Positions 1-64,000 of a DNA stretch of 64,000 nucleotides are shown piece by piece. A program made the translations under genes and the position numbers. The DNA comes from Gemmatimonadaceae bacterium (lineage in GTDB: Bacteria > Gemmatimonadota > Gemmatimonadetes > Gemmatimonadales > Gemmatimonadaceae), in contig JBHYGA010000001.1 in the NCBI GenBank assembly GCA_051859245.1, positions 1,533,722 through 1,597,721 of the forward strand, written 5' to 3'. The stretch's first letter is position 1, and each line of letters begins with the position of its first letter. The notes below the pieces were generated by a model. It saw only the letters and a program-made list of their open reading frames with translations. It had not been told where the DNA came from and searched no databases.

Positions 1-19
1 TGAATCCCGTTTGCGGGGC

Positions 20-130
20 TTCTCAACGCCTGCGAACAGCTCCGGAACGCCTTCGAATTTCTACGGTGGTCGGCCGGTTGCGGCCACCGAAATTCGCCCG
101 TACGTTCCGGTGTGCTTAATAGGTTGCGCG
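20..130 (+). ncRNA. ssrS: Putative 6S RNA (ssrS-like), ends uncertain and possibly cut by the window edge
   Basis: Long irregular hairpin: CCGGAACG 42-49 pairs with 103-110, CGAATTTC 54-61 with 89-96, GGTGGTCG 65-72 with 81-88. A central bubble is closed by CAAC..CT/AGGTTG. It lies directly upstream of rny, a common 6S neighbourhood. Confidence 0.45.
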
Positions 131-195
131 CCGCTCGGTGTGCAGCGCGACCTCGACTTCGAATCCGCGAGTGATCGTGGTGGAGTGATAGATCA

Positions 196-1782
196 ATGGA
201 AGGACTTCCGATCACCGCGCTGGTAGGCGCGTTCGGCGCGATTGCGGCGGCCCTGGCGTTTGTATTCGGACGTCGTGCGGGAGCGGCGGCGGAGCGCGAA
301 CAGCAAGTACGCTCCAAGACAACCGCCGAAGACACCGCGAACCGCTTGCTGGATGAGGCCAAGCGCGAAGCGGAGACCATCCGCAAAGGCGCGGTGGTGG
401 CAGGAAAGGAGGAGCTGATTCAACTTCGGGAAGAGTTCGAAGTTGAAGTGCGCCGCCGACGTGGCGAAGTAGAGCGTGATGAACGCCGCATTCAGGATCG
501 CGAGGATCAGCTCGAGCGACGTGTTGAAGGACTCGACGGTCGTGATCGTGAACTAAAGTCGCGTGTTGCGGTCCTCGACACACGCGACGCCGCGATTGCG
601 GAGCGCGAGCAGGAAGCGAATCGGTTAGTGGGCGAACAGCAGCGCCGTCTTGAACAGCTCGCTGGTTTGTCGGCTGCTGACGCGAAAGCCGAAATCGTGC
701 GTCGCCTGGAAGATCAGGCGATGGCCGATGCGGCCAGTCGACTACGTGAAATCCGTGATTCCGCCAAACGGAATGCGGATCGTGAAGCGCGAAAGATTGT
801 CGCGCTCGCCGTACAGCGCGTGGCCGCCGAGACGACTGCCGAAACAACAGTGAGCGCTGTTGCGCTTCCGAACGACGAGATGAAAGGTCGCATCATTGGG
901 CGCGAAGGGCGCAACATTCGTGCGTTCGAGCTCGCGACCGGTGTTGATGTCATTATTGACGACACGCCGGATACCGTGGTGGTCTCGTGCTTTGATCCCG
1001 TGCGCCGCGAAACGGCGCGGTTGGCGCTCGAGAAACTGGTGAGCGACGGGCGGATTCACCCGGGGCGCATTGAAGAGGTGGTCGCGAAAGCGCGACTTGA
1101 AGTGGACGCGGCGATTGTGGAAACCGGCGAACAGGCGGCGTACGAAGTGGGAGTGGCCGGATTGCATCCGGAGCTCGTTCGCCTGATCGGGCGTATGCGC
1201 TGGCGCACGAGTTACGGCCAGAACATTCTCGCGCACAGCAAGGAAGTGGCATGGCTGGCCGGCATGATGGCCGCCGAGCTTGGTCTCGATGTGGCCACGG
1301 CCAAACGCGGTGCGCTGCTGCATGATGTGGGCAAGGTGCTCACACACGAGCACGAAGGCACGCATGTGCAGCTCGGTGTGGAAGTCGCCACCAAGTACGG
1401 CGAAAATCCGATCGTGGTGAACTGCATTGCCGCGCATCACGATGATGTGCCACACGAAAGCGAAGTGTCGGTGCTGGTGCAGGCCGCGGACTCAATCAGC
1501 GGGTCGCGCCCGGGGGCGCGTCGCGAGGCCTTTGAGACGTACGTGAAACGTCTGGAAGGACTGGAAAAGATTGCGTCGAGTTACCGAGGAGTCGAACGCG
1601 TTTTCGCAATTCAGGCGGGGCGCGAAGTTCGCGTGGTCGTCACCCCCGATCAGGTGGACGACGTACGCGCTTCGGCACTGTCGGAAGAGATTGCGCGTCG
1701 CATTGAATCCGAGCTGCAGTATCCTGGGCAGATCAAAGTGGTTGTCATTCGAGAGACACGGTCGGTGGATTTTGCTCGCTGA
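196..1782 (+). CDS. rny: Ribonuclease Y
   Basis: N-terminal TM helix, coiled coil, KH motif ([13 protein letters not shown]) and HD domain (LLHDVGK). Confidence 0.97.
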
Positions 1783-2674
1783 ACGCATCGATGGCGTGGC
1801 GTTAGCTGCGCAAATTCGCGAAGAAGTCGCACGCGATGTTGCCGCGCTGAGCGCGCGCGGCGTTGTGCCGGGCCTGAGCGTCGTGCTTGTTGGCGACGAC
1901 GCGGCGAGCGCCGTATACGTGTCCAACAAGGAGAAGGCCTCCAAGGCGTGCGGCATGCGCGGTGAAACGATCCGTTTGCCGGCCAGCACGTCGCAGAGTG
2001 AACTGCTGGCGCTTGTTGAGCGATTGAATGCAGACAGCGCCGTGCACGGCATCCTGGTACAGATGCCGCTGCCTTCAGGCATCGATCCCGATGTGGTGAT
2101 TCGTCACATCGCGCCGCACAAGGATGTGGACGGCTTTCATCCGGTGAACGTGGGCAAGATGCTCATCGGGCACACCGACGGCTTCATGCCGTGCACGCCC
2201 GCCGGCGTGATCGAAATGTTGTTGCGTTCCGGCGTGGAAACGCGTGGCGCGGAAGCGGTCATCGTTGGTCGCAGCAACATTGTGGGTAAGCCGATGGCGG
2301 CCATGCTCGTGCAGGCGCGCGCGGGCGGTGACGCAACGGTCACGGTCTGTCACAGTCGATCCCGCGATCTGCACGCGCACACCAGACGCGCCGACATTCT
2401 GATTGTTGCGGCCGGACGTGCGGAGATGATTCGTGGCGAACACATCAAGCCTGGAGCGACGGTGATTGATGTGGGCATGAATCGTGTGGCCGATGCATCG
2501 CGCGCGAGTGGATCGCGATTGTGCGGCGACGTGCACTTTGAGAGTGCGGAGGCGGTCGCTGGCAAGATTACGCCGGTGCCCGGTGGTGTTGGTCCGATGA
2601 CCATTGCGATGCTGCTGCGCAACACTGTGCGCGCTGCCGAGCGTGTGGCCGACTCGCGCGCTGGCAACGCGTAG
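1772..2674 (+). CDS. folD: Methylenetetrahydrofolate dehydrogenase/cyclohydrolase
   Basis: [23 protein letters not shown] and [11 protein letters not shown] motifs. TTG start at 1772 chosen by domain boundary. Confidence 0.95.
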
Positions 2675-3954
2675 TGCCTCGCTCTTCCGCTCGCGATGAA
2701 CTCGGCGGCGCGTTCGATGACGACGTGATGTTTGACACCTCGTCGAATGCGGCGTTCGTGGACATGACGCCGGGCGCGTCTCCCGAATCACCACTCGCGG
2801 TACATGATCTGACGTCCGCGGCAAAAGATCTTGTGGAGGGCGCGTTTCCGCCGCTCTGGGTGCGCGGAGAAGTGAGCGACTTCAAAGCCCACCGGAATGG
2901 GCACTGGTACTTCGCGTTGCGTGATGCGCAGGCGCAGGTGCGCTGCGTGGTGTGGTCGTCGCAAGCGAAGCGTTTGCCGGCGCCGCCCGATGATGGCATG
3001 CAGGTTGTTGCGCTCGGCCAAATGACCGTGTGGCCGGTACGTGGCGATCTGCAGTTTTCGGTGCGCACGCTGGAAGCCGACGGTGAAGGACTGTGGCGCA
3101 AAGCGCTTGAACAAACACGTCTTCGACTGGAAGCAGACGGTTTGCTCGATCCGTCACGCAAACGTGCGTTGCCGGCAGCACCGCGCACGATCGCGGTGAT
3201 CACGAGTGCTGATGGCGCGGCGCTGCATGACATCATCACCGTGGCGCGCCGTCGGTCACCGGCGGTGAACATTGTGGTGGTGCCCGCAAAAGTGCAGGGT
3301 GAAGGTGCGCCAGAATCACTCGTGGCTGCGCTCGACCGTGTGGCGCGTTGGGGCGCGTGTGATTTGGTGATCATCGGACGTGGTGGCGGATCACGCGAAG
3401 ATTTGTGGGCGTTCAACGACGAGCGTGTGGCCCGCGCGCTTGCGCAGTGTCCGGTGCCAACCATTTCAGCTGTCGGCCACGAAACCGACATCTCGATTTG
3501 CGATCTGGTGGCGGATCTTCGCGCGGCCACACCGAGTGCGGCGGCTGAGGCCGCGGTCCCGTCAATAATGGATCAGCGGGCCCGGTTGCGAGCCCTCGGA
3601 CGGCAGCTCGCGGCCACCGCACAACGTCGTCAGCAGCGCGTGACAGCCCGCCTTGAGGCCACCCAGCGGCGGATGGTCAACGCCGCCCAGCGGGTGACAG
3701 AGCGACGTCAGTCGCGGTTGTCCAACGGGGCTGCCAGACTTGAGTCCCTGAGCCCATTGGCCACGCTGGCCCGGGGATTTGCGGTAGCGCGTACGCCTGA
3801 GGGCGCTACTTTGTCGGAGGTAGGGGCGTTTGCGGCGGGAGCACGGTTTGAGTTGTGGGTGCGCGACGGCGTGGTTGACGCCGAGGCCATCGGCACTCGC
3901 CCGCGACCGGGCACGTCCGAGACTGGGTTGGCATCTGAGGGGGACCGCGCGTGA
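2674..3954 (+). CDS. xseA: Exodeoxyribonuclease VII large subunit
   Basis: WVRGEVS..GHWYF OB fold, RGGGSREDLWAFN, SAVGHETD and ATPSAAAE motifs. True start may be ATG 2728 or 2764. Confidence 0.95.
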   Translation: MPRSSARDELGGAFDDDVMFDTSSNAAFVDMTPGASPESPLAVHDLTSAAKDLVEGAFPPLWVRGEVSDFKAHRNGHWYFALRDAQAQVRCVVWSSQAKRLPAPPDDGMQVVALGQMTVWPVRGDLQFSVRTLEADGEGLWRKALEQTRLRLEADGLLDPSRKRALPAAPRTIAVITSADGAALHDIITVARRRSPAVNIVVVPAKVQGEGAPESLVAALDRVARWGACDLVIIGRGGGSREDLWAFNDERVARALAQCPVPTISAVGHETDISICDLVADLRAATPSAAAEAAVPSIMDQRARLRALGRQLAATAQRRQQRVTARLEATQRRMVNAAQRVTERRQSRLSNGAARLESLSPLATLARGFAVARTPEGATLSEVGAFAAGARFELWVRDGVVDAEAIGTRPRPGTSETGLASEGDRA

Positions 3955-4163
3955 GCTTCGAAGAAGACGTTGGACGGTTGGAGGCCATCGTGCGCGATCT
4001 TGAGCGTGACGATCTCGATCTCGATCGCGCGCTGCGTTTGTTCGAGGAAGGGATCGCGCGACTGCGCACCGCGTCGGCCGCGCTCGCTGAAGCGAACGGC
4101 CGTGTGCAGGAGTTGGTGATCGCCGCCGACGGGACTTTCGCGCTTGAGTCCAGTGACAACTGA
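3951..4163 (+). CDS. xseB: Exodeoxyribonuclease VII small subunit
   Basis: SFEE..RLEAIV..LE..DLDLD.AL.LFEEG pattern; GTGA overlap with xseA. Confidence 0.93.
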   Translation: MSFEEDVGRLEAIVRDLERDDLDLDRALRLFEEGIARLRTASAALAEANGRVQELVIAADGTFALESSDN

Positions 4164-5097
4164 CGCGCCCACGCGGCCGCCCGTGCGGCCCAGCATGCCC
4201 ACGCCAATGCCGTCCGCCAATCGGTTCGTTGGCGACCGGCTCGCCGTGCAGCGTTCGCTTGACGCGTTTTGCGCGCGTTGGCTCACGAGCGTTGCGCCGT
4301 TAACCGCCGAGGCCATTCGGTACGCGTTGCTCGGTGAAGGCAAACGTCTGCGCGCGATTCTGCTGCTCGAGGCGAGCCGAGCGTGTGGTGGTCCGAGCGA
4401 CGCGTATGATCTCGCGGCCGCTGTTGAGGTGGTGCACGCGTATTCGCTTGTGCACGATGATCTGCCGTGTATGGACGACGACGATGTGCGCCGCGGACGC
4501 CCAACGGTGCATCGCGCGTACGGTGTGTCGGTGGCGACGGCGGCGGGGTTGGCCATGGTGCCGCTGGCGGCCAAGTGCGCGTACCGTTCAGCACGCGATC
4601 TTGGGCTCAGCGAGAGTGAGTCGGGTGAGGTGGTGCGTACACTGATGGTGGCATCGGGTGGCGGCGGCATGATTGGCGGGCAGCTGCTGGATCTTGAAGC
4701 CGAAGGTGTGGCGCTGTCGCTTGACGCCATGGAGCGTGTGCACCGGTTGAAAACCGGGGCATTGATTGCCGCTTCGGTGACGCTCGGCGCGCAGGCCGCG
4801 CGCGCCAGTGAGCAGCGTCGCCATGCGCTGGCGCACTACGGCGCGGCGATCGGTCTCGCATTCCAGATTGCCGACGACGTGCTCGACGTCACGGCGACAA
4901 CAGACGAACTCGGCAAAACCGCTGGTCGCGACCTCGCCCTCGCCAAGAGCACCTACCCGGCGCTGTTGGGCGTGGAGGGAGCTATCGAGCGGGCTACCGC
5001 GTTGATAGATGAAGCGTGTTCGACACTCGCGGCGGAGGGGTTACTCACACCCACGCTCGAGCAGCTCGCCCGATATATCGTCGAGCGGCGCAACTGA
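4144..5097 (+). CDS. ispA: Geranyltranstransferase / polyprenyl diphosphate synthase
   Basis: GKRLR, first Asp-rich motif HDDLPCMDDDDVRRG, second motif FQIADDVLD, KSTYP. Start uncertain. Confidence 0.93.
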   Translation: MSPVTTDAPTRPPVRPSMPTPMPSANRFVGDRLAVQRSLDAFCARWLTSVAPLTAEAIRYALLGEGKRLRAILLLEASRACGGPSDAYDLAAAVEVVHAYSLVHDDLPCMDDDDVRRGRPTVHRAYGVSVATAAGLAMVPLAAKCAYRSARDLGLSESESGEVVRTLMVASGGGGMIGGQLLDLEAEGVALSLDAMERVHRLKTGALIAASVTLGAQAARASEQRRHALAHYGAAIGLAFQIADDVLDVTATTDELGKTAGRDLALAKSTYPALLGVEGAIERATALIDEACSTLAAEGLLTPTLEQLARYIVERRN

Positions 5098-5140
5098 CGG
5101 TCCTGTCCGGCCATCACGCGTCCCGACTACCCTTTTCCGA

Positions 5141-7039
5141 ATGACCATGGCTCTCCTCGATCGCATCAAGTCACCAGCGGATCTGCGCTCTCTTTCACGC
5201 GATGAGCTGCGCACTGTGGCGTCCGAAATGCGCGCCCGACTGATTGACGTCTGCTCGCACACCGGCGGACACATCGGCGCGGGTTTGGGTGTTGTTGAAC
5301 TCACCATTGCGCTGCATACGGTACTCGACACGCCCACCGATCAACTCGTCTGGGACGTCGGGCATCAGGGCTATCCGCATAAGCTGCTCACGGGCCGCAA
5401 CGATCGGCTGGAAACGCTGCGTCAGGAAAATGGCCTGAGCGGCTTTCTCAAGCGCAGCGAAAGCGAGTACGACACGTTCGGTGCCGGTCATGCGGCCACG
5501 GCGATCTCGGCGGCCGTTGGTATGGCCGCGGGTCGCGACATCAAGGGCGAAACGTTCAAAGTGGCCGCAATCCTCGGCGATGGTTCGTTGGGCTGCGGCT
5601 TGTCGTACGAAGGGTTGAACAACGCCGGGCACTCGGAGCGAGATCTGATCGTGGTGCTCAACGACAACGAAATGTCGATCGCACCGAATGTTGGTGCGAT
5701 GCACAAGTATTTGTTGTCCGTGCAGCGCAATCCGCTCTACAATCGCGTGCGTTCAAAGATCGGCGACATCGTGGATTCTGCGCCGGGACCGCTTGCCGGC
5801 CTGAGCACGCTGGTGCGCAAGTGGGAAGAGAGCATGAAGTCGTTCCTCACACCTGGCGTGCTGTTCGAAGAGCTTGGCTTCCGTTACTTCGGTCCGGTCG
5901 ATGGACACGACATGGACGCGCTCATCGAAACACTGAGCGCCGTGCGTGACTTCAAGGGTCCGCGTCTCGTGCACGTGATCACCCAGAAGGGCAAAGGATT
6001 TCCCGCCGGCGAAAATGGCGAGAAGTGGCACGCGTTGCCGCCCGGTCACGATCCGAGCACGGGCAAGCAGCGCGCCGTTGCCGTGGCCGGTAACCCGAAC
6101 TGGACGGCCGTGTTTGGCAAAGGCCTCGTTGAACTCGGTGAAGAGAAGCAGCGCATGGCCGTGATCACCGCTGCCATGCCGAGCGGAACCGGCACGGGTG
6201 CATTCGGCAAAACGTATCCGGCGCGTTTCTTCGACGTCGGAATTGCCGAGGGACACGCCGTCACGTTCGCGGCGGGACTCGCCACGCAGGATATCAAGCC
6301 GGTCGTCGCGATCTACTCCACGTTCTTGCAGCGTGGTTACGACAACATTGTGCACGATGTGGCGATTCAGCATTTGCCGGTCACCTTCTGCATGGATCGT
6401 GCGGGTCTGGTTGGTGAAGACGGCGAAACACATGCGGGCTTGTATGACATTGCGTACATGCTGGCGGTGCCTGGCATGACAGTCACCGCGCCGTCCACCG
6501 GCACGGAAATGCTGGGCCTGCTGCGTGCCGGTATTGAGCACAACGGTCCGTTCTGCTTGCGCTATCCGCGCGATACATCGCCTGATGTACCGGCTGCGAT
6601 GCGTGACATTGCAGCAGTGCCGTACGCCACGTGGGAAGTACCACGCAAAGGACGGGACTTCGCAATCCTCGCCGTGGGCACCATGGTGAATCAAGCGTTG
6701 GCGGCCGCCGAACAGCTGGCCGCAGACGGCCTTGATATCACGGTTGTGAATTGCCGCTACCTCAAGCCGTACGACGAAGTCACGCTGAACGCGATTCTCT
6801 CGGATCACACGCAGGTGCTGACGCTGGAAGAGGGCACCGTGATCAACGGGTTCGGTGCGTTCATGAGCGCCACGATTGGTCGCCTTGCACCAAACGTGCG
6901 TGTGTCGGTGCACGGTGTGCCGGATCGCATTGTGTACGCGGCGTCGCGTGCACGTCAGTTGGCGCAGTGCGGGCTCGACGTGCAGGGCATCATGGATCGC
7001 GTTCGCGCGCTGCACGAATCCGAAGCCGTCGCCGGCTGA
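5141..7039 (+). CDS. dxs: 1-deoxy-D-xylulose-5-phosphate synthase
   Basis: WDVGHQGYPHK, TPP-binding GDG..NDN, DVGIAEGHAV and DRAGLVGEDG motifs. ATG at 5141 or 5147. Confidence 0.96.
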   Translation: MTMALLDRIKSPADLRSLSRDELRTVASEMRARLIDVCSHTGGHIGAGLGVVELTIALHTVLDTPTDQLVWDVGHQGYPHKLLTGRNDRLETLRQENGLSGFLKRSESEYDTFGAGHAATAISAAVGMAAGRDIKGETFKVAAILGDGSLGCGLSYEGLNNAGHSERDLIVVLNDNEMSIAPNVGAMHKYLLSVQRNPLYNRVRSKIGDIVDSAPGPLAGLSTLVRKWEESMKSFLTPGVLFEELGFRYFGPVDGHDMDALIETLSAVRDFKGPRLVHVITQKGKGFPAGENGEKWHALPPGHDPSTGKQRAVAVAGNPNWTAVFGKGLVELGEEKQRMAVITAAMPSGTGTGAFGKTYPARFFDVGIAEGHAVTFAAGLATQDIKPVVAIYSTFLQRGYDNIVHDVAIQHLPVTFCMDRAGLVGEDGETHAGLYDIAYMLAVPGMTVTAPSTGTEMLGLLRAGIEHNGPFCLRYPRDTSPDVPAAMRDIAAVPYATWEVPRKGRDFAILAVGTMVNQALAAAEQLAADGLDITVVNCRYLKPYDEVTLNAILSDHTQVLTLEEGTVINGFGAFMSATIGRLAPNVRVSVHGVPDRIVYAASRARQLAQCGLDVQGIMDRVRALHESEAVAG

Positions 7040-7914
7040 TGCGCGTCGGCGTCATTGGTCATCGTGGATACGCCGGCCTTCCCGGCGTGCTCGGGTCGCT
7101 GCTGGATCTGGCGCCTGTGCTTGGCGTGACGCTCGCGTTTGAAGAAGAACTCTACGAAATCGCCGAGCAGGGCGAAGCGCTCGAGGGACCGGAATCGTTG
7201 GACCTGTTGCTCACGCTTGGTGGTGATGGCACACTGCTTCGCGGTGCGCGGTATCTCGCGGGCCGTGACATCCCGATTCTCGGGGTGAATCTCGGACGTC
7301 TCGGATTTCTCACATCGTGCGGCGGCGATGAGTTTGACGATGCGTTGCGTCGTTGGGCGCGCGGTGAGTACATGGCCGAGCAACGCATGACGCTGGATGC
7401 AAAGGCATTTGGTTTAAACGGCGAACCGCGCGGACACTGGCGCTGCCTGAACGATGTGGTGTTGCACAAAGGCGGATTCGCGCGCGTAGTGCGGTTCGGT
7501 GTGCATGTGGACGGCGAACCTATTGGTGCACTCGGCGCAGACGGCGTGGTCATTTCCACGCCCACCGGCTCCACTGGCTATAGCCTGTCGGCGGGCGGTC
7601 CAGTTGTGGTGCCAACCGTTGAATCGATTATCGTGACACCGGTCTCGCCGCACACGCTGGCGATGCGTCCGCTCGTGTTGCCGCCCGACGTCGAAGTGAA
7701 GGTGCAAGCGGAAGATGGCCCGGAAGGACTTTTGGTGACGGTCGATGGACAAGTCGGTACTACCTTCACGGCTGGTGAAACGTTGATCATTCGCCGAGCC
7801 TCAACACCGGTCCGCATTGTCCGCTTCCCTGGCACCTCGTTCTTCGTCCGCCTCCGTCACAAGCTTGGCTGGGGTGGGCTCAGCGAGCGCGACGGCATTA
7901 TCGCGCCGGTCTGA
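7039..7914 (+). CDS. nadK: NAD kinase
   Basis: LGGDGT, NLGRLGFL, ND and TPTGSTGYSLSAGG motifs; TGATG overlap with dxs. Confidence 0.95.
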   Translation: MRVGVIGHRGYAGLPGVLGSLLDLAPVLGVTLAFEEELYEIAEQGEALEGPESLDLLLTLGGDGTLLRGARYLAGRDIPILGVNLGRLGFLTSCGGDEFDDALRRWARGEYMAEQRMTLDAKAFGLNGEPRGHWRCLNDVVLHKGGFARVVRFGVHVDGEPIGALGADGVVISTPTGSTGYSLSAGGPVVVPTVESIIVTPVSPHTLAMRPLVLPPDVEVKVQAEDGPEGLLVTVDGQVGTTFTAGETLIIRRASTPVRIVRFPGTSFFVRLRHKLGWGGLSERDGIIAPV

Positions 7915-7927
7915 CGGTTCGGGCGGC

Positions 7928-9673
7928 GTGCTCCTCGAGCTTCGCCTGCGCAATGTGGCCGTAATTGAATCGGTCACGTTGCCACTCACTGCAGGGCTCA
8001 ATGTGCTCACTGGTGAGACGGGCGCGGGAAAGTCACTGATCGTTGGCGCATTGGGGCTGCTGCTCGGCGAGCGAGCCGCGCCTGATCGCATTCGTGCGGG
8101 TGCGGATCGCGCCGTTGTGGAGGCCACGTTCGATGCGGGCACGCGCCATGATTTGCGCGAGTGGCTCGACGCGCGCGGTGTCGAGTGTGAAGACGATGTG
8201 CTCATTCTCAAACGCGAGGTGTCAGCGGCCGGGCGCTCGCGCGCGTGGGTGAACGGCTCGCCGGTCACGATTGCGGTGCTGCGTGAACTTGGTGCGCAAC
8301 TCGTGGCGGTGCACGGCCAGCACGAAGCACAACAGCTGCTTGATCCGGCGGCGCAGCGCGCGTTGCTTGACGCGTACGCCGGCGCAGAAGACGATGCGGC
8401 AATGGTGGCGCAGGCGCACACGCGTGTGTTGCAGGCCAAGGCCGCGTTAAACGAGCTGGAGAGCAAGCGCGCCAACGCAGCACAGCGCGCCGACTACCTG
8501 CGCTTTCTCGTGCAGGAAATCGACGCGGCTAATCTTCGGGACGGCGACGATGAGCGTGTCGAAGTCGAGCATCGTCGGCTCGCCAACGCGGAGGAGCTGC
8601 GTGCGCTCGCGGCCGGCGCGTCGCAGCGACTGCAGGACGCAGAAGATTCCGTTACGGAACACCTCGGCGCGGTGCGTCGTCAGTTGGCCGCATTGCAGCG
8701 AATCGACCCGTCGCTTGATCGCCTCTCCGCTGTTTTTGATTCGGCCTTCTTTGCGGCGGAAGAGCTGGCGCGCGAGCTCGCGGAATACGCCGATGGTATC
8801 GACGCTGATCCGGCGCGTCTGCGTGAGCTCGATGCGCGACGAGCGGTGATTCATCAACTGTTACGCAAGTACGGACCGTCGCTGCAGGATGTCATGCAGG
8901 CCGCGGCTACCGCTCGTGAAGAGCTCGCACTGGTTGATGACGCGGAGTCTGCGCACAACACGCTGCAAGTGGCGCTCGAGCGCGCGCTTGCGGATCGGTC
9001 GCACGCCGCAGCGGCACTGTCGGCCAAACGCACAGCGGGTTCGTCGCAACTGGCCGCGGCGGTCACCGCGCTGCTCCCCGAACTCGGCATGACGAGTGGC
9101 ACGTTTGATGTGCGTTTGTCAGCACTGAGTGAGCCGGGCGCCAACGGCAACGAATCGGTGTTGTTTGTGGCGTCGTTGAACGCCGGACTTGTGGCGGGGC
9201 CGCTTGACCGTGTCGCGTCTGGTGGAGAGCTGGCGCGTGTCATGCTCGCGCTCAGCACGGTGTTAGCGCGCCTGCAACGCGTACCAACGTTGGTGTTCGA
9301 TGAAGTGGACGCCGGTGTGGGCGGTACCGTCGCGTGGCAGGTTGGTGCACTCATGCGTGGCGTGGCGGCACATCACCAGGTGCTGGCCATTTCGCATCTC
9401 GCGCAAATCGCCGCCTGCGCGCATCATCACGTGGTCGTGCGCAAAGACACCAATGCAGCGGGAGCGGAAGGCCTTACCACCGCTGACACACAGGTGGTGG
9501 TGGACGAAGCGCGTGTGCTCGAACTCGCGCGCATGCTCAGTGGCGATGCCGACCGCGAGGTCAGCCGCGCCCACGCGCGCGAGCTGCTCACGCGTGGGCA
9601 ATCCGTTACTAGCGTTTCGGAAACCCGCGGAAAATCCGCAACTCGAGGCGGTCGCGCGCGAGCGAAGGGATAG
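7928..9673 (+). CDS. recN: DNA repair protein RecN
   Basis: Walker A TGETGAGKS, HGQHE, signature SGGELAR and Walker B FDEVDAG. GTG start at 7928. Confidence 0.96.
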   Translation: MLLELRLRNVAVIESVTLPLTAGLNVLTGETGAGKSLIVGALGLLLGERAAPDRIRAGADRAVVEATFDAGTRHDLREWLDARGVECEDDVLILKREVSAAGRSRAWVNGSPVTIAVLRELGAQLVAVHGQHEAQQLLDPAAQRALLDAYAGAEDDAAMVAQAHTRVLQAKAALNELESKRANAAQRADYLRFLVQEIDAANLRDGDDERVEVEHRRLANAEELRALAAGASQRLQDAEDSVTEHLGAVRRQLAALQRIDPSLDRLSAVFDSAFFAAEELARELAEYADGIDADPARLRELDARRAVIHQLLRKYGPSLQDVMQAAATAREELALVDDAESAHNTLQVALERALADRSHAAAALSAKRTAGSSQLAAAVTALLPELGMTSGTFDVRLSALSEPGANGNESVLFVASLNAGLVAGPLDRVASGGELARVMLALSTVLARLQRVPTLVFDEVDAGVGGTVAWQVGALMRGVAAHHQVLAISHLAQIAACAHHHVVVRKDTNAAGAEGLTTADTQVVVDEARVLELARMLSGDADREVSRAHARELLTRGQSVTSVSETRGKSATRGGRARAKG

Positions 9674-11288
9674 GCGACTCACTCGCCGACAAGGCGACTT
9701 CGTGCGCGAACAATACTTCCAGCGCGAACTTGGACTGCCCGCGCGCGAAGGCGGCCAGGGTGGAATACGTAAATCCGATCGCGCCGAACTGCGCCGAGCC
9801 CGAACCCGTCTCAAACGCGTCGCCATCAACCGGCTCGTAGCGATCCGCACCGAACGAGCGATACAGCCACGTCGCCGACACACCAAATTTGTCGCTCAGA
9901 TTCAGACGCGGCGCCACCTCAAGATCGACGCGCTGTCCCAGTGTGCGTGACACCGCCTGCGGTGTGCTCAGAAAGAAAAACTCTGGTAAACCTGCGCCCG
10001 GCACTCGCACCACCGCATTGTCCGCCAGCGGCGTGGTGCTACGAACGGTGGCTGAGACCCACGCACGATTTCTCCACACCAGATCGGTCGTGGCGCGCAG
10101 CAGCAACGCATTTACACCATCACCGGTGGCCAGTGCGAAGGCTTCGTTCGCTTGCGCGCTGCTGGCCGTACCAAAGCGCCAGCCGGCCGAGCCCAGTACA
10201 CGGATGCCCGAGCGTCGTGTTGAAAGGCGCGCCGCCTGATCGCCTTTCCACGTGTCGTACAGCAACACGCGTGCTTCAACGTCAACGTCGCCCATGCCGG
10301 CGCGGAAGGCGGCGGCCAACGTGTCCGCTTCCACGCCGAATGCCGGGTCCTGCGCGATCCGCTGCAATCCGTTGGTGCCGTACACGAGCACGGCACCGCT
10401 CGGGCCGATCGGCGGCAGCGTGGTCGTGCTCAGGAACCGTGTGAATCCTTCGCGAATGTCATCGAGTGATTCAGCCACTGCATTGTGCACCGCGCCGCCC
10501 TGCACAGGCACGAGCGGCGAACCAACGTCCTGATCATTGCCGTAGACAGCGCCCCACGCCGCACGAAATGATGCGACCCGTGCGGCGAGCGCCTGCGCAG
10601 CGGCGGGATCGGCGCGAATAGCGTCACACTCTGCGCCCGCCGTGGAGGCGGCGCAGCTCGAAATCAGGTCGAGCAGTCGCGTGCGTTCGTTGCCGAGTTG
10701 TACAAAGATGCTGCTGTTGGCCGTGTACACAGACGGGGACAGAATGCCGGGATTCTGACCGACGTTCGCGCCTGTGCCATTCCGGTTCAGCACCAGATTC
10801 GCGTTGTGCGTGACTTCCACATACGGGACGCGCACACCAACGCTGATACGCCGCGTAACGCCGAAGTCGGCCTGCAGCGTGGTCGTAGTGCGACGCACGG
10901 CGCCACTGGCTTCGAGTGCTCCCAGTGACAGATCGAAGGTGGGCAGTCCGGACAGCGCGCGAATGCCGTTCTGCGCGGGGGCCAGCGACGGCAACTGATT
11001 CACACCGAGGGACGAGGTCGCGAGCCCGTCCAGCAGCGGCGACCTCGTGCCGTCCGGGAAGAGGCGGCGATCCCACTGATCCCAGGAAACGCCAACGTTG
11101 ACGCGCAAGCCGCGGGCTGGAATCGGGATCGCGTCTTCACCAAGGCCGGCCACGGGCTGCGCCGAAAGACGGGGAACCGCCGTCAGCGCGATCACACCAG
11201 CCAGCAACACAGCGGGAATCACCGCACGCGATCGGGCAGCGGCGCGAGTTTCAGGGCGACGAGTCAGAAGAAGTCGGGTTGAGCGCAC
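9609..11288 (-). CDS. Secreted/outer-membrane protein of unknown function (probable beta-barrel with helical insertion)
   Basis: Signal-peptide-like N-terminus (LSA-Q) and alternating amphipathic beta strands with aromatic residues. Its 3' end overlaps recN by 65 nt. Confidence 0.65.
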   Translation of the reverse strand: MRSTRLLLTRRPETRAAARSRAVIPAVLLAGVIALTAVPRLSAQPVAGLGEDAIPIPARGLRVNVGVSWDQWDRRLFPDGTRSPLLDGLATSSLGVNQLPSLAPAQNGIRALSGLPTFDLSLGALEASGAVRRTTTTLQADFGVTRRISVGVRVPYVEVTHNANLVLNRNGTGANVGQNPGILSPSVYTANSSIFVQLGNERTRLLDLISSCAASTAGAECDAIRADPAAAQALAARVASFRAAWGAVYGNDQDVGSPLVPVQGGAVHNAVAESLDDIREGFTRFLSTTTLPPIGPSGAVLVYGTNGLQRIAQDPAFGVEADTLAAAFRAGMGDVDVEARVLLYDTWKGDQAARLSTRRSGIRVLGSAGWRFGTASSAQANEAFALATGDGVNALLLRATTDLVWRNRAWVSATVRSTTPLADNAVVRVPGAGLPEFFFLSTPQAVSRTLGQRVDLEVAPRLNLSDKFGVSATWLYRSFGADRYEPVDGDAFETGSGSAQFGAIGFTYSTLAAFARGQSKFALEVLFAHEVALSASESPIPSLARDRLELRIFRGFPKR

Positions 11289-11385
11289 AGGAGGCAGAAC
11301 GAGCCGTGCGCCAGGTGTCCGGCATCACGGGGGCAACCGGCTAGATTAGCCCGATCGTCCAAGCCCGTCAACGCGACGGGTACGC

Positions 11386-13215
11386 GTGCTGATAGCGTCC
11401 TGCCTCCCCAAGGGTTCCGTGTCCGAGTCTCCTCGCTCCATTCCGTCCGTGCCGTGGCAGACCACGGGCAACCATTGGCTGTCGCTCCCGTGCATTCACC
11501 CGGCCAATGGTGCGATCTACGCCCTTGGCGTGTTGCACCGCGGTGCACGCGCTGCTGTGGAGTTCGCCGGTAGCCGAGGTTTTGTGGAAGGTGAAGGCGA
11601 GCCGCTGCTCAAACCCGTGATACGTGTTGACGGTGAGGTGAGAGAACTGGCCAGCGAGGGCATCGCCTGGGAACGCGCCGTTGGCTGGCTTCCGACCTTC
11701 ACCTGTACGCTTGGCTCGCTGTTGCTGCGCGGCACCGTGTTTGCGCCGTACGGTCGCGATGCCGACATGGCGGGCGCCGTGTACGCGATCACGATCGAGA
11801 ATCGTGGTTCGAATACGCACCGCGTGGAGCTCGCACTCGAAGGGGTGCTCGGTCACCGACAGCAGCGCGTGCGCACACCGCGCGACTTTGACGACGCACA
11901 TCGTGTAGTCCTCGGGCACAACGATACGATCATCCTCGAAGGCGCGGCCGTACCGGGCATGGTGGCGGTTGCGATTGGTGCCGACGGTGAAGCGGTGCGC
12001 GAGATTGGCGACGAGGTGAATGGTCGTATTGCATTTGCGGTGCGTCGCACGCTCACCGTGGAAGCGGGACAGTCCGTGCCGTGCGCGTTTTATCTTGCCG
12101 TCGGTCCGGAGCGTGATGGTGCGTGCGCAACGGTCGGTGTGCTGCGACGCCGTGGCTGGCGCACGTTGCTCGGTGCGACACGCGAAGCCTTGCAGCAGTT
12201 GGAGCAGACCACGGGCCAGGACGCCATTGACCGGCTTGTGAATCGCAACCTGCTGTTCAGCTATTTCTACGGCGTCGGGCGCGGACTCGACGACGCGCAC
12301 TATTACCTCGTGCGCACGCGAGCACCATGGCACAGTCTCGGCGCTACGGTACGTGACTGGGAAGCGCTGATGTGGACGTTGAGCGCTGTCCAACTGGCCG
12401 ATCACGCGCTTGCACGCGAGCTGCTGGTGCGCACCTGTGAACTGCATGGGTACGCGCCGGGGCAGGGTGTGCACTATCTCGATGGCACGCTGTTCGAGCC
12501 TGGGTTTGCGATTGAAGGCGCGGCGGCGTATCCCATTGCAGTTGACCGCTACATTCGGGCGTCCGACGATGATCAAATTGTCGAAGAGCCGGTAGTTGCT
12601 GACACGCTGTATGTCGCGAACGATGATCTGGTTGCACGTCGCGATGAGCGCCTGCCGCTGTACTCCACTGAAGTGAGTCCCAGTGGACAACCCGTGCGGT
12701 TTCCGTTCACGCTGCACGGCAACGCCGTGGTTGCCGCCGCGCTTGATGTGCTGCGGCGCACACTCGATGAAGAGGCCGCGCGCGACGTAGAAGACCCCGC
12801 GGCTGTGCGTGCGGCCATGCAGCGCCACTTCGCGCAGGATCGTGGTGGAAAAGCGCATCTCGCGGCGGCGATCGATCTCGCCGGTGGTGCGGACCAGGTG
12901 GATGATCCGGCTGCGTCCGTGCTGTGGTTGCCGCTGTATGACGCACTTGATCGAGATGACTCGTTGTTCCGCCGGTCGGTGCGCGCGGTTGCGCCGGATG
13001 ATGGCGGGCTCTTGCGTCAGATCGCGCGCTTGCTCGGCCCCGATGGAAACGCGGTGCTCCAATGGCTGCGTCGTGCACCGCTCGATCAGGGGATCGCCGC
13101 GTCGGTGGTGGATAGTGATGGACGCGGCGTGGCCGATGGCGGAGATGCGGCGCTGGCCGGCTTGCTCGCGTCAACGGTGTGGTACGCGTCGCACGCACTC
13201 GGCTTGCACGAATAA
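11386..13215 (+). CDS. Six-hairpin glycosidase-like protein (GH125/DUF1237-like)
   Basis: Beta-rich N-terminal half plus helical C-terminal half with VRD, YLDG.LFEPGF and Y.T..SP motifs resembling GH125-like proteins. Start may be GTG 11419. Confidence 0.6.
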   Translation: MLIASCLPKGSVSESPRSIPSVPWQTTGNHWLSLPCIHPANGAIYALGVLHRGARAAVEFAGSRGFVEGEGEPLLKPVIRVDGEVRELASEGIAWERAVGWLPTFTCTLGSLLLRGTVFAPYGRDADMAGAVYAITIENRGSNTHRVELALEGVLGHRQQRVRTPRDFDDAHRVVLGHNDTIILEGAAVPGMVAVAIGADGEAVREIGDEVNGRIAFAVRRTLTVEAGQSVPCAFYLAVGPERDGACATVGVLRRRGWRTLLGATREALQQLEQTTGQDAIDRLVNRNLLFSYFYGVGRGLDDAHYYLVRTRAPWHSLGATVRDWEALMWTLSAVQLADHALARELLVRTCELHGYAPGQGVHYLDGTLFEPGFAIEGAAAYPIAVDRYIRASDDDQIVEEPVVADTLYVANDDLVARRDERLPLYSTEVSPSGQPVRFPFTLHGNAVVAAALDVLRRTLDEEAARDVEDPAAVRAAMQRHFAQDRGGKAHLAAAIDLAGGADQVDDPAASVLWLPLYDALDRDDSLFRRSVRAVAPDDGGLLRQIARLLGPDGNAVLQWLRRAPLDQGIAASVVDSDGRGVADGGDAALAGLLASTVWYASHALGLHE

Positions 13216-13285
13216 TCACAATCACCTGACAGAAGCGCGGTCGGCGCTTGTAACCGAGCGCTGGCCGGGTTTAAGTTGGGAGCAC

Positions 13286-13358
13286 GCGGGAATAGCTCAG
13301 TTGGTAGAGCACAACCTTGCCAAGGTTGGGGTCGCGGGTTCGAGTCCCGTTTCCCGCT
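13286..13358 (+). tRNA. tRNA-Gly (GCC)
   Basis: GCGGGAA/TTCCCGC acceptor stem, D arm AGCTCAGTTGGTAGAGC, anticodon loop TT-GCC-AA, T loop GGTTCGAGTCC. CCA not encoded. Confidence 0.97.
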
Positions 13359-13382
13359 CTGTATGTTGTTTGTAGTTTCGGG

Positions 13383-13410
13383 AAGGGGAGCGGTGCATCA
13401 CCGCTCCTTT
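13383..13410 (+). other. Hairpin in the tRNA spacer (processing or partial termination)
   Basis: AAGGGGAGCGGTG ... CACCGCTCCTTT inverted repeat followed by a T-rich tract. Confidence 0.5.
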
Positions 13411-13423
13411 CGCGTTTTCGGTG

Positions 13424-13507
13424 GCCCGGATGGCGAAACCGGTAGACGCGGGGGCCTTAAAAGCCCCTGTCCGCAAGGACATGCGGGTTCGAGTCCCGCT
13501 TCGGGCA
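13424..13507 (+). tRNA. tRNA-Leu (TAA)
   Basis: GCCCGGA/TTCGGGC acceptor stem, GGGGC-CT-TAA-AA-GCCCC anticodon arm, long variable arm GTCCGCAAGGAC, T loop GGTTCGAGTCC. Confidence 0.96.
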
Positions 13508-13531
13508 CTCATCACCACGTAGGAGACCGGC

Positions 13532-13753
13532 TTGCGTACCGTTCGTGACTCTCAGGGCATCAACTGGATTTGTCTCGAGCTGCCGGAGGTCCCCGCCGAT
13601 TTTGTGGCGGCCGCGACCACGATTCAACCCCCGCCCGTTGCCGTCGAATGCAACTCCGGCGCCGATCGAGCCATTGTGTTGCTGGCAGAGGATTGGGCGG
13701 ACGCGTTATCCGATGACGGACTTGTTGAACATATCGCACGCGCATTGCGCTGA
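13532..13753 (+). CDS. Small hypothetical protein (73 aa)
   Basis: AGGAG RBS at 13521-13525 before a TTG start; protein-like composition; fills the gap between tRNA-Leu and pcs. Confidence 0.65.
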   Translation: MRTVRDSQGINWICLELPEVPADFVAAATTIQPPPVAVECNSGADRAIVLLAEDWADALSDDGLVEHIARALR

Positions 13754-13844
13754 TCCAGCGTTGTTACGGCATTGATCTTGCGCTGCTCCTCACTGAGCCA
13801 CAACGTGGCTCAGGTGCGCGTTCACGTCATGGCAAGGGGATGGG

Positions 13845-16800
13845 GTGGCTGCTTCTGGGGAGACGATTGGGCTCGCGGCGGTAACTCCGCCTGAGCCTCT
13901 GCGCAACGCGTTGCGCACACGGGAAGACTGGGAGGCCGCACGTGCGGCGTGCGAGGCCGATCCCGGTCGCTATCATGGCGACATTGCAGCACACACGCTG
14001 CATTGGTTCGACGCCTCCCTGGGCGAACATGGTGCGTGGATCACACACGATGAACACACCGGCGTGTGGTCTGGCTGGGACGCTCACACCTTGCAGCCTG
14101 TCGCTCCGTCGCGAGACGCGGCGTGGCGACCGTGGACGCGCGCGTTGAACGACGATGACGCGCCGTGGTACCGCTGGTTCGAAGGCGCGCTCACGAACGC
14201 GGGCTTCAACGAGGTTGATCGCCACGTACTCGCCGGCCATGGTGAAGAGCCTGCCTTTCTCGTCGAAGGCGATCGCTGGGATCAGTCACGCGACAACGGA
14301 CGCGGCGCACCTGTGGTGTCGTATCCCATCTCGCGCAAGGGACTGCTCGTCGATGTCGCGAAAGCAGCGCTCGCGTTGCGCGCACTTGGTTTGAAGACGG
14401 GCGATCGCATCGCGCTCAACCTGCCCAACATTCCGCAGCAGATTGCGTGGACTGAAGCAGCAAAGCGACTCGGCATTCTGTATACGCCCGTCTTCGGTGG
14501 CTTCTCGGACAAAACGCTCGCCGACCGCATTCATGACGCGGGCGCGCGCGTTGTGATTACCGCCGATGGCGGATGGCGCAACGCGCAGATCATTCCATTC
14601 AAGGCGGCCTACACCGATCCCGCGCTCGATCAGTACATCGCGGCGGATCGTGCCGTGCACGTCGTGCGTGACGCGCTCGGCGCGCTCTCACTTGACGCCG
14701 CGCAGGTTGAACTGATTGCGCGCAGTGCGGCCGAGGCCGTGGCTGGCGAAATTACCGTGGAACGGCGTGATGCAATGCGCGGTGTGGGTCGCGCGTTGCT
14801 CTCGCTCACGGAGTCTGGCGCGCTCAACGCGTCTGATGCGAGCCGAGTGCGCACGGCGGTCGCGCGGGCACTGGTCGACGCCGGTTCGGCGGTTGAGCGC
14901 GTCGTGGTGGTGAAGTACACCGCGCAAGCCGATGTGCCGTGGCGTGCGGGGCGTGATGTGTGGGAAGACGAACTGCTCGCGCCCGCCAGCGCCGCGTTGC
15001 TTGAGGCGGCGCGCGCGCTCGGACATCGCGTGTCCACCGAAGCGGAACTGCGTGAACTGTCCGACACCGATCTGGTTCGTGTGGTGTGGTCGGTGGTGCC
15101 TCCGGTTCCGGTGGACAGCGAGTTCCCGCTGTTCTTCATCTACACGTCAGGCTCTACTGGCAAGCCCAAGGGTGTCGTGCACGTGCACGGTGGATGGACC
15201 GCCGGTATTGCACACACCATGCGCATCGCGTTTGATGCACAGCCCGGCGATGTGATGTATGTGGTGGCAGATCCGGGATGGATTACCGGACAGAGCTACA
15301 TGATTTCGGCCGCACTGACCACGCGCACCACGAGCGTGCTCGCGGAAGGCGCGCCGGTGTTTCCGTCGGCCGGCCGGTTTGCATCGATCATTGAACGGTA
15401 CAACGTGCGCATCTTCAAGGCGGGTGTCACGTTCCTCAAGAGCGTGATGCAGGATCCGCAAAACGCCGAAGATGTGCAGCGCTATGATGTCTCGTCATTG
15501 CGTGTCGCCACGTTCTGCGCCGAACCCACATCGCCAACGGTGCAAGAGTTTGGCATGTCGCTGCTCACGCCCTGGTACATCAACTCGTACTGGGCCACGG
15601 AACATGGCGGCATTGTGTGGACGCACTTTTTTGGCAACGGCGATTTTCCGCTGCGTGCCGACGCACACACGTATCCGCTGCCGTGGGTGATGGGTGATGT
15701 GTGGCTGGCCGACGGCGTGCCAGATGCAGATGGTCGCTTCGCGCCGCGTGTGGCTGATGAAGGCGAGAAGGGCGAAGTCGTGATCACGGCGCCGTACCCG
15801 TATCTCGCGCGCACCATCTGGGGCGACGTTGGGTCGTTCACGGTGGACGGCCACTCGGTATCTTCCAGTTGGCGCGGTGACATTGATCGGTATCGCGCCA
15901 CATACTGGAGCCGGTGGCAGGGCCGCTGGGCGTACACACAAGGTGATTTCGCGGTGCGCTATCCCGACGGCGGGTTCTCACTGCACGGACGAAGTGATGA
16001 CGTGATTAATGTGTCCGGTCATCGCATGGGCACAGAGGAGATTGAAGGCGCCATTCTGCGCGACAAACAACTCAACGCCGATTCGCCAATCGGCAATGTG
16101 ATTGTTGTTGGCGCGCCGCATCGCGAGAAAGGCCTTACACCGCTCGCGTTCGTCACGATCGCCCCGGGGCGTCGACTCACGGCGGATGATCGTCGCCGCC
16201 TCATCGAACTTGTGCGTCAGGAAAAGGGCGCTGTAGCGGTGCCCGAAGATTTCCTTGAAGTGTCCGCGTTCCCGGAAACGCGCAGCGGCAAGTATGTGCG
16301 CCGACTGCTTCGCGCGCTCGTGGAGGATCAGCCACAGGGTGACCTGAGCACGCTGCGCAATCCGGAGTGTGTGCCCGCGCTGCAACGCGTGATTGGTGAA
16401 TGGAAAGCGCGTCAGCGTGTTCGCGAGTCGCAGCGCATTCTTGAACACGGTCGCTACTTCCGTGTGCAGTACCACACGGTGGCGCAGGTACATGGCGAGT
16501 CCGTTCGTATGGCGCTTGTGACGGTCACGAATGCACCTGTGAACGCGCTGAACGAACGCGCGCTGGATGAGCTGGTCACTGTGGTTGAACATTTGTCGCG
16601 TCGCAAAGACGTGGCCGCCGTTGTTTTCACCGGCGAAGGCACATCGTCTTTTGTGGCTGGCGCTGACATTCGTCAGCTGCTCGAAGATGTGCACACCGTT
16701 GAGGAAGCGGTCACGCTGCCAAACGTGGCCCATCTCGCGTTCCGCACGATTGAGCGCATGAACAAGCCGTGCATTGCCGCGATCAATGGTGTGGCGCTCG

Positions 16801-19331
16801 GTGGCGGTATGGAGTTCGCCCTCGCGTGTCATGTTCGGATCGCGGAACAGAAAGCACTGTTCGGACAGCCGGAGATTCGTTTGAATCTGCTGCCTGGTTA
16901 CGGCGGCACGCAGCGACTCACACGGTTACTCGCTGATCGTGATGGAATGGAAGGCGTTGTCCAGGCAGTGGAGATGCTCGTGGGCGGGCGCACCATCACC
17001 GCGCGCGAGGCCGCAGACATTGGTGTCGTCGACGAAGTGGTTACCGATGCGCAGGATGTCGTGGCGCATGCATCGGCCCTCGTGCGTGACTACATCGCCG
17101 ACCGCGAACAGAGCAAACTTGGCAAGGCATTTCGCCACGTACGCGAACGACGCGAAGCGTGGGAGAAGCCTGGCGCGCTTGATGTGCGCCAGGCGTTCGC
17201 GTTGCCACCTGTGGTGCGGTTGCTGGAGCAAGCCGAACGTGTCGGTCGCGCTGCGCATGTTGCGCGCGTGCTTGATGCCGTCGAAACGGGATGGCGTGAA
17301 GGGCTGGTCTCCGGCCTCGCACATGAAGCGAAGCTGTTTGCATCCGCGGTGGTCGATCCTGAAGCAGGCAAGGCAGGCATTCGCGCGTTCTTCGATCGCG
17401 CCAGTGCGCCGCTCCCCGTGCGACGCGGTGCGATTGTTGATGCGGCCCAGGAAGCCGAACTCGCCGCCCGAGGGGACTTGTTACCGGTTGGTGCCCCGTT
17501 CTTCCCGGGGCTCACCGCCATTCCCACCTGGCAGTACGGTCTTGGTGTCATCAAAGACCCGCACACTGGCGCACCGCGACATGGTGAGCCGGCCCAGGTT
17601 GAACAGCAGGTGGTTGTGCCGGTAGAAACACCGGGTCCGAATGACGTGCTGCTCTACGTCCTCGCGTCTGAAGTGAACTTCAACGACATCTGGGCGATTA
17701 CGGGCATTCCCGTGTCGCCGTTTGATTCCCACGATCGTGATGTACAAGTCACCGGTTCCGGCGGCGTTGGACTGGTGGCATCAATCGGCGACGCGGTGAA
17801 AGCCGAAGGACGCGTGCGTGTTGGCGATCTTGTCACGATCTACTCGGGGCAGAGCAGTTTGCTGTCACCGCTCGCCGGTCGTGATCCAATGTCGGCTGAC
17901 TTCCGCATTCAGGGCTACGAAACGTTTGAAGGCAGTCACCAACAGTTTCTGTTGGTGCAGGCGCCGCAGTGTCATCCGCTGCCGCCCGATGTCACGTTGG
18001 AAGCAGCCGGTTCGTACATCTTGAATCTCGGCACCATCATTCGTGCGCTGTTTACCACGCTGCAAATCACTGGCGGCCGCACGATGTTCGTCGAAGGTGC
18101 GGCCACGGGCACCGGGCTTGAAGCGCTCAAGACCGCCGTCGCGCATGGTCTGAAGGTCACCGGACTCGTCTCGAGCGAAGACCGTGCACACACCGTGAAG
18201 TCCTTCGGTGCAACGGGCGCGATCAACCGCCGAAGCGCAGGCATTTCGGACTGCTTCACGATGGTACCCGGCGACGCCGCGTCGATCGCCAGGTGGGAAG
18301 CCGCCGGACAACCGTTGCTCGAAGCGTTCCGCGCGCAACACGATGGAAAGCTCGCAGACTACGTTGTCTCGCACGCCGGTGAACAGTCGTTTCCGCGCAG
18401 CGTGCAACTGCTGGCCGACGGCGGCTCCCTTGCCTTCTACGGAGCGTCTACCGGCTACCATTTCACCTTTGCGGGCAAGCCAGGCGCAGTGAGTGTGAAC
18501 ACGATGTACGAACGCGCTGGCCTTGTGGCCGGTGAAGCCGTGCTCGTGTACTACGGACCTGGGCTCGCCGCTGACGCATTGGTCGACGCCATCGGCATTG
18601 AAGCCATTGAGGCTGCGGCCGCACGACGCGCACGCATTGCGGTAGTGTGTTACACCGACGCGCAACGCGAGTTTGTGCGTTCGCTTGGCTTTGGCGATCA
18701 ACTCGCTGGCGTCGTCGCGCTTGATGAACTGCGCCGCCGCGCGAGTATGGAGTTCGATTGGCCGAGTACGATGCCGCCGCTGCCAGATGTTCGACGCGAC
18801 TCCATCGCATTCAAGGAAGCAGTGCGCGCATTTCAGGAGCGCACGATCAAGCCGCTTGGCCAGGCCGTGGGCAAACTGCTGCGTTCCTCCGACAATCCGC
18901 GTGGTGCGCCCGACCTGATCTTCGAACGTGCGGCACACGATGCCCTCGCCGCGTCCACCGCATTGGTGCAACCGTTCAGTGGCCGCATTGTGTACGCAGA
19001 AGACATGCACCACAAGCGATACAGTTTTTACGCCCCACAAGTCTGGATGCGTCAGCGACGCATTCTGCTCCCCACGTGCAGCATTCTCGGCACTCATCTC
19101 TGCAACGCCTACGAGGTTGTCCGCATGAATCAGATGCTCGCCGCAGGTCAACTCGACGTTACGGCACCGACGGTAGTGCCGTGGAATGACTTGCCGGAAG
19201 CGCATCAGGCCATGTGGGAGAATCGCCACACGGGTGCGACATACGTGGTGAATCACGCGTTGCCCGCGACCGGACTACGATCGCGCGATGAACTGTACGA
19301 GGCGTGGGCCTCAGGGAGCGCCAACGTATGA
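13845..19331 (+). CDS. pcs: Trifunctional propionyl-CoA synthase (3-hydroxypropionyl-CoA synthetase / dehydratase / acrylyl-CoA reductase)
   Basis: 1828 aa in three domains: acyl-CoA synthetase (YTSGSTGKPKG, YWATEHGG, GRSDDVINVSGHR, PETRSGK), crotonase (AGADI, GGGMEFALAC, QPEIRL) and MDR enoyl-CoA reductase (SEVNFNDIWA, GYET, GAATGTG, GTHLCNAYE). Size and domain order match Chloroflexus/Erythrobacter Pcs. Confidence 0.93.
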   Translation: MAASGETIGLAAVTPPEPLRNALRTREDWEAARAACEADPGRYHGDIAAHTLHWFDASLGEHGAWITHDEHTGVWSGWDAHTLQPVAPSRDAAWRPWTRALNDDDAPWYRWFEGALTNAGFNEVDRHVLAGHGEEPAFLVEGDRWDQSRDNGRGAPVVSYPISRKGLLVDVAKAALALRALGLKTGDRIALNLPNIPQQIAWTEAAKRLGILYTPVFGGFSDKTLADRIHDAGARVVITADGGWRNAQIIPFKAAYTDPALDQYIAADRAVHVVRDALGALSLDAAQVELIARSAAEAVAGEITVERRDAMRGVGRALLSLTESGALNASDASRVRTAVARALVDAGSAVERVVVVKYTAQADVPWRAGRDVWEDELLAPASAALLEAARALGHRVSTEAELRELSDTDLVRVVWSVVPPVPVDSEFPLFFIYTSGSTGKPKGVVHVHGGWTAGIAHTMRIAFDAQPGDVMYVVADPGWITGQSYMISAALTTRTTSVLAEGAPVFPSAGRFASIIERYNVRIFKAGVTFLKSVMQDPQNAEDVQRYDVSSLRVATFCAEPTSPTVQEFGMSLLTPWYINSYWATEHGGIVWTHFFGNGDFPLRADAHTYPLPWVMGDVWLADGVPDADGRFAPRVADEGEKGEVVITAPYPYLARTIWGDVGSFTVDGHSVSSSWRGDIDRYRATYWSRWQGRWAYTQGDFAVRYPDGGFSLHGRSDDVINVSGHRMGTEEIEGAILRDKQLNADSPIGNVIVVGAPHREKGLTPLAFVTIAPGRRLTADDRRRLIELVRQEKGAVAVPEDFLEVSAFPETRSGKYVRRLLRALVEDQPQGDLSTLRNPECVPALQRVIGEWKARQRVRESQRILEHGRYFRVQYHTVAQVHGESVRMALVTVTNAPVNALNERALDELVTVVEHLSRRKDVAAVVFTGEGTSSFVAGADIRQLLEDVHTVEEAVTLPNVAHLAFRTIERMNKPCIAAINGVALGGGMEFALACHVRIAEQKALFGQPEIRLNLLPGYGGTQRLTRLLADRDGMEGVVQAVEMLVGGRTITAREAADIGVVDEVVTDAQDVVAHASALVRDYIADREQSKLGKAFRHVRERREAWEKPGALDVRQAFALPPVVRLLEQAERVGRAAHVARVLDAVETGWREGLVSGLAHEAKLFASAVVDPEAGKAGIRAFFDRASAPLPVRRGAIVDAAQEAELAARGDLLPVGAPFFPGLTAIPTWQYGLGVIKDPHTGAPRHGEPAQVEQQVVVPVETPGPNDVLLYVLASEVNFNDIWAITGIPVSPFDSHDRDVQVTGSGGVGLVASIGDAVKAEGRVRVGDLVTIYSGQSSLLSPLAGRDPMSADFRIQGYETFEGSHQQFLLVQAPQCHPLPPDVTLEAAGSYILNLGTIIRALFTTLQITGGRTMFVEGAATGTGLEALKTAVAHGLKVTGLVSSEDRAHTVKSFGATGAINRRSAGISDCFTMVPGDAASIARWEAAGQPLLEAFRAQHDGKLADYVVSHAGEQSFPRSVQLLADGGSLAFYGASTGYHFTFAGKPGAVSVNTMYERAGLVAGEAVLVYYGPGLAADALVDAIGIEAIEAAAARRARIAVVCYTDAQREFVRSLGFGDQLAGVVALDELRRRASMEFDWPSTMPPLPDVRRDSIAFKEAVRAFQERTIKPLGQAVGKLLRSSDNPRGAPDLIFERAAHDALAASTALVQPFSGRIVYAEDMHHKRYSFYAPQVWMRQRRILLPTCSILGTHLCNAYEVVRMNQMLAAGQLDVTAPTVVPWNDLPEAHQAMWENRHTGATYVVNHALPATGLRSRDELYEAWASGSANV

Positions 19332-22300
19332 GCGACACCACAGCAACGGCCGCTGACCGACGCCGAGCGCCACGCGGTCGACTGGCGGGAAGAGTCGTGC
19401 TGCTCACCGGTGCCGCCGGCAACATCGGAACGCAGATTTCACGGCAGCTACTGCGAGAAGGCGCAACGCTTGTCATGAGCGGCCGGGATCAGGCACGCCT
19501 CGACGCCGCGAAGGCCGCGCTGCGTGAAGAGTTGCACGTACCGGCCACGCGAATACTCACGGTGGTAATGGACGGCGCCGAGCCTGGACAGGTGCGTGTC
19601 GGCGTTGAGCAGGTGATGGCCAAAGCGGGACGCATCGATGTACTCGTGAACAACGCGGGTTCGGCTGGACCAAAGTGTCGACTGCGCGATGTACCGTTCA
19701 CCGCCGGTGAGCTTGAAGCGCTGGCCGAAGTTGGTGTGCACGAGAAGGAAACGGTGAGCGCGGCGGCGCGCAATTTGTTTGGCATTGCGTGGAATCTCGT
19801 GCGTGCCTGCGTGCCGCACATGAAGCCTGGCAGCACCATCATCAACGTCTCCACCATCTTCTCTCGCACGCAGTACTACGGACGCTCGGCGTACGTTGTG
19901 CCCAAGGCGGCCCTGAACAGCTTCTCCAAGCAGCTCGCGGCCGAGGTTGGACCACTCGGCATTCGCGTGAATACCGTCTTCCCTGGGCCGATTCGCTCGG
20001 AGCGAATTCGCACGGTGTTCTCAGCCATGGACAAGTTGCGTCATGCGGAGGACGGCACCACCGCGCGAGAAAACTTCGATCTCATGACACTCGCGCGCTC
20101 GGTGAATGGCGAACCACCGGAGCGAACGTTCCCGAGCGTTGAAGACGTTGCGAACACGATCGTGTTCCTGTCGTCTGACGAATCCGCGGCGTACAACGGG
20201 CACAATTTCGAAGTCACGCACGGCATGCGCGTGCGTCAGGAGTCTCGCAGTACATGGGTCTCACGTCCTGAACTGCGGACTGTCGATGGGTCCGGCGTGC
20301 GCGTCTTGCTGGCCGCTGGTGATCAGGTCAAGGACGCGCTCACCGTGGCACGCGTGCAGGCCGGTTGTGGTGCCGAAGTCGTACTCGGACTCGGCTCCGA
20401 GGAAGGCGTGCAGGCGGCGCAGGAAGCGCTCGGCGCCAATCCGGGAGACGAACGCATTCGCCCGGTACTGCTGGATCGCATGCGCCCTGAAACGGTGGAC
20501 AGCCTCTTCGAAACGCTGCGCCATGAAGACGCGCTCGTGCACGGGGCGATCATCATGCCGGCGTTTGGCGCGTGGCGCTTTCGCGGTCGGTTCACGGATG
20601 CATCAGACAGCGACGTCTCCACGTTCATTGACGGTGAAATCGCGGGCACCATGTTGCTGGCACGTGCACTGACGGTGTTCTGGAAGGATGTGGAGCACGA
20701 GCTCAGCATGCCGCCGAGCATTGCGTTCGTCACGAACGGTGACGATGGAGCGGGGAACAACTACGCCGACGTACTGCGCGCGGCGACGGAAGAGTTGTGT
20801 CGCGTCTGGCGTGATGAAACCGAGGTACAACAGGCATCAGGCGAGCGTCGTTTCGAAGAGTGGTCGAACCAGATCATTCGCTGGGGGAATCGCGAGCCAG
20901 AAGAGGTGCCATTCGCGGCGGGACAGGCCGCGCGGTTGCTGTACACGCGGCGTCGAATTCGTCAGGTGAATCTCTATCTGCCGCTGTCGATCGTACGCGC
21001 CACCGGATCACGTCGCTCGTCGTTCGGGTGGATGGAGAACGTGATGGGGCTGCACCTCGGCAAGGTTGCGCTCATCACGGGCGGTAGTGCGGGTATTGGT
21101 GGTCAGTTGGCGCGGCTGCTCGCCATTGGTGGCGCGCGCGTCATGCTCGTGGCGCGACGCGCTGATCAGCTCAAGGAAATGCGCGACGGCATTGTGACCG
21201 AACTGGAAGATATCGGCTACTACGACGCGCCCGATCGCGTGCAATGCGTGGCCGATGTTGATGTCGCCGATGAGGCGAGTCTGCGCCGCGCGGTTGACGA
21301 AACACTCGCCGCGTTCGGGCGCGTGGATTATCTGGTCAACAACGCCGGCGTGGCTGGCGCGGAACAGATGGTTGTGGACATGGACGTCGAAACGTGGCGA
21401 AACACGCTGAACGCGAATCTCGTGTCGAACTATTCGTTGATCGAGAAGATTGTCCCGATCATGAAGCGGCAGGGCAGTGGATACATTCTCAACGTATCTT
21501 CGTATTTTGGTGGCGAGAAGTACATCGCGGTTCCGTATCCCAATCGGGCGGACTACGCCGTCTCCAAGGCGGGTCAGCGCGCGCTTACCGAGAATCTTGC
21601 CCGGTTTGTCGGGCCGGAGATTCAGGTGAATGCGATTGCGCCGGGTCCGGTTGATGGTGATCGACTGCGCGGAGTTGGTGGCAAACCCGGTCTCTTCGAG
21701 CGTCGTGGCAAGCTCATTCTTGAGAATCGTCGACTGAACGCAGTGTACAAGGCGGTCATCGATGCGCTGCGCGGCGGCGCGCTCGTCACCAACGTGCTCG
21801 CGCTTGTGCAAGGCAACGATGTAGACGCCATCGCCACCGACGAAAGCGCGCCAGCCGCACTTCGCAAACTCGCCGAGAGTATTCGCGCGGAATCACTTGC
21901 GGCCGACACTGAAGCCAGCTCCGGCCGTTTTCTCATGACGCGGAGCATCGCACAGCGTCTCGTCGCGCGGTTGCGCCTCGGCGGGCGCTTTCTCGCATTG
22001 CCGGCGGATGCACCGCAGTATGGCGACGAGTGGATCCTCGCGATTCCCGACGCGGTGGAGCCGTTTATCGATCGCGATCAGATCAAGCGCGAAGCGAGCA
22101 AAATCGGCAAGGGAGTGCTGAGCATGCTGCACTTGCGCAACATGCCGGGCGAGCTCGAGGTCGCACTTGCCACGGTGTACTTTCTCGCGGACCGCGCTGT
22201 TTCCGGAGAGACGTTCCAGCCGTCGGGAGGTTTGCATCAGGAGCGCACCATCACCGAGCGAGAACTGTTTGGCCGTGCCAAGCCCGAGCGCATTGCGCGG

Positions 22301-23026
22301 ATGGCGCAGCAAACGATCTGGCTGGTGGGCGACTACCTGTATCCGCATCTCGCGCGCGCGGCTCGCCTGGCGCTGGAGTACAGCCATGTCGGCCGCATCA
22401 TGCTGCTCACACGCACACCCGAGGCGGCGGCGCAAACCCAGGACTTGCTCCGTATTGTGCTCGGCAATGAACGGGTGCACAGCATTGTGGTGGGTGATGA
22501 TCTCGACGCGGGCATGGACGAGGCACTGCGTGTGGGCGGACAGCCGGCCGCTGTTGTATCAACGCCGTTCGAGCCACTCCCGCGAGAACTCTTCAATGCC
22601 GATGGGTCTGCGGCGCTCGATGCGGCGGGCTTTGCGTCGCTTGTTGAGGAGCACCTGACCCATCACTTCCGCGTGGCGCGCAAAGTGTCGTTGTTTGACG
22701 ACGTGCGTTTGGTACTCGTGTCGCCAGACGTACCGGTGCATCCAACGCACGCCGAGTTCGCCCTGGCAAACTTTGTGAAAACCACCTTGCACGCGCTCAC
22801 CGCCACTCTCGGCGTGGAGAACGAGCGTCTGGTGCACAACGTGCCGGTCAACCAGATCAACCTCACGCGTCGTGTGCGCTCGGAAGAGCCGCGTGACGCC
22901 CGTGAGCAGGCAGAAGAACAGGAGCGCTTTGCCCACGCCGTGTTGCTTGCCAGCGCCCCGTTGCCAGACCAGGAAGACAGCCGATATCGGTCGCGAATCT
23001 ATCGCGGTCTCGCGATCACGGTGTGA
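19328..23026 (+). CDS. mcr: Bifunctional malonyl-CoA reductase (malonyl-CoA to 3-hydroxypropionate)
   Basis: About 1230 aa with two SDR modules: TGAAGNIG/NNAG/YYGRSAYVVPK and TGGSAGIG/NNAG/YPNRADYAVSK. C-terminus RIYRGLAITV resembles Chloroflexus Mcr. ATGA overlap with pcs. Confidence 0.93.
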   Translation: MSDTTATAADRRRAPRGRLAGRVVLLTGAAGNIGTQISRQLLREGATLVMSGRDQARLDAAKAALREELHVPATRILTVVMDGAEPGQVRVGVEQVMAKAGRIDVLVNNAGSAGPKCRLRDVPFTAGELEALAEVGVHEKETVSAAARNLFGIAWNLVRACVPHMKPGSTIINVSTIFSRTQYYGRSAYVVPKAALNSFSKQLAAEVGPLGIRVNTVFPGPIRSERIRTVFSAMDKLRHAEDGTTARENFDLMTLARSVNGEPPERTFPSVEDVANTIVFLSSDESAAYNGHNFEVTHGMRVRQESRSTWVSRPELRTVDGSGVRVLLAAGDQVKDALTVARVQAGCGAEVVLGLGSEEGVQAAQEALGANPGDERIRPVLLDRMRPETVDSLFETLRHEDALVHGAIIMPAFGAWRFRGRFTDASDSDVSTFIDGEIAGTMLLARALTVFWKDVEHELSMPPSIAFVTNGDDGAGNNYADVLRAATEELCRVWRDETEVQQASGERRFEEWSNQIIRWGNREPEEVPFAAGQAARLLYTRRRIRQVNLYLPLSIVRATGSRRSSFGWMENVMGLHLGKVALITGGSAGIGGQLARLLAIGGARVMLVARRADQLKEMRDGIVTELEDIGYYDAPDRVQCVADVDVADEASLRRAVDETLAAFGRVDYLVNNAGVAGAEQMVVDMDVETWRNTLNANLVSNYSLIEKIVPIMKRQGSGYILNVSSYFGGEKYIAVPYPNRADYAVSKAGQRALTENLARFVGPEIQVNAIAPGPVDGDRLRGVGGKPGLFERRGKLILENRRLNAVYKAVIDALRGGALVTNVLALVQGNDVDAIATDESAPAALRKLAESIRAESLAADTEASSGRFLMTRSIAQRLVARLRLGGRFLALPADAPQYGDEWILAIPDAVEPFIDRDQIKREASKIGKGVLSMLHLRNMPGELEVALATVYFLADRAVSGETFQPSGGLHQERTITERELFGRAKPERIARMAQQTIWLVGDYLYPHLARAARLALEYSHVGRIMLLTRTPEAAAQTQDLLRIVLGNERVHSIVVGDDLDAGMDEALRVGGQPAAVVSTPFEPLPRELFNADGSAALDAAGFASLVEEHLTHHFRVARKVSLFDDVRLVLVSPDVPVHPTHAEFALANFVKTTLHALTATLGVENERLVHNVPVNQINLTRRVRSEEPRDAREQAEEQERFAHAVLLASAPLPDQEDSRYRSRIYRGLAITV

Positions 23027-23088
23027 GGGAAAAAACCACGTAGTTTTCGGGGCGTTGCGAGGCTTGCCAAGGCATTACTTTACGCCTC

Positions 23089-24084
23089 ATGACAGACGTC
23101 GTTGCACTCGCCACTGAATTGCTTTCCATCGACTCGTCCACCGGCCGCGAACGCGAGGCGGTGGACGTGGTTGGCCGCTGGCTCGTTGCCCGGGGGTGGA
23201 ACGTCACCCTGCAGGAAGTCGAGCCCGGTCGCAGTAATGTCTGGGCCACCCGTGCGGGGGGCGGAGTCACGCTCTCCACGCACCTGGATACCGTTCCGCC
23301 CTATATCGCGCCGCGGCTCGATGACGGCCGGCTGTACGGTCGCGGCGCCTGCGACGCCAAGGGCATTGCCGCGGCTATGCTTGTGGCCGCGCAGCAGCTC
23401 GCGGACTCCGGCGAAGAGCGTGTTGACCTGCTCTTTGTGGTCGGCGAAGAAAAGGGGTCTCCGGGTGCTCGCGCGGCCAACCGGTTGCCCGCCACCAGCA
23501 AGTGGCTGGTGAACGGCGAGCCCACCGAAAGCAAGCTGGCATCCGGCGCGAAAGGCGCGCAGCGCGTGATTGTGCGTGTGCGCGGACGCGAAGCGCATTC
23601 GGCGTACCCTGAGTTTGGCAGCAGTGCCCTCGATCCGTTGCTCGCGCTGTTGCCGCAAGTGCGCGATCTGCCGCTGCCGAGTGATCCGGTGCTCGGCATG
23701 ACCACGAGCAACATTGGTGTACTGCGCGCCGGTACCGAAGCGAACGTTATTCCTGGCCTCGCCGAGGCGGAAATCATGATTCGGCTCGTTGGCGACATCG
23801 CGCCGGTCAAGCAGGTCTTTGAAGACTGGGCCAAGGGCCGCGCCGAGTTGGAATGGGGCTCGTTCATTCCGGCGCAGCGCTTTCATACGATCGAAGGATT
23901 TGACGTGGCACCGGTCGCATTCACCACCGATATCCCCCTGCTGAATCGTTGGGGCACGCCATTGTTGTTTGGACCCGGCTCCATTCACGTGGCGCACACG
24001 CCAGACGAACACATTGCCGTGTCTGAGTTGCGCGACGCGGTATCGGCCTACGTGCGCATTGTGGAGGCACTGCTCGCAACATGA
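23089..24084 (+). CDS. M20 family deacylase (ArgE/DapE-like; likely succinyl-DAP desuccinylase by context)
   Basis: HLDTVP, GRGACDAKG, GEE, GEPT and AHTPDE metal-binding motifs; first gene of the dap operon. Confidence 0.85.
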   Translation: MTDVVALATELLSIDSSTGREREAVDVVGRWLVARGWNVTLQEVEPGRSNVWATRAGGGVTLSTHLDTVPPYIAPRLDDGRLYGRGACDAKGIAAAMLVAAQQLADSGEERVDLLFVVGEEKGSPGARAANRLPATSKWLVNGEPTESKLASGAKGAQRVIVRVRGREAHSAYPEFGSSALDPLLALLPQVRDLPLPSDPVLGMTTSNIGVLRAGTEANVIPGLAEAEIMIRLVGDIAPVKQVFEDWAKGRAELEWGSFIPAQRFHTIEGFDVAPVAFTTDIPLLNRWGTPLLFGPGSIHVAHTPDEHIAVSELRDAVSAYVRIVEALLAT

Positions 24085-25169
24085 ACACGCCTCACAAAAT
24101 TCCGGTTGCGATTCTCGGCGCGACGGGCGCTGTTGGCCAGGCGTTCATTCGTCATCTGACCGGGCATCCGTGGTTTGACATCGCGGAGGTGGCCGCGTCG
24201 GAGCGTTCGGCCGGCCGTTCGTATCGCGACGCCGCGCGTTGGCTGGAAGGCGTTTTGCCGGATCACGTAGCGGAACTCACGGTGCAAGCGTGTACGCCGT
24301 CGCAGATCACGTCGCCCATTGTATTCTCCGCGCTCGATGCAGGTGTGGCTGGCGAGGTGGAAGCCGATTTTGCGCGCGCCGGAAGACTCGTGCTCTCCAA
24401 CGCAAAGAACTATCGCATGGAAGCCGATGTGCCGCTCGTGATTCCCGAGGTGAATGGAGATCATCTCGGACTGCTCGCCACGCAACAGTTGGTGCGCGGT
24501 TGGAGCGGTGCCATCGTCACCAACGCCAACTGTGCCGTGACAGTCATGGCGGCGGCACTCGCGCCGCTGCATGAGCTGTACACGGTACAGAAGGTGGTCG
24601 CCGTTACCATGCAGGCGATTTCCGGCGCGGGATATCCGGGTGTGCCGTCGCTGGATATTCTGGGCAACGTGATTCCGTACATCGGCGACGAAGAGCCCAA
24701 GATCGAGCGCGAACTCGGCAAGCTGCTCGGTCGATTCAGCGACAACCGAATCGTCGCCGCGCCCATTGCGGTGAGCGCGCACGCCAATCGTGTGCCGGTC
24801 GAACACGGTCACACAGTGTGTCTCACCGTCGGATTCGAAACAGCGCCCACGGTACACGAGGCGTTGGAGGTTCTGCGCAACTGGCGCGGACACGCCGCGG
24901 TGCAGGGACTACCGTCGGCACCATTTCCCGCGATTGACGTTCGCGAGGAGCTTGATCGTCCGCAACCGCGGCGCGACGCGGGCAATGGTCGTGGCATGAC
25001 GATCAGCGTGGGCCGCGTGCGTGAAGACGCCGTGATGGATCTTCGCATGGTCGCCATGGCGCACAACGTGGTGCGTGGAGCAGCCGGCGGCTCTGTGCTC
25101 AATGCTGAACTGTTGCTGTCGAATGGTTTGCTTGATCGTGCAACGGGTGCGTTGCGAGTCGGTTCGTGA
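24081..25169 (+). CDS. asd: Aspartate-semialdehyde dehydrogenase
   Basis: GATGAVG, catalytic NANC, QAISGAG, RVPVEHGH and RGAAG motifs. Confidence 0.95.
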   Translation: MNTPHKIPVAILGATGAVGQAFIRHLTGHPWFDIAEVAASERSAGRSYRDAARWLEGVLPDHVAELTVQACTPSQITSPIVFSALDAGVAGEVEADFARAGRLVLSNAKNYRMEADVPLVIPEVNGDHLGLLATQQLVRGWSGAIVTNANCAVTVMAAALAPLHELYTVQKVVAVTMQAISGAGYPGVPSLDILGNVIPYIGDEEPKIERELGKLLGRFSDNRIVAAPIAVSAHANRVPVEHGHTVCLTVGFETAPTVHEALEVLRNWRGHAAVQGLPSAPFPAIDVREELDRPQPRRDAGNGRGMTISVGRVREDAVMDLRMVAMAHNVVRGAAGGSVLNAELLLSNGLLDRATGALRVGS

Positions 25170-26521
25170 TCGTCTGCAAGTTCGGTGGCACATCGGTTGC
25201 CGACGCGGAGGCGATTGATCGCGCCGCACGCATTGTGCACGGCAAGCTTGATCGCGAACCAGTTGTCGTGGTATCGGCACTTTCTGGCGTGACCAATGAG
25301 TTACTCGAAGTCGCACGCCGTGCGGCGGCGGGTGATTTGTTGCTCGCGGTGACCAATGTGGAAGCGCTGCGCGCCAGACATCTCGCGGAAGCGCAAGCGT
25401 TGCTTGGCGACAGCGCTGAGTTCGACGACATCGTCGCGGAAATCAGCGTGGGCTTTGATGAGTTGGCGCACCTCGCAGAAGCGTTCAGCACACTTGGCTT
25501 CGTCACGCCACGTTCGCTGGACGCAGTGGCTGCAATCGGTGAAGTGCTCTCGTCGCAAATGGTCGCCGCGGCGTTCCGGCATCGCGGTGTGCCCGCCGAA
25601 TGGGTCGACGCGCGCACGGTGATGATCACGGACGATCACTTCACCCGCGCCGCACCCAACGTAAACGCGATCGCGGCGGCGTCTCGTGAGCACATTCGTC
25701 CGATTGTGGCGCTAGGCAAGGTGCCGGTGCTGGGTGGGTTTATCGGCTCAACCTCCGCGAACGTCACCACCACACTTGGTCGCGGCGGATCCGACTACTC
25801 CGCGGCACTGTTCGGCGCGGCACTCGAAGCGGAAGCGATCGAGATCTGGACTGACGTCGACGGCATGCTCACCGCGGATCCGCGCGTGGTCCCAACGGCG
25901 CGCCTGATCGATCGCATTCGGTTTGACGAAGCGGCGGAACTGGCCTCATTTGGTGCAAAGGTTTTGCACCCGAGCACGATTGCGCCGGCCGTGCAACGCG
26001 GCATTCCTGTGTTCATCTTTAACTCGCGCAAGCCAGAAGGCACGGGCACAATGATCGCGTTCGACGCACCGCGTCATCCGGTGCGCGCGATTGCGGGCAA
26101 GCGCAACACCACGCTGGTAAAACTGCGCACCACGCGCATGCTGCTCGCGCATGGCTTTTTGCGATCCGTGTTCGAGGTGTTCGAACGGCACCGCACCTCG
26201 GTGGACGTGGTCGCCACATCCGAAGTGTCTATTTCCGTTACGCTTGATGATCCCGCGCGACTAGATGACATCGTGGCCGATCTGTCGGTGTACGGTGACG
26301 TCTCAGTTGAGCGTTCACGCGGCATTGTGGCAATCGTTGGCGCTGGCCTCGCCGATGGCACGGCCACACTTGCAGGGGCGTTGGCGTCGCTCGGGCCAAT
26401 CAGCGTGCACATGGCGTCGCTGAGCGCCACTGGCATCAACTTCACGTTGGTGATTGATGATGCGCAGGTGATTCCGGCAATGCAGCGACTGCACGCGGGA
26501 TTCTTTGAGGCAAACGCATGA
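25166..26521 (+). CDS. lysC: Aspartokinase (LysC type)
   Basis: KFGGTSV, VVSA, TTLGRGGSDYSA and WTDVDG motifs, with two C-terminal ACT domains (TSEVSIS). Confidence 0.95.
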   Translation: MIVCKFGGTSVADAEAIDRAARIVHGKLDREPVVVVSALSGVTNELLEVARRAAAGDLLLAVTNVEALRARHLAEAQALLGDSAEFDDIVAEISVGFDELAHLAEAFSTLGFVTPRSLDAVAAIGEVLSSQMVAAAFRHRGVPAEWVDARTVMITDDHFTRAAPNVNAIAAASREHIRPIVALGKVPVLGGFIGSTSANVTTTLGRGGSDYSAALFGAALEAEAIEIWTDVDGMLTADPRVVPTARLIDRIRFDEAAELASFGAKVLHPSTIAPAVQRGIPVFIFNSRKPEGTGTMIAFDAPRHPVRAIAGKRNTTLVKLRTTRMLLAHGFLRSVFEVFERHRTSVDVVATSEVSISVTLDDPARLDDIVADLSVYGDVSVERSRGIVAIVGAGLADGTATLAGALASLGPISVHMASLSATGINFTLVIDDAQVIPAMQRLHAGFFEANA

Positions 26522-27240
26522 GCATCGTGCGCGTTGCACTCATCGGCTACGGTCGCATGGGCCGCGCGCTCGAGTTACTTGCGCCGTCGCATGAGTGCGA
26601 GGTGGTGGCGAGACTCGACGCCGCCGACATTGGGCCAGACGGCGTGACGCGATCGCAGCTCGGCAACGCCGACGTCGCCATCGAGTTCACGGTGCCTGAT
26701 GCGGCACTTGTCAACGCGGTGCATTGCATGAACGCGGGGGTCCCCGTGGTAATTGGTACCACGGGTTGGTACGAACGGGTGCCTGAGCTCTCCGCGCTGT
26801 CGGCGGCGCATAACGGCCGCGTGTTGTGGTCGCCCAACTTTGCGCCTGGTGTGCAGATCATGCTGGCACTCGCCGAAACGGCGGGTCGTTTGTTCCGCCA
26901 TGCGCAGGGCTTTGACGCACATCTCGTGGAAACCCATCACACGGCCAAACTCGACGCGCCATCCGGAACGGCGATCGCACTCCGTGAACGTGCGGAGCTT
27001 GGGCTGGAACGGTCCCTTCCGGTGAGCAGTGTGCGCGTTGGTTCGGTGCCAGGCACGCATGAGTTCATCTTTGACGCGCCGTTCGAACAGGTGCGACTCA
27101 CTCATGAAGCGCGCGATCGGCGCGTCTTCGCCGATGGTGCGCTTGCCGCTGCTCGCTGGCTCGCGGCAAAACGTGAACCGGGTATCTACACGATGCGTGA
27201 TGTGCTGGGTCTGGCCTCAACTACTGGTACCGCGACATGA
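26518..27240 (+). CDS. dapB: 4-hydroxy-tetrahydrodipicolinate reductase
   Basis: GYGRMG, GTTG and ETHHTAKLDAPSGTA motifs. Confidence 0.95.
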   Translation: MSIVRVALIGYGRMGRALELLAPSHECEVVARLDAADIGPDGVTRSQLGNADVAIEFTVPDAALVNAVHCMNAGVPVVIGTTGWYERVPELSALSAAHNGRVLWSPNFAPGVQIMLALAETAGRLFRHAQGFDAHLVETHHTAKLDAPSGTAIALRERAELGLERSLPVSSVRVGSVPGTHEFIFDAPFEQVRLTHEARDRRVFADGALAAARWLAAKREPGIYTMRDVLGLASTTGTAT

Positions 27241-28160
27241 CCACCACCCAGCCGCTGCGTGGCTGCGGCACCGCACTTGTCACGCCATTCAGGGCGAGCG
27301 GTGCGATTGATGAGCGCGCACTGACATCGCTGCTGGATGCTCAGCTCGCGGCCGGTATTCACTTTCTCGTCCCGTGCGGATCAACCGGCGAGGCCGCCAC
27401 GCTCACGCACGATGAGCATGTGCGCGTGGTCGAGATCGTGGCCAGGGTCGTGGACGGACGCGTGCCTGTCGTCGCGGGCGCCGGTTCGAATGACACGGTC
27501 AAAGCCATCGCCATGTCGAAGGCCGTGGCCGATGTTGGCGCGACACACCTGTTGCACGTCTCGCCGATGTACAACAAGCCGCCGCAGCGCGGATTGATAG
27601 CGCACTTTCACGCGATTGCCGATGCCAGTACGCTCCCGATCATGCTGTACAACGTGCCGGGTCGCACGGGTGGCAATATCGAGGCGGCCACCACGCTTGA
27701 GTTGGCCTCACATCCGCGCATTATCGCAATCAAGGAAGCGTCCGGCAATCTCACGCAGATCGATGAGATCCTGCGATTGCGCACGGATGACTTTGGTGTG
27801 CTCTCCGGCGATGACGCCATGACGTTGCCCATGATGGCGCTTGGCGCGGAAGGCGTCGTCTCGGTGGTGTCAAACGTGTTTCCGGCGGCCATGGTCGCAC
27901 TGGTCAACGCCTCTGGTGCGGGAGACTTTGTGCGAGCACGCGCGATTCATCGGGCGCTGCTGCCGTTTTTCAACGCCGCTTTTGTCGAATCCAATCCGAT
28001 GCCGGTCAAACATGTGCTGGCCGCTGATGGTGTCATGCAGAATGTATTGCGCTCGCCACTTGTACCGCTGAGCGACGCGAAGCACGACACTGTGGCGTCC
28101 GCCGTGCAACACGTTCGTCACGCGCTCGCATCGCTCGACCTCTCTGTTCCGTCTACCTGA
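27237..28160 (+). CDS. dapA: 4-hydroxy-tetrahydrodipicolinate synthase
   Basis: TALVTPF, GSTGE, YNVPGRT, IKEASG and SGDD motifs. Confidence 0.96.
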
Positions 28161-28168
28161 GCACCCGT

Positions 28169-29026
28169 ATGGCCCTCTCTCTTGCCGAACTTGAAGCGCG
28201 TCTGTCGCATCCGGACCTGCTTGACTCTAACGTCACGTTGCCAATGGACGCGGCCGCCACGTTCGAGACGTTTCTCGTGCGATTGGAAGCCGGCGAACTG
28301 CGCGCGGCGCGCAAAGATGCGGACGGCCGCTGGCATGCCGTGCCATGGGTAAAGCGTGGCATCCTGCTCGGTTTCCGCATCGGTCGCGTTGTTGAAATGG
28401 GTGCGGCGACTGGCGGCATCAATCACTTTCTTGATAAGCACACGTTTCCGCCGCGTGAATACCGCCTCGAGCATTCGGTGCGCATTGTGCCCGGCGGATC
28501 GGCCGTGCGGCGCGGCGCGTATCTCGCGCCAGGTGTGGTGTGCATGCCGCCCATGTACGTGAACGTTGGCGCGTACGTTGGTGCCGGTACGATGGTGGAT
28601 TCGCACGCGCTCGTGGGTTCGTGCGCGCAGATTGGCGAGCGCGTGCACTTGAGTGCGGCCGCACAAATTGGTGGCGTGCTTGAGCCGGTGAATGCGGCGC
28701 CGGTGATCATTGAAGACGACGTGATTGTTGGCGGCAACTGCGGCGTGTACGAAGGCACGGTGGTGCGCGAGCGCGCTGTGCTCGGCGCCGGCGTGATTCT
28801 CACGCGTGGCACACCGGTGTATGATCTGGTGCAGGAGCGCATGCTGCGCGGCACCGATGATTCGCCTCTCGAGATTCCCGCCGGTGCCGTGGTCGTCCCC
28901 GGTGCGCGACAGGTCACGTCGGAGTGGGGGCGCGCGCAGGGTCTCTCCATTCAGACACCTGTGATTGTGAAGTACCGCGACAGCCGCACCGATTCGGCCA
29001 CCGCGCTCGAAGCCTGGCTGCGGTAG
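28169..29026 (+). CDS. dapD: Tetrahydrodipicolinate N-succinyltransferase
   Basis: [11 protein letters not shown], hexapeptide repeats and GGVLEP. Confidence 0.94.
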
Positions 29027-29028
29027 TC

Positions 29029-31050
29029 GTGCTGCTCGAAGTATCCGGCACGGTGCGTGTTCCCGGTGACAAGTCCATCAGTCACCGGGCGCTGCTGTTC
29101 GCCGCATTTTCGCCGGGCGCATCGCGCGTGCGATACATATTGCCCAGTGCCGATGTGCACTCGTCAGCAGCCGTAATGCGCGCACTCGGCGTGCGTGTAC
29201 CGGAGCTGTCGGCAGATTTTGTGGTGCACGGCGTTGCAGCGTCTGCACTCATACAACCGGCCACTGATCTCGATTGCGGCAACAGCGGCACGACCACGCG
29301 GCTCGCGGCCGGAATTGCGGCGGGGCGCGAGGGCATCTCGGCGCGTTTTGTTGGTGACGCGAGCCTGAGCAAGCGCCCCATGCAACGCATTGCGCGCCCA
29401 CTGGTGGCGATGGGTGCGCGCGTGGAATCGGAGCGTGGTGAGGGGCTGCCCATGTGGGTGCACGGTGCATCTCTTGCACCGATTGAATGGCGAAGTGAAC
29501 ACGCGAGCGCACAGATCAAGAGCGCGATTTTACTCGCGGCCGTGACGAGCGGCGTTGGTGCAACCGTATACGAACCGTCGCGTTCGCGTGATCACACGGA
29601 GAACATGCTTTCGGCGCGTGGTGTCTCGGTGAGCGTGACAGATGGTGGTGTGAGCATCACCGGAAATGCATCACTGCACGCGGCCGATGTTGATGTGCCT
29701 GCCGATCCGTCGTCGGCCGCGTTTTTTGTGGCGCTCGCCGGGCTTGCGTCACGCGGCGAACTCGCGCTGCCGGATGTGTGTTTGAATCCAACGCGTACGG
29801 GTGGGTTTGATATTCTCTCGCGCATGGGCGTGCGCGTTACCGTGCAAGACGAACGCACGGTGGGTGGCGAACTGCTGGGAACCATCGTGGCGGCGCCCGG
29901 ATCGCTTCGTGGCACACGCGTGCAGGGTGACGAAGTGCCACGCGCGATTGACGAAATGCCGCTCATCGCCTGTGTGGCGGCGCGCGCCGAGGGCGAGACG
30001 CGCATCACTGACGCCAGCGAGTTGCGAGTCAAGGAAAGTGATCGTATCACTGCGGTGGTTTCGAATCTTCGCAACATTGGTGTAGACGCGGAAGAGTTGC
30101 CTGACGGCATGATCATTCGCGGTGGTACGCATCCGCTGCGCGGCGCGGTTGTTACGCATGGTGATCATCGCCTGGCGATGGCATTTGGTATTCTCGCCGC
30201 GCTGCCGGGCAATCAGATCAGCATTGACGATCCCGATTGTGTGGCGGTGTCGTTCCCGAACTTCTGGGAGCTTCTGAAACAGTCGACGAACACCGTGTCA
30301 CGCGCGTCTGGCGAGAGCAGCGAGCAGGCAAAAGAACCAGGCCAGGTACACCCAGCGAATCGTGCGCCCCTCGTGATCGCCATCGACGGGCCTGCCGCAA
30401 GCGGCAAGTCGTCCACGGCGCAGTGGGTTGCCAAGCGACTCGGTGTGCGACATGTAGATTCCGGTGCGTTCTATCGAGCGCTCACTGCGGCGGCTGTGCG
30501 AAGCGATGTAGATGCAGAGCACTGGACCGAGGCATCTGTCTTGTCCCACGCACCGCGCATCTCGCGCGCCCTCACCGAGCGCTCCGTGGTGCCAACGCTC
30601 GACGGCGAAACCGCCGACACCGAACTGCGCGGGCACGCGGTCACACAGGAAGTCTCGCGCGTAGCGCGTATGCCTGCGGTGCGTGTGTGGGTCAATGATC
30701 AAGTGCGCGCCGCAGGTGCAAGTACTGATGTCGTTGTGGACGGCCGCGATATCGGCACCGCTGTGTTTCCGAACGCATCACTCAAAGTGTTCTTGATCGC
30801 CGATCCGTGGGAACGCGCGCGTCGACGTCTTGTGCAGCGCCTCGAACGTCGCCCAACAGACGCCGAGATTGCGGAAGAAACGGAGGCGCTCGTGGCGCGC
30901 GATGCGAAGGATGCCACGCAGAGCCGCCCCGATCCGTCGGCGATCACCATTGATACCACCACGCTCACTCAGGAAGAGCAGGTGGATCGCATTGTCGCTT
31001 TGGCAGAAGCAGTGAAACGCGCAGCAACTGAGCGGCCGATTGACGAGTGA
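29029..31050 (+). CDS. aroA-cmk: Fused EPSP synthase (AroA) - cytidylate kinase (Cmk)
   Basis: AroA motifs PGDKSISHR, GNSGTT, SAQIKS, RDHTE, RVKESDR and DHR, then a polar linker and Cmk motifs IDGPAASGKS and DGRDIGT, all in one frame. Confidence 0.92.
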   Translation: MLLEVSGTVRVPGDKSISHRALLFAAFSPGASRVRYILPSADVHSSAAVMRALGVRVPELSADFVVHGVAASALIQPATDLDCGNSGTTTRLAAGIAAGREGISARFVGDASLSKRPMQRIARPLVAMGARVESERGEGLPMWVHGASLAPIEWRSEHASAQIKSAILLAAVTSGVGATVYEPSRSRDHTENMLSARGVSVSVTDGGVSITGNASLHAADVDVPADPSSAAFFVALAGLASRGELALPDVCLNPTRTGGFDILSRMGVRVTVQDERTVGGELLGTIVAAPGSLRGTRVQGDEVPRAIDEMPLIACVAARAEGETRITDASELRVKESDRITAVVSNLRNIGVDAEELPDGMIIRGGTHPLRGAVVTHGDHRLAMAFGILAALPGNQISIDDPDCVAVSFPNFWELLKQSTNTVSRASGESSEQAKEPGQVHPANRAPLVIAIDGPAASGKSSTAQWVAKRLGVRHVDSGAFYRALTAAAVRSDVDAEHWTEASVLSHAPRISRALTERSVVPTLDGETADTELRGHAVTQEVSRVARMPAVRVWVNDQVRAAGASTDVVVDGRDIGTAVFPNASLKVFLIADPWERARRRLVQRLERRPTDAEIAEETEALVARDAKDATQSRPDPSAITIDTTTLTQEEQVDRIVALAEAVKRAATERPIDE

Positions 31051-31060
31051 TCGCAGTGCG

Positions 31061-32308
31061 TCAGAGTGTTAACGCACGCGTGAGCTCGTCATGTTCAAAT
31101 GCGCTTGCCATACGATTGATTTCGGACGGACGCGCACCGGTTGCCTTCGCGGTGTCACGCCAGGCAGACGTGGCGCCTGCCACAGATTTGATAATCTCGC
31201 GCGCTTGTTGCAGGGTAAGGCCAAAGTATGTGGATGCTGACTCGAGCAGATCAAGCGAACAGGTGCTTTCGTCAAGATCAATGTTCGTTGAGAGCACGCG
31301 CGCCTTGAGATCAGCAGGCACGGGGTTGAGATCGTAGGCGGGCGACAGCGACCATCCCGCTGTTCCGAACCTGAGGAACCCATGATTGCGAAGATGGTCG
31401 TCCACATTGGAGATCAGCACGTTGAAGACAACTCGCCGATACAACGCGTGCGCGTCAGATTTCCCGTTCGCTCCGTGTTGCGCGATCGCGTCTACGATCT
31501 CCGGATAGCTGCCGCCCTCGCCATCTCTCGCGCCCAGTATTGCCATGGCAGACAGGAACGGAATGCGAGCTGCACCGGAGCGATCGAAACGCCGTGACAA
31601 CAGTACCGGCTTGCCCGCGACCTCAATCAGTTCATGATGTGGCGTAGTTATTCCAGCCCGAGCTGCCAGCCTCAGCGCAATCTCCTCCCATCTTTCGAGG
31701 CTGTACTCGTCGGTCTCTTTAGGGAACTTGGCGATGGACAGATAACCGTGCTGGTCAAGCACAGACACTTTCGGCCGCGCGCCGCCGAGCGATGAACCCG
31801 GCGCGAGAAGCAGTTGTACATCTTCATCGGAATCTTCGTCCCGCAACATACGCTCGGTAACCTGAAGCAGCCGCCCTAGTGCAAGAAGCCCGGGCACACC
31901 AACGTCACGCGGCGCTTGGTAGACGGTTTCGCCTGCCCGTCGAAAGCGAAGCGCTCCCAGGCGCGTTTCGTCCGCTACGCCGAGCAGGTAGTCACTCTCG
32001 CCCAGCGTGCGAACCGTCCGGGATTCGCGCTCGGCGCGCCGGCGCTCCGCACGTTGCATCAGTCGACGGCCCCACGTGTCAGGCGCTGAATCACCGATCG
32101 CACCGAAGGTTACCCGACCTTGCGGCGGATGAAATGTGGCCCGTGTCAGGGAAAGCGAAGGCTCGAGCGAAAAGCGATTCGGATCCGCAAGCCACGCGGC
32201 ATCGTATTCGAAGGCGATCGTCTCTATCCCGCGTGGGCGAATAATCCGAGCCAGACCAATAGCGCGCGTCTGGCCATCCAGGTCGATGTGGACCTCAAAG
32301 TCAGTCAT
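31061..32308 (-). CDS. hipA: HipA-family kinase toxin
   Basis: N-terminal couple_hipA-like domain (DSAPDTWGR), then GSSLGGARPK, RFDR, NVDDHLRNHGF and SPAYDLNP. ATG at 32308. Confidence 0.92.
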   Translation of the reverse strand: MTDFEVHIDLDGQTRAIGLARIIRPRGIETIAFEYDAAWLADPNRFSLEPSLSLTRATFHPPQGRVTFGAIGDSAPDTWGRRLMQRAERRRAERESRTVRTLGESDYLLGVADETRLGALRFRRAGETVYQAPRDVGVPGLLALGRLLQVTERMLRDEDSDEDVQLLLAPGSSLGGARPKVSVLDQHGYLSIAKFPKETDEYSLERWEEIALRLAARAGITTPHHELIEVAGKPVLLSRRFDRSGAARIPFLSAMAILGARDGEGGSYPEIVDAIAQHGANGKSDAHALYRRVVFNVLISNVDDHLRNHGFLRFGTAGWSLSPAYDLNPVPADLKARVLSTNIDLDESTCSLDLLESASTYFGLTLQQAREIIKSVAGATSAWRDTAKATGARPSEINRMASAFEHDELTRALTL

Positions 32309-32636
32309 CGTGGTCCGGCGCCGCGACTCGCGCGGCGTGCACATGCTTGGGCAGCGCCGCGCTGGCCAACGATTGACCGACGGAGTCGTTTGCGATGTCG
32401 GCGATCTGGCTGAGCCCGTGGAGCAGGCCAAGTGCTTGGAGAACGCCCGCGTAGATGCCGATGCTCACGCTCGTGTCGCCCGCCTCAACCTTCTGCAGGG
32501 TGGAGCGCGACGTGAAGGCACGATCCGCGACCACCGCCATGGGAAGTCGCCGCCTCTTTCGCGCATCACGAATGTCGGCGCCCAGCTTCTGGAGCGCACG
32601 CCGTACTGCGAGAGGAGGCGAATGAGGAGTTGGCAT
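32301..32636 (-). CDS. Xre-family HTH antitoxin (HipB-like)
   Basis: LGADIRDARKRR..VADRAFTSRSTLQKVEAG HTH; overlaps the hipA start by 8 nt. Confidence 0.88.
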   Translation of the reverse strand: MPTPHSPPLAVRRALQKLGADIRDARKRRRLPMAVVADRAFTSRSTLQKVEAGDTSVSIGIYAGVLQALGLLHGLSQIADIANDSVGQSLASAALPKHVHAARVAAPDHDD

Positions 32637-32645
32637 TTGTTAACG

Positions 32646-32678
32646 TCGTGCTACGTATACAGGAAATATGTAGCACGA
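32646..32678. promoter_or_regulatory. Inverted-repeat operator upstream of the hipBA-like operon
   Basis: TCGTGCTACGTAT-N7-ATATGTAGCACGA (13-bp arms, 1 mismatch), about 10 nt upstream of the antitoxin ATG. Confidence 0.7.
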
Positions 32679-32691
32679 AGAACACAAAAGT

Positions 32692-33926
32692 CTACTCCCG
32701 CACCCGATCAAGCCGCGCCGACAGCGCAATCTTTGCGTGGCTGAGATCGTACCGGATTCGCATCTCCGTGCGGGCGTAGCTTCGTTCCGCCGGTCCCGCC
32801 ACGACGGAGAGCGTCTGCCGGCGCGGGAGGTCGCAGAGGTGAAACACGCCGTCGACTCCCGTATGCGTGAATACCTCGCGCACGCGAAGTGAGTAGCGTC
32901 CGGTGCGCAGTTCCACATCGCCGCCGAGCACCATTTCTGTCCACGCAGCGCGAACCAGCACGCCGGCCATCGGTTGGCCTTGCGCGTCGCGGAGGACGCC
33001 GGTGAGCGTGGACAGCGTATCGGCGCTCGACAACGGCGCAGGCGGTGGCTCTGAAGTCGCGAGAGTCGTCGAAACTGTATCGCAGTTCGTGGTATCGCGC
33101 AGCGCAATCAGCGGCACCACGCTCACCGGCGTCACAGAGTCGCGAGACACGCCCGACGAGAAGAGCAGATTGTCGCCGTCACGCAGTTCGAGCACCTGGC
33201 CAGTTGTAACCTGAATGCCATTCACGGCCGTGAAATAATCCAGCTCTTGCGATGCCCGTGATTGCCGCGCGAATCGCGACACAATCGGCATTCGAATGGA
33301 CCAGTCGTGTACAAACCAGATTCCGTCGGGAAGGCTCGTATACTCGACCACGCCGCCCGTCGTTGCACGCACGAGCATCGGCTCAAGTCCACTGTACCCA
33401 TAATCAATGCGACGCAGTTCGTTCGATGCGCGATCAAGCCACACCGTACCGCGCACCTGCACAACACCGCGACGCGCACGCACCGGTTCGAACGACACAC
33501 CGCGCCACCCTGGATTGCTCACAGAGTCTGTGTTCAACTTCAAGCAGTAGTGCGCGAGAAAACGATCCGACTGTGCGGTTCACCGGATCGACGCTGCAGC
33601 GTGAATCAACGCGCGCGTCGAACGTGGCCAAGCGAACGGGCACATTAGGCAGCGTCGCACTCACTTCCTGACGCGCACCCGCCTCCGGCGTGAGCCGAGC
33701 CAACTCATACGGCTGCTGCCCCACGCGTAACACGCGCAGCACAATCGGCGCGCTTGGCACGCGCAGCACATACGTGCCACGCGCACAGGTGATCGTGCGC
33801 CCGACGTTTGAATCATTCACCGCGAGCGATGCGGTCACCACCACCTCAGCCGCTGGTGTGCCGGTATCCAGCTGTCGAAGCGTTCCAAAGATTTCCTGAG
33901 CGTTCGCGGGCCGAAGCGCGCGGGCG
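32692..33926 (-). pseudogene. Decayed secreted protein with carboxypeptidase-regulatory-like domains (5'-truncated, frame break near 33575)
   Basis: Upstream frame encodes ANAQEIFGTL..VVV..GTYVLRVP with no start codon. The downstream frame resumes after a TGA as SDRFLAHYCLKL..RGTVWLD..WSIRMP and ends in a second LTGVLRDAQGQPMAGV domain. Confidence 0.6.
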
Positions 33927-34391
33927 CTAGCCGTTCGTCGTGCGAAAGATTTTGACGATCGTAAATGTGGAGTCGAGAATGATCCATTCCCGCTGGCGAT
34001 GCTGATCCTCAACCTTGGGATCCGCGACCCAGCGGTTTGGTCCCACGCGCAGCATCAACACAGGGGAGCTGTTCCAGTCCAATCCCGATTCCTTACTACG
34101 AAGGGCATTGTAGCGCGCACTGACGGTGTCACACTGGGCGTTCGTACCGCCGTAGCGAACACTGTCCGCAGGAACGTTGGGAAGTCCGGAGTGCGTGCGA
34201 AGGTTTTCGATGGGACCAGACACCGTGTACTGAAATCTTTCAAGGAAATCCGCACTATCGTCCGGCGTTGTGTTGCCACAACCGGTCTGCGAGGGAAGCC
34301 TGGCTATTTCCCCACTGACCTCGGCCCCGGATAGCCCCGCGAGCGCTGAAGCGCCCAGCGTTCCGAGCAACATGATGGACGGCAAGCGCAT
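33927..34391 (-). CDS. Orphan secreted protein (154 aa)
   Basis: ATG at 34391, hydrophobic signal-like N-terminus, two Cys; divergent from rpsA. Confidence 0.6.
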   Translation of the reverse strand: MRLPSIMLLGTLGASALAGLSGAEVSGEIARLPSQTGCGNTTPDDSADFLERFQYTVSGPIENLRTHSGLPNVPADSVRYGGTNAQCDTVSARYNALRSKESGLDWNSSPVLMLRVGPNRWVADPKVEDQHRQREWIILDSTFTIVKIFRTTNG

Positions 34392-34448
34392 GAGCAGACT
34401 CCGGAAGGTGGTGGAGAACCGGCTTTGCAGCCGGCCAGCGGCAGGTCG

Positions 34449-34477
34449 TTGACCCCCGCCACCAGACTGGCTAGCTT
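34449..34477 (+). promoter_or_regulatory. Sigma70-like promoter of rpsA
   Basis: TTGACC-N17-TAGCTT about 110 nt upstream of the rpsA ATG. Confidence 0.55.
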
Positions 34478-34587
34478 TCACAATTCCTCTCGTTCCGCCC
34501 CCAAATCGACCTGGGGCGTATCGTGATTCTATCCCCCGAACCTCGGCGCGGCGAGCGATCCCCCGCGATTTGGAGAATTCCCCCAGT

Positions 34588-36372
34588 ATGACGACCGAAC
34601 TCGAAACCCCAACCCTCGACGAGACCGCAGACGGCGAGCCGGAACGCCTCAGCGCTCGCGAGAAGCGTGACCTCCAGAAGAGCCAGTTGCGCCCGCTCGC
34701 CAACCGCCGCCCCGAACTGTACGACGAAGACGAACTGACGTCTGTCGAGTTCGAGGCGATGCTGGAGATGTACAATGGCACCCTCGCCTCCATCGAAGAA
34801 GGCGAGATCGTCAAGGCGCGCGTTCTCGAAATCCGCGAGAACCTGGTCGTGCTCGACATCGGCTTCAAGTCCGAAGGCACGATCCCGCTCGAAGAGTTCA
34901 AGGACATGCCCGACCTCAAGGAAGGCGATGAGGTTGAGGTTCTTCTTGAGCACCTGGAAGACTCCGAAGGGTCGGTCGTGCTTTCCAAGAAGAAAGCCGA
35001 TTTCATGCGCGTCTGGGAGAAGATCCGCGTCGCGTACGAGAGCGACGAGCCGGTGCAGGGCACGCTCGTCAAGAAGATCAAGGGTGGTGTGGTCGTCGAC
35101 CTTATGGGCGTCGATGCATTCCTCCCGGGCTCGCAGATCGCGCTCCGTCGTGTTCCAAACATCGACGAGCTGCTCGGTCACACGTACGAGTTCAAGATCA
35201 TCAAGCTCAACAAGCGTCGCCGCAACATCGTCGTCTCGCGTCGTGTCATCCTCGAGAACGAGCGGGCTGGCAAGCGCGAAAAGTTGATGAAGGAGCTGAA
35301 CAAGGATCAGGTCCGCAAGGGTGTCGTCAAGAACATCACCGACTTCGGTGCGTTCATCGACCTCGGCGGCGTGGACGGCCTCCTGCATATCACCGACATG
35401 TCGTGGGGCCGCATTTCGCATCCGAGCGAAATGGTCTCCATTGGTCTCGAACTCGAGATCAAGGTCCTCGATATCGATTGGGAGCGCGAGCGCATTTCGC
35501 TTGGCCTCAAGCAGCTGCAGGCGTATCCGTGGAAGGACGTGGCCGCCAAGTATCCGGTGGGCACGCGCGTCAACGGTAAGGTTGTGTCCATCACGAACTA
35601 CGGCGCCTTCATCGAGCTCGAGCCGGGCATCGAAGGCCTCGTGCACATCAGCGAAATGAGCTGGACGCGCAACGTGCGTCATCCGTCGAAGATTGTGTCG
35701 ATCGGTGAGGCAATAGAGGCGGTGGTGCTCAAGGTCGACGAGAGCGAAGAGAAGATCTCGCTCGGCATGAAGCAGACGGAACAGGATCCGTGGGTTGTGC
35801 TGCCCCTGAAGTACCCGGTGGGCACGCGCATCAACGGCAAGGTGCGTAACCTCACGTCGTTTGGCGCGTTCGTGGAAATCGAACCCGGCATCGACGGCCT
35901 CATTCACATCTCTGACATGTCCTGGACCAAGCGCGTTCAGCACCCGTCGGAAGTGGTGAAGAAGGGCGACGCGGTTGACGTGGTGATCCTGAACATCGAC
36001 AGCGAAAACAAGCGCATCTCGCTCGGCCTCAAGCAGGCTGAGGAAGATCCGTGGCTTCGCATCGGTGAGAACTTCCCGGTTGGCATGGACATCGAAGGCG
36101 CCGTGGTGCGTCTCATGGACAAGGGCGTGGTCGTCGATCTCGGCAACGACATCGAAGGCTTCGTGCCGGTGAGCCAGCTGAACCCGGATGCAACGGTCAC
36201 GAACCCGGCCGACTTTGCGTTCGAAGGAATGCGTCTCGTCACGCGCGTGCTTGAGGTGGATCCCATCCACCGCCGCATCGTGCTCACGGTTGTGAGCATT
36301 CCGGAAGAGCAGCCGCCGCGTCCGACCGAGCCGCCGATTGTGCATAGCTCGGAAGACGAACTCGGTCTCTAA
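34588..36372 (+). CDS. rpsA: 30S ribosomal protein S1
   Basis: Six S1 repeats (DIGFKSEG, FGAFIDLGGVDGLLHITD, etc.) and highly biased codon usage. Confidence 0.97.
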   Translation: MTTELETPTLDETADGEPERLSAREKRDLQKSQLRPLANRRPELYDEDELTSVEFEAMLEMYNGTLASIEEGEIVKARVLEIRENLVVLDIGFKSEGTIPLEEFKDMPDLKEGDEVEVLLEHLEDSEGSVVLSKKKADFMRVWEKIRVAYESDEPVQGTLVKKIKGGVVVDLMGVDAFLPGSQIALRRVPNIDELLGHTYEFKIIKLNKRRRNIVVSRRVILENERAGKREKLMKELNKDQVRKGVVKNITDFGAFIDLGGVDGLLHITDMSWGRISHPSEMVSIGLELEIKVLDIDWERERISLGLKQLQAYPWKDVAAKYPVGTRVNGKVVSITNYGAFIELEPGIEGLVHISEMSWTRNVRHPSKIVSIGEAIEAVVLKVDESEEKISLGMKQTEQDPWVVLPLKYPVGTRINGKVRNLTSFGAFVEIEPGIDGLIHISDMSWTKRVQHPSEVVKKGDAVDVVILNIDSENKRISLGLKQAEEDPWLRIGENFPVGMDIEGAVVRLMDKGVVVDLGNDIEGFVPVSQLNPDATVTNPADFAFEGMRLVTRVLEVDPIHRRIVLTVVSIPEEQPPRPTEPPIVHSSEDELGL

Positions 36373-36395
36373 GACAAGTTCTCGAAGTAACAACG

Positions 36396-36431
36396 CGCCC
36401 CCGATTCGCATCTGCGGATCGGGGGCGTTTT
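36396..36431 (+). terminator. Rho-independent terminator after rpsA
   Basis: CGCCCCCGATTCGCA / TGCGGATCGGGGGCG stem followed by TTTT. Confidence 0.8.
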
Positions 36432-36674
36432 GCATCGGCCATCGACTGCGATGGACAGCGAGTGAGAGCCATCGCGATTCGTCGCGATGAGCACGACTGT
36501 GCCACCCGTGTGATGATCGCTTCGATTCCCGTGACAAACGCTAAAGGTTCTGCGCGCTCGCGCCGAAAGGCCTGTGTGTGCCGCGCGCGATGCGCTGTGT
36601 TGCTCACCGGCAACCAACGATGTGCGTGGCGCCCTCAACGCGTTGACCTCATTCACAGAATAGGAGCTTTCTCC

Positions 36675-37085
36675 ATGTTGCAGTCGTTCGTCCGTCGTAC
36701 TTCGCTGATGGTTGCACTCAGCGCCGCCGCGCTTGCCTTCGCACCCAGCGCCGCCGAGGCGCAGGACGACAAGGTGTACGCCCTCGCGGAGCTCCAGACC
36801 GCGCCGAAGCTGCGTTCGACGGCCGAAGCGGGTCGCCACATTCAGGATTCGTATCCGGAAGAGCTGAAGCGTCGTGGCGTTGGTGGCATGGTCGAGATCG
36901 AGTTTGTTGTCGACGAGAAGGGCAAGGTTGTGCCGTCAAGCATCAACGTGCTCGACGCCACGCAGAGCCAGCTCGGCGAAGCGGCCAAGAAGGTCGCCGC
37001 CAAGCTTGAGTTCCAGCCGGGCAAGGCCGGTGGTTCGGCCGTGAAGTGCAAAGTCGTGCTGCCGATCGTCTACAAGGCCAGCTGA
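36675..37085 (+). CDS. Secreted TonB C-terminal domain protein
   Basis: AGGAG RBS, signal peptide (AEA-Q) and TonB_C motif YPEELKRRGVGG.V.IEFVVDEKGKV ... FQPG. Confidence 0.85.
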   Translation: MLQSFVRRTSLMVALSAAALAFAPSAAEAQDDKVYALAELQTAPKLRSTAEAGRHIQDSYPEELKRRGVGGMVEIEFVVDEKGKVVPSSINVLDATQSQLGEAAKKVAAKLEFQPGKAGGSAVKCKVVLPIVYKAS

Positions 37086-37130
37086 GTCGTTCTGGAGTAC
37101 ATGGCGACCCGATGTCGCCACAGGGAAAAC

Positions 37131-37165
37131 AAAAACGGGTCACTGCATCGCAGTGGCCCGTTTTT
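37131..37165. terminator. Bidirectional terminator between the convergent TonB and PEP-CTERM genes
   Basis: AAAAACGGGTCACTGC-ATC-GCAGTGGCCCGTTTTT, with an A tract on one side and a T tract on the other. Confidence 0.8.
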
Positions 37166-37227
37166 GCCTCTTTTCTCCTGGACCGCTCGACACCATGCCG
37201 TGCCGAGCGGGGACTGCGACCTGCAAA

Positions 37228-37980
37228 TCAGGCGTTGCGCTGACGACGACGGGCTGCGGCACCAAGACCAACAAGGCCGAAAGCCATCAGGGCGATCGAA
37301 GCGGGCTCTGGAACTTCGGTCGGAATGATCACCGGCTCGAGGTATCCCGTAGTCGTGAGATCCGTATCAAAGCGCATGAACAGGTCATGCGATGAGCGCG
37401 AACCAATGCCGTTGCCGAGCGTCACGTCCATCGTGCGGAACACGTCCATCAGAGGATTGTTGCCGGCACCAAGCGCAATCGCGTCGCGGTATTCAACGTG
37501 TCCACCGATGTCGCACAGCACGAGTCCAAGGAACGTGCATGTGCCAGAGTTGTAGTCGTAACCGATGTCGGAACCCTGTGTGCCCTCGCCGAGTCCGAAC
37601 TTTCCGATTGAACGGTCGAACATGACGTTGCTCTCGTCCGTCTCGAACAGCAGACGGGTGAGCGTTTCGTTGCGACGGTTATCGAGCGTCCACGCACCGT
37701 AGTACGTGTCGGACCAGCCGTGCAGGCTGAGCTGCAGGTCGGTTCCGGTGAAACCGTAATAGTTGGTGGCGCCGAGCTGACCGAGCGTGTAGGTCTGCTG
37801 GAAGCCGCCCCAGTACGCGGTAAGCTTGAGTCCCGTCATGTGACGCACCTGTACGGCGCTCTGAATCGGGCCGTCGGTTACTGACACGTTGCCCGCGATC
37901 GCCGACACAGTCTGCGCGCTGAGCGGTGCGGAAACGGCAACTGCTGCAAGGGCAGCGAGATAGAACGAGGACTTTTTCAT
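37228..37980 (-). CDS. PEP-CTERM (exosortase-target) surface protein
   Basis: Signal peptide MKKSSFYLAALAAVAVSAPLSA-Q; C-terminal VPEPAS, TM helix and RRRQR. ATG at 37980. Confidence 0.92.
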   Translation of the reverse strand: MKKSSFYLAALAAVAVSAPLSAQTVSAIAGNVSVTDGPIQSAVQVRHMTGLKLTAYWGGFQQTYTLGQLGATNYYGFTGTDLQLSLHGWSDTYYGAWTLDNRRNETLTRLLFETDESNVMFDRSIGKFGLGEGTQGSDIGYDYNSGTCTFLGLVLCDIGGHVEYRDAIALGAGNNPLMDVFRTMDVTLGNGIGSRSSHDLFMRFDTDLTTTGYLEPVIIPTEVPEPASIALMAFGLVGLGAAARRRQRNA

Positions 37981-38028
37981 GGTGTGCTGGATTAAAGAGA
38001 CTGCGGGGACATCTTGCACACCCAGACG

Positions 38029-38044
38029 GCAAGTCGCGTGCCAA
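38029..38044 (-). promoter_or_regulatory. Sigma-54 (-24/-12) promoter of the PEP-CTERM gene
   Basis: Minus strand reads TTGGCACG-CGAC-TTGC, an exact match to TGGCACG-N4-TTGC, about 50 nt upstream of the ATG. Confidence 0.85.
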
Positions 38045-38251
38045 ACAGATTTCCGCTGTTTTCTCCTCTGTGGAACCTCCGAAGGCTGATTCGGCCTGCA
38101 AGCGGACTGATGCGTGAGACCAGCACCGTTCGTCGCCGATGGCCCACAAGAGCATCGATCGTGCCACTCGCCCGTGTATTGAAGTTTTGACCGGCAACAA
38201 CAGATTCTTTGCGCTAGGCGATTGTCGTGACTCGGCTTAGCTTCCCGCCCT

Positions 38252-39796
38252 ATGTCAATGCGCGAGAAACTCGACCGGCTGGCCGCCGCAAGCGTGGCCG
38301 CAGAACAGGGCGGTGGCGCTGAACGCCTCGCGGCCCAGCACGCCAAAGGAAAGCTGTCGGCCCGCGAGCGGCTCGACGTACTGCTCGACGAAGGCTCCTT
38401 CACCGAACTCGATCGCTTCGTCACGTCGCGATCACTGGGCGAGGGCGAGGCGCCCATCTATGGCGATGGTGTGGTCACCGGCTACGGCCGGATCGACGGG
38501 CGGCTGGTGTACGTCTTTTCGCAGGACTTCACCGTGTTTGGCGGCTCGTTGTCCGAAGCGCACGCGGGCAAGATCTGCAAAGTGATGGACCTCGCCATGC
38601 GAAACGGCGCGCCGGTTATTGGCCTCAACGACTCCGGCGGCGCGCGCATTCAGGAAGGCGTGGTGTCGCTGGGTGGCTATGCCGACATCTTTTTGCGCAA
38701 CACGATGGCGAGCGGTGTGATTCCGCAGATCTCGGCGATTCTCGGCCCGTGTGCCGGCGGGGCCGTGTATTCACCGGCGATCACCGATTTCATCTATATG
38801 GTGCGCAAAACGAGCTACATGTTCGTGACCGGGCCGAATGTGGTGAAGACGGTCACACACGAAGACGTCACGATGGAACAGCTTGGTGGCGCGGATACGC
38901 ATGCGTCAACAAGTGGCGTTGCGCATTTTGCACACGATTCAGAACTCGAGAGCTTGCACGCGATTCGCCAACTGTTCCGCTTTATTCCAAGCAACAATGT
39001 TGACGATGCGCCGCGCGGTGCAGGCACTGATCCCGCAACACGTCGCGATGAAGCACTGCTCGACCTGGTGCCGGATCATCCGAATCAGCCGTATGACATG
39101 CGCGAAGTGCTGCGCCGCATTGTTGACGATGGCGACTTCTACGAAGTGCAGCCGGACTACGCCGCGAATATCCTGGTTGGCTTCGCACACCTGGGCGGTC
39201 AGAGCGTGGGCATTGTGGCCAATCAACCAGCCGTGCTCGCAGGTGTGCTCGATATTGACGCGTCACTCAAGGCCGCACGCTTTGTGCGATTCTGTGACTG
39301 CTTCAATATTCCGATTATCACGTTTGAAGACGTGCCCGGATTCCTGCCCGGTGTAACGCAGGAGCACGGCGGCATTATCAAGCACGGCGCCAAGCTGCTG
39401 TACGCGTACTGCGAAGCCACGGTGCCCAAGCTCACCGTGATCACGCGCAAAGCGTACGGTGGGGCATATGACGTGATGAGCTCCAAACACATTCGCGGCG
39501 ATGTGAATCTCGCCTGGCCCACGGCCGAGATCGCGGTGATGGGTGCAAAGGGCGCCGTGGATATTCTGTATCGCAAGGAGATTGCCTCGGCGGACGATCC
39601 TGCGGCAGCCATGGACGCACGCGTTGCCGAATACACGGAAAAGTTTGCCAATCCGTACAACGCCGCGGCACGTGGTTATGTGGATGATGTCATTGATCCG
39701 CGCGACACACGACCGCGGTTGATTGACGCGTTGCAGACGCTGCGGGGCAAGCGCGATCGGAATCCGCCGCGCAAGCACGGCAATCTTCCGCTCTGA
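38252..39796 (+). CDS. pccB: Acyl-CoA (propionyl-CoA-type) carboxylase carboxyltransferase subunit
   Basis: [43 protein letters not shown] and KHGNLPL motifs. Confidence 0.93.
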
Positions 39797-39803
39797 GCCG
39801 CGC

Positions 39804-41324
39804 ATGTTCAACAAGGTGTTGATCGCCAATCGAGGCGAAATCGCGTTGCGCGTCGTGCGCGCCTGTCAGGAACTCGGCGTGCGCTCGGTGGCCGTGTACT
39901 CCGAAGCCGACGCGCGTGCGCCGCATGTGCGTGAAGCTGACGAAGCGGTATGCATTGGACCGCCGCCGTCGAGTCAGAGTTATCTGCTCGGTGACAAGCT
40001 GATCGAAGTCGCGCTGAAGACCGGCGCCGAGGCGATTCATCCGGGCTACGGATTTCTTTCTGAGCGCGCCTGGTTTGCTCGCGCCGTGCGTGAGGCGGGA
40101 CTCGTGTTTGTGGGGCCTCCAGCGGAAGCCATTGAAGCCATGGGCAGCAAGACTGCCGCGCGACAACTGGTGATCGCCGCTGGCGTGCCCGTGGTGCCCG
40201 GCACCACCACCGCGTTGCGCGATGCAAACGAAGCAGCCGCGATTGCCAACACGTTCGGCTATCCGGTGCTCTTGAAAGCCGCCGCTGGCGGTGGTGGCAA
40301 AGGCATGCGCGTGGTGCGCGCGGCCTCGGAGTTGGAGTCGGCGTTAGCCTCGGCACAACGGGAAGCGCAGAATGCGTTTGGCGATGACGCCGTGTACGTG
40401 GAAAAATACATTGACGGCCCGCGTCACGTGGAAGTACAGGTGCTCGCGGATATGCATGGCAACGTGCTGCATCTTGGTGAACGCGAATGCTCCTTGCAGC
40501 GGCGGCATCAGAAGATGCTCGAGGAAGCGCCTAGTCCTGCAGTGTCAGCGGAGTTGCGCGCACGCATGGGTGAAACAGCGGTCGCCGCGGCGCGTGCGGC
40601 CGGGTATGTGAACGCTGGCACGTGCGAGTTTCTGCTCGACCGCGACGGCCAGTTCTATTTTCTCGAGATGAATACGCGCATTCAGGTGGAGCATCCGGTC
40701 ACCGAACTGGTAATGGGGCTCGACCTGGTGCAGTGGCAGCTCCGTATTGCGGCGGGCGAGCATCTGCCCTTTGAGCAAAAGTCGTTCACGCCGCGCGGTT
40801 GGGCGATTGAGTGTCGCATTACCAGCGAAGATCCAGCCAACGGATTCCTGCCGAGCACGGGTCGCATTACGCATTTGCATCTGCCGAGCGGTCCGGGTGT
40901 GCGCTGGGATGGCGGCATTGAAGCGGGCAGCGAAGTCGGGCTGCACTACGACCCGATGCTGGCCAAGCTGATCGTGCACGCCCCCAATCGGGCGTTGGCG
41001 ATATCGCGCATGCAACGCGCGTTGCGCGAGTTGGTGATTGATGGTGTAGAAACATCGCGTGGTTTTCACCTGCGCTTGCTGGATCATCCGGATGTGCGGA
41101 GTGGCGACATGACCATTCAGTGGCTCGAAGCGCACCTTGATGAATTGACCACGCGCTCCGCGCCGGACGAGACGATTCGCGTCGCGGCGATTGCGGCCGC
41201 ACTGGCGGCGCAGCACGACCGTCAGGAGCGTGCGATACCCACTGTCGCGGATAGCGCGCAGGCGGAAGTGCACGGCGCCAGCTGGCGAGCCGTGGCGCGC
41301 CGAGAAGGTTTGCGTCGCGAATGA
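39804..41324 (+). CDS. accC: Biotin carboxylase subunit
   Basis: LIANRGEIA, HPGYGFLSE, GGGGKGMR, ECSLQRRHQK and EMNTRIQVEH motifs; no C-terminal biotinyl domain. Confidence 0.93.
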   Translation: MFNKVLIANRGEIALRVVRACQELGVRSVAVYSEADARAPHVREADEAVCIGPPPSSQSYLLGDKLIEVALKTGAEAIHPGYGFLSERAWFARAVREAGLVFVGPPAEAIEAMGSKTAARQLVIAAGVPVVPGTTTALRDANEAAAIANTFGYPVLLKAAAGGGGKGMRVVRAASELESALASAQREAQNAFGDDAVYVEKYIDGPRHVEVQVLADMHGNVLHLGERECSLQRRHQKMLEEAPSPAVSAELRARMGETAVAAARAAGYVNAGTCEFLLDRDGQFYFLEMNTRIQVEHPVTELVMGLDLVQWQLRIAAGEHLPFEQKSFTPRGWAIECRITSEDPANGFLPSTGRITHLHLPSGPGVRWDGGIEAGSEVGLHYDPMLAKLIVHAPNRALAISRMQRALRELVIDGVETSRGFHLRLLDHPDVRSGDMTIQWLEAHLDELTTRSAPDETIRVAAIAAALAAQHDRQERAIPTVADSAQAEVHGASWRAVARREGLRRE

Positions 41325-41346
41325 GCGAGTCGCGATTGGGCACGCT

Positions 41347-42756
41347 GTGAGCAACGAGGATGTTGTCGAGCTTGAGGTGACGTCTCTCGCCGCCGGCGGC
41401 GATGGTGTAGCGCGGTGGAATCAACTCGCCGTGTTTATTCCGCGCACCGCCACCGGTGATGTGGTGCGTGCTCGCGTTCGCGCGAAGGCGAACTTTGCAC
41501 GCGGCGCGGTTGAGGCGGTGCTTCGCGCGTCGCCGAATCGTGTCGAGGCGCCCTGCATTCACTTTGTGCGCGATCAATGCGGTGGGTGCCAGTGGCAGCA
41601 TCTGTCAATACACGCGCAGCGCGATGCCAAAACGCAGCTTGTGGTGGACGCGTTTGCGCGGATTGCGCGCACGCCGATTGCTCGGCCCGAAATCTCGGGA
41701 GACGAGCACACCTTGGCGTATCGGCGCACGCTCAGCTTTACGGTGCGTGGAAACAGCGGCAAACGACACGGTGGATTTCACGCGGCCGCGTCACCCGATG
41801 TGATTGTGCCGATCGGGCGGTGTCTCATTGCGCACGCTGACATTCAGAACACATGGGATGTGTTGCGCCGCCACCTTGCGCTGCTGCCTCGCGTGCGTGC
41901 ACACGTGGCGCGCAGTGAGAACGATGCCAAGCGTAACGTGCGCCGGCGGCGCGATGGGCGCGAAGTGCATGACGATTTGCGTGTGTCGCTGCGTCGACTG
42001 GGTGACGAGGCGATTGCGCTGGTGGTCGAGGGCGGCACCATGTGGCGTGACGAGACGATCACCACACTCGCCGCGCAGCTTCCCATGTGTCGTGGCATCT
42101 GGTGGAAGCCCGAAAGTCGCGAGGCGCGGCTGGTTTGGGAGCCGGTGCAGGGGACCGACGACACCGCGCGTGATGCGAATGCCGCGGCGGCGCTCGATGT
42201 CGCGGCAAGTTTCGTGCAGGTGAACGAAGGCGTGGCGGCGCTGATGCACACGTACGTGTACGACCTCGTGCAACGCGAATCACCGACGCACGTGATTGAT
42301 GCGTACGCGGGCACTGGTCGTCTGGCGATTGCACTCACGAACGCGGTCGGAGCAATCGAACCGTCAGCGGGTGCACCAGGCGCCCACATCCGCGTGACCG
42401 CAATCGAACGCGATGTGCGTGCAAGCGCGTACGCCGCAGCCCAGTTCACCGAACCGTCACGCGCTGTGCAAGGCGCGGTGGAAGAACAGCTCGCGCACGC
42501 GTTGCCCGCCGATGTCGTGGTCCTCAATCCGCCGCGCGGCGGGGTCGACCGTGCGGTGACTGAACTGCTGTCTGCCGCCGTGGCACAACCGCATCGTCCA
42601 CGATTGCTGGTGTATGTGAGTTGTGATCCCGCCACGCTCGCGCGCGATGTGGCCCGGCTGACCGGCTGGCGAGTTGAGCACGTGCACTGTTTTGATATGT
42701 TTCCGCAAACTGCGCACGTGGAAACCGTGTGCGTCCTGCGCCCGGAGGCGTTGTGA
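41347..42756 (+). CDS. TRAM-domain RNA uracil-5-methyltransferase (RlmD/TrmA family)
   Basis: TRAM N-terminus, C..CGGC Fe-S motif, FVQVN, DAYAGTG, NPPR, YVSCDP and DMFPQTAHVE. Start uncertain. Confidence 0.88.
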   Translation: MSNEDVVELEVTSLAAGGDGVARWNQLAVFIPRTATGDVVRARVRAKANFARGAVEAVLRASPNRVEAPCIHFVRDQCGGCQWQHLSIHAQRDAKTQLVVDAFARIARTPIARPEISGDEHTLAYRRTLSFTVRGNSGKRHGGFHAAASPDVIVPIGRCLIAHADIQNTWDVLRRHLALLPRVRAHVARSENDAKRNVRRRRDGREVHDDLRVSLRRLGDEAIALVVEGGTMWRDETITTLAAQLPMCRGIWWKPESREARLVWEPVQGTDDTARDANAAAALDVAASFVQVNEGVAALMHTYVYDLVQRESPTHVIDAYAGTGRLAIALTNAVGAIEPSAGAPGAHIRVTAIERDVRASAYAAAQFTEPSRAVQGAVEEQLAHALPADVVVLNPPRGGVDRAVTELLSAAVAQPHRPRLLVYVSCDPATLARDVARLTGWRVEHVHCFDMFPQTAHVETVCVLRPEAL

Positions 42757-43262
42757 AATACATCGTGGATATCGCGGGCCAACGACTCGTGGTGGAGCTC
42801 GATGGCACGCATGTGTCAGTAGATGGCGAACGCGTTCCCGCCACACTGGAATCGATTGACGGAACGCCGGTGCGGCTGCTGCGCGTCGGTGACACGGTGC
42901 ATCGCGTGCTGGCAAAGCGCGATGGCGCGCGCGGCGAGTACACCCTCGACGTGGACGGCTGGCAGTTCCGCGCCGAAGCGCACGACGAGCGCACACGGGC
43001 CATTCGTGATCTGGCCGCGGCGTCGAGAGCCAGCGCCGGTCCATCGCCGTTGGTCGCCCCAATGCCCGGACTCGTGGTCCGCGTGATGGTGGCCGAAGGC
43101 GACGAGGTGGCGGCGGGTCAGGGCCTCGTGGTGGTGGAGGCCATGAAGATGGAGAACGAGCTCCGGGCCGCGGTGGCCGCACGTGTCACGGCCGTGCGAG
43201 CGGTCGCCGGCACGGCCGTGGACAAAGGTGCGGTCCTGGTAGAGCTGGCGGCGCTCTCGTAG
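42753..43262 (+). CDS. Biotin carboxyl carrier protein (BT-like plus biotinyl domain)
   Basis: APMPG and EAMKMEN biotinylation motif; GTGA overlap with the upstream gene. Confidence 0.92.
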   Translation: MKYIVDIAGQRLVVELDGTHVSVDGERVPATLESIDGTPVRLLRVGDTVHRVLAKRDGARGEYTLDVDGWQFRAEAHDERTRAIRDLAAASRASAGPSPLVAPMPGLVVRVMVAEGDEVAAGQGLVVVEAMKMENELRAAVAARVTAVRAVAGTAVDKGAVLVELAALS

Positions 43263-43278
43263 CGCTGCCGCGCCCGCG

Positions 43279-43638
43279 TTACGCGGCCGGAGCCGGTGGC
43301 TTCTGTCGGCGGAGACGGTTCAGGCCTTTCACCACGATGAAGAGGGTGAAGGCCACAATGGCAAAGTCCACGACGTTCTGAATGACGTTGCCGTAGTTGA
43401 TCGTGCCGACGCCGGCCTCCTTGGCCGCCTCGATCGTGGCGTACGTGCCGCCGTCGAGCGCCACGAACAGTCCTTTGAAATCGCGGCCGCCGAGTGCAAG
43501 CCCGACCACCGGCATGATCAGATCGTCCACCAGCGAAGACACGATTTTGTTGAAGGAGGCGCCGATAACCACGCCCACGGCGAGGTCCATAACGTTGCCC
43601 TTGACGGCAAATTCCTTGAACTCGGACATCATTCCCAT
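43279..43638 (-). CDS. mscL: Large-conductance mechanosensitive channel
   Basis: EFKEFAVKGNVMDLAVGVVIG, INYG..IQ..DF. Confidence 0.95.
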   Translation of the reverse strand: MGMMSEFKEFAVKGNVMDLAVGVVIGASFNKIVSSLVDDLIMPVVGLALGGRDFKGLFVALDGGTYATIEAAKEAGVGTINYGNVIQNVVDFAIVAFTLFIVVKGLNRLRRQKPPAPAA

Positions 43639-43726
43639 AACGGGCTCCGAAGAAGAGAAAACGGCGAAAGGGGCACAATGAAGCCTCGCGCGCGGCGTCG
43701 CAAGCCACAATCGCGGCTCACGTCCG

Positions 43727-43755
43727 TTGACAGGTCCTAAGTCTTTGGATATTCT
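43727..43755 (+). promoter_or_regulatory. Sigma70 promoter of rplM-rpsI
   Basis: TTGACA-N17-TATTCT. Confidence 0.75.
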
Positions 43756-43970
43756 ACAAGTCTGTCTTGTTTTGGGTGCCCCGGCAGGCCTCGGGCGCCC
43801 GTGTTCCCAACCAGACTACTCTGCCAGGCACCGTCTGCACGAGCCCTATTGGCCCGTGCGCTCGGCGTCTGGCGGTTACCCCAAGGCAACACCGGTACGT
43901 TGCCTGCCCTTGGATCCCGTGGTGGGGTCCACCCACTGGGACCGGTTTCCGGCCCCCTGTTGATGCTCGC

Positions 43971-44420
43971 ATGAAGACTTACAGCGCTACGCCGAAGGAT
44001 TTTGACCATCGTTGGTACGTGGTAGACGCCGAGGGCATGGTCCTCGGCCGTTTGGCGTCCGAGGTCGCGAAGATCCTCCGCGGCAAGCACAAGCCGATGT
44101 TCACCCCGCACATGGATACCGGTGACTTTGTCATCGTGATCAATGCCGCCAAGGTCCGTGTCACGGGTAACAAGGCCACCCAGAAAACGTACTTCAAGCA
44201 CACCGGCTACATGGGCCACGAGTCGCACACGCCGCTCGCGTCGGTGCTGGCCAAACATCCGGACCGCGTGATTGAGCGGGCGGTGTTCGGTATGCTTCCG
44301 AAGAATGCGCTGTCGCGCGGCACCGTCCGTCGCAAGCTGCGCGTCTACGCGAGCACTGAACATCCGCACACGGCGCAGCAGCCCACGCCGCTGACCTTCT
44401 CGCAGCACGAGGCCAAGTAA
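43971..44420 (+). CDS. rplM: 50S ribosomal protein L13
   Basis: WYVVDA..LGRLAS..LRGKHKP.FTPH.DTGD, GMLPKN, HPHTAQ. Confidence 0.97.
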   Translation: MKTYSATPKDFDHRWYVVDAEGMVLGRLASEVAKILRGKHKPMFTPHMDTGDFVIVINAAKVRVTGNKATQKTYFKHTGYMGHESHTPLASVLAKHPDRVIERAVFGMLPKNALSRGTVRRKLRVYASTEHPHTAQQPTPLTFSQHEAK

Positions 44421-44806
44421 TGTCGACCACGCATGCCATCGGCCGCCGCAAGGAAGCCGTTTGCCGTATTTACCTCACGCCTGGTTCGGGCAAGTGGGAC
44501 ATCAACGGTCGTCAGCTCGGTGAGTTCTTCCCGCGTCCGGCGCTCGTGTCGTCCATCCAGCAGCCGTTTACGGCCACGGATACGCTCGGTCAGTACGATG
44601 TGCGCGCGCTGCTCAGCGGCGGCGGTGTGGCCGGTCAGTCCGGCGCGCTGCGTCTCGCGATTGCGCGTGCACTCGTCAAGGTCGACGAGTCCAACAAGCC
44701 CAAGCTTCGTCCCCTCGGTCTGCTGACGCGCGATGCGCGCTCGGTCGAGCGTAAGAAGCCGGGTCAGCCGGGCGCTCGTAAGAAGTTCCAGTTCTCCAAG
44801 CGTTAA
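44420..44806 (+). CDS. rpsI: 30S ribosomal protein S9
   Basis: GRRKEA, GGG..GQ, LTRDAR.VERKK..ARKKFQFSKR. Confidence 0.97.
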   Translation: MSTTHAIGRRKEAVCRIYLTPGSGKWDINGRQLGEFFPRPALVSSIQQPFTATDTLGQYDVRALLSGGGVAGQSGALRLAIARALVKVDESNKPKLRPLGLLTRDARSVERKKPGQPGARKKFQFSKR

Positions 44807-44828
44807 TCGCTTTCGCGATTACGTCTAT

Positions 44829-44915
44829 CACTCACGCCGTCCGAGTACGAAGCGGGTGCCGATGCCTTCAGGGCGATCGGTCGCTTCGTACGGTGACGAC
44901 GGCGGACGCATAACC
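44829..44915 (+). promoter_or_regulatory. rpsB (S2) autoregulatory leader, t44-like RNA
   Basis: CAC.CAC start; stems CGCCGTC 44835-41/44898-904 and GTACGAAGCG 44845-54/44882-91; GGGTGCC..TCGGT core and GCATAACC end, as recalled for the E. coli rpsB leader. Confidence 0.75.
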
Positions 44916-44929
44916 ACACGTATTGCATC

Positions 44930-45853
44930 ATGGCTAATCCGTCACTTGAACAACTGCTTGCCGCTGGCGTCCATTTCGGACACCAGACGCGCCGCTGGAA
45001 TCCGAAGATGCGCCGGTTCATTTTCGCCGAGCGCAACGGCATCCACATTATCGACCTGCAGAAGACGCTCCGTCAGATCGAACTCGCGCAGAAGCTGGTG
45101 CGTGAAGTCGTACTGCGCGGCGAAAGCGTACTCTTTGTCTGCACCAAGCGTCAGCTCGCCGCCATTGTGCGCGACGAAGCCGATCGTTGCCACTCCATGT
45201 TCGTCACGGAGCGTTGGTTGGGCGGTATGCTTACCAACTTCCAGACGGTCAAGAAGCAGGTCCGCAAGCTGAAAGACCTCGAGGCGGGCTCGGAAGACGG
45301 CACGCTCGCGAACTACACCAAAAAGGAACAGCTGATGATGTCGCGTCAGCGCGAGAAGCTCTCGAAGTATCTCGAGGGCATCAAGAGCATGACGCGCGTG
45401 CCGGGCCTGCTGTTCATCGTGGACAGCAAGAAGGAGCGCATCGCGGTGACGGAAGCCAACAAGCTTGGCATCCCGATTGTCTCCATCTGCGATACGAACG
45501 CTGATCCTGATCTGATCACCGTACCGATCGCCGGTAATGACGACGCGATTCGTTCCGTTGAGCTGATCACGAAGGCCATTGCCGACACGATCGAACAAGC
45601 GCGTCGCGAAGCACCCGCTCGTCCGCAGGAAGACGAGTCGGAGAGCTACGTGTACAGCACGGATCGTGGCGCTGAGCCGGCCGCGAAGAGCGATTCGGAA
45701 GCCGACCGCAAGCGTCGTCGTCCGCGCCGCCGTCGCGCCAAGCCCGAAGCCATTGCGCGTCTGCGCACGGGCGGTGAAGCGGGCGCTGAAGGAGCGGACG
45801 CCGGCGATGCCGACGACGCGGGTGCAGACGAAGGCGCAGCCGGCGACGAGTAA
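44930..45853 (+). CDS. rpsB: 30S ribosomal protein S2
   Basis: AGVHFGHQTRRWNPKM, RWLGGMLTN, DTN.DP and NDDAIRS motifs; long charged C-terminal tail. Confidence 0.97.
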   Translation: MANPSLEQLLAAGVHFGHQTRRWNPKMRRFIFAERNGIHIIDLQKTLRQIELAQKLVREVVLRGESVLFVCTKRQLAAIVRDEADRCHSMFVTERWLGGMLTNFQTVKKQVRKLKDLEAGSEDGTLANYTKKEQLMMSRQREKLSKYLEGIKSMTRVPGLLFIVDSKKERIAVTEANKLGIPIVSICDTNADPDLITVPIAGNDDAIRSVELITKAIADTIEQARREAPARPQEDESESYVYSTDRGAEPAAKSDSEADRKRRRPRRRRAKPEAIARLRTGGEAGAEGADAGDADDAGADEGAAGDE

Positions 45854-46083
45854 CGCCCGCTGGCGGCCCGGGGCGCCCTTATGGGGCGCAACCGTCCGTC
45901 CGGCCTGGTAGTGCGACGCCGCCGGCCCTTCTGCCGGCGGCGTTCGCGTAAGCGGGAGAATGGTGTCGCATGATCATGGTGCGATCGCCATACTTCCAGC
46001 AGCAGACACCGCGCCTGTGCGTTGCAGCGCGGCCATCCGACTTGATATCACGATTGACTCGCCCAGGAGACAGGGTACTGCAT

Positions 46084-46962
46084 ATGAGCACACCGATCAC
46101 CGCCAAGGACGTCGCCGCGCTTCGCGCGCGTACCGGCGCTGGAATGATGGATTGCAAGAAGGCGCTCGAAGAGAACGCGGGCGACATCGATGCGGCCGTG
46201 GAATGGCTGCGCAAGCGTGGTATCGCGAAGGCCGAAAAGCGCGCCGATCGCAGCACGTCCGAGGGCCTGATCGGCTCCGACGTTCGCGCTGAAGGCACGG
46301 TTGGCGTGCTCGTTGAACTCGGCTGCGAAACAGATTTCGTGGCGCGTAACGATGACTTCGGCGCGGTGCTGAATCAGCTCGTTGAAGCCATGGCCACGTC
46401 GGGTGCGGAAGATACCGCCGCGTTCCTCGCATCGAGCATCGAAGGCAAGTCAGTTGACGAGTTCGTGAAGCTCGTGAGCGGCAAGACGGGTGAAGCCGTG
46501 GCCGTGCGTCGTGTCGCGCGCATCGACGCGGGCGCGAACGGTGCGATTGGCGCGTACCGCCATCACAACGGCAAGCTCGCAACGCTCGTGGGTGTGTCGG
46601 CCTCGTCGGCCGATGTCGCGAAGCATCCGGCGGCGCTGGAAGCGGCGAAGTTCATTGCCGAACACATCGCCGCGGCTGCACCAATCGCGGTAGATCGCGA
46701 CGGTGTGCCGGCCGACAAGTTGGAGAGTGAAATGCGCATTGCCGAAGACCAGGCGCGTCAGACCGGCAAGCCCGAGGAGATGATTCAGAAGATCGCCAAG
46801 GGCAAGGTCGAGTCGTACCTCAAGGAAGTCACGCTGCTTCCGCAGGCGTGGGTGCGCGATCCGTCCAAGTCGATTGCCGACGTGCTGAAGGAGCATGGCA
46901 AAGCGGCCGGCGGTGACCTCTCGGTCACGCGTTTTGTGCGCTTCCAGCTCGGCGTCGAATAA
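46084..46962 (+). CDS. tsf: Elongation factor Ts
   Basis: LRARTGAGMMDCKKAL and CETDFVA motifs. Confidence 0.97.
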   Translation: MSTPITAKDVAALRARTGAGMMDCKKALEENAGDIDAAVEWLRKRGIAKAEKRADRSTSEGLIGSDVRAEGTVGVLVELGCETDFVARNDDFGAVLNQLVEAMATSGAEDTAAFLASSIEGKSVDEFVKLVSGKTGEAVAVRRVARIDAGANGAIGAYRHHNGKLATLVGVSASSADVAKHPAALEAAKFIAEHIAAAAPIAVDRDGVPADKLESEMRIAEDQARQTGKPEEMIQKIAKGKVESYLKEVTLLPQAWVRDPSKSIADVLKEHGKAAGGDLSVTRFVRFQLGVE

Positions 46963-46965
46963 CTC

Positions 46966-47721
46966 GTGGCGGATACTCCACAACTAACCGACTCGGATGT
47001 GATGACATCCGAGTCGGTGAAGTACCCCCGCGTGCTGCTCAAGCTCTCGGGCGAAGCGCTCGCGGGTGAACGTGGGCTTGGTTTTGATTTTGACCGGCTC
47101 GCGTTTTTCGCCGAAGAGATCGCTGGTGTCGTGTCGATGGGCGTGCAACTCGGGTTGGTGATTGGCGGCGGCAATATTGTGCGCGGATCGCAGCTCGCCC
47201 CGTTGGGCATGGATCGTGTGTCGGCCGATTACATGGGCATGCTCGGTACGGTGATCAATGCGCTCGCGCTGCAGGACGTGCTGGAGAAGCGCGGACTCGA
47301 TACGCGTGTGATGACGGCGATTCGCATGGAAGAGCTCGCCGAGCCGTACATTCGCCGTCGTGCGATGCGTCACTTTGAAAAGGGGCGCATTGTCATTTTT
47401 GCTGCGGGCACGGGCAATCCGTATTTTTCAACCGATACGGCCGCGGTGTTGCGTGCGATTCAGATGAAAGCAGACATCATCATCAAGGCCACCAGTGTTG
47501 ACGGCGTGTACAATGCGGATCCCAAGAAGGATCCGAATGCAAAGATGTACGAGACCATCAGTTACCGTGACGTGATGATGGGCGAGTTGCGTGTGATGGA
47601 TCAGACGGCCATCACCTTGTGCAAGGAAAACTCGCTTCCACTGATCGTCTTGAACATTCACCAACCAGGCGCGGTTGCGGCGGCGGTCCGCGGTACGCGC
47701 ATAGGGACTCTCGTGTCATGA
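46966..47721 (+). CDS. pyrH: UMP kinase
   Basis: [25 protein letters not shown] and GNPYFSTD motifs. Start uncertain. Confidence 0.96.
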
Positions 47722-48272
47722 GCTCTGTTGCCCAGATTCTGAAAGATTGTCGTAGCGGAATGGAAAAGGCGGTTGAGGCTTCCAAGCGCGACTTCTCCGG
47801 TATTCGTTCCGGCAAGGCGTCGCCGAACATGCTCGACACGGTTCGTGTCGAAGTGTACGGCTCCATGATGGCGCTCAATCAGGTGGCGAGTGTATCCGCG
47901 CCAGAGCCGCGCATTCTCATGGTGCAGCCGTTCGATAAGGGACAGGCCAAGGTGATCGAGAAGGCAATTCGCGATTCCGATCTTGGTCTTGAGCCGTCGA
48001 ATCAGGGTGGGGTGATTCGCGTACCGTTGCCGCAGATGACGGAAGAGCGTCGTAAGGAACTGGTGAAGGTGTTGCACAAGCTGGCCGAAGAAGGCAAGGT
48101 CGCTGTTCGCCACGCACGCACGGATGCACGCGACAAGATCAAAAAGCTTGACGGCGTTTCAGAAGACGACAAGAAGCACGGCGAAAAAGACTTGCAGAAG
48201 GTGCACGACGAGTTCATCGCGAAGATCGAGAGTCTCGTCAAGGCGAAGGAAGTCGAGGTGATGGAAGTCTGA
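47718..48272 (+). CDS. frr: Ribosome recycling factor
   Basis: [29 protein letters not shown] overlap with pyrH. Confidence 0.96.
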
Positions 48273-48319
48273 GTAAACCGTTCCGGCGCGATTCCTTTCC
48301 CCAGCCCGCAACATCAGCC

Positions 48320-49129
48320 GTGAACCCTGTGTCGCTCACCGCGGTCAGCACTCCTGGCAACGACGTCAAAAGTGCTGACGCCACCCACGCTTCCACCGAC
48401 GCCCTGCTGCAACAGCTGCAGGGCGCTCCGGTGCCGAGGCACATTGCCATCATCATGGATGGCAATGGCCGTTGGGCGCGCAGTCGTCACATGCCGAGGC
48501 CGTTCGGTCATCGCGCGGGCATGAAGGCTGTGCGTGCGGTTGTGGAAGCGTCAATCGCCGCGGGAGTCGAGTGGCTGTCGCTGTTCGCGTTCTCGCAGGA
48601 GAACTGGCAGCGTCCGCAGCCGGAAATCAGCGCGCTCATGTCGCTGCTTGAGGAATACATTCAGTCGGAGTTGCGCGAGTTGCGTGAACAGGGCGTGCGC
48701 ATTCGCGTGCACGGCGATCTGTCGCGGCTCAACGGTGCTGCCGCCGCCGCTGTTGAACGCGCGGTTGCCGAAACCGCGCACTGCACTCGTCTCGGTCTGA
48801 ACTTGTTCATCTCGTATGGCGGGCGCGCCGAACTCGTGCGCGCGATGCAGCTGGTGGCCAAAGATGTGCAGGCCGGCCTGATCACGCCGGAGCAGGTGGA
48901 CGAAGACACGATTCGCGCGCGATTGTTCACCCAGGATTGTCCGGATCCTGATCTGTTGATTCGTACATCCGGTGAACGACGATTGTCGAACTTCATGCTG
49001 TGGCAGGTGGCCTACGCCGAGTTGTACATCTCGAACGTGCTGTGGCCCGATTTTGATCGCACGGCCCTCTTTGAGGCGATCCTCGACTTTCAGGGACGCG
49101 ATCGCCGGTTTGGCAAAGTGGCCAAGTGA
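48320..49129 (+). CDS. uppS: Undecaprenyl diphosphate synthase
   Basis: HIAIIMDGNGRWA, FSQENW.R and RTSGE.RLSNF motifs. Confidence 0.96.
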   Translation: MNPVSLTAVSTPGNDVKSADATHASTDALLQQLQGAPVPRHIAIIMDGNGRWARSRHMPRPFGHRAGMKAVRAVVEASIAAGVEWLSLFAFSQENWQRPQPEISALMSLLEEYIQSELRELREQGVRIRVHGDLSRLNGAAAAAVERAVAETAHCTRLGLNLFISYGGRAELVRAMQLVAKDVQAGLITPEQVDEDTIRARLFTQDCPDPDLLIRTSGERRLSNFMLWQVAYAELYISNVLWPDFDRTALFEAILDFQGRDRRFGKVAK

Positions 49130-49165
49130 TCATGGCCAGCGTTCGCTCGCTCGCGTGCGTCACGC

Positions 49166-50023
49166 ATGAGTGAGCTGGCTCGGCGAGTTATCGTCTCGCT
49201 CATTGGCGCCCCACTCGCACTCTTCATTTTGTGGTACGGCGGCGCACCGCTCGCCACGTTGGTGAGCGCACTCTCGGCGATTGCGGCGTGGGAGTTGTTT
49301 CGTATTGCGCGCGCCGGTGGCTACACGCCAGTCGCGCCGCTCGGCATCGCCATGGCGGCGGTGGTGCCGTTGGTCGTGCACGCCGAGCATCTCGGCTTGA
49401 TTCGCGTGCCGTTTTCGGCACCGGCGATTGCGGTGCTCGTTGTGCTCGCCGCGGCGCTGTTCACACGTGCGACGAGCGAACGTCCACTCGGCGCTGCGGC
49501 CGTCACGATGTTTGGTGTCGCGTACACGGGTGGTTTGCTCAGCTTTGCGTACGCACTTCGGTACTTCGATTACGCCGTTGGACAGAACGCTGGCGCGGTG
49601 GTTGTCGCGTTCCCGTTGGCACTCACGTGGGCATCTGACATCGGGGCGTACTTCACGGGTCGTGCGGTGGGCGGTCGCAAGTTGATGCCGTCGATCAGCC
49701 CGGGAAAAACGGTGAGTGGTGCGATTGGCGGACTGATCATGACTGTGATCGTGGCGTGGTTGTATCAACGCTACGTGATGATTCCGGTGGCGCGACTCGC
49801 GTTCACTCCGGGTGTCTTGATCGCCGTGGCGATCACCATGAGTGTCGTGGCCCAGATCGGTGACCTTGTGGAGTCGCAACTCAAGCGCGAAGGCCATGTG
49901 AAGGATTCGTCGAGCCTGCTACCAGGACACGGCGGTATTCTGGATCGTGTTGACGCGTTGCTGTTCACCTTTCCGGCGGCGTTTGTTCTGCTCAAGTGGC
50001 TTGTTCTTCCTGTTCCGGGCTGA
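49166..50023 (+). CDS. cdsA: Phosphatidate cytidylyltransferase
   Basis: Multi-TM protein with SPGKT.SG and ES.LKR...VKDSS.LLPGHGGILDR.D. Confidence 0.95.
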   Translation: MSELARRVIVSLIGAPLALFILWYGGAPLATLVSALSAIAAWELFRIARAGGYTPVAPLGIAMAAVVPLVVHAEHLGLIRVPFSAPAIAVLVVLAAALFTRATSERPLGAAAVTMFGVAYTGGLLSFAYALRYFDYAVGQNAGAVVVAFPLALTWASDIGAYFTGRAVGGRKLMPSISPGKTVSGAIGGLIMTVIVAWLYQRYVMIPVARLAFTPGVLIAVAITMSVVAQIGDLVESQLKREGHVKDSSSLLPGHGGILDRVDALLFTFPAAFVLLKWLVLPVPG

Positions 50024-50029
50024 GTACGC

Positions 50030-51166
50030 ATGCATGAACCTCTTGGCGTTGCGTTGCTTGGCAGTACCGGTTCCATTGGCACAAGCACGCTGCGCGTTCT
50101 CGCACGACACACCGATCGTTTTGCGGCCGTTGCGCTCACCGCCAACGGCAATGTTTCGCTGCTTGAGTCGCAGGTGCGCACGTGGTCGCCCGCCTTTGTT
50201 GGCGTCGTCAGCGGAACGCCACCAGCCGGCTGCAACTGGCGTACCGGACCGGAATGCCTGATCGAAGCCGCGTCTCGCAGTGATGTTGACATCGTGCTGA
50301 ACGCGGTGGTCGGCGCGGCCGGACTGCAAGCCACGCTGGCCGCGCTCGGCGCCGGCAAGCGCGTGGCGCTGGCGAACAAGGAAACGCTCGTGGTGGCCGG
50401 GCCCGTCGTCATGGCCGCAGCCCGCGAGGGCAGGGGCTCGCTTGTACCGGTCGACAGTGAGCACTCGGCAATTTTGCAGTGTCTGGCGGGCCGTCGTCCC
50501 GACGAGATCAGGCGGTTAGTGATCACCGCATCGGGCGGGCCGTTCCGCACGTGGTCGAGTTCGCAGATCGCGAACGCCACCGTGGCCGACGCGCTGAATC
50601 ATCCCACGTGGCGCATGGGCAGCAAGATCACGATTGATTCCGCGACCCTCGCCAACAAGGCGCTGGAAGTGATTGAAGCGCACTACCTGTTTGGCGTGCC
50701 GTACGATCGCATTGATGTTGTGGTGCACCCGCAGAGCATTGTGCATTCGTTCGTGGAGTTCACCGACGGCAGCACGCTCGCGCAGCTCGGTGTGCCGAGC
50801 ATGGAGCTGCCGATTCTCTACGCGCTCACGCACCCGGAACGCCTGCCGGACGACGGCGTACCACGCTTTGACCCGGTGACGGCTGGTACGCTCGATTTCG
50901 AGCCCGTTCGACACGCGGACTTTCCGGCGCTCGGGCTCGGAATTTCGGCCGGACGGATCGGCGGCGCTGCTCCGGCGGTATTTAATGCAGCCAACGAGGA
51001 GGCCGTGGCGGCTTTTCTCGCGGGACAACTTACGTTTGGACAGATTGCAGAGCGTATTGCTCACGCGCTCGACGATCTGTCCGGTCACCCTGGCGCAACG
51101 CTCGAGGAACTCCTCGCGGTTGATGCCGAGGCCAGACGTCACGTCAAATCCAGGCTCTTGTGCTGA
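50030..51166 (+). CDS. dxr: 1-deoxy-D-xylulose-5-phosphate reductoisomerase
   Basis: GSTGSIG, LANKE, PVDSEH and HP.W.MG.KITIDSAT..NK.LE motifs. Confidence 0.96.
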   Translation: MHEPLGVALLGSTGSIGTSTLRVLARHTDRFAAVALTANGNVSLLESQVRTWSPAFVGVVSGTPPAGCNWRTGPECLIEAASRSDVDIVLNAVVGAAGLQATLAALGAGKRVALANKETLVVAGPVVMAAAREGRGSLVPVDSEHSAILQCLAGRRPDEIRRLVITASGGPFRTWSSSQIANATVADALNHPTWRMGSKITIDSATLANKALEVIEAHYLFGVPYDRIDVVVHPQSIVHSFVEFTDGSTLAQLGVPSMELPILYALTHPERLPDDGVPRFDPVTAGTLDFEPVRHADFPALGLGISAGRIGGAAPAVFNAANEEAVAAFLAGQLTFGQIAERIAHALDDLSGHPGATLEELLAVDAEARRHVKSRLLC

Positions 51167-52356
51167 ACACGTTAAGCTCGATCGCTGCACCGTTGTTTGT
51201 GTTCGGAATCGTGGTGTTTATCCACGAACTCGGACATTTTCTGGCTGCCAAGTCGGTTGGCGTTTACGCCCCCATTTTTTCGCTTGGATGGGGCAAGCGA
51301 CTGTTTGGCATCAAGCGCGGCGAGACCGATTATCGCATTTCGATGTTCCCGCTGGGTGGCTTTGTGCGCATGGCGTCGCGCGAAGACGAATCGATGGCGG
51401 GCATTGAAGGTGGTGGCAACATGGACGCCGACTCGGCAACGCCGGAAGTTCTCGCAGACGCTCGCAAATCAGCGGGCAAACTGTGGGATGACAACGCGAT
51501 GGTGCCGTTTGGTCCGCGCGCAGTGCCAAAGCAGCGCTGGGTCGAATCAAAGCCGATTGTGGCACGGCTGTGGATCATGTCGGCCGGTGTGATCGCCAAT
51601 ATTCTCCTGGCGATCGTAGTCTCGAGTGGAGTGTTTCTCGGTTATGGCCGCGCGTTCGTGCCGGCCGTTGTTGATTCCGTTGTCGTTGGTGGTCCGGCGG
51701 AAGCGGCGGGTGTACTGGCGGGCGATTCCATTGTCAGTGTGAACGGCGCCGCGATTCGCGGCTGGAGCGATGTGCTTGACCGTGTCACGCCGGTCACGAG
51801 CGGCACGCTCACGGTCGAAGTGGCGCGCGCGTCGCAGCGGCAAACGCTCACGATTGCGCCCACCACGGGCGACGGCATCAATCCCGCAACCGGCGTATCC
51901 CGAAAAGTCGGGCGCATCGGGATCGCGGTGCGTAACGATGTGCAGTACGAAAAACTCGGCGTGGGTGAGGCGCTTGGTGCCGGCCTAGAAACCACGTGGA
52001 TGATGGCTGGTCGCGTGGTGGAGGTGCTGAAGGGGCTGATCTCGCGCGATGTACCGATGAGCAATCTTGGCGGTCCGATTGAGATCGCGCGCACGTCGGT
52101 GGCGGCGGCGAGCGGTGGCGCCGAAATGTTGTGGTCGCTGATTGCGTTTCTCAGTTTGAATATCGCGATTGTGAATCTGATTCCGATTCCGGTGCTCGAT
52201 GGCGGACAAATGCTGATCACCATTGCGGAAGGCATCAAGGGACGGGCACTCAACGTGAACACACGTGAATGGCTTGCCCGCGCTGGCGTGCTGTTCGTGC
52301 TCGGCTTGATTGTGCTCGTCACGTTCAACGATGTGAAACGGCTTATCACGCAGTGA
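51160..52356 (+). CDS. rseP: RIP metalloprotease RseP
   Basis: HELGH, a PDZ domain and NLIPIPVLDGG. Confidence 0.94.
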   Translation: MLNTLSSIAAPLFVFGIVVFIHELGHFLAAKSVGVYAPIFSLGWGKRLFGIKRGETDYRISMFPLGGFVRMASREDESMAGIEGGGNMDADSATPEVLADARKSAGKLWDDNAMVPFGPRAVPKQRWVESKPIVARLWIMSAGVIANILLAIVVSSGVFLGYGRAFVPAVVDSVVVGGPAEAAGVLAGDSIVSVNGAAIRGWSDVLDRVTPVTSGTLTVEVARASQRQTLTIAPTTGDGINPATGVSRKVGRIGIAVRNDVQYEKLGVGEALGAGLETTWMMAGRVVEVLKGLISRDVPMSNLGGPIEIARTSVAAASGGAEMLWSLIAFLSLNIAIVNLIPIPVLDGGQMLITIAEGIKGRALNVNTREWLARAGVLFVLGLIVLVTFNDVKRLITQ

Positions 52357-52844
52357 CGCTTCGTGCCGGTTCCGTGCGTGTGCACCCGCGTAAAGTGAGC
52401 CAGCTATTGAGCGTGCAACGATCCATTGGTGGTCTCGTGCTGGTTCTCGCGCTGTCGGCGTGCGCGCCGCTGCGCGGCGGAAGCGCTGGTGTGCAAACGG
52501 AAACCATCGCGCGATTCCCGCGCGATGCCGCGCGATTTGCCATCGAGCCGCTCACCGACAGCACGTTTGCGTTCACACCCGAAGAAGCAAAATGGGTGGT
52601 GCCCGGCATGACCGGGATCGCAGTTGATCCTGGCCGCGGCGATGCGCTCGTAGCGAGGGTGCGCGTCGTGAGCGTGGACAGCGTGCAGGCAAACGCGTTC
52701 GTAACGGGCCAGACCACTCGCGTTGCCAGTGGGCAGGTGTTGTTGCTTGTGCCACCAAAGCGCTCGTGGTGGAAGCAGCGCATCTTCTGGCTCGGCGCAG
52801 TGGGCGGTGCAGCGTTGAGCAGTGCGGCCTTTGCGTGGCTCTAA
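52353..52844 (+). CDS. Hypothetical lipoprotein with C-terminal TM helix
   Basis: LSAC lipobox; C-terminal WWKQRIFWLG hydrophobic helix; GTGA overlap with rseP. Confidence 0.7.
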   Translation: MTLRAGSVRVHPRKVSQLLSVQRSIGGLVLVLALSACAPLRGGSAGVQTETIARFPRDAARFAIEPLTDSTFAFTPEEAKWVVPGMTGIAVDPGRGDALVARVRVVSVDSVQANAFVTGQTTRVASGQVLLLVPPKRSWWKQRIFWLGAVGGAALSSAAFAWL

Positions 52845-52851
52845 CGTCGCA

Positions 52852-54480
52852 CTAACTGCACACTAGCACGAACCGCACCGTATCGCTGCCGGCACGTAGC
52901 GTATCAACGGCGTTGAACTCTACACAGCGCGGCGCAGATGCTCGAATGCGCCACTCCCCCGAGCGTACCGTCGCCGGCGAAATGCTTGACGCCGTTCCTT
53001 GTGTCACAGGGCGTCCGTTCCAGTCGAGCAAGGCAACAACGGCATCTCGAGGCTGTACGTCGAGTGTGACCCGCGTGCAGCGCGCCAGTTCAACACTGTG
53101 TCGCCGTCGCTCACCGGACGCGAGCGTGACCGTGTCGATCTGCTCACTGTAGGGACAGTCTGTCACGCCGGGTCCGCTCACCAGCGACGAGGCAATGATA
53201 TAGCGGCCCGGCTTCAGCTTGTCCCCGTTCCACGGCGCGAACGCCGTCGAACTCCCGTTCACTGAAATCGCAGTTGAATCGCTGTTGGAGCTCACGCTCA
53301 ACTGCGCGAGGCGAACCACGGGCTTCGCGGCGGGCTTGCCGGTATCGGTGACCACCACTGCGGAATCCGGCGTTGCGTTGGAGTCGGCGGGCTGCGAGTC
53401 CACGATTGGCGGCACAATCGCCACCGTGGATGTATCGCGCAGCGAGTCGCCGGCCGGCGTTGCGCCAGTCAGTCTCCCCCACGCGGTGCTCACGGCGGGC
53501 TGATCCCGAAGCGCCCAGAGCGCGGCCGTCCCAATAGCCAGTGCGGCGAACACGCCAAGTATGGCGCGCTGGCGCCCGCGCGTGCCGCCGGTAATCGTGT
53601 GCACGGTGGTCGTGCCGCCCGGCGTGATCGCCAGGCGAGACCCTGTGGACGGCGCGGACGGCAGGCGCGACAGCGCGTCAGAAAGTGCTGTGGCCGTCGG
53701 GAAGCGGTCCTCCGGCTTCTTGGCCATGAGCTTGAGGAGAATGGCCTCAAACGCCCCCGAAATGGCCGGGACGTGCTTCCTGGGCGGCTTGGGAGCCACG
53801 TCGACATGCTGCCTGGCCACCACGTACCAGTCGTCGCCCTCAAAGGGCAACTTTCCAGTGGCCGCGCGATAGAGCGTCACGCCCAGCGCGTACAGGTCAC
53901 TGCGGCCGTCCAGCGGGTCGCCTTTGGCCTGTTCCGGGCTGAAGTAGTGCGGCGTGCCCAGCACCTGATTGGTGGCGCTCAGATCAGCCCCGCTGCTCAG
54001 CGCGCGCGCGAGGCCGAAATCGCACACAATGGCTTCGCCAGTGGTGCCGATCAGGATGTTGTCGGGCTTGATGTCGCGATGAATGACATTATCGGCGTGG
54101 GCCACGGCGAGCGCGGCGGCCACATCAAGCCCCACACGCACTACATCCGTCTCCGGGAGGTAGGGCATGACCTGCAGGCGACGCGCCAGGTTGAGCGGCA
54201 CCAGATCCATGGCCACCCAGGTAATGCCGTCGGTTCGTCCCACATCACGCACCGTGATGATGTTCGGATGACGGAGCCGCGCGGCCGTGGTCGCCTCCCG
54301 CCGGAACCTCGCCTCGGCGACCTCGTTTCCGGTGTGCTCAGGGCGCAACACCTTGACCGCCACCGGAATCTCCAGCTCTGTATCCACCGCCTCGTAGACC
54401 CACGCGTACGCACCCGTGCCGAGCAGGCGCGTCAGGCGGTATCGTCCGCCAAGGGTCTGTCCGAGGTAGCGCTCTGGCAC
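52852..54480 (-). CDS. Hanks-type Ser/Thr protein kinase with TM helix and extracytoplasmic PEGA-like domains
   Basis: LGTGAYAWVY, VAVK, HRDIKPDN, DFGLAR, GTPHYFSPEQ and SDLYALG motifs; TM helix near aa 305-325. Confidence 0.92.
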   Translation of the reverse strand: MPERYLGQTLGGRYRLTRLLGTGAYAWVYEAVDTELEIPVAVKVLRPEHTGNEVAEARFRREATTAARLRHPNIITVRDVGRTDGITWVAMDLVPLNLARRLQVMPYLPETDVVRVGLDVAAALAVAHADNVIHRDIKPDNILIGTTGEAIVCDFGLARALSSGADLSATNQVLGTPHYFSPEQAKGDPLDGRSDLYALGVTLYRAATGKLPFEGDDWYVVARQHVDVAPKPPRKHVPAISGAFEAILLKLMAKKPEDRFPTATALSDALSRLPSAPSTGSRLAITPGGTTTVHTITGGTRGRQRAILGVFAALAIGTAALWALRDQPAVSTAWGRLTGATPAGDSLRDTSTVAIVPPIVDSQPADSNATPDSAVVVTDTGKPAAKPVVRLAQLSVSSNSDSTAISVNGSSTAFAPWNGDKLKPGRYIIASSLVSGPGVTDCPYSEQIDTVTLASGERRRHSVELARCTRVTLDVQPRDAVVALLDWNGRPVTQGTASSISPATVRSGEWRIRASAPRCVEFNAVDTLRAGSDTVRFVLVCS

Positions 54481-54660
54481 GTGGGGTTGGGCAGACGCGG
54501 GAGGAGGGATCCGGAGGTCCTTTACAGGCCGGAATATACGGGTTAACGTATTAGGCTAACATCACTTGCGGTACCGCACGAGGTACCGCGCCCCAGGCAC
54601 CGCTTCCGGCATGGCCCCAACATGGGCGCTGAGCCAGCTAGCGTGGAGAATATTACGACG

Positions 54661-54921
54661 ATGGCGTTCGACAAGGCACCCACGATTGAGAAGTACCGCA
54701 CGCATGGTGAAGATACCGGCTCTGCCCGCGTACAGGTTGCGGTTCTGACGGAACGGATCAACTACCTCACGTCGCACTTTCGCGCGCATCACAAAGACCA
54801 TCACAGCCGGCGCGGCCTGCTGAAAATGGTCGGCAAGCGTCGCCGCCTTCTCGACTATCTCAAGCGTACCAACGTCGAAGGATATCGCTCACTGGTGCAG
54901 GAACTCGGCCTCCGCTACTGA
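54661..54921 (+). CDS. rpsO: 30S ribosomal protein S15
   Basis: [34 protein letters not shown]. Confidence 0.97.
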
Positions 54922-55009
54922 GGTCGTTCGCAGGACCGATCGCGCGGGGGCATGCTGCCACCCGCGCGATTTCTTTTCTGGCAGCAAGCAACCACAAAGC
55001 AACCACGCA

Positions 55010-57214
55010 ATGATGCAAAGAATCGAGCGGACCTTCGCAGGCCGCCAGCTCGTCATCGAGACGGGCCGTATGGCCAAGCAGGCAGCAGGGTCTGCGCTGG
55101 TGCAGTTCGGCGACACAGTCGTCCTCGCCGCTGTCACCGTCAGTGACAACGAAAGCCATCTCCCGTTCTTCCCGCTCACGGTCGAATACAAAGAGCGCAC
55201 CTACGCTGCGGGCAAGTTCCCCGGCGGCTTCATCAAGCGCGAAGGCCGTCCGCACGATCACGAGATTCTCGCGTGCCGCATTATCGACCGTTCCATCCGT
55301 CCACTGTTTCCTGAAGGCTTCAAGAATGAAGTCCAGGTATTCGTGTATGTGATCTCGGCCGATCAGGAAAACGACGCTGATGTGCTCGCGTTGCTCGCCA
55401 CGTCGTTCGCGCTCAACGCGTCCAAGATTCCGTTCAAGGAGCCGATTGGCGGTGTACGTATCGGTCGCGTGCAGGGACACTGGGTGCTCAACCCCACGTT
55501 CCAGCAGCGCGAATTCTCTGATATGGAGCTCGTGGTCGCCGGTTCGGAGAAGTCAATCGTGATGGTGGAAGGTGGTGCGCTTGAGGTGTCGGAAGCCGAC
55601 GTGCTCGAAGCGCTGACCATTTCACACACGGGCATCAACGAACTCATCAGCATGCAGCATGAGCTGCTGAAGAAAGTGCAGCAGCCCACGATGACGTGGC
55701 ACAAGGCGGAAGCACCGGAAGGTGTGGCCGTGCGCGTGAAGGAGCTGGCCGAAGGTCAGATCGCGGCCGCCATCAACCAGAAGGACAAGCACACGCGCGT
55801 TGAAGCGGTTGAGCGTGTGAAAAAGGAACTCGCAGAAGGATTGCTCGCCGAGTTCCCGGATAACGCGAAAGACATTCACACGTTGCTCGGCGACGTGGAG
55901 TACTACGCGCTGCGTAATCAGGTGCTCGACACCAAGAAGCGTGTGGACGGTCGTAAGGCCGACGAGATTCGCGACATCTCGGTTGACACGAAAGTGTTGC
56001 CGCGTACGCATGGCTCGGCGCTCTTCACGCGTGGACAGACGCAGGCGCTCGTTGTGGCCACGCTTGGTACACAGGCCGACGCACAGCGCATGGATTCCGT
56101 GAACGAGTCCAAGGAAACGCTCAAGACGTTCATGCTGCACTACAACTTCCCGCCGTTCTCCACGGGTGAAGTGCGTCCGATGCGTGGCACCAGCCGCCGC
56201 GAAATTGGTCACGGTAACCTGGCCGAGCGCGCACTGCAGGCCGTATTGCCAGCGTTTGAAGACTTCCCGTACACGATTCGTATTGTCTCCGACGTGCTCG
56301 AGTCAAACGGTTCGTCTTCCATGGCGTCTGTTTGCGGCGGATCGCTCGCGATGTTCGACGCGGGTGTGCCGCTCAAGGCCGCTGTCGCCGGCGTTGCGAT
56401 GGGCCTGATCTCCGACGGCAAGCGTTACGCGATCCTCACCGACATCCTCGGCACCGAAGATCATCTCGGCGACATGGACTTCAAGGTGGCTGGCACGCGT
56501 GATGGTATCACGTCGATCCAGATGGACATCAAGATCGAGGGGCTCGACCTCAAGATCATGGAAGAAGCACTGGAGCAGGCGCGCGTTGGTCGTTTGCACA
56601 TTCTTGGCGAAATGGACAAGGCGTTGGCCGGTCCGCGCGAAGAGTTGTCGGCCTACGCACCGCGCATTGTCACGATGAAGATCCCAACCGACAAGATCGG
56701 CGATCTCATTGGCCCGAAGGGCAAGACGATCCGTGGTATTCAGGACGAAACTGGCGCCACGCTCAGCGTGGAAGACGACGGAACGGTGACGATCGCCGCC
56801 GTTGGTGGCGAGTCGATGGAGCGCGCGCGTCAGATGATCGCGTCGCTCACCGCCGAACCGGTGGTTGGTGACATTTACGAAGGTGTGGTCAAGAGCACCA
56901 CGGCGTTCGGCGCGTTTGTTGAAATCATGCCGGGCACCGAAGCGCTGTTGCACATCTCCGAGCTCAAGCACGAGCGCGTCGCGAACACGGAAGACGTTGT
57001 GAAGAAGGGTGACGTCGTGCGTGTGAAGCTTGTCGATCGTGATGAGCGTGGACGCTTGCGTCTCTCCATGAAGGCGTTGGAGCCGCGTCCAGAGGGCATG
57101 CCGGAGCCTGATCCGTCGGAAGCGCGCGAGTCGCGTCCGCCGCGTGAAGGAGGAGATCGTGATCGCGGTGGTCGCAGTGGCGGCGGCGGCGGTCGCGGAC
57201 GGGAGCGGCGCTGA
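55010..57214 (+). CDS. pnp: Polyribonucleotide nucleotidyltransferase
   Basis: Two RNase PH domains (RREIGHG, SNGSSSMASVCG, EDHLGDMDFK), plus KH and S1 domains. Confidence 0.98.
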   Translation: MMQRIERTFAGRQLVIETGRMAKQAAGSALVQFGDTVVLAAVTVSDNESHLPFFPLTVEYKERTYAAGKFPGGFIKREGRPHDHEILACRIIDRSIRPLFPEGFKNEVQVFVYVISADQENDADVLALLATSFALNASKIPFKEPIGGVRIGRVQGHWVLNPTFQQREFSDMELVVAGSEKSIVMVEGGALEVSEADVLEALTISHTGINELISMQHELLKKVQQPTMTWHKAEAPEGVAVRVKELAEGQIAAAINQKDKHTRVEAVERVKKELAEGLLAEFPDNAKDIHTLLGDVEYYALRNQVLDTKKRVDGRKADEIRDISVDTKVLPRTHGSALFTRGQTQALVVATLGTQADAQRMDSVNESKETLKTFMLHYNFPPFSTGEVRPMRGTSRREIGHGNLAERALQAVLPAFEDFPYTIRIVSDVLESNGSSSMASVCGGSLAMFDAGVPLKAAVAGVAMGLISDGKRYAILTDILGTEDHLGDMDFKVAGTRDGITSIQMDIKIEGLDLKIMEEALEQARVGRLHILGEMDKALAGPREELSAYAPRIVTMKIPTDKIGDLIGPKGKTIRGIQDETGATLSVEDDGTVTIAAVGGESMERARQMIASLTAEPVVGDIYEGVVKSTTAFGAFVEIMPGTEALLHISELKHERVANTEDVVKKGDVVRVKLVDRDERGRLRLSMKALEPRPEGMPEPDPSEARESRPPREGGDRDRGGRSGGGGGRGRERR

Positions 57215-57240
57215 GTACGCGCGCACTGCTCGCGTCTTCC

Positions 57241-58527
57241 GTGCTTGACCAGGTAAACCGGCCGGTGTCTTTCGAGACACCGGCCGGTGTGCGTCGTACG
57301 GATTGCGCGAATGGGCTCACGGTGTTGTCGGAATTTGTGCCGGGACGTCGCACGGTCGCCTTCGGCGCGTGGGTTCGCTATGGCACGTTGCAGGAACCGG
57401 CGGAGCAAATGGGACTCGCGCACCTGCTCGAACACATGGTGTTCAAGGGCACGGCGCGCCGTTCAGCCAAAGAGATCGCGTTGTCACTCGAGTCACTCGG
57501 TGGATCACTTGATGCGTACACCGAGCGCGAGTTCACGTCGTATCAGGCGCGTGTGCTTGATCGACACCTGTCCACCGCGGTGGATGTCATTGGCGATCTG
57601 ATTTTCAATTCACGCTTGAGCAGCGAAGATCTCGCGCTTGAGCGCCAGGTGATTCTCGAAGAGATCGCCATGGTTGAAGACACGCCCGATGATGTGGTGT
57701 TTGATTTGCACAACGAAGCGTTGTGGGGCACGCATCCGCACGGCTTTCGTATTCTTGGCACGCGTGACACGGTGCAGGCGCTCACGGCCGATCATTTGCA
57801 GGCGTTGCGCGCGTCGCACTATCGACCGGCCGGATTGGTTGTTGCGGCGGCGGGTAATGTGACGCATGAAGAGTTGCTCGATGTGCTCGGCGCGCACGGT
57901 TGGCTTGATCAGGCGGCGGTTGATGTACCGCCGCGTGATGTGCCAGTTGCCATACCGCATTACGGCGTACAGCGTCATCACGCGCGCAAGGATGTGTCGC
58001 AGGTGCATCTCGTGCTCGGAAGCGACGGGCCGCGGCACGGTGAACCGCGCCGGTATGCGTTTGAGCTCACCAGCACATTGCTTGGCGGCGGCATGAGCAG
58101 CCGCTTGTTTCAGCGTGTGCGTGAAGAGCTTGGGCTGGCGTACAGCGTGTATCACTTTCACTCGCCGTACTTTGACGTTGGGCACCACGGCGTGTACCTC
58201 GCCAGCGCGCCTGGCACGGCGCAGAAGGCGCTGGATGCCGTGCGCGAGATCATGAGTGATGTCGCGGCCAACGGCTTACCCGAAGACGAGATCGCCGCGG
58301 GACGTCAGCAGCTGGCGGGTCAGCTGGTGATGTCACTCGAGAGCGTGAGTGCGCGGATGTATCGCGCGGCCACGTCGGCGCTGTATCATGAACCACTGCG
58401 AACCGTCGACCAGATGCTGGCCGACGTGGACGCGATTGATGTTGCCTCGGTGGCCGAGGTGGCACGTGAGTATTTTGATCCAGCACGTATGACGCTGGTC
58501 AGTCACGGCCCCAAAGCCGTTCGCTGA
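57241..58527 (+). CDS. M16 family zinc peptidase
   Basis: Inverted zincin HLLEH, EE..M.ED and GGGMSSRLFQ.VRE..GLAY motifs. Confidence 0.92.
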   Translation: MLDQVNRPVSFETPAGVRRTDCANGLTVLSEFVPGRRTVAFGAWVRYGTLQEPAEQMGLAHLLEHMVFKGTARRSAKEIALSLESLGGSLDAYTEREFTSYQARVLDRHLSTAVDVIGDLIFNSRLSSEDLALERQVILEEIAMVEDTPDDVVFDLHNEALWGTHPHGFRILGTRDTVQALTADHLQALRASHYRPAGLVVAAAGNVTHEELLDVLGAHGWLDQAAVDVPPRDVPVAIPHYGVQRHHARKDVSQVHLVLGSDGPRHGEPRRYAFELTSTLLGGGMSSRLFQRVREELGLAYSVYHFHSPYFDVGHHGVYLASAPGTAQKALDAVREIMSDVAANGLPEDEIAAGRQQLAGQLVMSLESVSARMYRAATSALYHEPLRTVDQMLADVDAIDVASVAEVAREYFDPARMTLVSHGPKAVR

Positions 58528-58557
58528 CCATACACTCCCCTTTTGAAACTGACTGCC

Positions 58558-59673
<1,116 letters not shown>

Positions 59674-59695
59674 GCAGGCTTTTCGCGTTCGATTC

Positions 59696-59729
59696 CGGGA
59701 TGGCGGCTTTCGTGGCCGCCATCCCGTTT
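59696..59729 (+). terminator. Probable terminator after ald
   Basis: CGGGATGGCGGC / GCCGCCATCCCG 12-bp stem with a short T tail. Confidence 0.6.
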
Positions 59730-59769
59730 GCGTATAGGACCCGTTCGCAGCAAAGCCAGGCGCATCAGG

Positions 59770-59798
59770 TTGCTCCTTGATAGCTAAATAGCTATCTT
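59770..59798 (+). promoter_or_regulatory. Promoter with overlapping palindromic operator for the Xre/nucleotidyltransferase pair
   Basis: TTGCTC-N17-TATCTT, overlapped by the perfect inverted repeat GATAGCTA-AA-TAGCTATC (59779-59796). ATG lies 6 nt after the -10. Confidence 0.7.
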
Positions 59799-59804
59799 TA
59801 GCAG

Positions 59805-60125
59805 ATGCCCACGACTGCTGCATCCCTGCTGCTCACGGCGAGACAACGCGCCGGGCTGTCCCAGCGAGTGCTGGCCGAACGCGCGAGCACGAGTCAGTCT
59901 GTGGTGGCGCGTATCGAGTTGGGTGAGACCTCGCCCTCGTGGGATACGCTGGAACGGCTGCTCGCCGCCGCCGGCTTCCAGCTGGACGTGAGTCTGTCGC
60001 TGCGGCCCGTGCGCGGTTCACACATGCTCGCTGACGTTGCGCGGATACTGAGCCTGACACCGGCTGAGCGGCTGCGTGAGGTGGCGAACGCGAGTCGGTT
60101 TGCCACGGTGACCAAACGTGCGTAA
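59805..60125 (+). CDS. Xre-family HTH protein (putative antitoxin/repressor)
   Basis: ARQRAGLSQRVLAERASTSQSVVARIELG..SPSWDTLERLL HTH, with an LTP.ERL C-terminal motif. Confidence 0.88.
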   Translation: MPTTAASLLLTARQRAGLSQRVLAERASTSQSVVARIELGETSPSWDTLERLLAAAGFQLDVSLSLRPVRGSHMLADVARILSLTPAERLREVANASRFATVTKRA

Positions 60126-60609
60126 GGCCTCTGTGTTTGATCCGGAGCGCATTTTTGAAGTGCTCGGCAAACATCATGTGTCCTTTGTGCTCGTCGGCGC
60201 GCTCGCCGCACGACTACACGGATTCCCGCGGTTTACGGCAGACGCCGATATCACGCCGGAATCGTCACCTGAAAATATCGAGCGTCTCGCAGCGGCGTTA
60301 CGCGAACTCAACGCGCGGGTGTTCACGGATGCTGTTCCGGAAGGGCTGGCGTTCGATTGTTCGCCTGCGATGTTGTCGCGCAGCTTGCTCTGGAATTTGG
60401 TCACGGATGCAGGTCGCGTCGATCTCGTCTTCAAGCCCGCAGGCTCTAAAGGCTTCGATGAGTTGCGCGCGCACGCGGTCGCGTTTGATATCAATGGCAC
60501 ACCGCTGTACGCGGCGACATTGCGCGACATCCTGCGGCTAAAGCAGGCCTCTGATCGTCCGCAGGATCGACAGGACGTAATTGTCATTCGCGAGATGTTG
60601 GGGGAATAG
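60118..60609 (+). CDS. Nucleotidyltransferase-fold protein (AbiEii/DUF6036-like putative toxin)
   Basis: VGALA..LHG.PR.T.D.D Pol-beta-like motif, a third Asp in RVDLV, and C-terminal LK..S.R.QD..D; 8-nt overlap with the HTH gene. Confidence 0.75.
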   Translation: MRKASVFDPERIFEVLGKHHVSFVLVGALAARLHGFPRFTADADITPESSPENIERLAAALRELNARVFTDAVPEGLAFDCSPAMLSRSLLWNLVTDAGRVDLVFKPAGSKGFDELRAHAVAFDINGTPLYAATLRDILRLKQASDRPQDRQDVIVIREMLGE

Positions 60610-60935
60610 CATCATGGCGGTGATGCGTCGGAAAACGAGGCGCTAGCGCATCGCCCCCGGGGGCGGGGTACGGTCCGAATCAGGGCCCTCGGTGGGACGA
60701 TCCGTGTACAGGATCCGGTGTGCTAGATCACTGTCCCACAATCGCTTGTGCCCTTTTGGGTCAACCGATAGCTTAAGTTCAATATCTGTCCCGTGGTGCG
60801 GTGCGCGCGTGGGCGGTTCGTTGGTGCCGGCCTCTCCCTTTTGGGGGAGAGCACGGTCCAGTGGGTCGCCCCGTGGTGTTTTGTGCCCCGGTCAATCATC
60901 GCGTATCCGCGCTCACGCGCTACCCTGGTACCTGG

Positions 60936-61970
60936 ATGTTCTGGCCCTTCAAAAAAGCGTCGCTGTTCCCGGCAAACGCCATTGCCGTTGACCTTGGTAC
61001 CGCGAACACGCTCATCTACGTGAAGGGCGAGGGCATCGTGCTGAACGAGCCCTCCGTGGTCGCGCTGGATCGCGAAACGAAAAAGATCAAAGGCGTTGGA
61101 CTCGAAGCCAAGCGCATGCTCGGACGCACGCCCGATGGCATCATGGCGGTGCGTCCCATGAAAGACGGCGTGATCGCCGACTTTGATGTGACCGAAAAAA
61201 TGCTGCGCTATTTTCTCACGCTCGTGATCGACAAGCACGTCTTCAAAGTGAAGCCGCGTGTGATTGTGTGCGTGCCGTCCGGCATTACCGAAGTGGAAAA
61301 ACGCGCCGTGCGCGACTCCGCGCTCGGTGCGGGCGCGAAGGAAGTGTTCATGGTGACCGAGCCCATGGCCGCCGCAATTGGTGTCGGCCTGCCGGTTGAC
61401 TCACCAACGGGCAACATGGTGATCGACATTGGCGGTGGCACCACCGAAATCGCCGTGATCGCGCTCAGCGGTATTGTGAGCGACACATCCATTCGCACCG
61501 GCGGCGATGAGCTCGACATGAGCATCGTGCAGTTCATGCGCAAGAATTACAATCTGCTCATTGGTGAACCCACCGCCGAGCAGGTGAAGATTCAGATTGG
61601 GTCGGCGTATCCGGTTGGTGAAGAGCGCGAGATGGAAGTGAAGGGACGTGATCTCGTGTCGGGTATTCCGAAAACAGTGCGAGTGCATTCCAGCGAGATT
61701 CGCGAAGCGGTGCAGGAACCGATTCAGCAGATCGTTGACGCGGTGCGGCGTGCGCTCGAAATCACGCCGCCTGAACTTGCGTCTGATATTGTGGACCGCG
61801 GCATTGTGATGACCGGTGGTGGCGCGCTGATTCGCGGTCTTGATGTCTTGCTCAGTCAGGAAACCGGATTGCCGATCCACGTTGACGAGGATCCGCTCAC
61901 CTGTGTCGTGCGTGGCACAGGCAAGATTCTCGACGACGAAGAGAAGTACTGGTCGGTTCTCACGACCTGA
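60936..61970 (+). CDS. mreB: Rod shape-determining protein MreB
   Basis: [32 protein letters not shown] and TGGGAL motifs. ATG at 60936. Confidence 0.97.
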
Positions 61971-61979
61971 TCGCGCGCC

Positions 61980-63071
61980 ATGTCGTCCCGCAACGCGCGC
62001 GCCAACAATCGGCTCGACACGGGACTGTTGCTCGCGTGTTGTGTCTTCTCCGTTCTGGCGCTGGTTCTACCGGAGCGCATCGGCGCGCCGCTCTCTGACG
62101 GCATCCGTCGCACGGTGCTTGCACCGCTCGTTGGGGCGCAGCGCCAATCGGAAACGCTGCGCGCCGCAATCGTCAAACGCGATGACGATTTGTTGCTGCG
62201 CGGCAAGGCGGCCGCGCAGGTTGCCACGGCACCGGAACTCGCCAGCGAAAACGACGCACTGCGTCGCATGCTCGGACTCGCGGGTCGGTTGCGAGATGGA
62301 TTTGTGGTCGCCGATGCGTTTCATCCAGCTGGTCTGACAGACGACTTCACGCTCACGATTGCGGCGGGTAGCAACGCCGGTGTGCAGCGTTACACGCCCG
62401 TTGTGACGGCTGACGGACTGGTTGGTATGGTGGAGTCCATCGACGCGACGCGAAGTCTCGCCATCACCTGGGCGCACCCGGACTTCAGTGTGAGCGCGAT
62501 CAGTGCCGACGAATCGGCGTTTGGAATTGTGAAGCCGCATCTCGTGAACGGACCGGAACGCTATCTGCTCGAGCTGCGTGGTGTGCCGTTTCGTGCATCG
62601 CTCGATTCCGGAACGCTCATTGTGAGTTCAGGACTCGGTGCGACATATCCGCGCGGCATTGCGATCGGCACGGTGATCAGCGAGATCCCGACGACCGAGC
62701 GCTGGGCGCGCACGTATTTGCTGAAGCCGAGTGTGTTGCCGAATACGTTGTCCGCCGTGGTGTTGTTGTTGCCATCGCGTGTGGCATCGGGTGTGTCGGC
62801 TGTGTGGACGAACGTCACATCGGCTGACTCGGCAGCGCGCGCAATTGTTGCGGCCAGCGATTCGGCATCACGCGCGGCGGCGCTCGCCGAATTGTCTGCA
62901 CGAAATCTGGCCATGCAGGCGGCGGCCGATAGCGCGCGAGCCGATTCCATGTTGCTTCCACTCGGAACCGCGCCGGTGGTTCGACCGCCGGTCACGATTC
63001 CGGTGCGACCAACGCTGCCAGGTGATACGGTGCGTCGCCCGCCGGTGATCCCGCCGGAGGGCACGCGATGA
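61980..63071 (+). CDS. mreC: Rod shape-determining protein MreC
   Basis: TM helix, coiled coil (L..EN..LR.ML), GLVG.V and SGLG..YP.GI.IG.V; follows mreB. Confidence 0.9.
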   Translation: MSSRNARANNRLDTGLLLACCVFSVLALVLPERIGAPLSDGIRRTVLAPLVGAQRQSETLRAAIVKRDDDLLLRGKAAAQVATAPELASENDALRRMLGLAGRLRDGFVVADAFHPAGLTDDFTLTIAAGSNAGVQRYTPVVTADGLVGMVESIDATRSLAITWAHPDFSVSAISADESAFGIVKPHLVNGPERYLLELRGVPFRASLDSGTLIVSSGLGATYPRGIAIGTVISEIPTTERWARTYLLKPSVLPNTLSAVVLLLPSRVASGVSAVWTNVTSADSAARAIVAASDSASRAAALAELSARNLAMQAAADSARADSMLLPLGTAPVVRPPVTIPVRPTLPGDTVRRPPVIPPEGTR

Positions 63072-63571
63072 ATCCGTGGAGCATGTTGCGTGCAAGCGCC
63101 GTGTTTTTGCTGCTTGTGGCCGCGCACTTCTCGTTGCGGCCTTTGATTGGCGGCCCTGCGCCGATTGATTTTCTGTCGCTGGCCGTGCTGTTCGCCGCCG
63201 TGCGCGTACGCCCGGGCGCTGCAGCGGTGATTGGCATGCTGGCAGGCTTCGGTGCCGACTCGCTCGCCCTGTCGGGCTTTGGCACGTCGGCATTGGCGTT
63301 CACCGCGGTTGCCTTCGGTGCCTCGTGGCTCAAGGCTGTGTTCTTTGCGGACAATCTTGGACTCACCGCGCTGTTTATTCTGCTGGGCAAGTGGGCGTTT
63401 GATGTGCTCTACGTGCTCATCAGCGGTGGTGTCCCTGATGGACAGGTGCTCGTTCAGTTGTTGTTGTGGTCACCGCTCGCCGCTGCACTGACCGCACTGG
63501 TTGGTGTCATGCTGCTCGTGTTGGCGCGACCAGTATTTGGTACGCGTCGCGCCACGCGACGTTCACGGTAG
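63068..63571 (+). CDS. mreD: Rod shape-determining protein MreD
   Basis: Hydrophobic multi-TM protein with G...D.L...FG; lies between mreC and PBP2. Confidence 0.85.
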   Translation: MNPWSMLRASAVFLLLVAAHFSLRPLIGGPAPIDFLSLAVLFAAVRVRPGAAAVIGMLAGFGADSLALSGFGTSALAFTAVAFGASWLKAVFFADNLGLTALFILLGKWAFDVLYVLISGGVPDGQVLVQLLLWSPLAAALTALVGVMLLVLARPVFGTRRATRRSR

Positions 63572-63625
63572 CGGTGATCGTATGCGTTTCTGCGGTTGTT
63601 GTACGCTGCGTTCACGGAGGTGTGT

Positions 63626-64000
63626 ATGAGTTACCATCCGAATGAAGTGGCGCGACGCGCGCGTGCGGCGCGTGCCGTCGTCGCGCTTGTTCTGGCTGCA
63701 CTCGGGCTGGGATTCTTTCGCGCGCAGGTGTTGCGGAGCAATGAGTATGCGATGCAAGTGGACGGCCAGCGATTGCGCGAAGTGCCGCTCGCGGCGCCGC
63801 GTGGCATCATCTATGATCGCAACGGCGAAATTGTCGCCGAGAATTTGCCTGGCTACACCGTCTCCCTGTTGAGCCCAACGGTCGATTCGTTGAACTCGGC
63901 GCTCGATGCGTTGAGCAAGGTGATTCCGATTGACCGCGTGCAGCGCAATCTTGTGATGCGCCGGTTTGAGCGTGCGAGAAACCGACCAGCCGTGATTTTT
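63626..64000 (+). CDS. mrdA: Penicillin-binding protein 2 (5' part, runs off the window; absent from the ORF track)
   Basis: GGAGG RBS, then MSYHPNEV, a TM helix, FFRAQV and APRGIIYDRNG...AENLP, the PBP dimerisation-domain motif. Confidence 0.9.
   Translation, partial: MSYHPNEVARRARAARAVVALVLAALGLGFFRAQVLRSNEYAMQVDGQRLREVPLAAPRGIIYDRNGEIVAENLPGYTVSLLSPTVDSLNSALDALSKVIPIDRVQRNLVMRRFERARNRPAVIF

What the first reader, a model, noticed from the sequence alone, without database searches (positions are those of the whole stretch)
13845..23026. Coupled pcs-mcr operon: both signature enzymes of the 3-hydroxypropionate bi-cycle in a Gemmatimonadota-like genome
Seen: a 1828-aa synthetase/crotonase/reductase fusion overlaps by ATGA with a roughly 1230-aa double-SDR protein. 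Both YxxxK catalytic motifs (YVVPK, YAVSK) and both Gly-rich cofactor loops are intact. Known: Mcr and Pcs convert malonyl-CoA to 3-hydroxypropionate to propionyl-CoA in the Chloroflexus aurantiacus 3-HP bi-cycle, and partial sets also occur in heterotrophs such as Erythrobacter. Inference: with the biotin carboxylase operon at 38-43 kb, this gives a bicarbonate-fixing acetyl-CoA to methylmalonyl-CoA route. It could serve autotrophy or mixotrophy, acetate/3-HP co-assimilation, or act as an NADPH sink. The glyoxylate-branch genes (mcl, mch, mct, meh) and smtAB are not in this window, so a full cycle is not shown.
Basis: partly seen in the sequence, partly recalled or inferred. Interest (0 to 1): 0.9.

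Follow-up and report, generated by a model that had tools for sequence, protein, structure and literature searches.

The report
Pcs-Mcr operon in phototrophic Gemmatimonadaceae
Two overlapping giant genes encode genuine propionyl-CoA synthase and malonyl-CoA reductase, and the rest of this light-harvesting bacterium's genome holds the other genes of the Chloroflexus-type 3-hydroxypropionate CO2-fixation bi-cycle, a combination that genome surveys have already reported for this group but nobody has tested in the laboratory.

Summary
Window 13845-19331 encodes a 1828-aa ligase/dehydratase/reductase fusion that aligns end to end with solved propionyl-CoA synthase (6EQO, 2419 bits). Window 19328-23026 (ATGA overlap) encodes a 1232-aa malonyl-CoA reductase that aligns end to end with solved enzymes (8HI4, 1187 bits). 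All 13 published catalytic and binding residues visible in the printed alignment are conserved.

The genome is a 99.9%-complete Gemmatimonadaceae. It also carries smtA-smtB-mct-mcl-mch plus a divergent meh on another contig, epimerase, mutase with MeaB, PpdK, pufLM and acsF, so the gene set for a full bi-cycle is present.

Isocitrate lyase, Ccr, NiFe hydrogenase, SoxB and form-I CO dehydrogenase were not found. I therefore favour light-assisted mixotrophic C2/C3 assimilation with bicarbonate co-fixation over lithoautotrophy.

The pair sits in a variable site directly after tRNA-Gly and tRNA-Leu. The site is empty in a non-phototrophic congener, and the pair is missing from it in another phototroph. 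In a 201-genome family sample, Mcr was found in 14 of 26 pufLM-positive genomes and 3 of 175 others.

The window's carboxylase is housekeeping. Occurrence in Gemmatimonadales is already published (PMC9802188; a 2026 preprint), and this scan had already noted the glyoxylate module of the same genome. This is a further member of a known kind, of moderate interest.

The parts
13286..13359 (+). tRNA-Gly(GCC), the first of two tRNA genes that precede the variable site
   Evidence: Rfam tRNA 71.5 bits; ARAGORN. The same pair is found in G012, G211 and G179.
13424..13508 (+). tRNA-Leu(TAA), the left border of the pcs-mcr-bearing variable site
   Evidence: Rfam 56 bits; ARAGORN. In G012 this tRNA lies 13 nt from the M20 gene, which is the empty site.
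13532..13753 (+). orf73, a small conserved gene of unknown function directly upstream of pcs (TTG start, 73 aa)
   Evidence: tblastn finds it upstream of pcs in the Gemmatimonadaceae loci. 19 of 19 copies keep an open frame of 73-75 codons. Codon-position diversity is 0.249/0.228/0.558. AlphaFold2 pLDDT is 96.7. No Pfam family and no fold match.
13845..19331 (+). pcs: propionyl-CoA synthase, 1828 aa. Ligase domain about 14349-16292, enoyl-CoA hydratase domain about 16509-17096, reductase domain about 17634-18455.
   Evidence: Pfam domains. PDB 6EQO 2419 bits over residues 23-1825. Domain coordinates.
19328..23026 (+). mcr: bifunctional malonyl-CoA reductase, 1232 aa. Its ATG overlaps the pcs stop (ATGA at 19328-19331).
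   Evidence: PDB 8HI4 1187 bits and 8HJW 1181 bits, both full length. [quoted passage not shown]
23077..23088 (+). 12-nt spacer before the M20 gene, the right border of the insert. The same spacer follows tRNA-Leu directly in the empty site of G012.
   Evidence: Sequence comparison printed.
23089..24084 (+). M20 (DapE/ArgE-type) deacylase gene, the first gene of the conserved right flank (then asd, lysC, dapB, dapA, dapD)
   Evidence: Pfam, NCBIfam, synteny.
38252..39796 (+). Acyl-CoA carboxylase carboxyltransferase subunit (PccB/MmdA type). Housekeeping; a possible supplier of the carboxylation steps.
   Evidence: PF01039 654 bits. TIGR01117 797 bits, below its cut-off of 999. Present in 13 of 13 panel genomes.
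39723..41324 (+). Biotin carboxylase (AccC type). ORF limits are given; family matches start at residue 28.
   Evidence: TIGR00514 637.5 bits, over its cut-off of 626.5; Pfam.
42729..43262 (+). Biotin carboxyl carrier protein
   Evidence: PF00364 58.5 bits. It holds the only E-A-M-K-M-type motif found in six-frame ORFs of the genome.

Best explanation
The two genes are true orthologues of propionyl-CoA synthase (Pcs) and bifunctional malonyl-CoA reductase (Mcr), and their ATGA overlap suggests translational coupling. Mcr reduces malonyl-CoA with 2 NADPH to 3-hydroxypropionate. Pcs activates, dehydrates and reduces that to propionyl-CoA. Other genes in the genome complete the gene set of the Chloroflexus-type 3-hydroxypropionate bi-cycle. 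These are a housekeeping biotin carboxylase system, methylmalonyl-CoA epimerase and mutase, and a second locus with smtA-smtB-mct-mcl-mch plus meh. The host is an aerobic anoxygenic phototroph of the Gemmatimonadaceae. Inferred, not shown: the pathway most likely runs as a light-supported mixotrophic route. It would assimilate acetate, propionate, 3-hydroxypropionate and glyoxylate-yielding substrates while co-fixing bicarbonate. It would be the cell's only recognisable C2-assimilation route, rather than a basis for lithoautotrophic growth. The pair lies in a variable site next to tRNA-Leu, was inherited within the family and has been lost repeatedly.
For: Identity:
- Pcs matches 6EQO at 2419 bits over residues 23-1825, with ligase, ECH and reductase domains.
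- Mcr matches 8HI4 and 8HJW at 1187 and 1181 bits over its full length.
- RfxMCR residues T165, Y172, R175, Y178, K182, S731, Y743, R746, Y749, K753, R785, L795 and R799 (PMC10470521, passages read) are all identical in the alignment.

Rest of the pathway in the same genome:
- mcl: 664 and 662 bits to 6KIN and 4L7Z.
- mct: 650 bits to 8APQ, named '2-methylfumaryl-CoA isomerase'; TIGR04253 683 bits.
- mch: 533 bits to 4E3E.
- meh candidate: 200 bits to itaconyl-CoA hydratase 8KHG; atlas neighbour '3-methylfumaryl-CoA hydratase' at 0.98.
- SmtA and SmtB fall in 90%-identity clusters that JGI names succinyl-CoA:(S)-malate CoA-transferase A and B.
- Epimerase over its cut-off; two mutase catalytic subunits plus MeaB; PpdK 1300 bits.

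Phototrophy: pufL and pufM; acsF 461 bits.

Mixotrophy rather than lithoautotrophy. In this 99.87%-complete genome the following were not found:
- isocitrate lyase;
- Ccr over its cut-off;
- NiFe hydrogenase;
- SoxB over its cut-off;
- form-I CoxL.

Linkage:
- One Gemmatimonas-labelled MAG (L030) has all eight specific genes in one 16-kb cluster.
- All 12 Mct-positive genomes of the family sample are also Mcr-positive.
- Mcr is found in 14 of 26 pufLM-positive and 3 of 175 pufLM-negative sampled genomes.
Against: - No activity, expression or labelling data exist. No RNA run holding the locus was listed.
- Fumarase-like and SdhA-like genes score below the equivalog cut-offs that I tried.
- Meh rests on a 200-bit match to a related hydratase and on gene position.
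- Only three electron-donor systems were screened. Sulfide, iron and organic donors were not, so autotrophy is not excluded.
- A complete gene set is what an autotroph would have, and PMC9802188 reads it that way.
- ICL and Ccr were also not found in 4 of the 5 Mcr-negative panel genomes; one of these, G102, has an ICL match. Their absence is therefore not specific to carriers.
- 12 of 26 pufLM-positive sampled genomes lack Mcr, so phototrophy in this family does not require it.
- Related genomes are not independent, so the association counts overstate.
Confidence: 0.62

Rival explanations
1. Full photoautotrophy. The complete bi-cycle fixes CO2 for net growth in the light, as in Chloroflexus. 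Reducing power would come from a donor that I did not screen, or from reverse electron flow.
For: All pathway-specific genes are present, together with pufLM, acsF and PpdK. PMC9802188 proposes autotrophy for two Gemmatimonadales MAGs. An earlier scan note (e1-7738422, not tested here) reports an NADH-linked Rieske/cytochrome b operon in this genome that could in principle feed NAD(P)H.
Against: NiFe hydrogenase, SoxB and form-I CoxL were not found in this genome. The RuBisCO-like gene is below every cut-off tried. According to the 2026 preprint, freshwater phototrophic Gemmatimonadota are reported as obligate photoheterotrophs. [quoted passage not shown]
Confidence: 0.17
2. Only the Mcr-Pcs half matters. 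It would act as an NADPH/redox valve, or as a route to use or detoxify 3-hydroxypropionate and acrylate, as proposed for marine aerobic phototrophs with partial gene sets. The glyoxylate module would serve a separate catabolic role.
For: Five Mcr-positive sampled genomes gave no Mct match: G005 95%, G048 81%, G092 74%, G187 90% and G215 85% complete. pcs-mcr and the glyoxylate module lie on different contigs here. Partial sets are described for Porphyrobacter and Erythrobacter (PMC10674011, passages read).
Against: All 12 Mct-positive genomes are Mcr-positive. L030 joins all eight genes in one cluster, and Burkholderiales/Rhodocyclaceae loci join mcr to mct, smtAB, mcl and mch. This argues for one functional unit.
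Confidence: 0.16
3. The proteins are look-alike multidomain SDR and acyl-CoA synthetase fusions with other substrates, and are not Mcr or Pcs.
For: NCBIfam has no dedicated model. The best rows are generic: FabG, AcsA and Ccr, mostly below their cut-offs. A separate group of Mcr-like proteins at 32-36% identity exists.
Against: Both proteins give end-to-end alignments at E = 0 to solved enzymes, and the catalytic residues are conserved. The window protein falls inside a 33-row clade, with the Chloroflexaceae-type representative as its sister and the Mcr-like group outside.
Confidence: 0.03

Closest known systems
3-hydroxypropionate bi-cycle of Chloroflexus aurantiacus / Roseiflexus castenholzii (Mcr, Pcs, SmtAB, Mcl, Mch, Mct, Meh)
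   Same: The same enzyme set with the same domain architectures. Mcr aligns over its full length to 8HI4 and 8HJW. Mcl, Mct and Mch score 533-664 bits against solved chains. I recall from memory that those chains come from these two organisms. The host has a type-2 reaction centre.
   Different: Mcr is only about 51% identical to the Chloroflexaceae-type representative P0169. pcs and mcr are fused into one overlapping operon here; their separation in Chloroflexus is recalled, not checked. The host is an aerobic Gemmatimonadaceae with acsF. No inorganic electron-donor system was found among the three screened.
Pcs of PDB 6EQO and the Mcr fragments 6K8S/6K8V. I recall these as Erythrobacter sp. 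NAP1 and Porphyrobacter dokdonensis, aerobic anoxygenic phototrophic Alphaproteobacteria with partial gene sets.
   Same: These are the best-scoring solved relatives per residue. Pcs gives 2419 bits. The Mcr C-terminal half gives 809 bits to 6K8S against 738 to 8I6Z. The N-terminal half gives 571 bits to 6K8V against 446 to 8HI6. The lifestyle is the same: aerobic bacteriochlorophyll phototrophy.
   Different: This genome also has the whole glyoxylate module, smtAB-mct-mcl-mch plus meh. For Porphyrobacter, PMC10674011 states that there is no full carbon fixation pathway.
Gemmatimonadales MAGs with all 3HP bi-cycle genes (Garritano et al. 2022, PMC9802188), and freshwater Gemmatimonadota with mcr and mcl markers (bioRxiv 10.64898/2026.09.02.748891)
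   Same: The same order and phylum, and the same pathway call. The glyoxylate-salvage genes are clustered there too.
   Different: This report adds points that I did not find in the passages read. They are: a near-complete genome; the overlapping pcs-mcr pair at a tRNA-Leu-adjacent variable site, with empty and partly emptied sites in relatives; the conserved orf73; the link to pufLM within the family; and the absence of ICL, Ccr and three donor systems. I did not open the supplements of either paper. They may cover some of this.

Membership tests
Bifunctional malonyl-CoA reductase (Chloroflexus type, four tandem SDR domains) | Single chain of about 1220 aa that aligns over all four SDR domains to a solved Mcr | tested here: met
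   Residues 26-1240 of P0002 align to residues 6-1229 of 8HI4 at 1187 bits; 8HJW gives 1181 bits.
Bifunctional malonyl-CoA reductase (Chloroflexus type, four tandem SDR domains) | SDR1 alcohol-dehydrogenase site: Thr165-Tyr178-Lys182, plus Tyr172 and Arg175 (RfxMCR numbering, PMC10470521) | tested here: met
   The stretch STIFSRTQYYGRSAYVVPK aligns to STIFSRTDYYGRIAYVAPK. All five residues are identical.
Bifunctional malonyl-CoA reductase (Chloroflexus type, four tandem SDR domains) | SDR3 aldehyde-dehydrogenase site: Ser731, Tyr743-Arg746 pair, Tyr749, Lys753, and Arg785, Leu795, Arg799 of the extra domain | tested here: met
   All eight residues are identical in the alignment blocks printed.
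Bifunctional malonyl-CoA reductase (Chloroflexus type, four tandem SDR domains) | Arg1164 of SDR4 (malonyl-CoA binding) | not tested
   The printed alignment was cut before this position.
Bifunctional malonyl-CoA reductase (Chloroflexus type, four tandem SDR domains) | [quoted passage not shown] | not testable with these tools
   This needs an enzyme assay.
Propionyl-CoA synthase (trifunctional fusion) | One chain with acyl-CoA ligase, enoyl-CoA hydratase and enoyl-CoA reductase domains in that order | tested here: met
   AMP-binding at 169-650 and 745-816, ECH_1 at 889-1084, ADH_N/ADH_zinc_N at 1264-1537.
Propionyl-CoA synthase (trifunctional fusion) | End-to-end similarity to the solved enzyme | tested here: met
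   6EQO gives 2419 bits, query 23-1825 against chain 23-1843. The next hit (Acs) gives 273 bits.
Propionyl-CoA synthase (trifunctional fusion) | Formation of propionyl-CoA from 3-hydroxypropionate, ATP, CoA and NADPH | not testable with these tools
   This needs an enzyme assay.
Complete 3-hydroxypropionate bi-cycle | Trifunctional malyl-CoA/beta-methylmalyl-CoA/citramalyl-CoA lyase (Mcl) of the Chloroflexus type | tested here: met
   L048:9217-10260(-) gives 664 and 662 bits to 6KIN and 4L7Z, against 208 bits to 4L9Y. Members of its 90%-identity cluster are named malyl-CoA/(S)-citramalyl-CoA lyase.
Complete 3-hydroxypropionate bi-cycle | Mesaconyl-C1-CoA hydratase (Mch) and intramolecular mesaconyl-CoA transferase (Mct) | tested here: met
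   Mch gives 533 bits to 4E3E and 438 bits to 8HGN. Mct gives 650 bits to 8APQ. TIGR04253 scores 682.7, just under its cut-off of 725.
Complete 3-hydroxypropionate bi-cycle | Mesaconyl-C4-CoA hydratase (Meh) | tested here: inconclusive
   P0153 (297 aa) is transcribed divergently from smtA. It gives 200 bits to itaconyl-CoA hydratase 8KHG, matches PF13452, and has an atlas neighbour cluster '3-methylfumaryl-CoA hydratase' at 0.98. It was not compared with a characterised Meh.
Complete 3-hydroxypropionate bi-cycle | Succinyl-CoA:(S)-malate CoA-transferase SmtA/SmtB | tested here: met
   Two family-III CoA-transferase genes lie upstream of mct. Members of their 90%-identity clusters are named SmtA and SmtB by JGI. 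These names are annotation, not assay.
Complete 3-hydroxypropionate bi-cycle | Acetyl-CoA and propionyl-CoA carboxylation, methylmalonyl-CoA epimerase and mutase | tested here: met
   Four carboxyltransferase matches, biotin carboxylase and a biotin carrier. Epimerase at 131 bits, over its cut-off of 115. Two mutase subunits plus MeaB. Which carboxylase takes which substrate is unknown.
Complete 3-hydroxypropionate bi-cycle | Succinate dehydrogenase and fumarate hydratase | tested here: inconclusive
   Full-length SdhA-like matches (348 and 338 bits) and FumC-like matches (451 and 446 bits) are below the cut-offs of the two models tried.
Complete 3-hydroxypropionate bi-cycle | Use for autotrophic growth (an inorganic electron donor, net CO2 fixation) | tested here: not met
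   NiFe hydrogenase, SoxB and form-I CoxL were not found in G000. Other donors were not screened, and growth cannot be tested here. This lowers 'autotroph', not 'uses the pathway'.

The most novel reading that the evidence does not exclude
Phototrophic Gemmatimonadaceae that carry pcs-mcr plus the glyoxylate module may be the first bacteria outside Chloroflexota to run a complete 3-hydroxypropionate bi-cycle. They would do so in air, powered by a proteobacterial-type reaction centre, so part of the freshwater 'photoheterotrophs' would really be photomixotrophic or facultatively photoautotrophic CO2 fixers. The small conserved orf73 gene in front of pcs would be a lineage-specific accessory or regulator of this module.
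Probability: 0.17. Interest if true: 0.85.

Novelty: new member of a known kind. Interest (0 to 1): 0.45.

Why it matters
The 3-hydroxypropionate bi-cycle has been shown to work only in Chloroflexota. Aerobic anoxygenic phototrophs are counted as heterotrophs in freshwater carbon budgets. A complete, apparently vertically kept gene set in a phototrophic Gemmatimonadaceae makes the published survey claim directly testable, because an Mcr homologue is also recorded under the name of the cultured Gemmatimonas groenlandica. The tests would be enzyme assays, 13C labelling and light/dark growth on C2 and C3 substrates. If flux is shown, light-driven bicarbonate co-assimilation by this group would have to be added to lake carbon models. 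The oxygen-tolerant enzymes would also interest pathway engineers. If not, the genes are a further case of partial or cryptic use, as in marine Erythrobacter-like bacteria.

Tried and rejected
- **Expression.** The look-up of sequencing runs listed no RNA holder of the locus: 4 runs, 2 holding part of it, one of them possibly the source. I did not lay reads.
- **Regulatory signals.** The promoter and terminator scan of 13000-24200 gave 1 promoter-like site against 2.5 expected, and 9 terminator-like sites against 9.5 expected. The Rfam scan of 13000-14100 found only the two tRNAs.
- **Attachment-site repeats.** The longest exact repeats between the two junction regions are 9 bp; two such pairs were found, ACCACGTAG at 13514 and 23035 and CCCGTTGCC at 13634 and 22957. 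By my estimate that is about what chance gives (roughly 0.3 expected per such comparison). No integrase was seen.
- **Recent transfer by composition.** The insert has GC 0.624 and the window 0.624. GC3 is 0.68-0.72 for pcs and mcr, against 0.69-0.72 for neighbouring genes. There is no signal.
- **orf73.** No Pfam family at E <= 1. No Foldseek match at E <= 0.001. Best VIA-align Z is 3.9.
- **RuBisCO.** The single PF00016 match (128 bits) is below all NCBIfam cut-offs. I rejected it as a Calvin-cycle enzyme.
- **Naming of cluster representatives.** The listing of cluster members named few of the 50%-identity Mcr representatives.
- **Zarzycki and Fuchs 2011 (PMC3165406).** The paper is not held, so what I say about it comes from citations in other papers and from recall.
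- **GlcD.** The GlcD-like gene scores 477 bits, below its cut-off of 568, and is present in all 6 genomes tested. This says nothing either way about glycolate use.

Full report
**What is there.**
- The window holds a 1828-aa ORF at 13845-19331 and, overlapping it, a second long ORF ending at 23026.
- The bases at the junction read gtATGAgc. The ATG at 19328 therefore overlaps the stop TGA at 19329-19331, and the second product is 1232 aa.
- Pfam finds AMP-binding, AMP-binding_C, ECH_1 and ADH_N/ADH_zinc_N in the first protein, and two SDR stretches in the second.
- NCBIfam has no dedicated model for either protein. It gives only generic rows (AcsA, Ccr, FabG), mostly below their cut-offs.

**Identity of Pcs.** Against all PDB sequences, the first protein aligns over residues 23-1825 to 6EQO at 2419 bits. 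The next hit is an acetyl-CoA synthetase at 273 bits. I recall 6EQO as the Erythrobacter sp. NAP1 propionyl-CoA synthase; I did not read that paper.

**Identity of Mcr.**
- The second protein aligns over its full length to 8HI4 (1187 bits) and 8HJW (1181 bits).
- Its halves match 6K8S (C-terminal, 809 bits) and 6K8V (N-terminal, 571 bits) better than the corresponding fragments 8I6Z (738 bits) and 8HI6 (446 bits).
- PMC10470521 is the Roseiflexus castenholzii MCR structure paper. It holds the code 8HI4, and I read passages of it.
- The paper names T165-Y178-K182 with Y172 and R175 in SDR1. In SDR3 and the extra domain it names S731, Y743, R746, Y749, K753, R785, L795 and R799.
- All thirteen residues are identical in the alignment printed. 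R1164 lies beyond the printed part.

**The organism.**
- The window is C1:1533722-1597721 of a 4.70-Mb, 11-contig genome with 62% GC, rated 99.87% complete.
- The nearest Mcr loci in public genomes carry Gemmatimonadaceae, Gemmatimonadales or Gemmatimonas MAG titles.
- The genome has pufL and pufM (345 and 335 bits). It has acsF 12 kb away from them (461 bits).
- The organism is therefore a bacteriochlorophyll phototrophic member of the family with the aerobic cyclase.

**The rest of the pathway.** On contig C4 (locus L048) one strand carries, in order:
- smtA (409 aa) and smtB (408 aa);
- mct: 650 bits to 8APQ, '2-methylfumaryl-CoA isomerase'; TIGR04253 683 bits against a cut-off of 725;
- mcl: 664 and 662 bits to 6KIN and 4L7Z, against 208 bits to the Rhodobacter-type 4L9Y;
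- mch: 533 bits to 4E3E.

These assignments rest.
- The 90%-identity clusters of the two transferases contain JGI entries named succinyl-CoA:(S)-malate CoA-transferase subunits A and B. The lyase cluster is named malyl-CoA/(S)-citramalyl-CoA lyase.
- Transcribed divergently from smtA is a 297-aa FAS1_DH_region protein. It gives 200 bits to itaconyl-CoA hydratase 8KHG, and its language-model neighbours include a '3-methylfumaryl-CoA hydratase' cluster. I take it as Meh but count it as not proven.

Elsewhere in the genome:
- methylmalonyl-CoA epimerase, 131 bits, over its cut-off;
- two mutase catalytic subunits, one next to MeaB;
- PpdK, 1300 bits;
- AccA-like, AccD-like and two PccB-like carboxyltransferases;
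- SdhA-like and FumC-like genes that stay under the cut-offs of the models I tried.

The single RuBisCO_large match is below every NCBIfam cut-off, so it is form IV-like.

**The carboxylase in the window.**
- The locus has a carboxyltransferase (38252-39796), a biotin carboxylase (39723-41324), a TRAM/methyltransferase gene and a biotin carrier (42729-43262).
- The carboxyltransferase occurs at 81-98% identity in 13 of 13 panel genomes, including five without Mcr.
- It is housekeeping. It may supply the carboxylations, but it is not part of a pcs-mcr module.

**What the genome lacks.**
- In G000 I found no isocitrate lyase.
- I found no crotonyl-CoA carboxylase/reductase over its cut-off. The only strong match is the Pcs reductase domain itself.
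- I found no NiFe hydrogenase, no SoxB over its cut-off (best 97 bits against 550) and no form-I CoxL.
- Neither of the two C2-assimilation routes I screened (the glyoxylate shunt and the ethylmalonyl-CoA pathway) is recognisable, so the bi-cycle is the only one I can see.
- None of the three lithotrophic donor systems screened is present. This is why I rank mixotrophy above autotrophy.
- ICL and Ccr were not found in 4 of the 5 Mcr-negative panel genomes either; G102 has an ICL match.
- Sulfide, iron and other donors were not screened.

**Locus anatomy and history.**
- Two tRNA genes lie between the conserved 609-aa gene at 11386-13215 and pcs. They are tRNA-Gly(GCC) at 13286-13359 and tRNA-Leu(TAA) at 13424-13508.
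- G012 belongs to the same genus and is 93% complete. It has no full-length pcs, no mcr, no pufLM and no mct. There the same tRNA-Leu sits 13 nt from the M20 gene, and the 12-nt spacer found there also ends the insert in the window.
- The insert is therefore about 13509-23076. It consists of orf73, pcs and mcr.
- G179 belongs to another genus and is a closed 5.31-Mb genome. Its site holds an RtcB-like gene, orf73, pcs and mcr.
- G211 belongs to the same genus as G179 and is a closed 4.72-Mb genome that is pufLM-positive. Its site holds unrelated ORFs plus orf73 right next to the M20 gene, but no pcs or mcr. I read this as loss of the pair.
- Of 24 Gemmatimonad-titled loci, 20 show pcs directly followed by mcr. 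The other 4 are cut at a contig end or were filtered by my 50%-coverage rule.
- Of the same 24 loci, 13 show the whole order: 609-aa gene, pcs, mcr, M20 gene.
- L019 has other flanks.
- L030 has pcs-mcr-meh-smtA-smtB-mct-mcl-mch in one 16-kb cluster.
- Composition gives no sign of recent transfer.

**Distribution.**
- With Pcs as query, high-identity matches occur in 11 of 14 other genomes of the genus, in 1 of 10 genomes of other genera of the family, and in 0 of 16 genomes of sister families. The tool's tally of 38 of 41 includes acetyl-CoA synthetase paralogues at about 40% identity.
- In an evenly drawn sample of 201 family genomes, 17 have Mcr, 26 have pufLM and 12 have Mct. I assume the three samples are the same set, because the lists of withheld bases agree.
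- My hand cross-tabulation of the listed handles gives Mcr in 14 of 26 pufLM-positive genomes and in 3 of 175 pufLM-negative genomes (G145, G187, G215).
- All 12 Mct-positive genomes are Mcr-positive. Five Mcr-positive genomes, 74-95% complete, gave no Mct match.
- Related genomes are not independent, so I make no test.
- The unpublished genome G021 enters these tallies only as one row without a full-length match.

**Tree.**
- I built a quick IQ-TREE (LG+G4, SH-aLRT only) of 41 Mcr rows. I left out L035, L037, L038, L041 and L042 as partial, and L043 as not an Mcr.
- The tree puts the window in a 24-row Gemmatimonadaceae group (support 86).
- That group is sister to a 9-row group (support 100) in which L030 joins Steroidobacteraceae, Acidibacter and Burkholderiales/Rhodocyclaceae sequences.
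- The representative that scores 1732 bits to 8HJW is sister to both groups (support 98).
- Mcr-like proteins of 32-36% identity serve as the outgroup.
- The program warns of long branches. No named Alphaproteobacteria were available. I take from the tree only that the window's protein lies inside the Mcr clade, and that at least one exchange between Gemmatimonadaceae and Proteobacteria is likely.

**Literature.**
- bioRxiv 10.64898/2026.09.02.748891 (passages read) detects the markers in mostly freshwater Gemmatimonadota and calls for validation.
- Term searches inside five Gemmatimonadota-focused papers found no 'hydroxypropionate' or 'malonyl'. The papers are PMC7844134, PMC10581226, PMC9426454, PMC8779627 and PMC12817894.
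- PMC11316326 found no complete autotrophic pathway in marine MAGs. It states that there is no physiological confirmation of autotrophy in the phylum.
- I opened no supplements. They may list more genomes or the gene order.

**Verdict.**
- A complete bi-cycle gene set is present in a phototrophic Gemmatimonadaceae.
- Function in vivo is untested. Light-assisted mixotrophy is the best-supported reading.
- The phylum-level occurrence is in print, so this is a further, well-resolved member of a known kind.

Noticed in passing
window 13532-13753 (+): orf73 is a 73-aa gene with a TTG start, conserved directly upstream of pcs in the Gemmatimonadaceae loci. It is also kept next to the M20 gene in G211, which lacks pcs-mcr. 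19 of 19 copies have open frames, and third-codon-position diversity is 0.56 against 0.25 and 0.23. Invariant residues include W12, C14, E16, E39, C40 and N41. AlphaFold2 pLDDT is 96.7, with a strand-strand-helix-strand-strand-helix-helix layout. It has no Pfam family and no fold match. Atlas neighbours are Gemmatimonadota hypothetical proteins.
   Followed up: partly
window 13286-13508, with L058, L059 and L060: The site downstream of tRNA-Gly(GCC) and tRNA-Leu(TAA) is a variable spot. It is empty in G012. It holds 3.1 kb of ORFs without a Pfam family in G211, and an RtcB-like ligase gene plus orf73-pcs-mcr in G179.
   Followed up: partly
L030:4391-20426: A Gemmatimonas-titled MAG contig carries pcs, mcr, meh, smtA, smtB, mct, mcl and mch as one contiguous cluster. 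Its Mcr groups with proteobacterial sequences rather than with the window's group. This looks like a transferable whole-pathway island.
   Followed up: partly
L011, L012 and L038 (Burkholderiales / Rhodocyclaceae MAG contigs): Here mcr follows mct, and smtA-smtB-mcl-mch are transcribed divergently from them. No pcs lies within the fetched flanks.
   Followed up: no
P0178-P0196 (representatives): A group of about 15 cluster representatives, 1100-1280 aa long, aligns over nearly the whole Mcr at only 32-36% identity. It lies outside the Mcr clade in the tree. Function is unknown. The Binatia locus L043 (31%) may belong to it.
   Followed up: no
whole genome; window 42729-43262: Only one canonical biotin-attachment motif (E-A-M-K-M type) was found in all six-frame ORFs of at least 60 aa, although four carboxyltransferase genes are present. 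Several carboxylases may share a single carrier protein. The regular expression could miss variants.
   Followed up: partly
window 11386-13215 (+) and 9609-11288 (-): Two conserved large genes (609 and 559 aa) have no Pfam or NCBIfam family. They are 72-85% and 40-62% identical in G012, G211 and G179, and they always flank the tRNA pair.
   Followed up: no
window 28924-31050 (+): One 708-aa ORF joins EPSP synthase (AroA) and cytidylate kinase (Cmk) domains.
   Followed up: no
window 31061-32431 (-) and 37228-38457 (-): A HipA-like kinase gene (HipA_C, 155 bits) and a 409-aa protein ending in a PEP-CTERM motif.
   Followed up: no
G000 C1:982839-984125 (-): A RuBisCO large-subunit-like gene scores below all cut-offs: type III 187 against 497, OiaX 185 against 700, DK-MTP-1-P enolase 158 against 409. 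It is probably a form IV RuBisCO-like protein.
   Followed up: partly
G000 C1:1650211-1655921: meaB, a mutase catalytic subunit and a divergent second PccB-like carboxyltransferase (TIGR01117, 363 bits) lie together. This may be the dedicated propionyl-CoA branch.
   Followed up: no

Follow-up and report, generated by a model that had tools for sequence, protein, structure and literature searches.

The question raised by this locus is whether a propionyl-CoA synthase (Pcs) from a Gemmatimonadales bacterium is naturally inclined to fix CO2. A preliminary description had proposed, from a methionine in the reductase domain, that the enzyme is a special, naturally more carboxylating variant which might bypass the ATP-dependent carboxylase. 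The substitutions D1302S and T1753M reportedly raised carboxylation by the Erythrobacter Pcs, the wild-type yield of which is said to be about 3%, and a methionine at the T1753 position is said to have a water-shielding role. Reviews describe latent carboxylation in the Erythrobacter enzyme, raised by rational design through stronger interaction with CO2 and less access of water.

The pcs gene and its domains

In the window, i.e. the whole stretch of 64,000 nucleotides that was analysed, the gene and its domains are situated as follows.

13845..19331, + strand: pcs, open reading frame for propionyl-CoA synthase (1828 aa, ligase-dehydratase-reductase), matched end to end by PDB 6EQO_A
13845..16394, + strand: CoA-ligase domain, about residues 1-850 (limits approximate); Acetate--CoA ligase models at 399-848, acetyl-CoA synthetase chains at 416-849
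16452..17414, + strand: enoyl-CoA hydratase (3-hydroxypropionyl-CoA dehydratase) domain, about residues 870-1190 (limits approximate); enoyl-CoA hydratase models at 888-1090, crotonase-fold chains at 874-1191
17505..19328, + strand: acrylyl-CoA reductase domain (MDR, Ccr-like), residues 1221-1828, paired with 6EQO_A 1242-1843

Judged by its sequence, this is an intact, ordinary three-domain Pcs of a Gemmatimonadales bacterium. A search of PDB chains paired residues 23-1825 with residues 23-1843 of 6EQO_A (2419 bits), a chain labelled acetyl-coenzyme A synthetase in the PDB which we take to be the Pcs of Erythrobacter sp. NAP1. Among the 120 homologues listed, of about 1800 aa each, many bear the JGI name acrylyl-CoA reductase/3-hydroxypropionyl-CoA dehydratase/synthetase. 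Ligase, hydratase and MDR reductase lie in the order of a trifunctional Pcs on one chain of about 1800 aa, and two marks specific to Pcs are present as well, namely an Asp following the N-x-N motif and, in the reductase domain, about 180 inserted residues that crotonyl-CoA carboxylase/reductase (Ccr) lacks. Ccr 4GI2 pairs only with residues 24-323 and 508-600 of the domain, and in a domain-model search Ccr-type reductase models match Pcs residues 1244-1542 and a second stretch.

Equivalence of the key residues

The four motifs of the preliminary description were all found in the translation (NFND from residue 1278, GYET from 1357, QVWMRQRR from 1732 and GTH from 1749), as were the two codons on which its argument turned, GAC at 17685-17687 for Asp1281 and ATG at 19047-19049 for Met1735. 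Residues 1221-1828 match chain 6EQO_A with an E-value of 6.6e-253 (phmmer), the ungapped blocks of this alignment being query 1-101 with 6EQO_A 1242-1342 and query 506-605 with 6EQO_A 1744-1843. Asp1281 falls on D1302 and Met1735 on T1753, locally without gaps, which is the equivalence that had been proposed; 6EQO_A has the Asp and Thr that the reported mutant labels require at 1302 and 1753. The spacing between the two sites, 454 residues here and 451 in 6EQO_A, differs owing to two gaps in the 6EQO_A chain, of two residues and of one. An alignment to Ccr, suggested as a check, placed Met1735 on the Met of the Ccr W-M pair as well, 'yvWMrqkr' of Methylobacterium extorquens Ccr (4GI2) being aligned to 'qvWMrqrr' (phmmer). 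The motif match is not due to chance because these are conserved positions in a domain that is homologous over 600 residues. The residues concerned are listed below; Kitasatospora setae Ccr numbering is the 6NA3_A index minus 2, which gives F170, E171 and H365.

17676..17687, + strand: N1278-F1279-N1280-D1281; N1280 = K. setae Ccr N81 (CO2 anchor), D1281 (GAC) = 6EQO_A D1302 = K. setae Ccr T82
17916..17921, + strand: Y1358-E1359 = K. setae Ccr F170 and E171
19044..19049, + strand: W1734-M1735 (TGG ATG); M1735 = 6EQO_A T1753 = K. setae Ccr M356
19095..19097, + strand: H1751 (CAT) = K. setae Ccr H365

In PMC6628652 the CO2-binding residues of K. setae Ccr are given as N81, F170, E171 and H365, and all four are matched in the window Pcs, by N1280, Y1358, E1359 and H1751. 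Tyr in place of Phe is tolerated in K. setae Ccr, where F170Y retains carboxylation according to the same paper, and Tyr occupies this position in 12 of 13 Ccr-like sequences of our domain alignment. The pattern that had been described, with Met present at the T1753 equivalent and Asp kept at the D1302 equivalent, is therefore real.

Frequency and evolution of the methionine

The distribution of this pattern does not support its being special. Among 278 pooled and de-duplicated Pcs-type reductase domains there were 179 with Met, 89 with Thr, seven with Ile, two with Asn and one with Gln, and all 278, the window's included, have Asp at the D1281 equivalent. Met and Thr numbered 80 and 41 in the 121 proteins formed by the window Pcs and its 120 homologues listed, 90 and 41 in the 135 Pcs-type domains aligned (together with 13 Ccr-like sequences; MAFFT, fast setting), 78 and 11 in 101 more distant three-domain homologues, and 23 and 42 in loci of species-representative genomes, of which 65 of 80 were readable. 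In these last loci both residues occur inside Gemmatimonadales and likewise inside Pseudomonadota. Four Chloroflexota Pcs among the 101 distant homologues, named Chloroflexota, Roseiflexaceae, Chloroflexia and Chloroflexi, also have Met. Met with Asp is thus the commonest natural genotype and the default state of Pcs; the Met is no distinctive feature of the window gene. In the Ccr-like outgroup nine of 13 sequences have Met at the M1735 equivalent and none has Asp at the other site (G in four, N in four, T in three, S in two). This Asp, shared by every Pcs and by no Ccr of the alignment, is the residue that divides the two enzyme classes most cleanly.

Parsimony on a Ccr-rooted tree places Met at the root, so the Thr of the Erythrobacter type is a derived minority state. 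When only Met and Thr are counted, at least six changes are needed over 188 tips, four to Thr and two back to Met. Both trees were made with FastTree from an alignment that retained the Met/Thr trait column and excluded rows lacking an AP-x-x-W-type motif as well as those in which fewer than 515 residues precede it. The clade of the window Pcs comprises 19 sequences, all with Met (support 0.95), and is nested in a mostly-Thr clade with a support of only 0.40-0.71, so parsimony favours a reversion from Thr as the source of its Met, and selection, not drift, could be behind it. The Met codon is ATG in 23 of 23 loci and the Thr codon ACG in 22 of 42, and ATG and ACG are one transition apart.

Gene context and the carboxylase

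The other genes of the window that bear on the question are the following.

19304..23026, + strand: bifunctional malonyl-CoA reductase-like gene with two SDR halves (1240 aa), directly 3' of pcs; matches to PDB 8HI4_A and 8HJW_A
38252..39796, + strand: propionyl-CoA carboxylase beta (carboxyltransferase)-like gene, PccB; Carboxyl_trans domain and PDB matches
39723..41324, + strand: biotin carboxylase subunit; NF006367 at 654.8 bits, above cut-off, with Biotin_carb_N, CPSase_L_D2 and Biotin_carb_C
42729..43262, + strand: small biotin carboxyl carrier-like protein (BCCP), 177 aa; Biotin_lipoyl match at window 43050-43247 (contig 1576771-1576968)

Residues 26-1240 of the malonyl-CoA reductase-like protein pair with residues 6-1229 of 8HI4_A (1187 bits), and its true start is probably about 20 codons downstream of the start of the open reading frame. 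Both 8HI4_A and 8HJW_A, labelled merely SDR in the PDB, are presumably malonyl-CoA reductases. The best 14 PDB matches of the PccB-like protein are all named propionyl-CoA carboxylase beta or B subunit (top 3N6R_B, E 1.1e-207); against TIGR01117 it scores 797 bits, under the cut-off of 998.8. A domain search of the biotin carboxylase reading frame found no biotinyl domain in it. In the genome there are two matches to methylmalonyl-CoA mutase, a reaction-centre gene pair and an operon like that of the 3-hydroxypropionate bi-cycle. Most likely this is a Gemmatimonadales genome with much of the bi-cycle gene set, in which Pcs is paired with malonyl-CoA reductase. A genome-wide profile search detected no Ccr above the cut-off of the NCBIfam equivalog TIGR01751, the best stretch reaching 173.2 bits; the window Pcs reductase domain itself scores 212.8 bits, under the cut-off of 378.55.

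The association of Met with PccB and with the CoA-transferase of the bi-cycle was examined in 50 of the 65 readable loci, i.e. all 23 with Met and 27 of the 42 with Thr. Of the Met-type genomes 17 of 23, and of the Thr-type genomes 22 of 27, have a PccB orthologue (at least 52% identity), where the unknown completeness of the assemblies bears on the absences; for the CoA-transferase (E <= 1e-60) the counts are 10 of 23 and 21 of 27, respectively. In these 50 loci, then, the Met-type genomes show neither a depletion of PccB nor an enrichment of the CoA-transferase. A bypass of the ATP-dependent carboxylase, as proposed, is not supported by the comparison: PccB is no rarer with Met, the three carboxylase components (PccB, biotin carboxylase, BCCP) are encoded in the window, and methylmalonyl-CoA mutase is encoded in the genome.

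What the enzyme probably does

We conclude, with a probability of roughly 0.8, that the gene encodes an ordinary acrylyl-CoA-reducing Pcs with propionyl-CoA as its main product and that propionyl-CoA carboxylase (Pcc) does the carboxylation. The ligase would convert 3-hydroxypropionate to its CoA ester, the crotonase-fold domain would dehydrate 3-hydroxypropionyl-CoA to acrylyl-CoA, and the Ccr-like MDR domain would reduce acrylyl-CoA with NADPH to propionyl-CoA. This last domain retains every CO2-binding residue known from enoyl-CoA carboxylase/reductases as well as the Trp-Met pair, plus an Asp beside the CO2-anchoring Asn. Since Asp with Met is the family default and the Asp is unlike Ccr, the product is expected to be essentially propionyl-CoA, carboxylation being at most a minor side reaction. 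Making methylmalonyl-CoA would fall to the biotin-dependent carboxylase, the genes of which lie 19 kb downstream, a division of labour with Pcc that we infer. Against this reading it can be said that T1753M reportedly raised carboxylation in Erythrobacter, in which case the side activity of natural Met-type enzymes could exceed the yield of about 3% ascribed to the wild type; that the apparent reversion in the window's clade was possibly selected; and that ATP-free carboxylation would pay in an organism with a reaction-centre pair and a bi-cycle-like operon.

It is possible, if rather unlikely, that because of Met1735 the enzyme gives in vitro a carboxylation yield several-fold above the few percent of the Thr-type Erythrobacter enzyme, remaining mainly a reductase owing to the Asp1281 it keeps. 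The positional equivalence of Met1735 with T1753 and with the Met of Ccr, the four CO2-binding residues and the rational design described in the reviews all point this way. The same would then hold for about two thirds of natural Pcs, so the gain, if true, would not be a feature of the window gene, and it would extend to the Chloroflexota enzymes, which serve a bi-cycle needing a separate propionyl-CoA carboxylase. Moreover, the available part of PMC6628652 assigns water shielding in K. setae Ccr to Phe170 and makes no mention there of methionine. It is very improbable that a physiologically relevant share of acrylyl-CoA and CO2 becomes methylmalonyl-CoA in one step, so that the ATP-dependent carboxylase is replaced in part. 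The residue pattern, the saving of ATP per carboxylation in such a genome and the reversion would agree with it, but the Asp invariant in Pcs and absent from 13 of 13 Ccr-like sequences is kept, the score against the Ccr equivalog is low, the window has its own biotin-dependent carboxylase genes, and among Met-type genomes PccB shows no depletion and the CoA-transferase no enrichment. Somewhat less remote, and still improbable, is a broader version in which Met-type Pcs, the window's included, carboxylate substantially more than the Thr-type Erythrobacter enzyme, switches between Met and Thr tune the flow from acrylyl-CoA to methylmalonyl-CoA, and the reversion here saves ATP in CO2 assimilation.

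Slightly more probable than any of these, though still to be held only tentatively, is the reading that the difference between Met and Thr is neutral for product choice and reflects single-transition flips, with drift or local packing only. The tree changes in both directions, the single transition between the codons, the lack of association with PccB or the CoA-transferase and the occurrence of both states within Gemmatimonadales and within Pseudomonadota are consistent with it. On the other hand, 268 of 278 domains have either Met or Thr, which argues for constraint, the states are clade-stable with six changes over 188 tips, and T1753M is said to have shifted the product ratio of the Erythrobacter enzyme.

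Under our preferred reading, an ordinary acrylyl-CoA-reducing Pcs, the window gene is a further Pcs whose residues are the usual ones, and it is the Erythrobacter model enzyme for engineering that is suggested to carry the minority Thr. If the reported effect of T1753M is right, that change would bring back the residue that is the family consensus and probably also the ancestral one, and natural Met-type Pcs, the Chloroflexota ones included, have that Met already. The design of a carboxylating Pcs could therefore begin from a Met-type scaffold, altering the Asp alone, and a comparison of natural Met and Thr enzymes would reveal how far one site controls CO2 capture.

Comparison with known systems

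The Pcs of 6EQO resembles the window Pcs in length (1850 and 1828 residues, respectively), in its three domains of equal order, in the NFND, GYET and GTH motifs and in the reductase-domain insertion. It differs in having Thr at 1753 where the window Pcs has Met, the latter also having three more residues between the Asp and this site, and it comes from another phylum, the nearest named relatives of the window Pcs being Gemmatimonadales. Chloroflexota Pcs of the 3-hydroxypropionate bi-cycle (P0345, P0353, P0362 and P0374, NCBI-named) share the three domains, a length of about 1800-1860 aa, N-[FY]-N-D, W-M and GTH, and so have the Asp and Met genotype of the window enzyme. They are more distant, having been found with the query P0127, to which, and not to the window enzyme, their 43-45% identity refers. 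Ccr (K. setae 6NA3/6OWE; M. extorquens 4GI2) shares the MDR fold and N81, F/Y170, E171, H365 and W355-M356, all matched in the window Pcs, but is a stand-alone enzyme of about 430-450 aa that lacks the Pcs insertion. In Ccr the place of the Pcs Asp is taken by T, S, G or N, and an uncharged small or polar residue after the CO2-anchoring Asn may be what defines Ccr, judging from the alignment and from the reported D1302 mutant; at this position the window enzyme sides with Pcs.

Residue equivalence in the reductase domain

The gene of the window's propionyl-CoA synthase (Pcs) carries both residues of interest in its last third and encodes the following domains (NCBIfam models).

Features of pcs and its product
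13845-19331, + strand: pcs, 1828 codons
Residues 399-848: acetate/propionate--CoA ligase domain
Residues 888-1090: enoyl-CoA hydratase domain
From residue 1244: crotonyl-CoA carboxylase/reductase (Ccr)-type domain, 212.8 bits, below the model cut-off of 378.55

Residues 23-1825 align end to end with residues 23-1843 of 6EQO_A (PDB search, 2419 bits), a chain of 1850 residues, labelled acetyl-coenzyme A synthetase in the PDB file, which we take to be the Pcs of Erythrobacter sp. NAP1; it is the sole three-domain chain of this kind among the PDB matches. The nearest named relatives, among the species-representative matches listed, are Gemmatimonadales (83-86% identity).

The motifs NFND (1278), GYET (1357), QVWMRQRR (1732) and GTH (1749), as well as codons 17685 (GAC) and 19047 (ATG), lie where the preliminary description had placed them. 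When residues 1221-1828 were aligned to PDB, Asp1281 fell on D1302 and Met1735 on T1753 of 6EQO_A (E 6.6e-253), as had been proposed; the blocks around both sites are gap-free, and between them 6EQO_A has two gaps, of two residues and one, which account for the surplus of three in the window's Pcs. The Ccr of Methylobacterium extorquens (4GI2) aligns in two pieces (domain residues 24-323 and 508-600), therefore the Pcs reductase domain has an insertion of about 180 residues. In the second piece VWMRQKR of 4GI2 falls on QVWMRQRR, which bears out the proposed correspondence with the Ccr methionine.

Frequency of Met and direction of change

Whether the earlier finding holds is decided by the frequency of Met, which was determined in four samples. 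A reductase-domain search of a 5.8-billion-protein collection, with 8000 candidates scored, gave 1177 proteins at E <= 0.001; the best 120 of these and the query (n=121) have W-M in 80 cases, W-T in 41 and Asp in all 121, including five sequences without a motif match that were assigned separately (one Met, four Thr). The best 150 of 1431 matches at E <= 0.001 among 50%-identity representatives were pooled with this sample and aligned, which yielded 135 Pcs-type domains (90 Met, 41 Thr). Of thirteen Ccr-like sequences, nine have Met and two Leu at the Met site, where the other two are misaligned; none has the Asp, its place being taken by G, N, T or S. In one-genome-per-species contigs a relative is encoded in at least 588 of at least 599 matched stretches, and 65 of the 80 loci retained have a readable motif: 23 Met, held by Gemmatimonadales, Steroidobacteraceae and Rhodocyclaceae, and 42 Thr, held by Sphingomonadales, many Burkholderiales, Caulobacterales and other Gemmatimonadaceae. 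A search from P0127, a distant three-domain homologue, gave 120 proteins among the matches listed; the 100 new ones and P0127 comprise 78 Met, 11 Thr, 7 Ile, 2 Asn, 1 Gln and 2 unreadable. All four Chloroflexota-named Pcs of this last sample (Chloroflexota bacterium, Roseiflexaceae, Chloroflexia, Chloroflexi) combine N-[FY]-N-D with W-M, and the Roseiflexaceae entry is named 'propionyl-CoA synthase subunit Pcs'.

After pooling and de-duplication, 278 domains remained, with Met in 179 (64%), Thr in 89 (32%), Ile in 7, Asn in 2, Gln in 1, and Asp in all 278; Asp with Met is thus the genotype found most often in nature, and no rare intermediate. The invariant Asp is, in these alignments, the clean difference between Pcs and Ccr. 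Many Met-type Pcs (P0285-P0339, e.g. Azospirillum) have Gln (QGYQS) for the equivalent of Ccr Glu171, which is the case in 59 of the 278 domains.

With FastTree, 188 Pcs-type domains plus six Ccr-like outgroup rows gave a tree that requires at least six Met/Thr changes. Parsimony on a larger tree (287 domains, the same six rows, rooted on Ccr) places Met at the root, with four origins of Thr, one of them in a 109-tip clade supported at 0.71 here and at 0.40 in the first tree, and two returns to Met. One return is the clade of the window's Pcs, with Met in 19 of 19 sequences (support 0.95); it is enclosed in a clade of 24 tips, supported at 1.0, and the remaining five tips have Thr. Since the Met codon is ATG in 23/23 loci and the Thr codon is ACG in 22/42, the states are one transition apart. 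We infer the direction of change from quick trees with a weak deep node and an outgroup that lacks the insertion. Met is the default state of the family, and probably the ancestral one too; judged from these sequences, the Erythrobacter-type Thr is the exception.

Variant Pcs-like proteins

Four proteins outside the window, P0128, P0133, P0162 and P0159, have Pcs-type reductase domains with W-M and with T, V or G in place of Asp. P0128 (939 aa) consists of reductase and hydratase; P0133 (2388 aa) has a hydratase and a ligase ahead of the reductase, and its motif reads G-F-E-T; P0162 (2640 aa, assigned to Omnitrophota by its NCBI name) is a fusion of HpcH/HpaI lyase, MaoC domain and reductase. 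These four are better candidates than the window's Pcs for natural carboxylating acrylyl-CoA reductases. Seven three-domain Pcs-like proteins, each about 1832 aa long (P0127, P0279-P0284; one named as a Gammaproteobacteria MAG), form a clade in which the Ccr-type pocket is lost, with INRDD for VNFND, VSIQQ for VWMRQ, GTN for GTH and, in five of the seven, QGMDS for QGYET, a motif not found in the other two.

Genomic context and the carboxylase

Genes in the window and in the source genome (G000, contigs C4 and C5)
19304-23026, directly downstream of pcs: two-SDR protein, 1240 aa
38252-39796: carboxyltransferase
39723-41324: biotin carboxylase
42729-43262: small biotinyl carrier
G000:C5:470220-471883: two reaction-centre L/M-type genes
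G000:C4:848145-854086 (10146-16087 of locus L081): operon of three family-III CoA-transferases, HpcH/HpaI lyase and mesaconyl-CoA hydratase

The two-SDR protein matches 8HI4_A and 8HJW_A, presumably bifunctional malonyl-CoA reductases, end to end. From the listed GTG start, its first 28 bases (19304-19331) are shared with pcs; the real start is probably later, because the PDB alignment starts at residue 24-26. Upstream of pcs lie three long overlapping ORFs, 9609-11288 (-), 11368-13062 (-) and 11386-13215 (+), with no Pfam or NCBIfam match, and about 630 non-coding bases between 13215 and the pcs start. A 456-aa ORF at 31061-32431 (-) weakly matches a HipA-family (YjjJ-type) toxin kinase (E 6.5e-19, 68 bits, cut-off 401).

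In gene content the C4 operon matches the half of the 3-hydroxypropionate bi-cycle that assimilates glyoxylate. One Gemmatimonadales genome, of 4.70 Mb in 11 contigs and with 99.87% completeness, thus joins reaction-centre L/M-type genes, pcs-mcr, propionyl-CoA carboxylase (Pcc) parts, two methylmalonyl-CoA mutase matches and this operon, a set which looks like much of the bi-cycle in a phototroph. Bi-cycle genes are known from two Gemmatimonadales MAGs, according to the available text of PMC9802188; 3-hydroxypropionate has 0 occurrences among the listed literature on phototrophic Gemmatimonadota.

It had been suggested that W-M might allow the ATP-dependent carboxylase to be partly bypassed. 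Neither the genes of the window, nor genome content, nor a comparison of 50 genomes gave a pointer to this. The best 14 PDB matches of the carboxyltransferase all bear the name propionyl-CoA carboxylase beta or B subunit (3N6R_B, E 1.1e-207), and the 4.70-Mb, 99.87% complete genome has no Ccr above the family cut-off. Its second-best Ccr-model match, a 452-aa open frame at G000:C6:311347-312390 (-), scores 110.9 + 51 bits in two pieces, far below the cut-off, and adjoins a biotinyl-domain frame (C6:312536-312745). In the 50 genomes of known Pcs state (23/23 Met-type, 27/42 Thr-type), of unknown assembly completeness so that absences are weak evidence, a PccB orthologue (>= 52% identity) is present in 17/23 Met-type versus 22/27 Thr-type genomes and a bi-cycle-type CoA-transferase homologue (E <= 1e-60) in 10/23 versus 21/27. 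This comparison thus gives no hint that Met is linked with Pcc loss or a fuller CO2-fixing gene set, with absences weighing little.

Conclusions

The best-supported reading is that the window's enzyme is an ordinary Pcs. One enzyme would activate, dehydrate and reduce 3-hydroxypropionate; hydride transfer from NADPH would give an enolate, mostly protonated to propionyl-CoA, which would then be carboxylated by the biotin enzyme. A small carboxylation side activity is plausible because the Ccr-like CO2 pocket is complete in the reductase domain; reviews mention such a side reaction for the Erythrobacter enzyme. Met may increase it, as the T1753M study of Erythrobacter Pcs is said to show. As Asp with Met is the default of the family, the earlier finding is correct as an observation and ordinary as biology; what it still offers is a hint to enzyme engineers.

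Numbering of Kitasatospora setae Ccr was reached through the Ccr-like protein P0229, aligned to PDB chain indices. Those of 6NA3_A are N-Y-N-T 81-84, G-F-E 171-173, W-M 357-358 and G-S-H 365-367; index minus 2 gives F170, E171 and H365 as published (PMC6628652, available text), therefore N81 is the second Asn of its motif, T82 follows, and the Met is M356. The same text assigns water shielding to Phe170, does not contain the word methionine, and describes an F170Y variant that still carboxylates; Tyr stands at this position in 12 of the 13 aligned Ccr-like sequences. The window's Pcs thus matches K. setae Ccr with N1280 (N81), Y1358 (F170), E1359 (E171), H1751 (H365) and M1735 (M356), but differs from it in Asp1281, at the position of T82.
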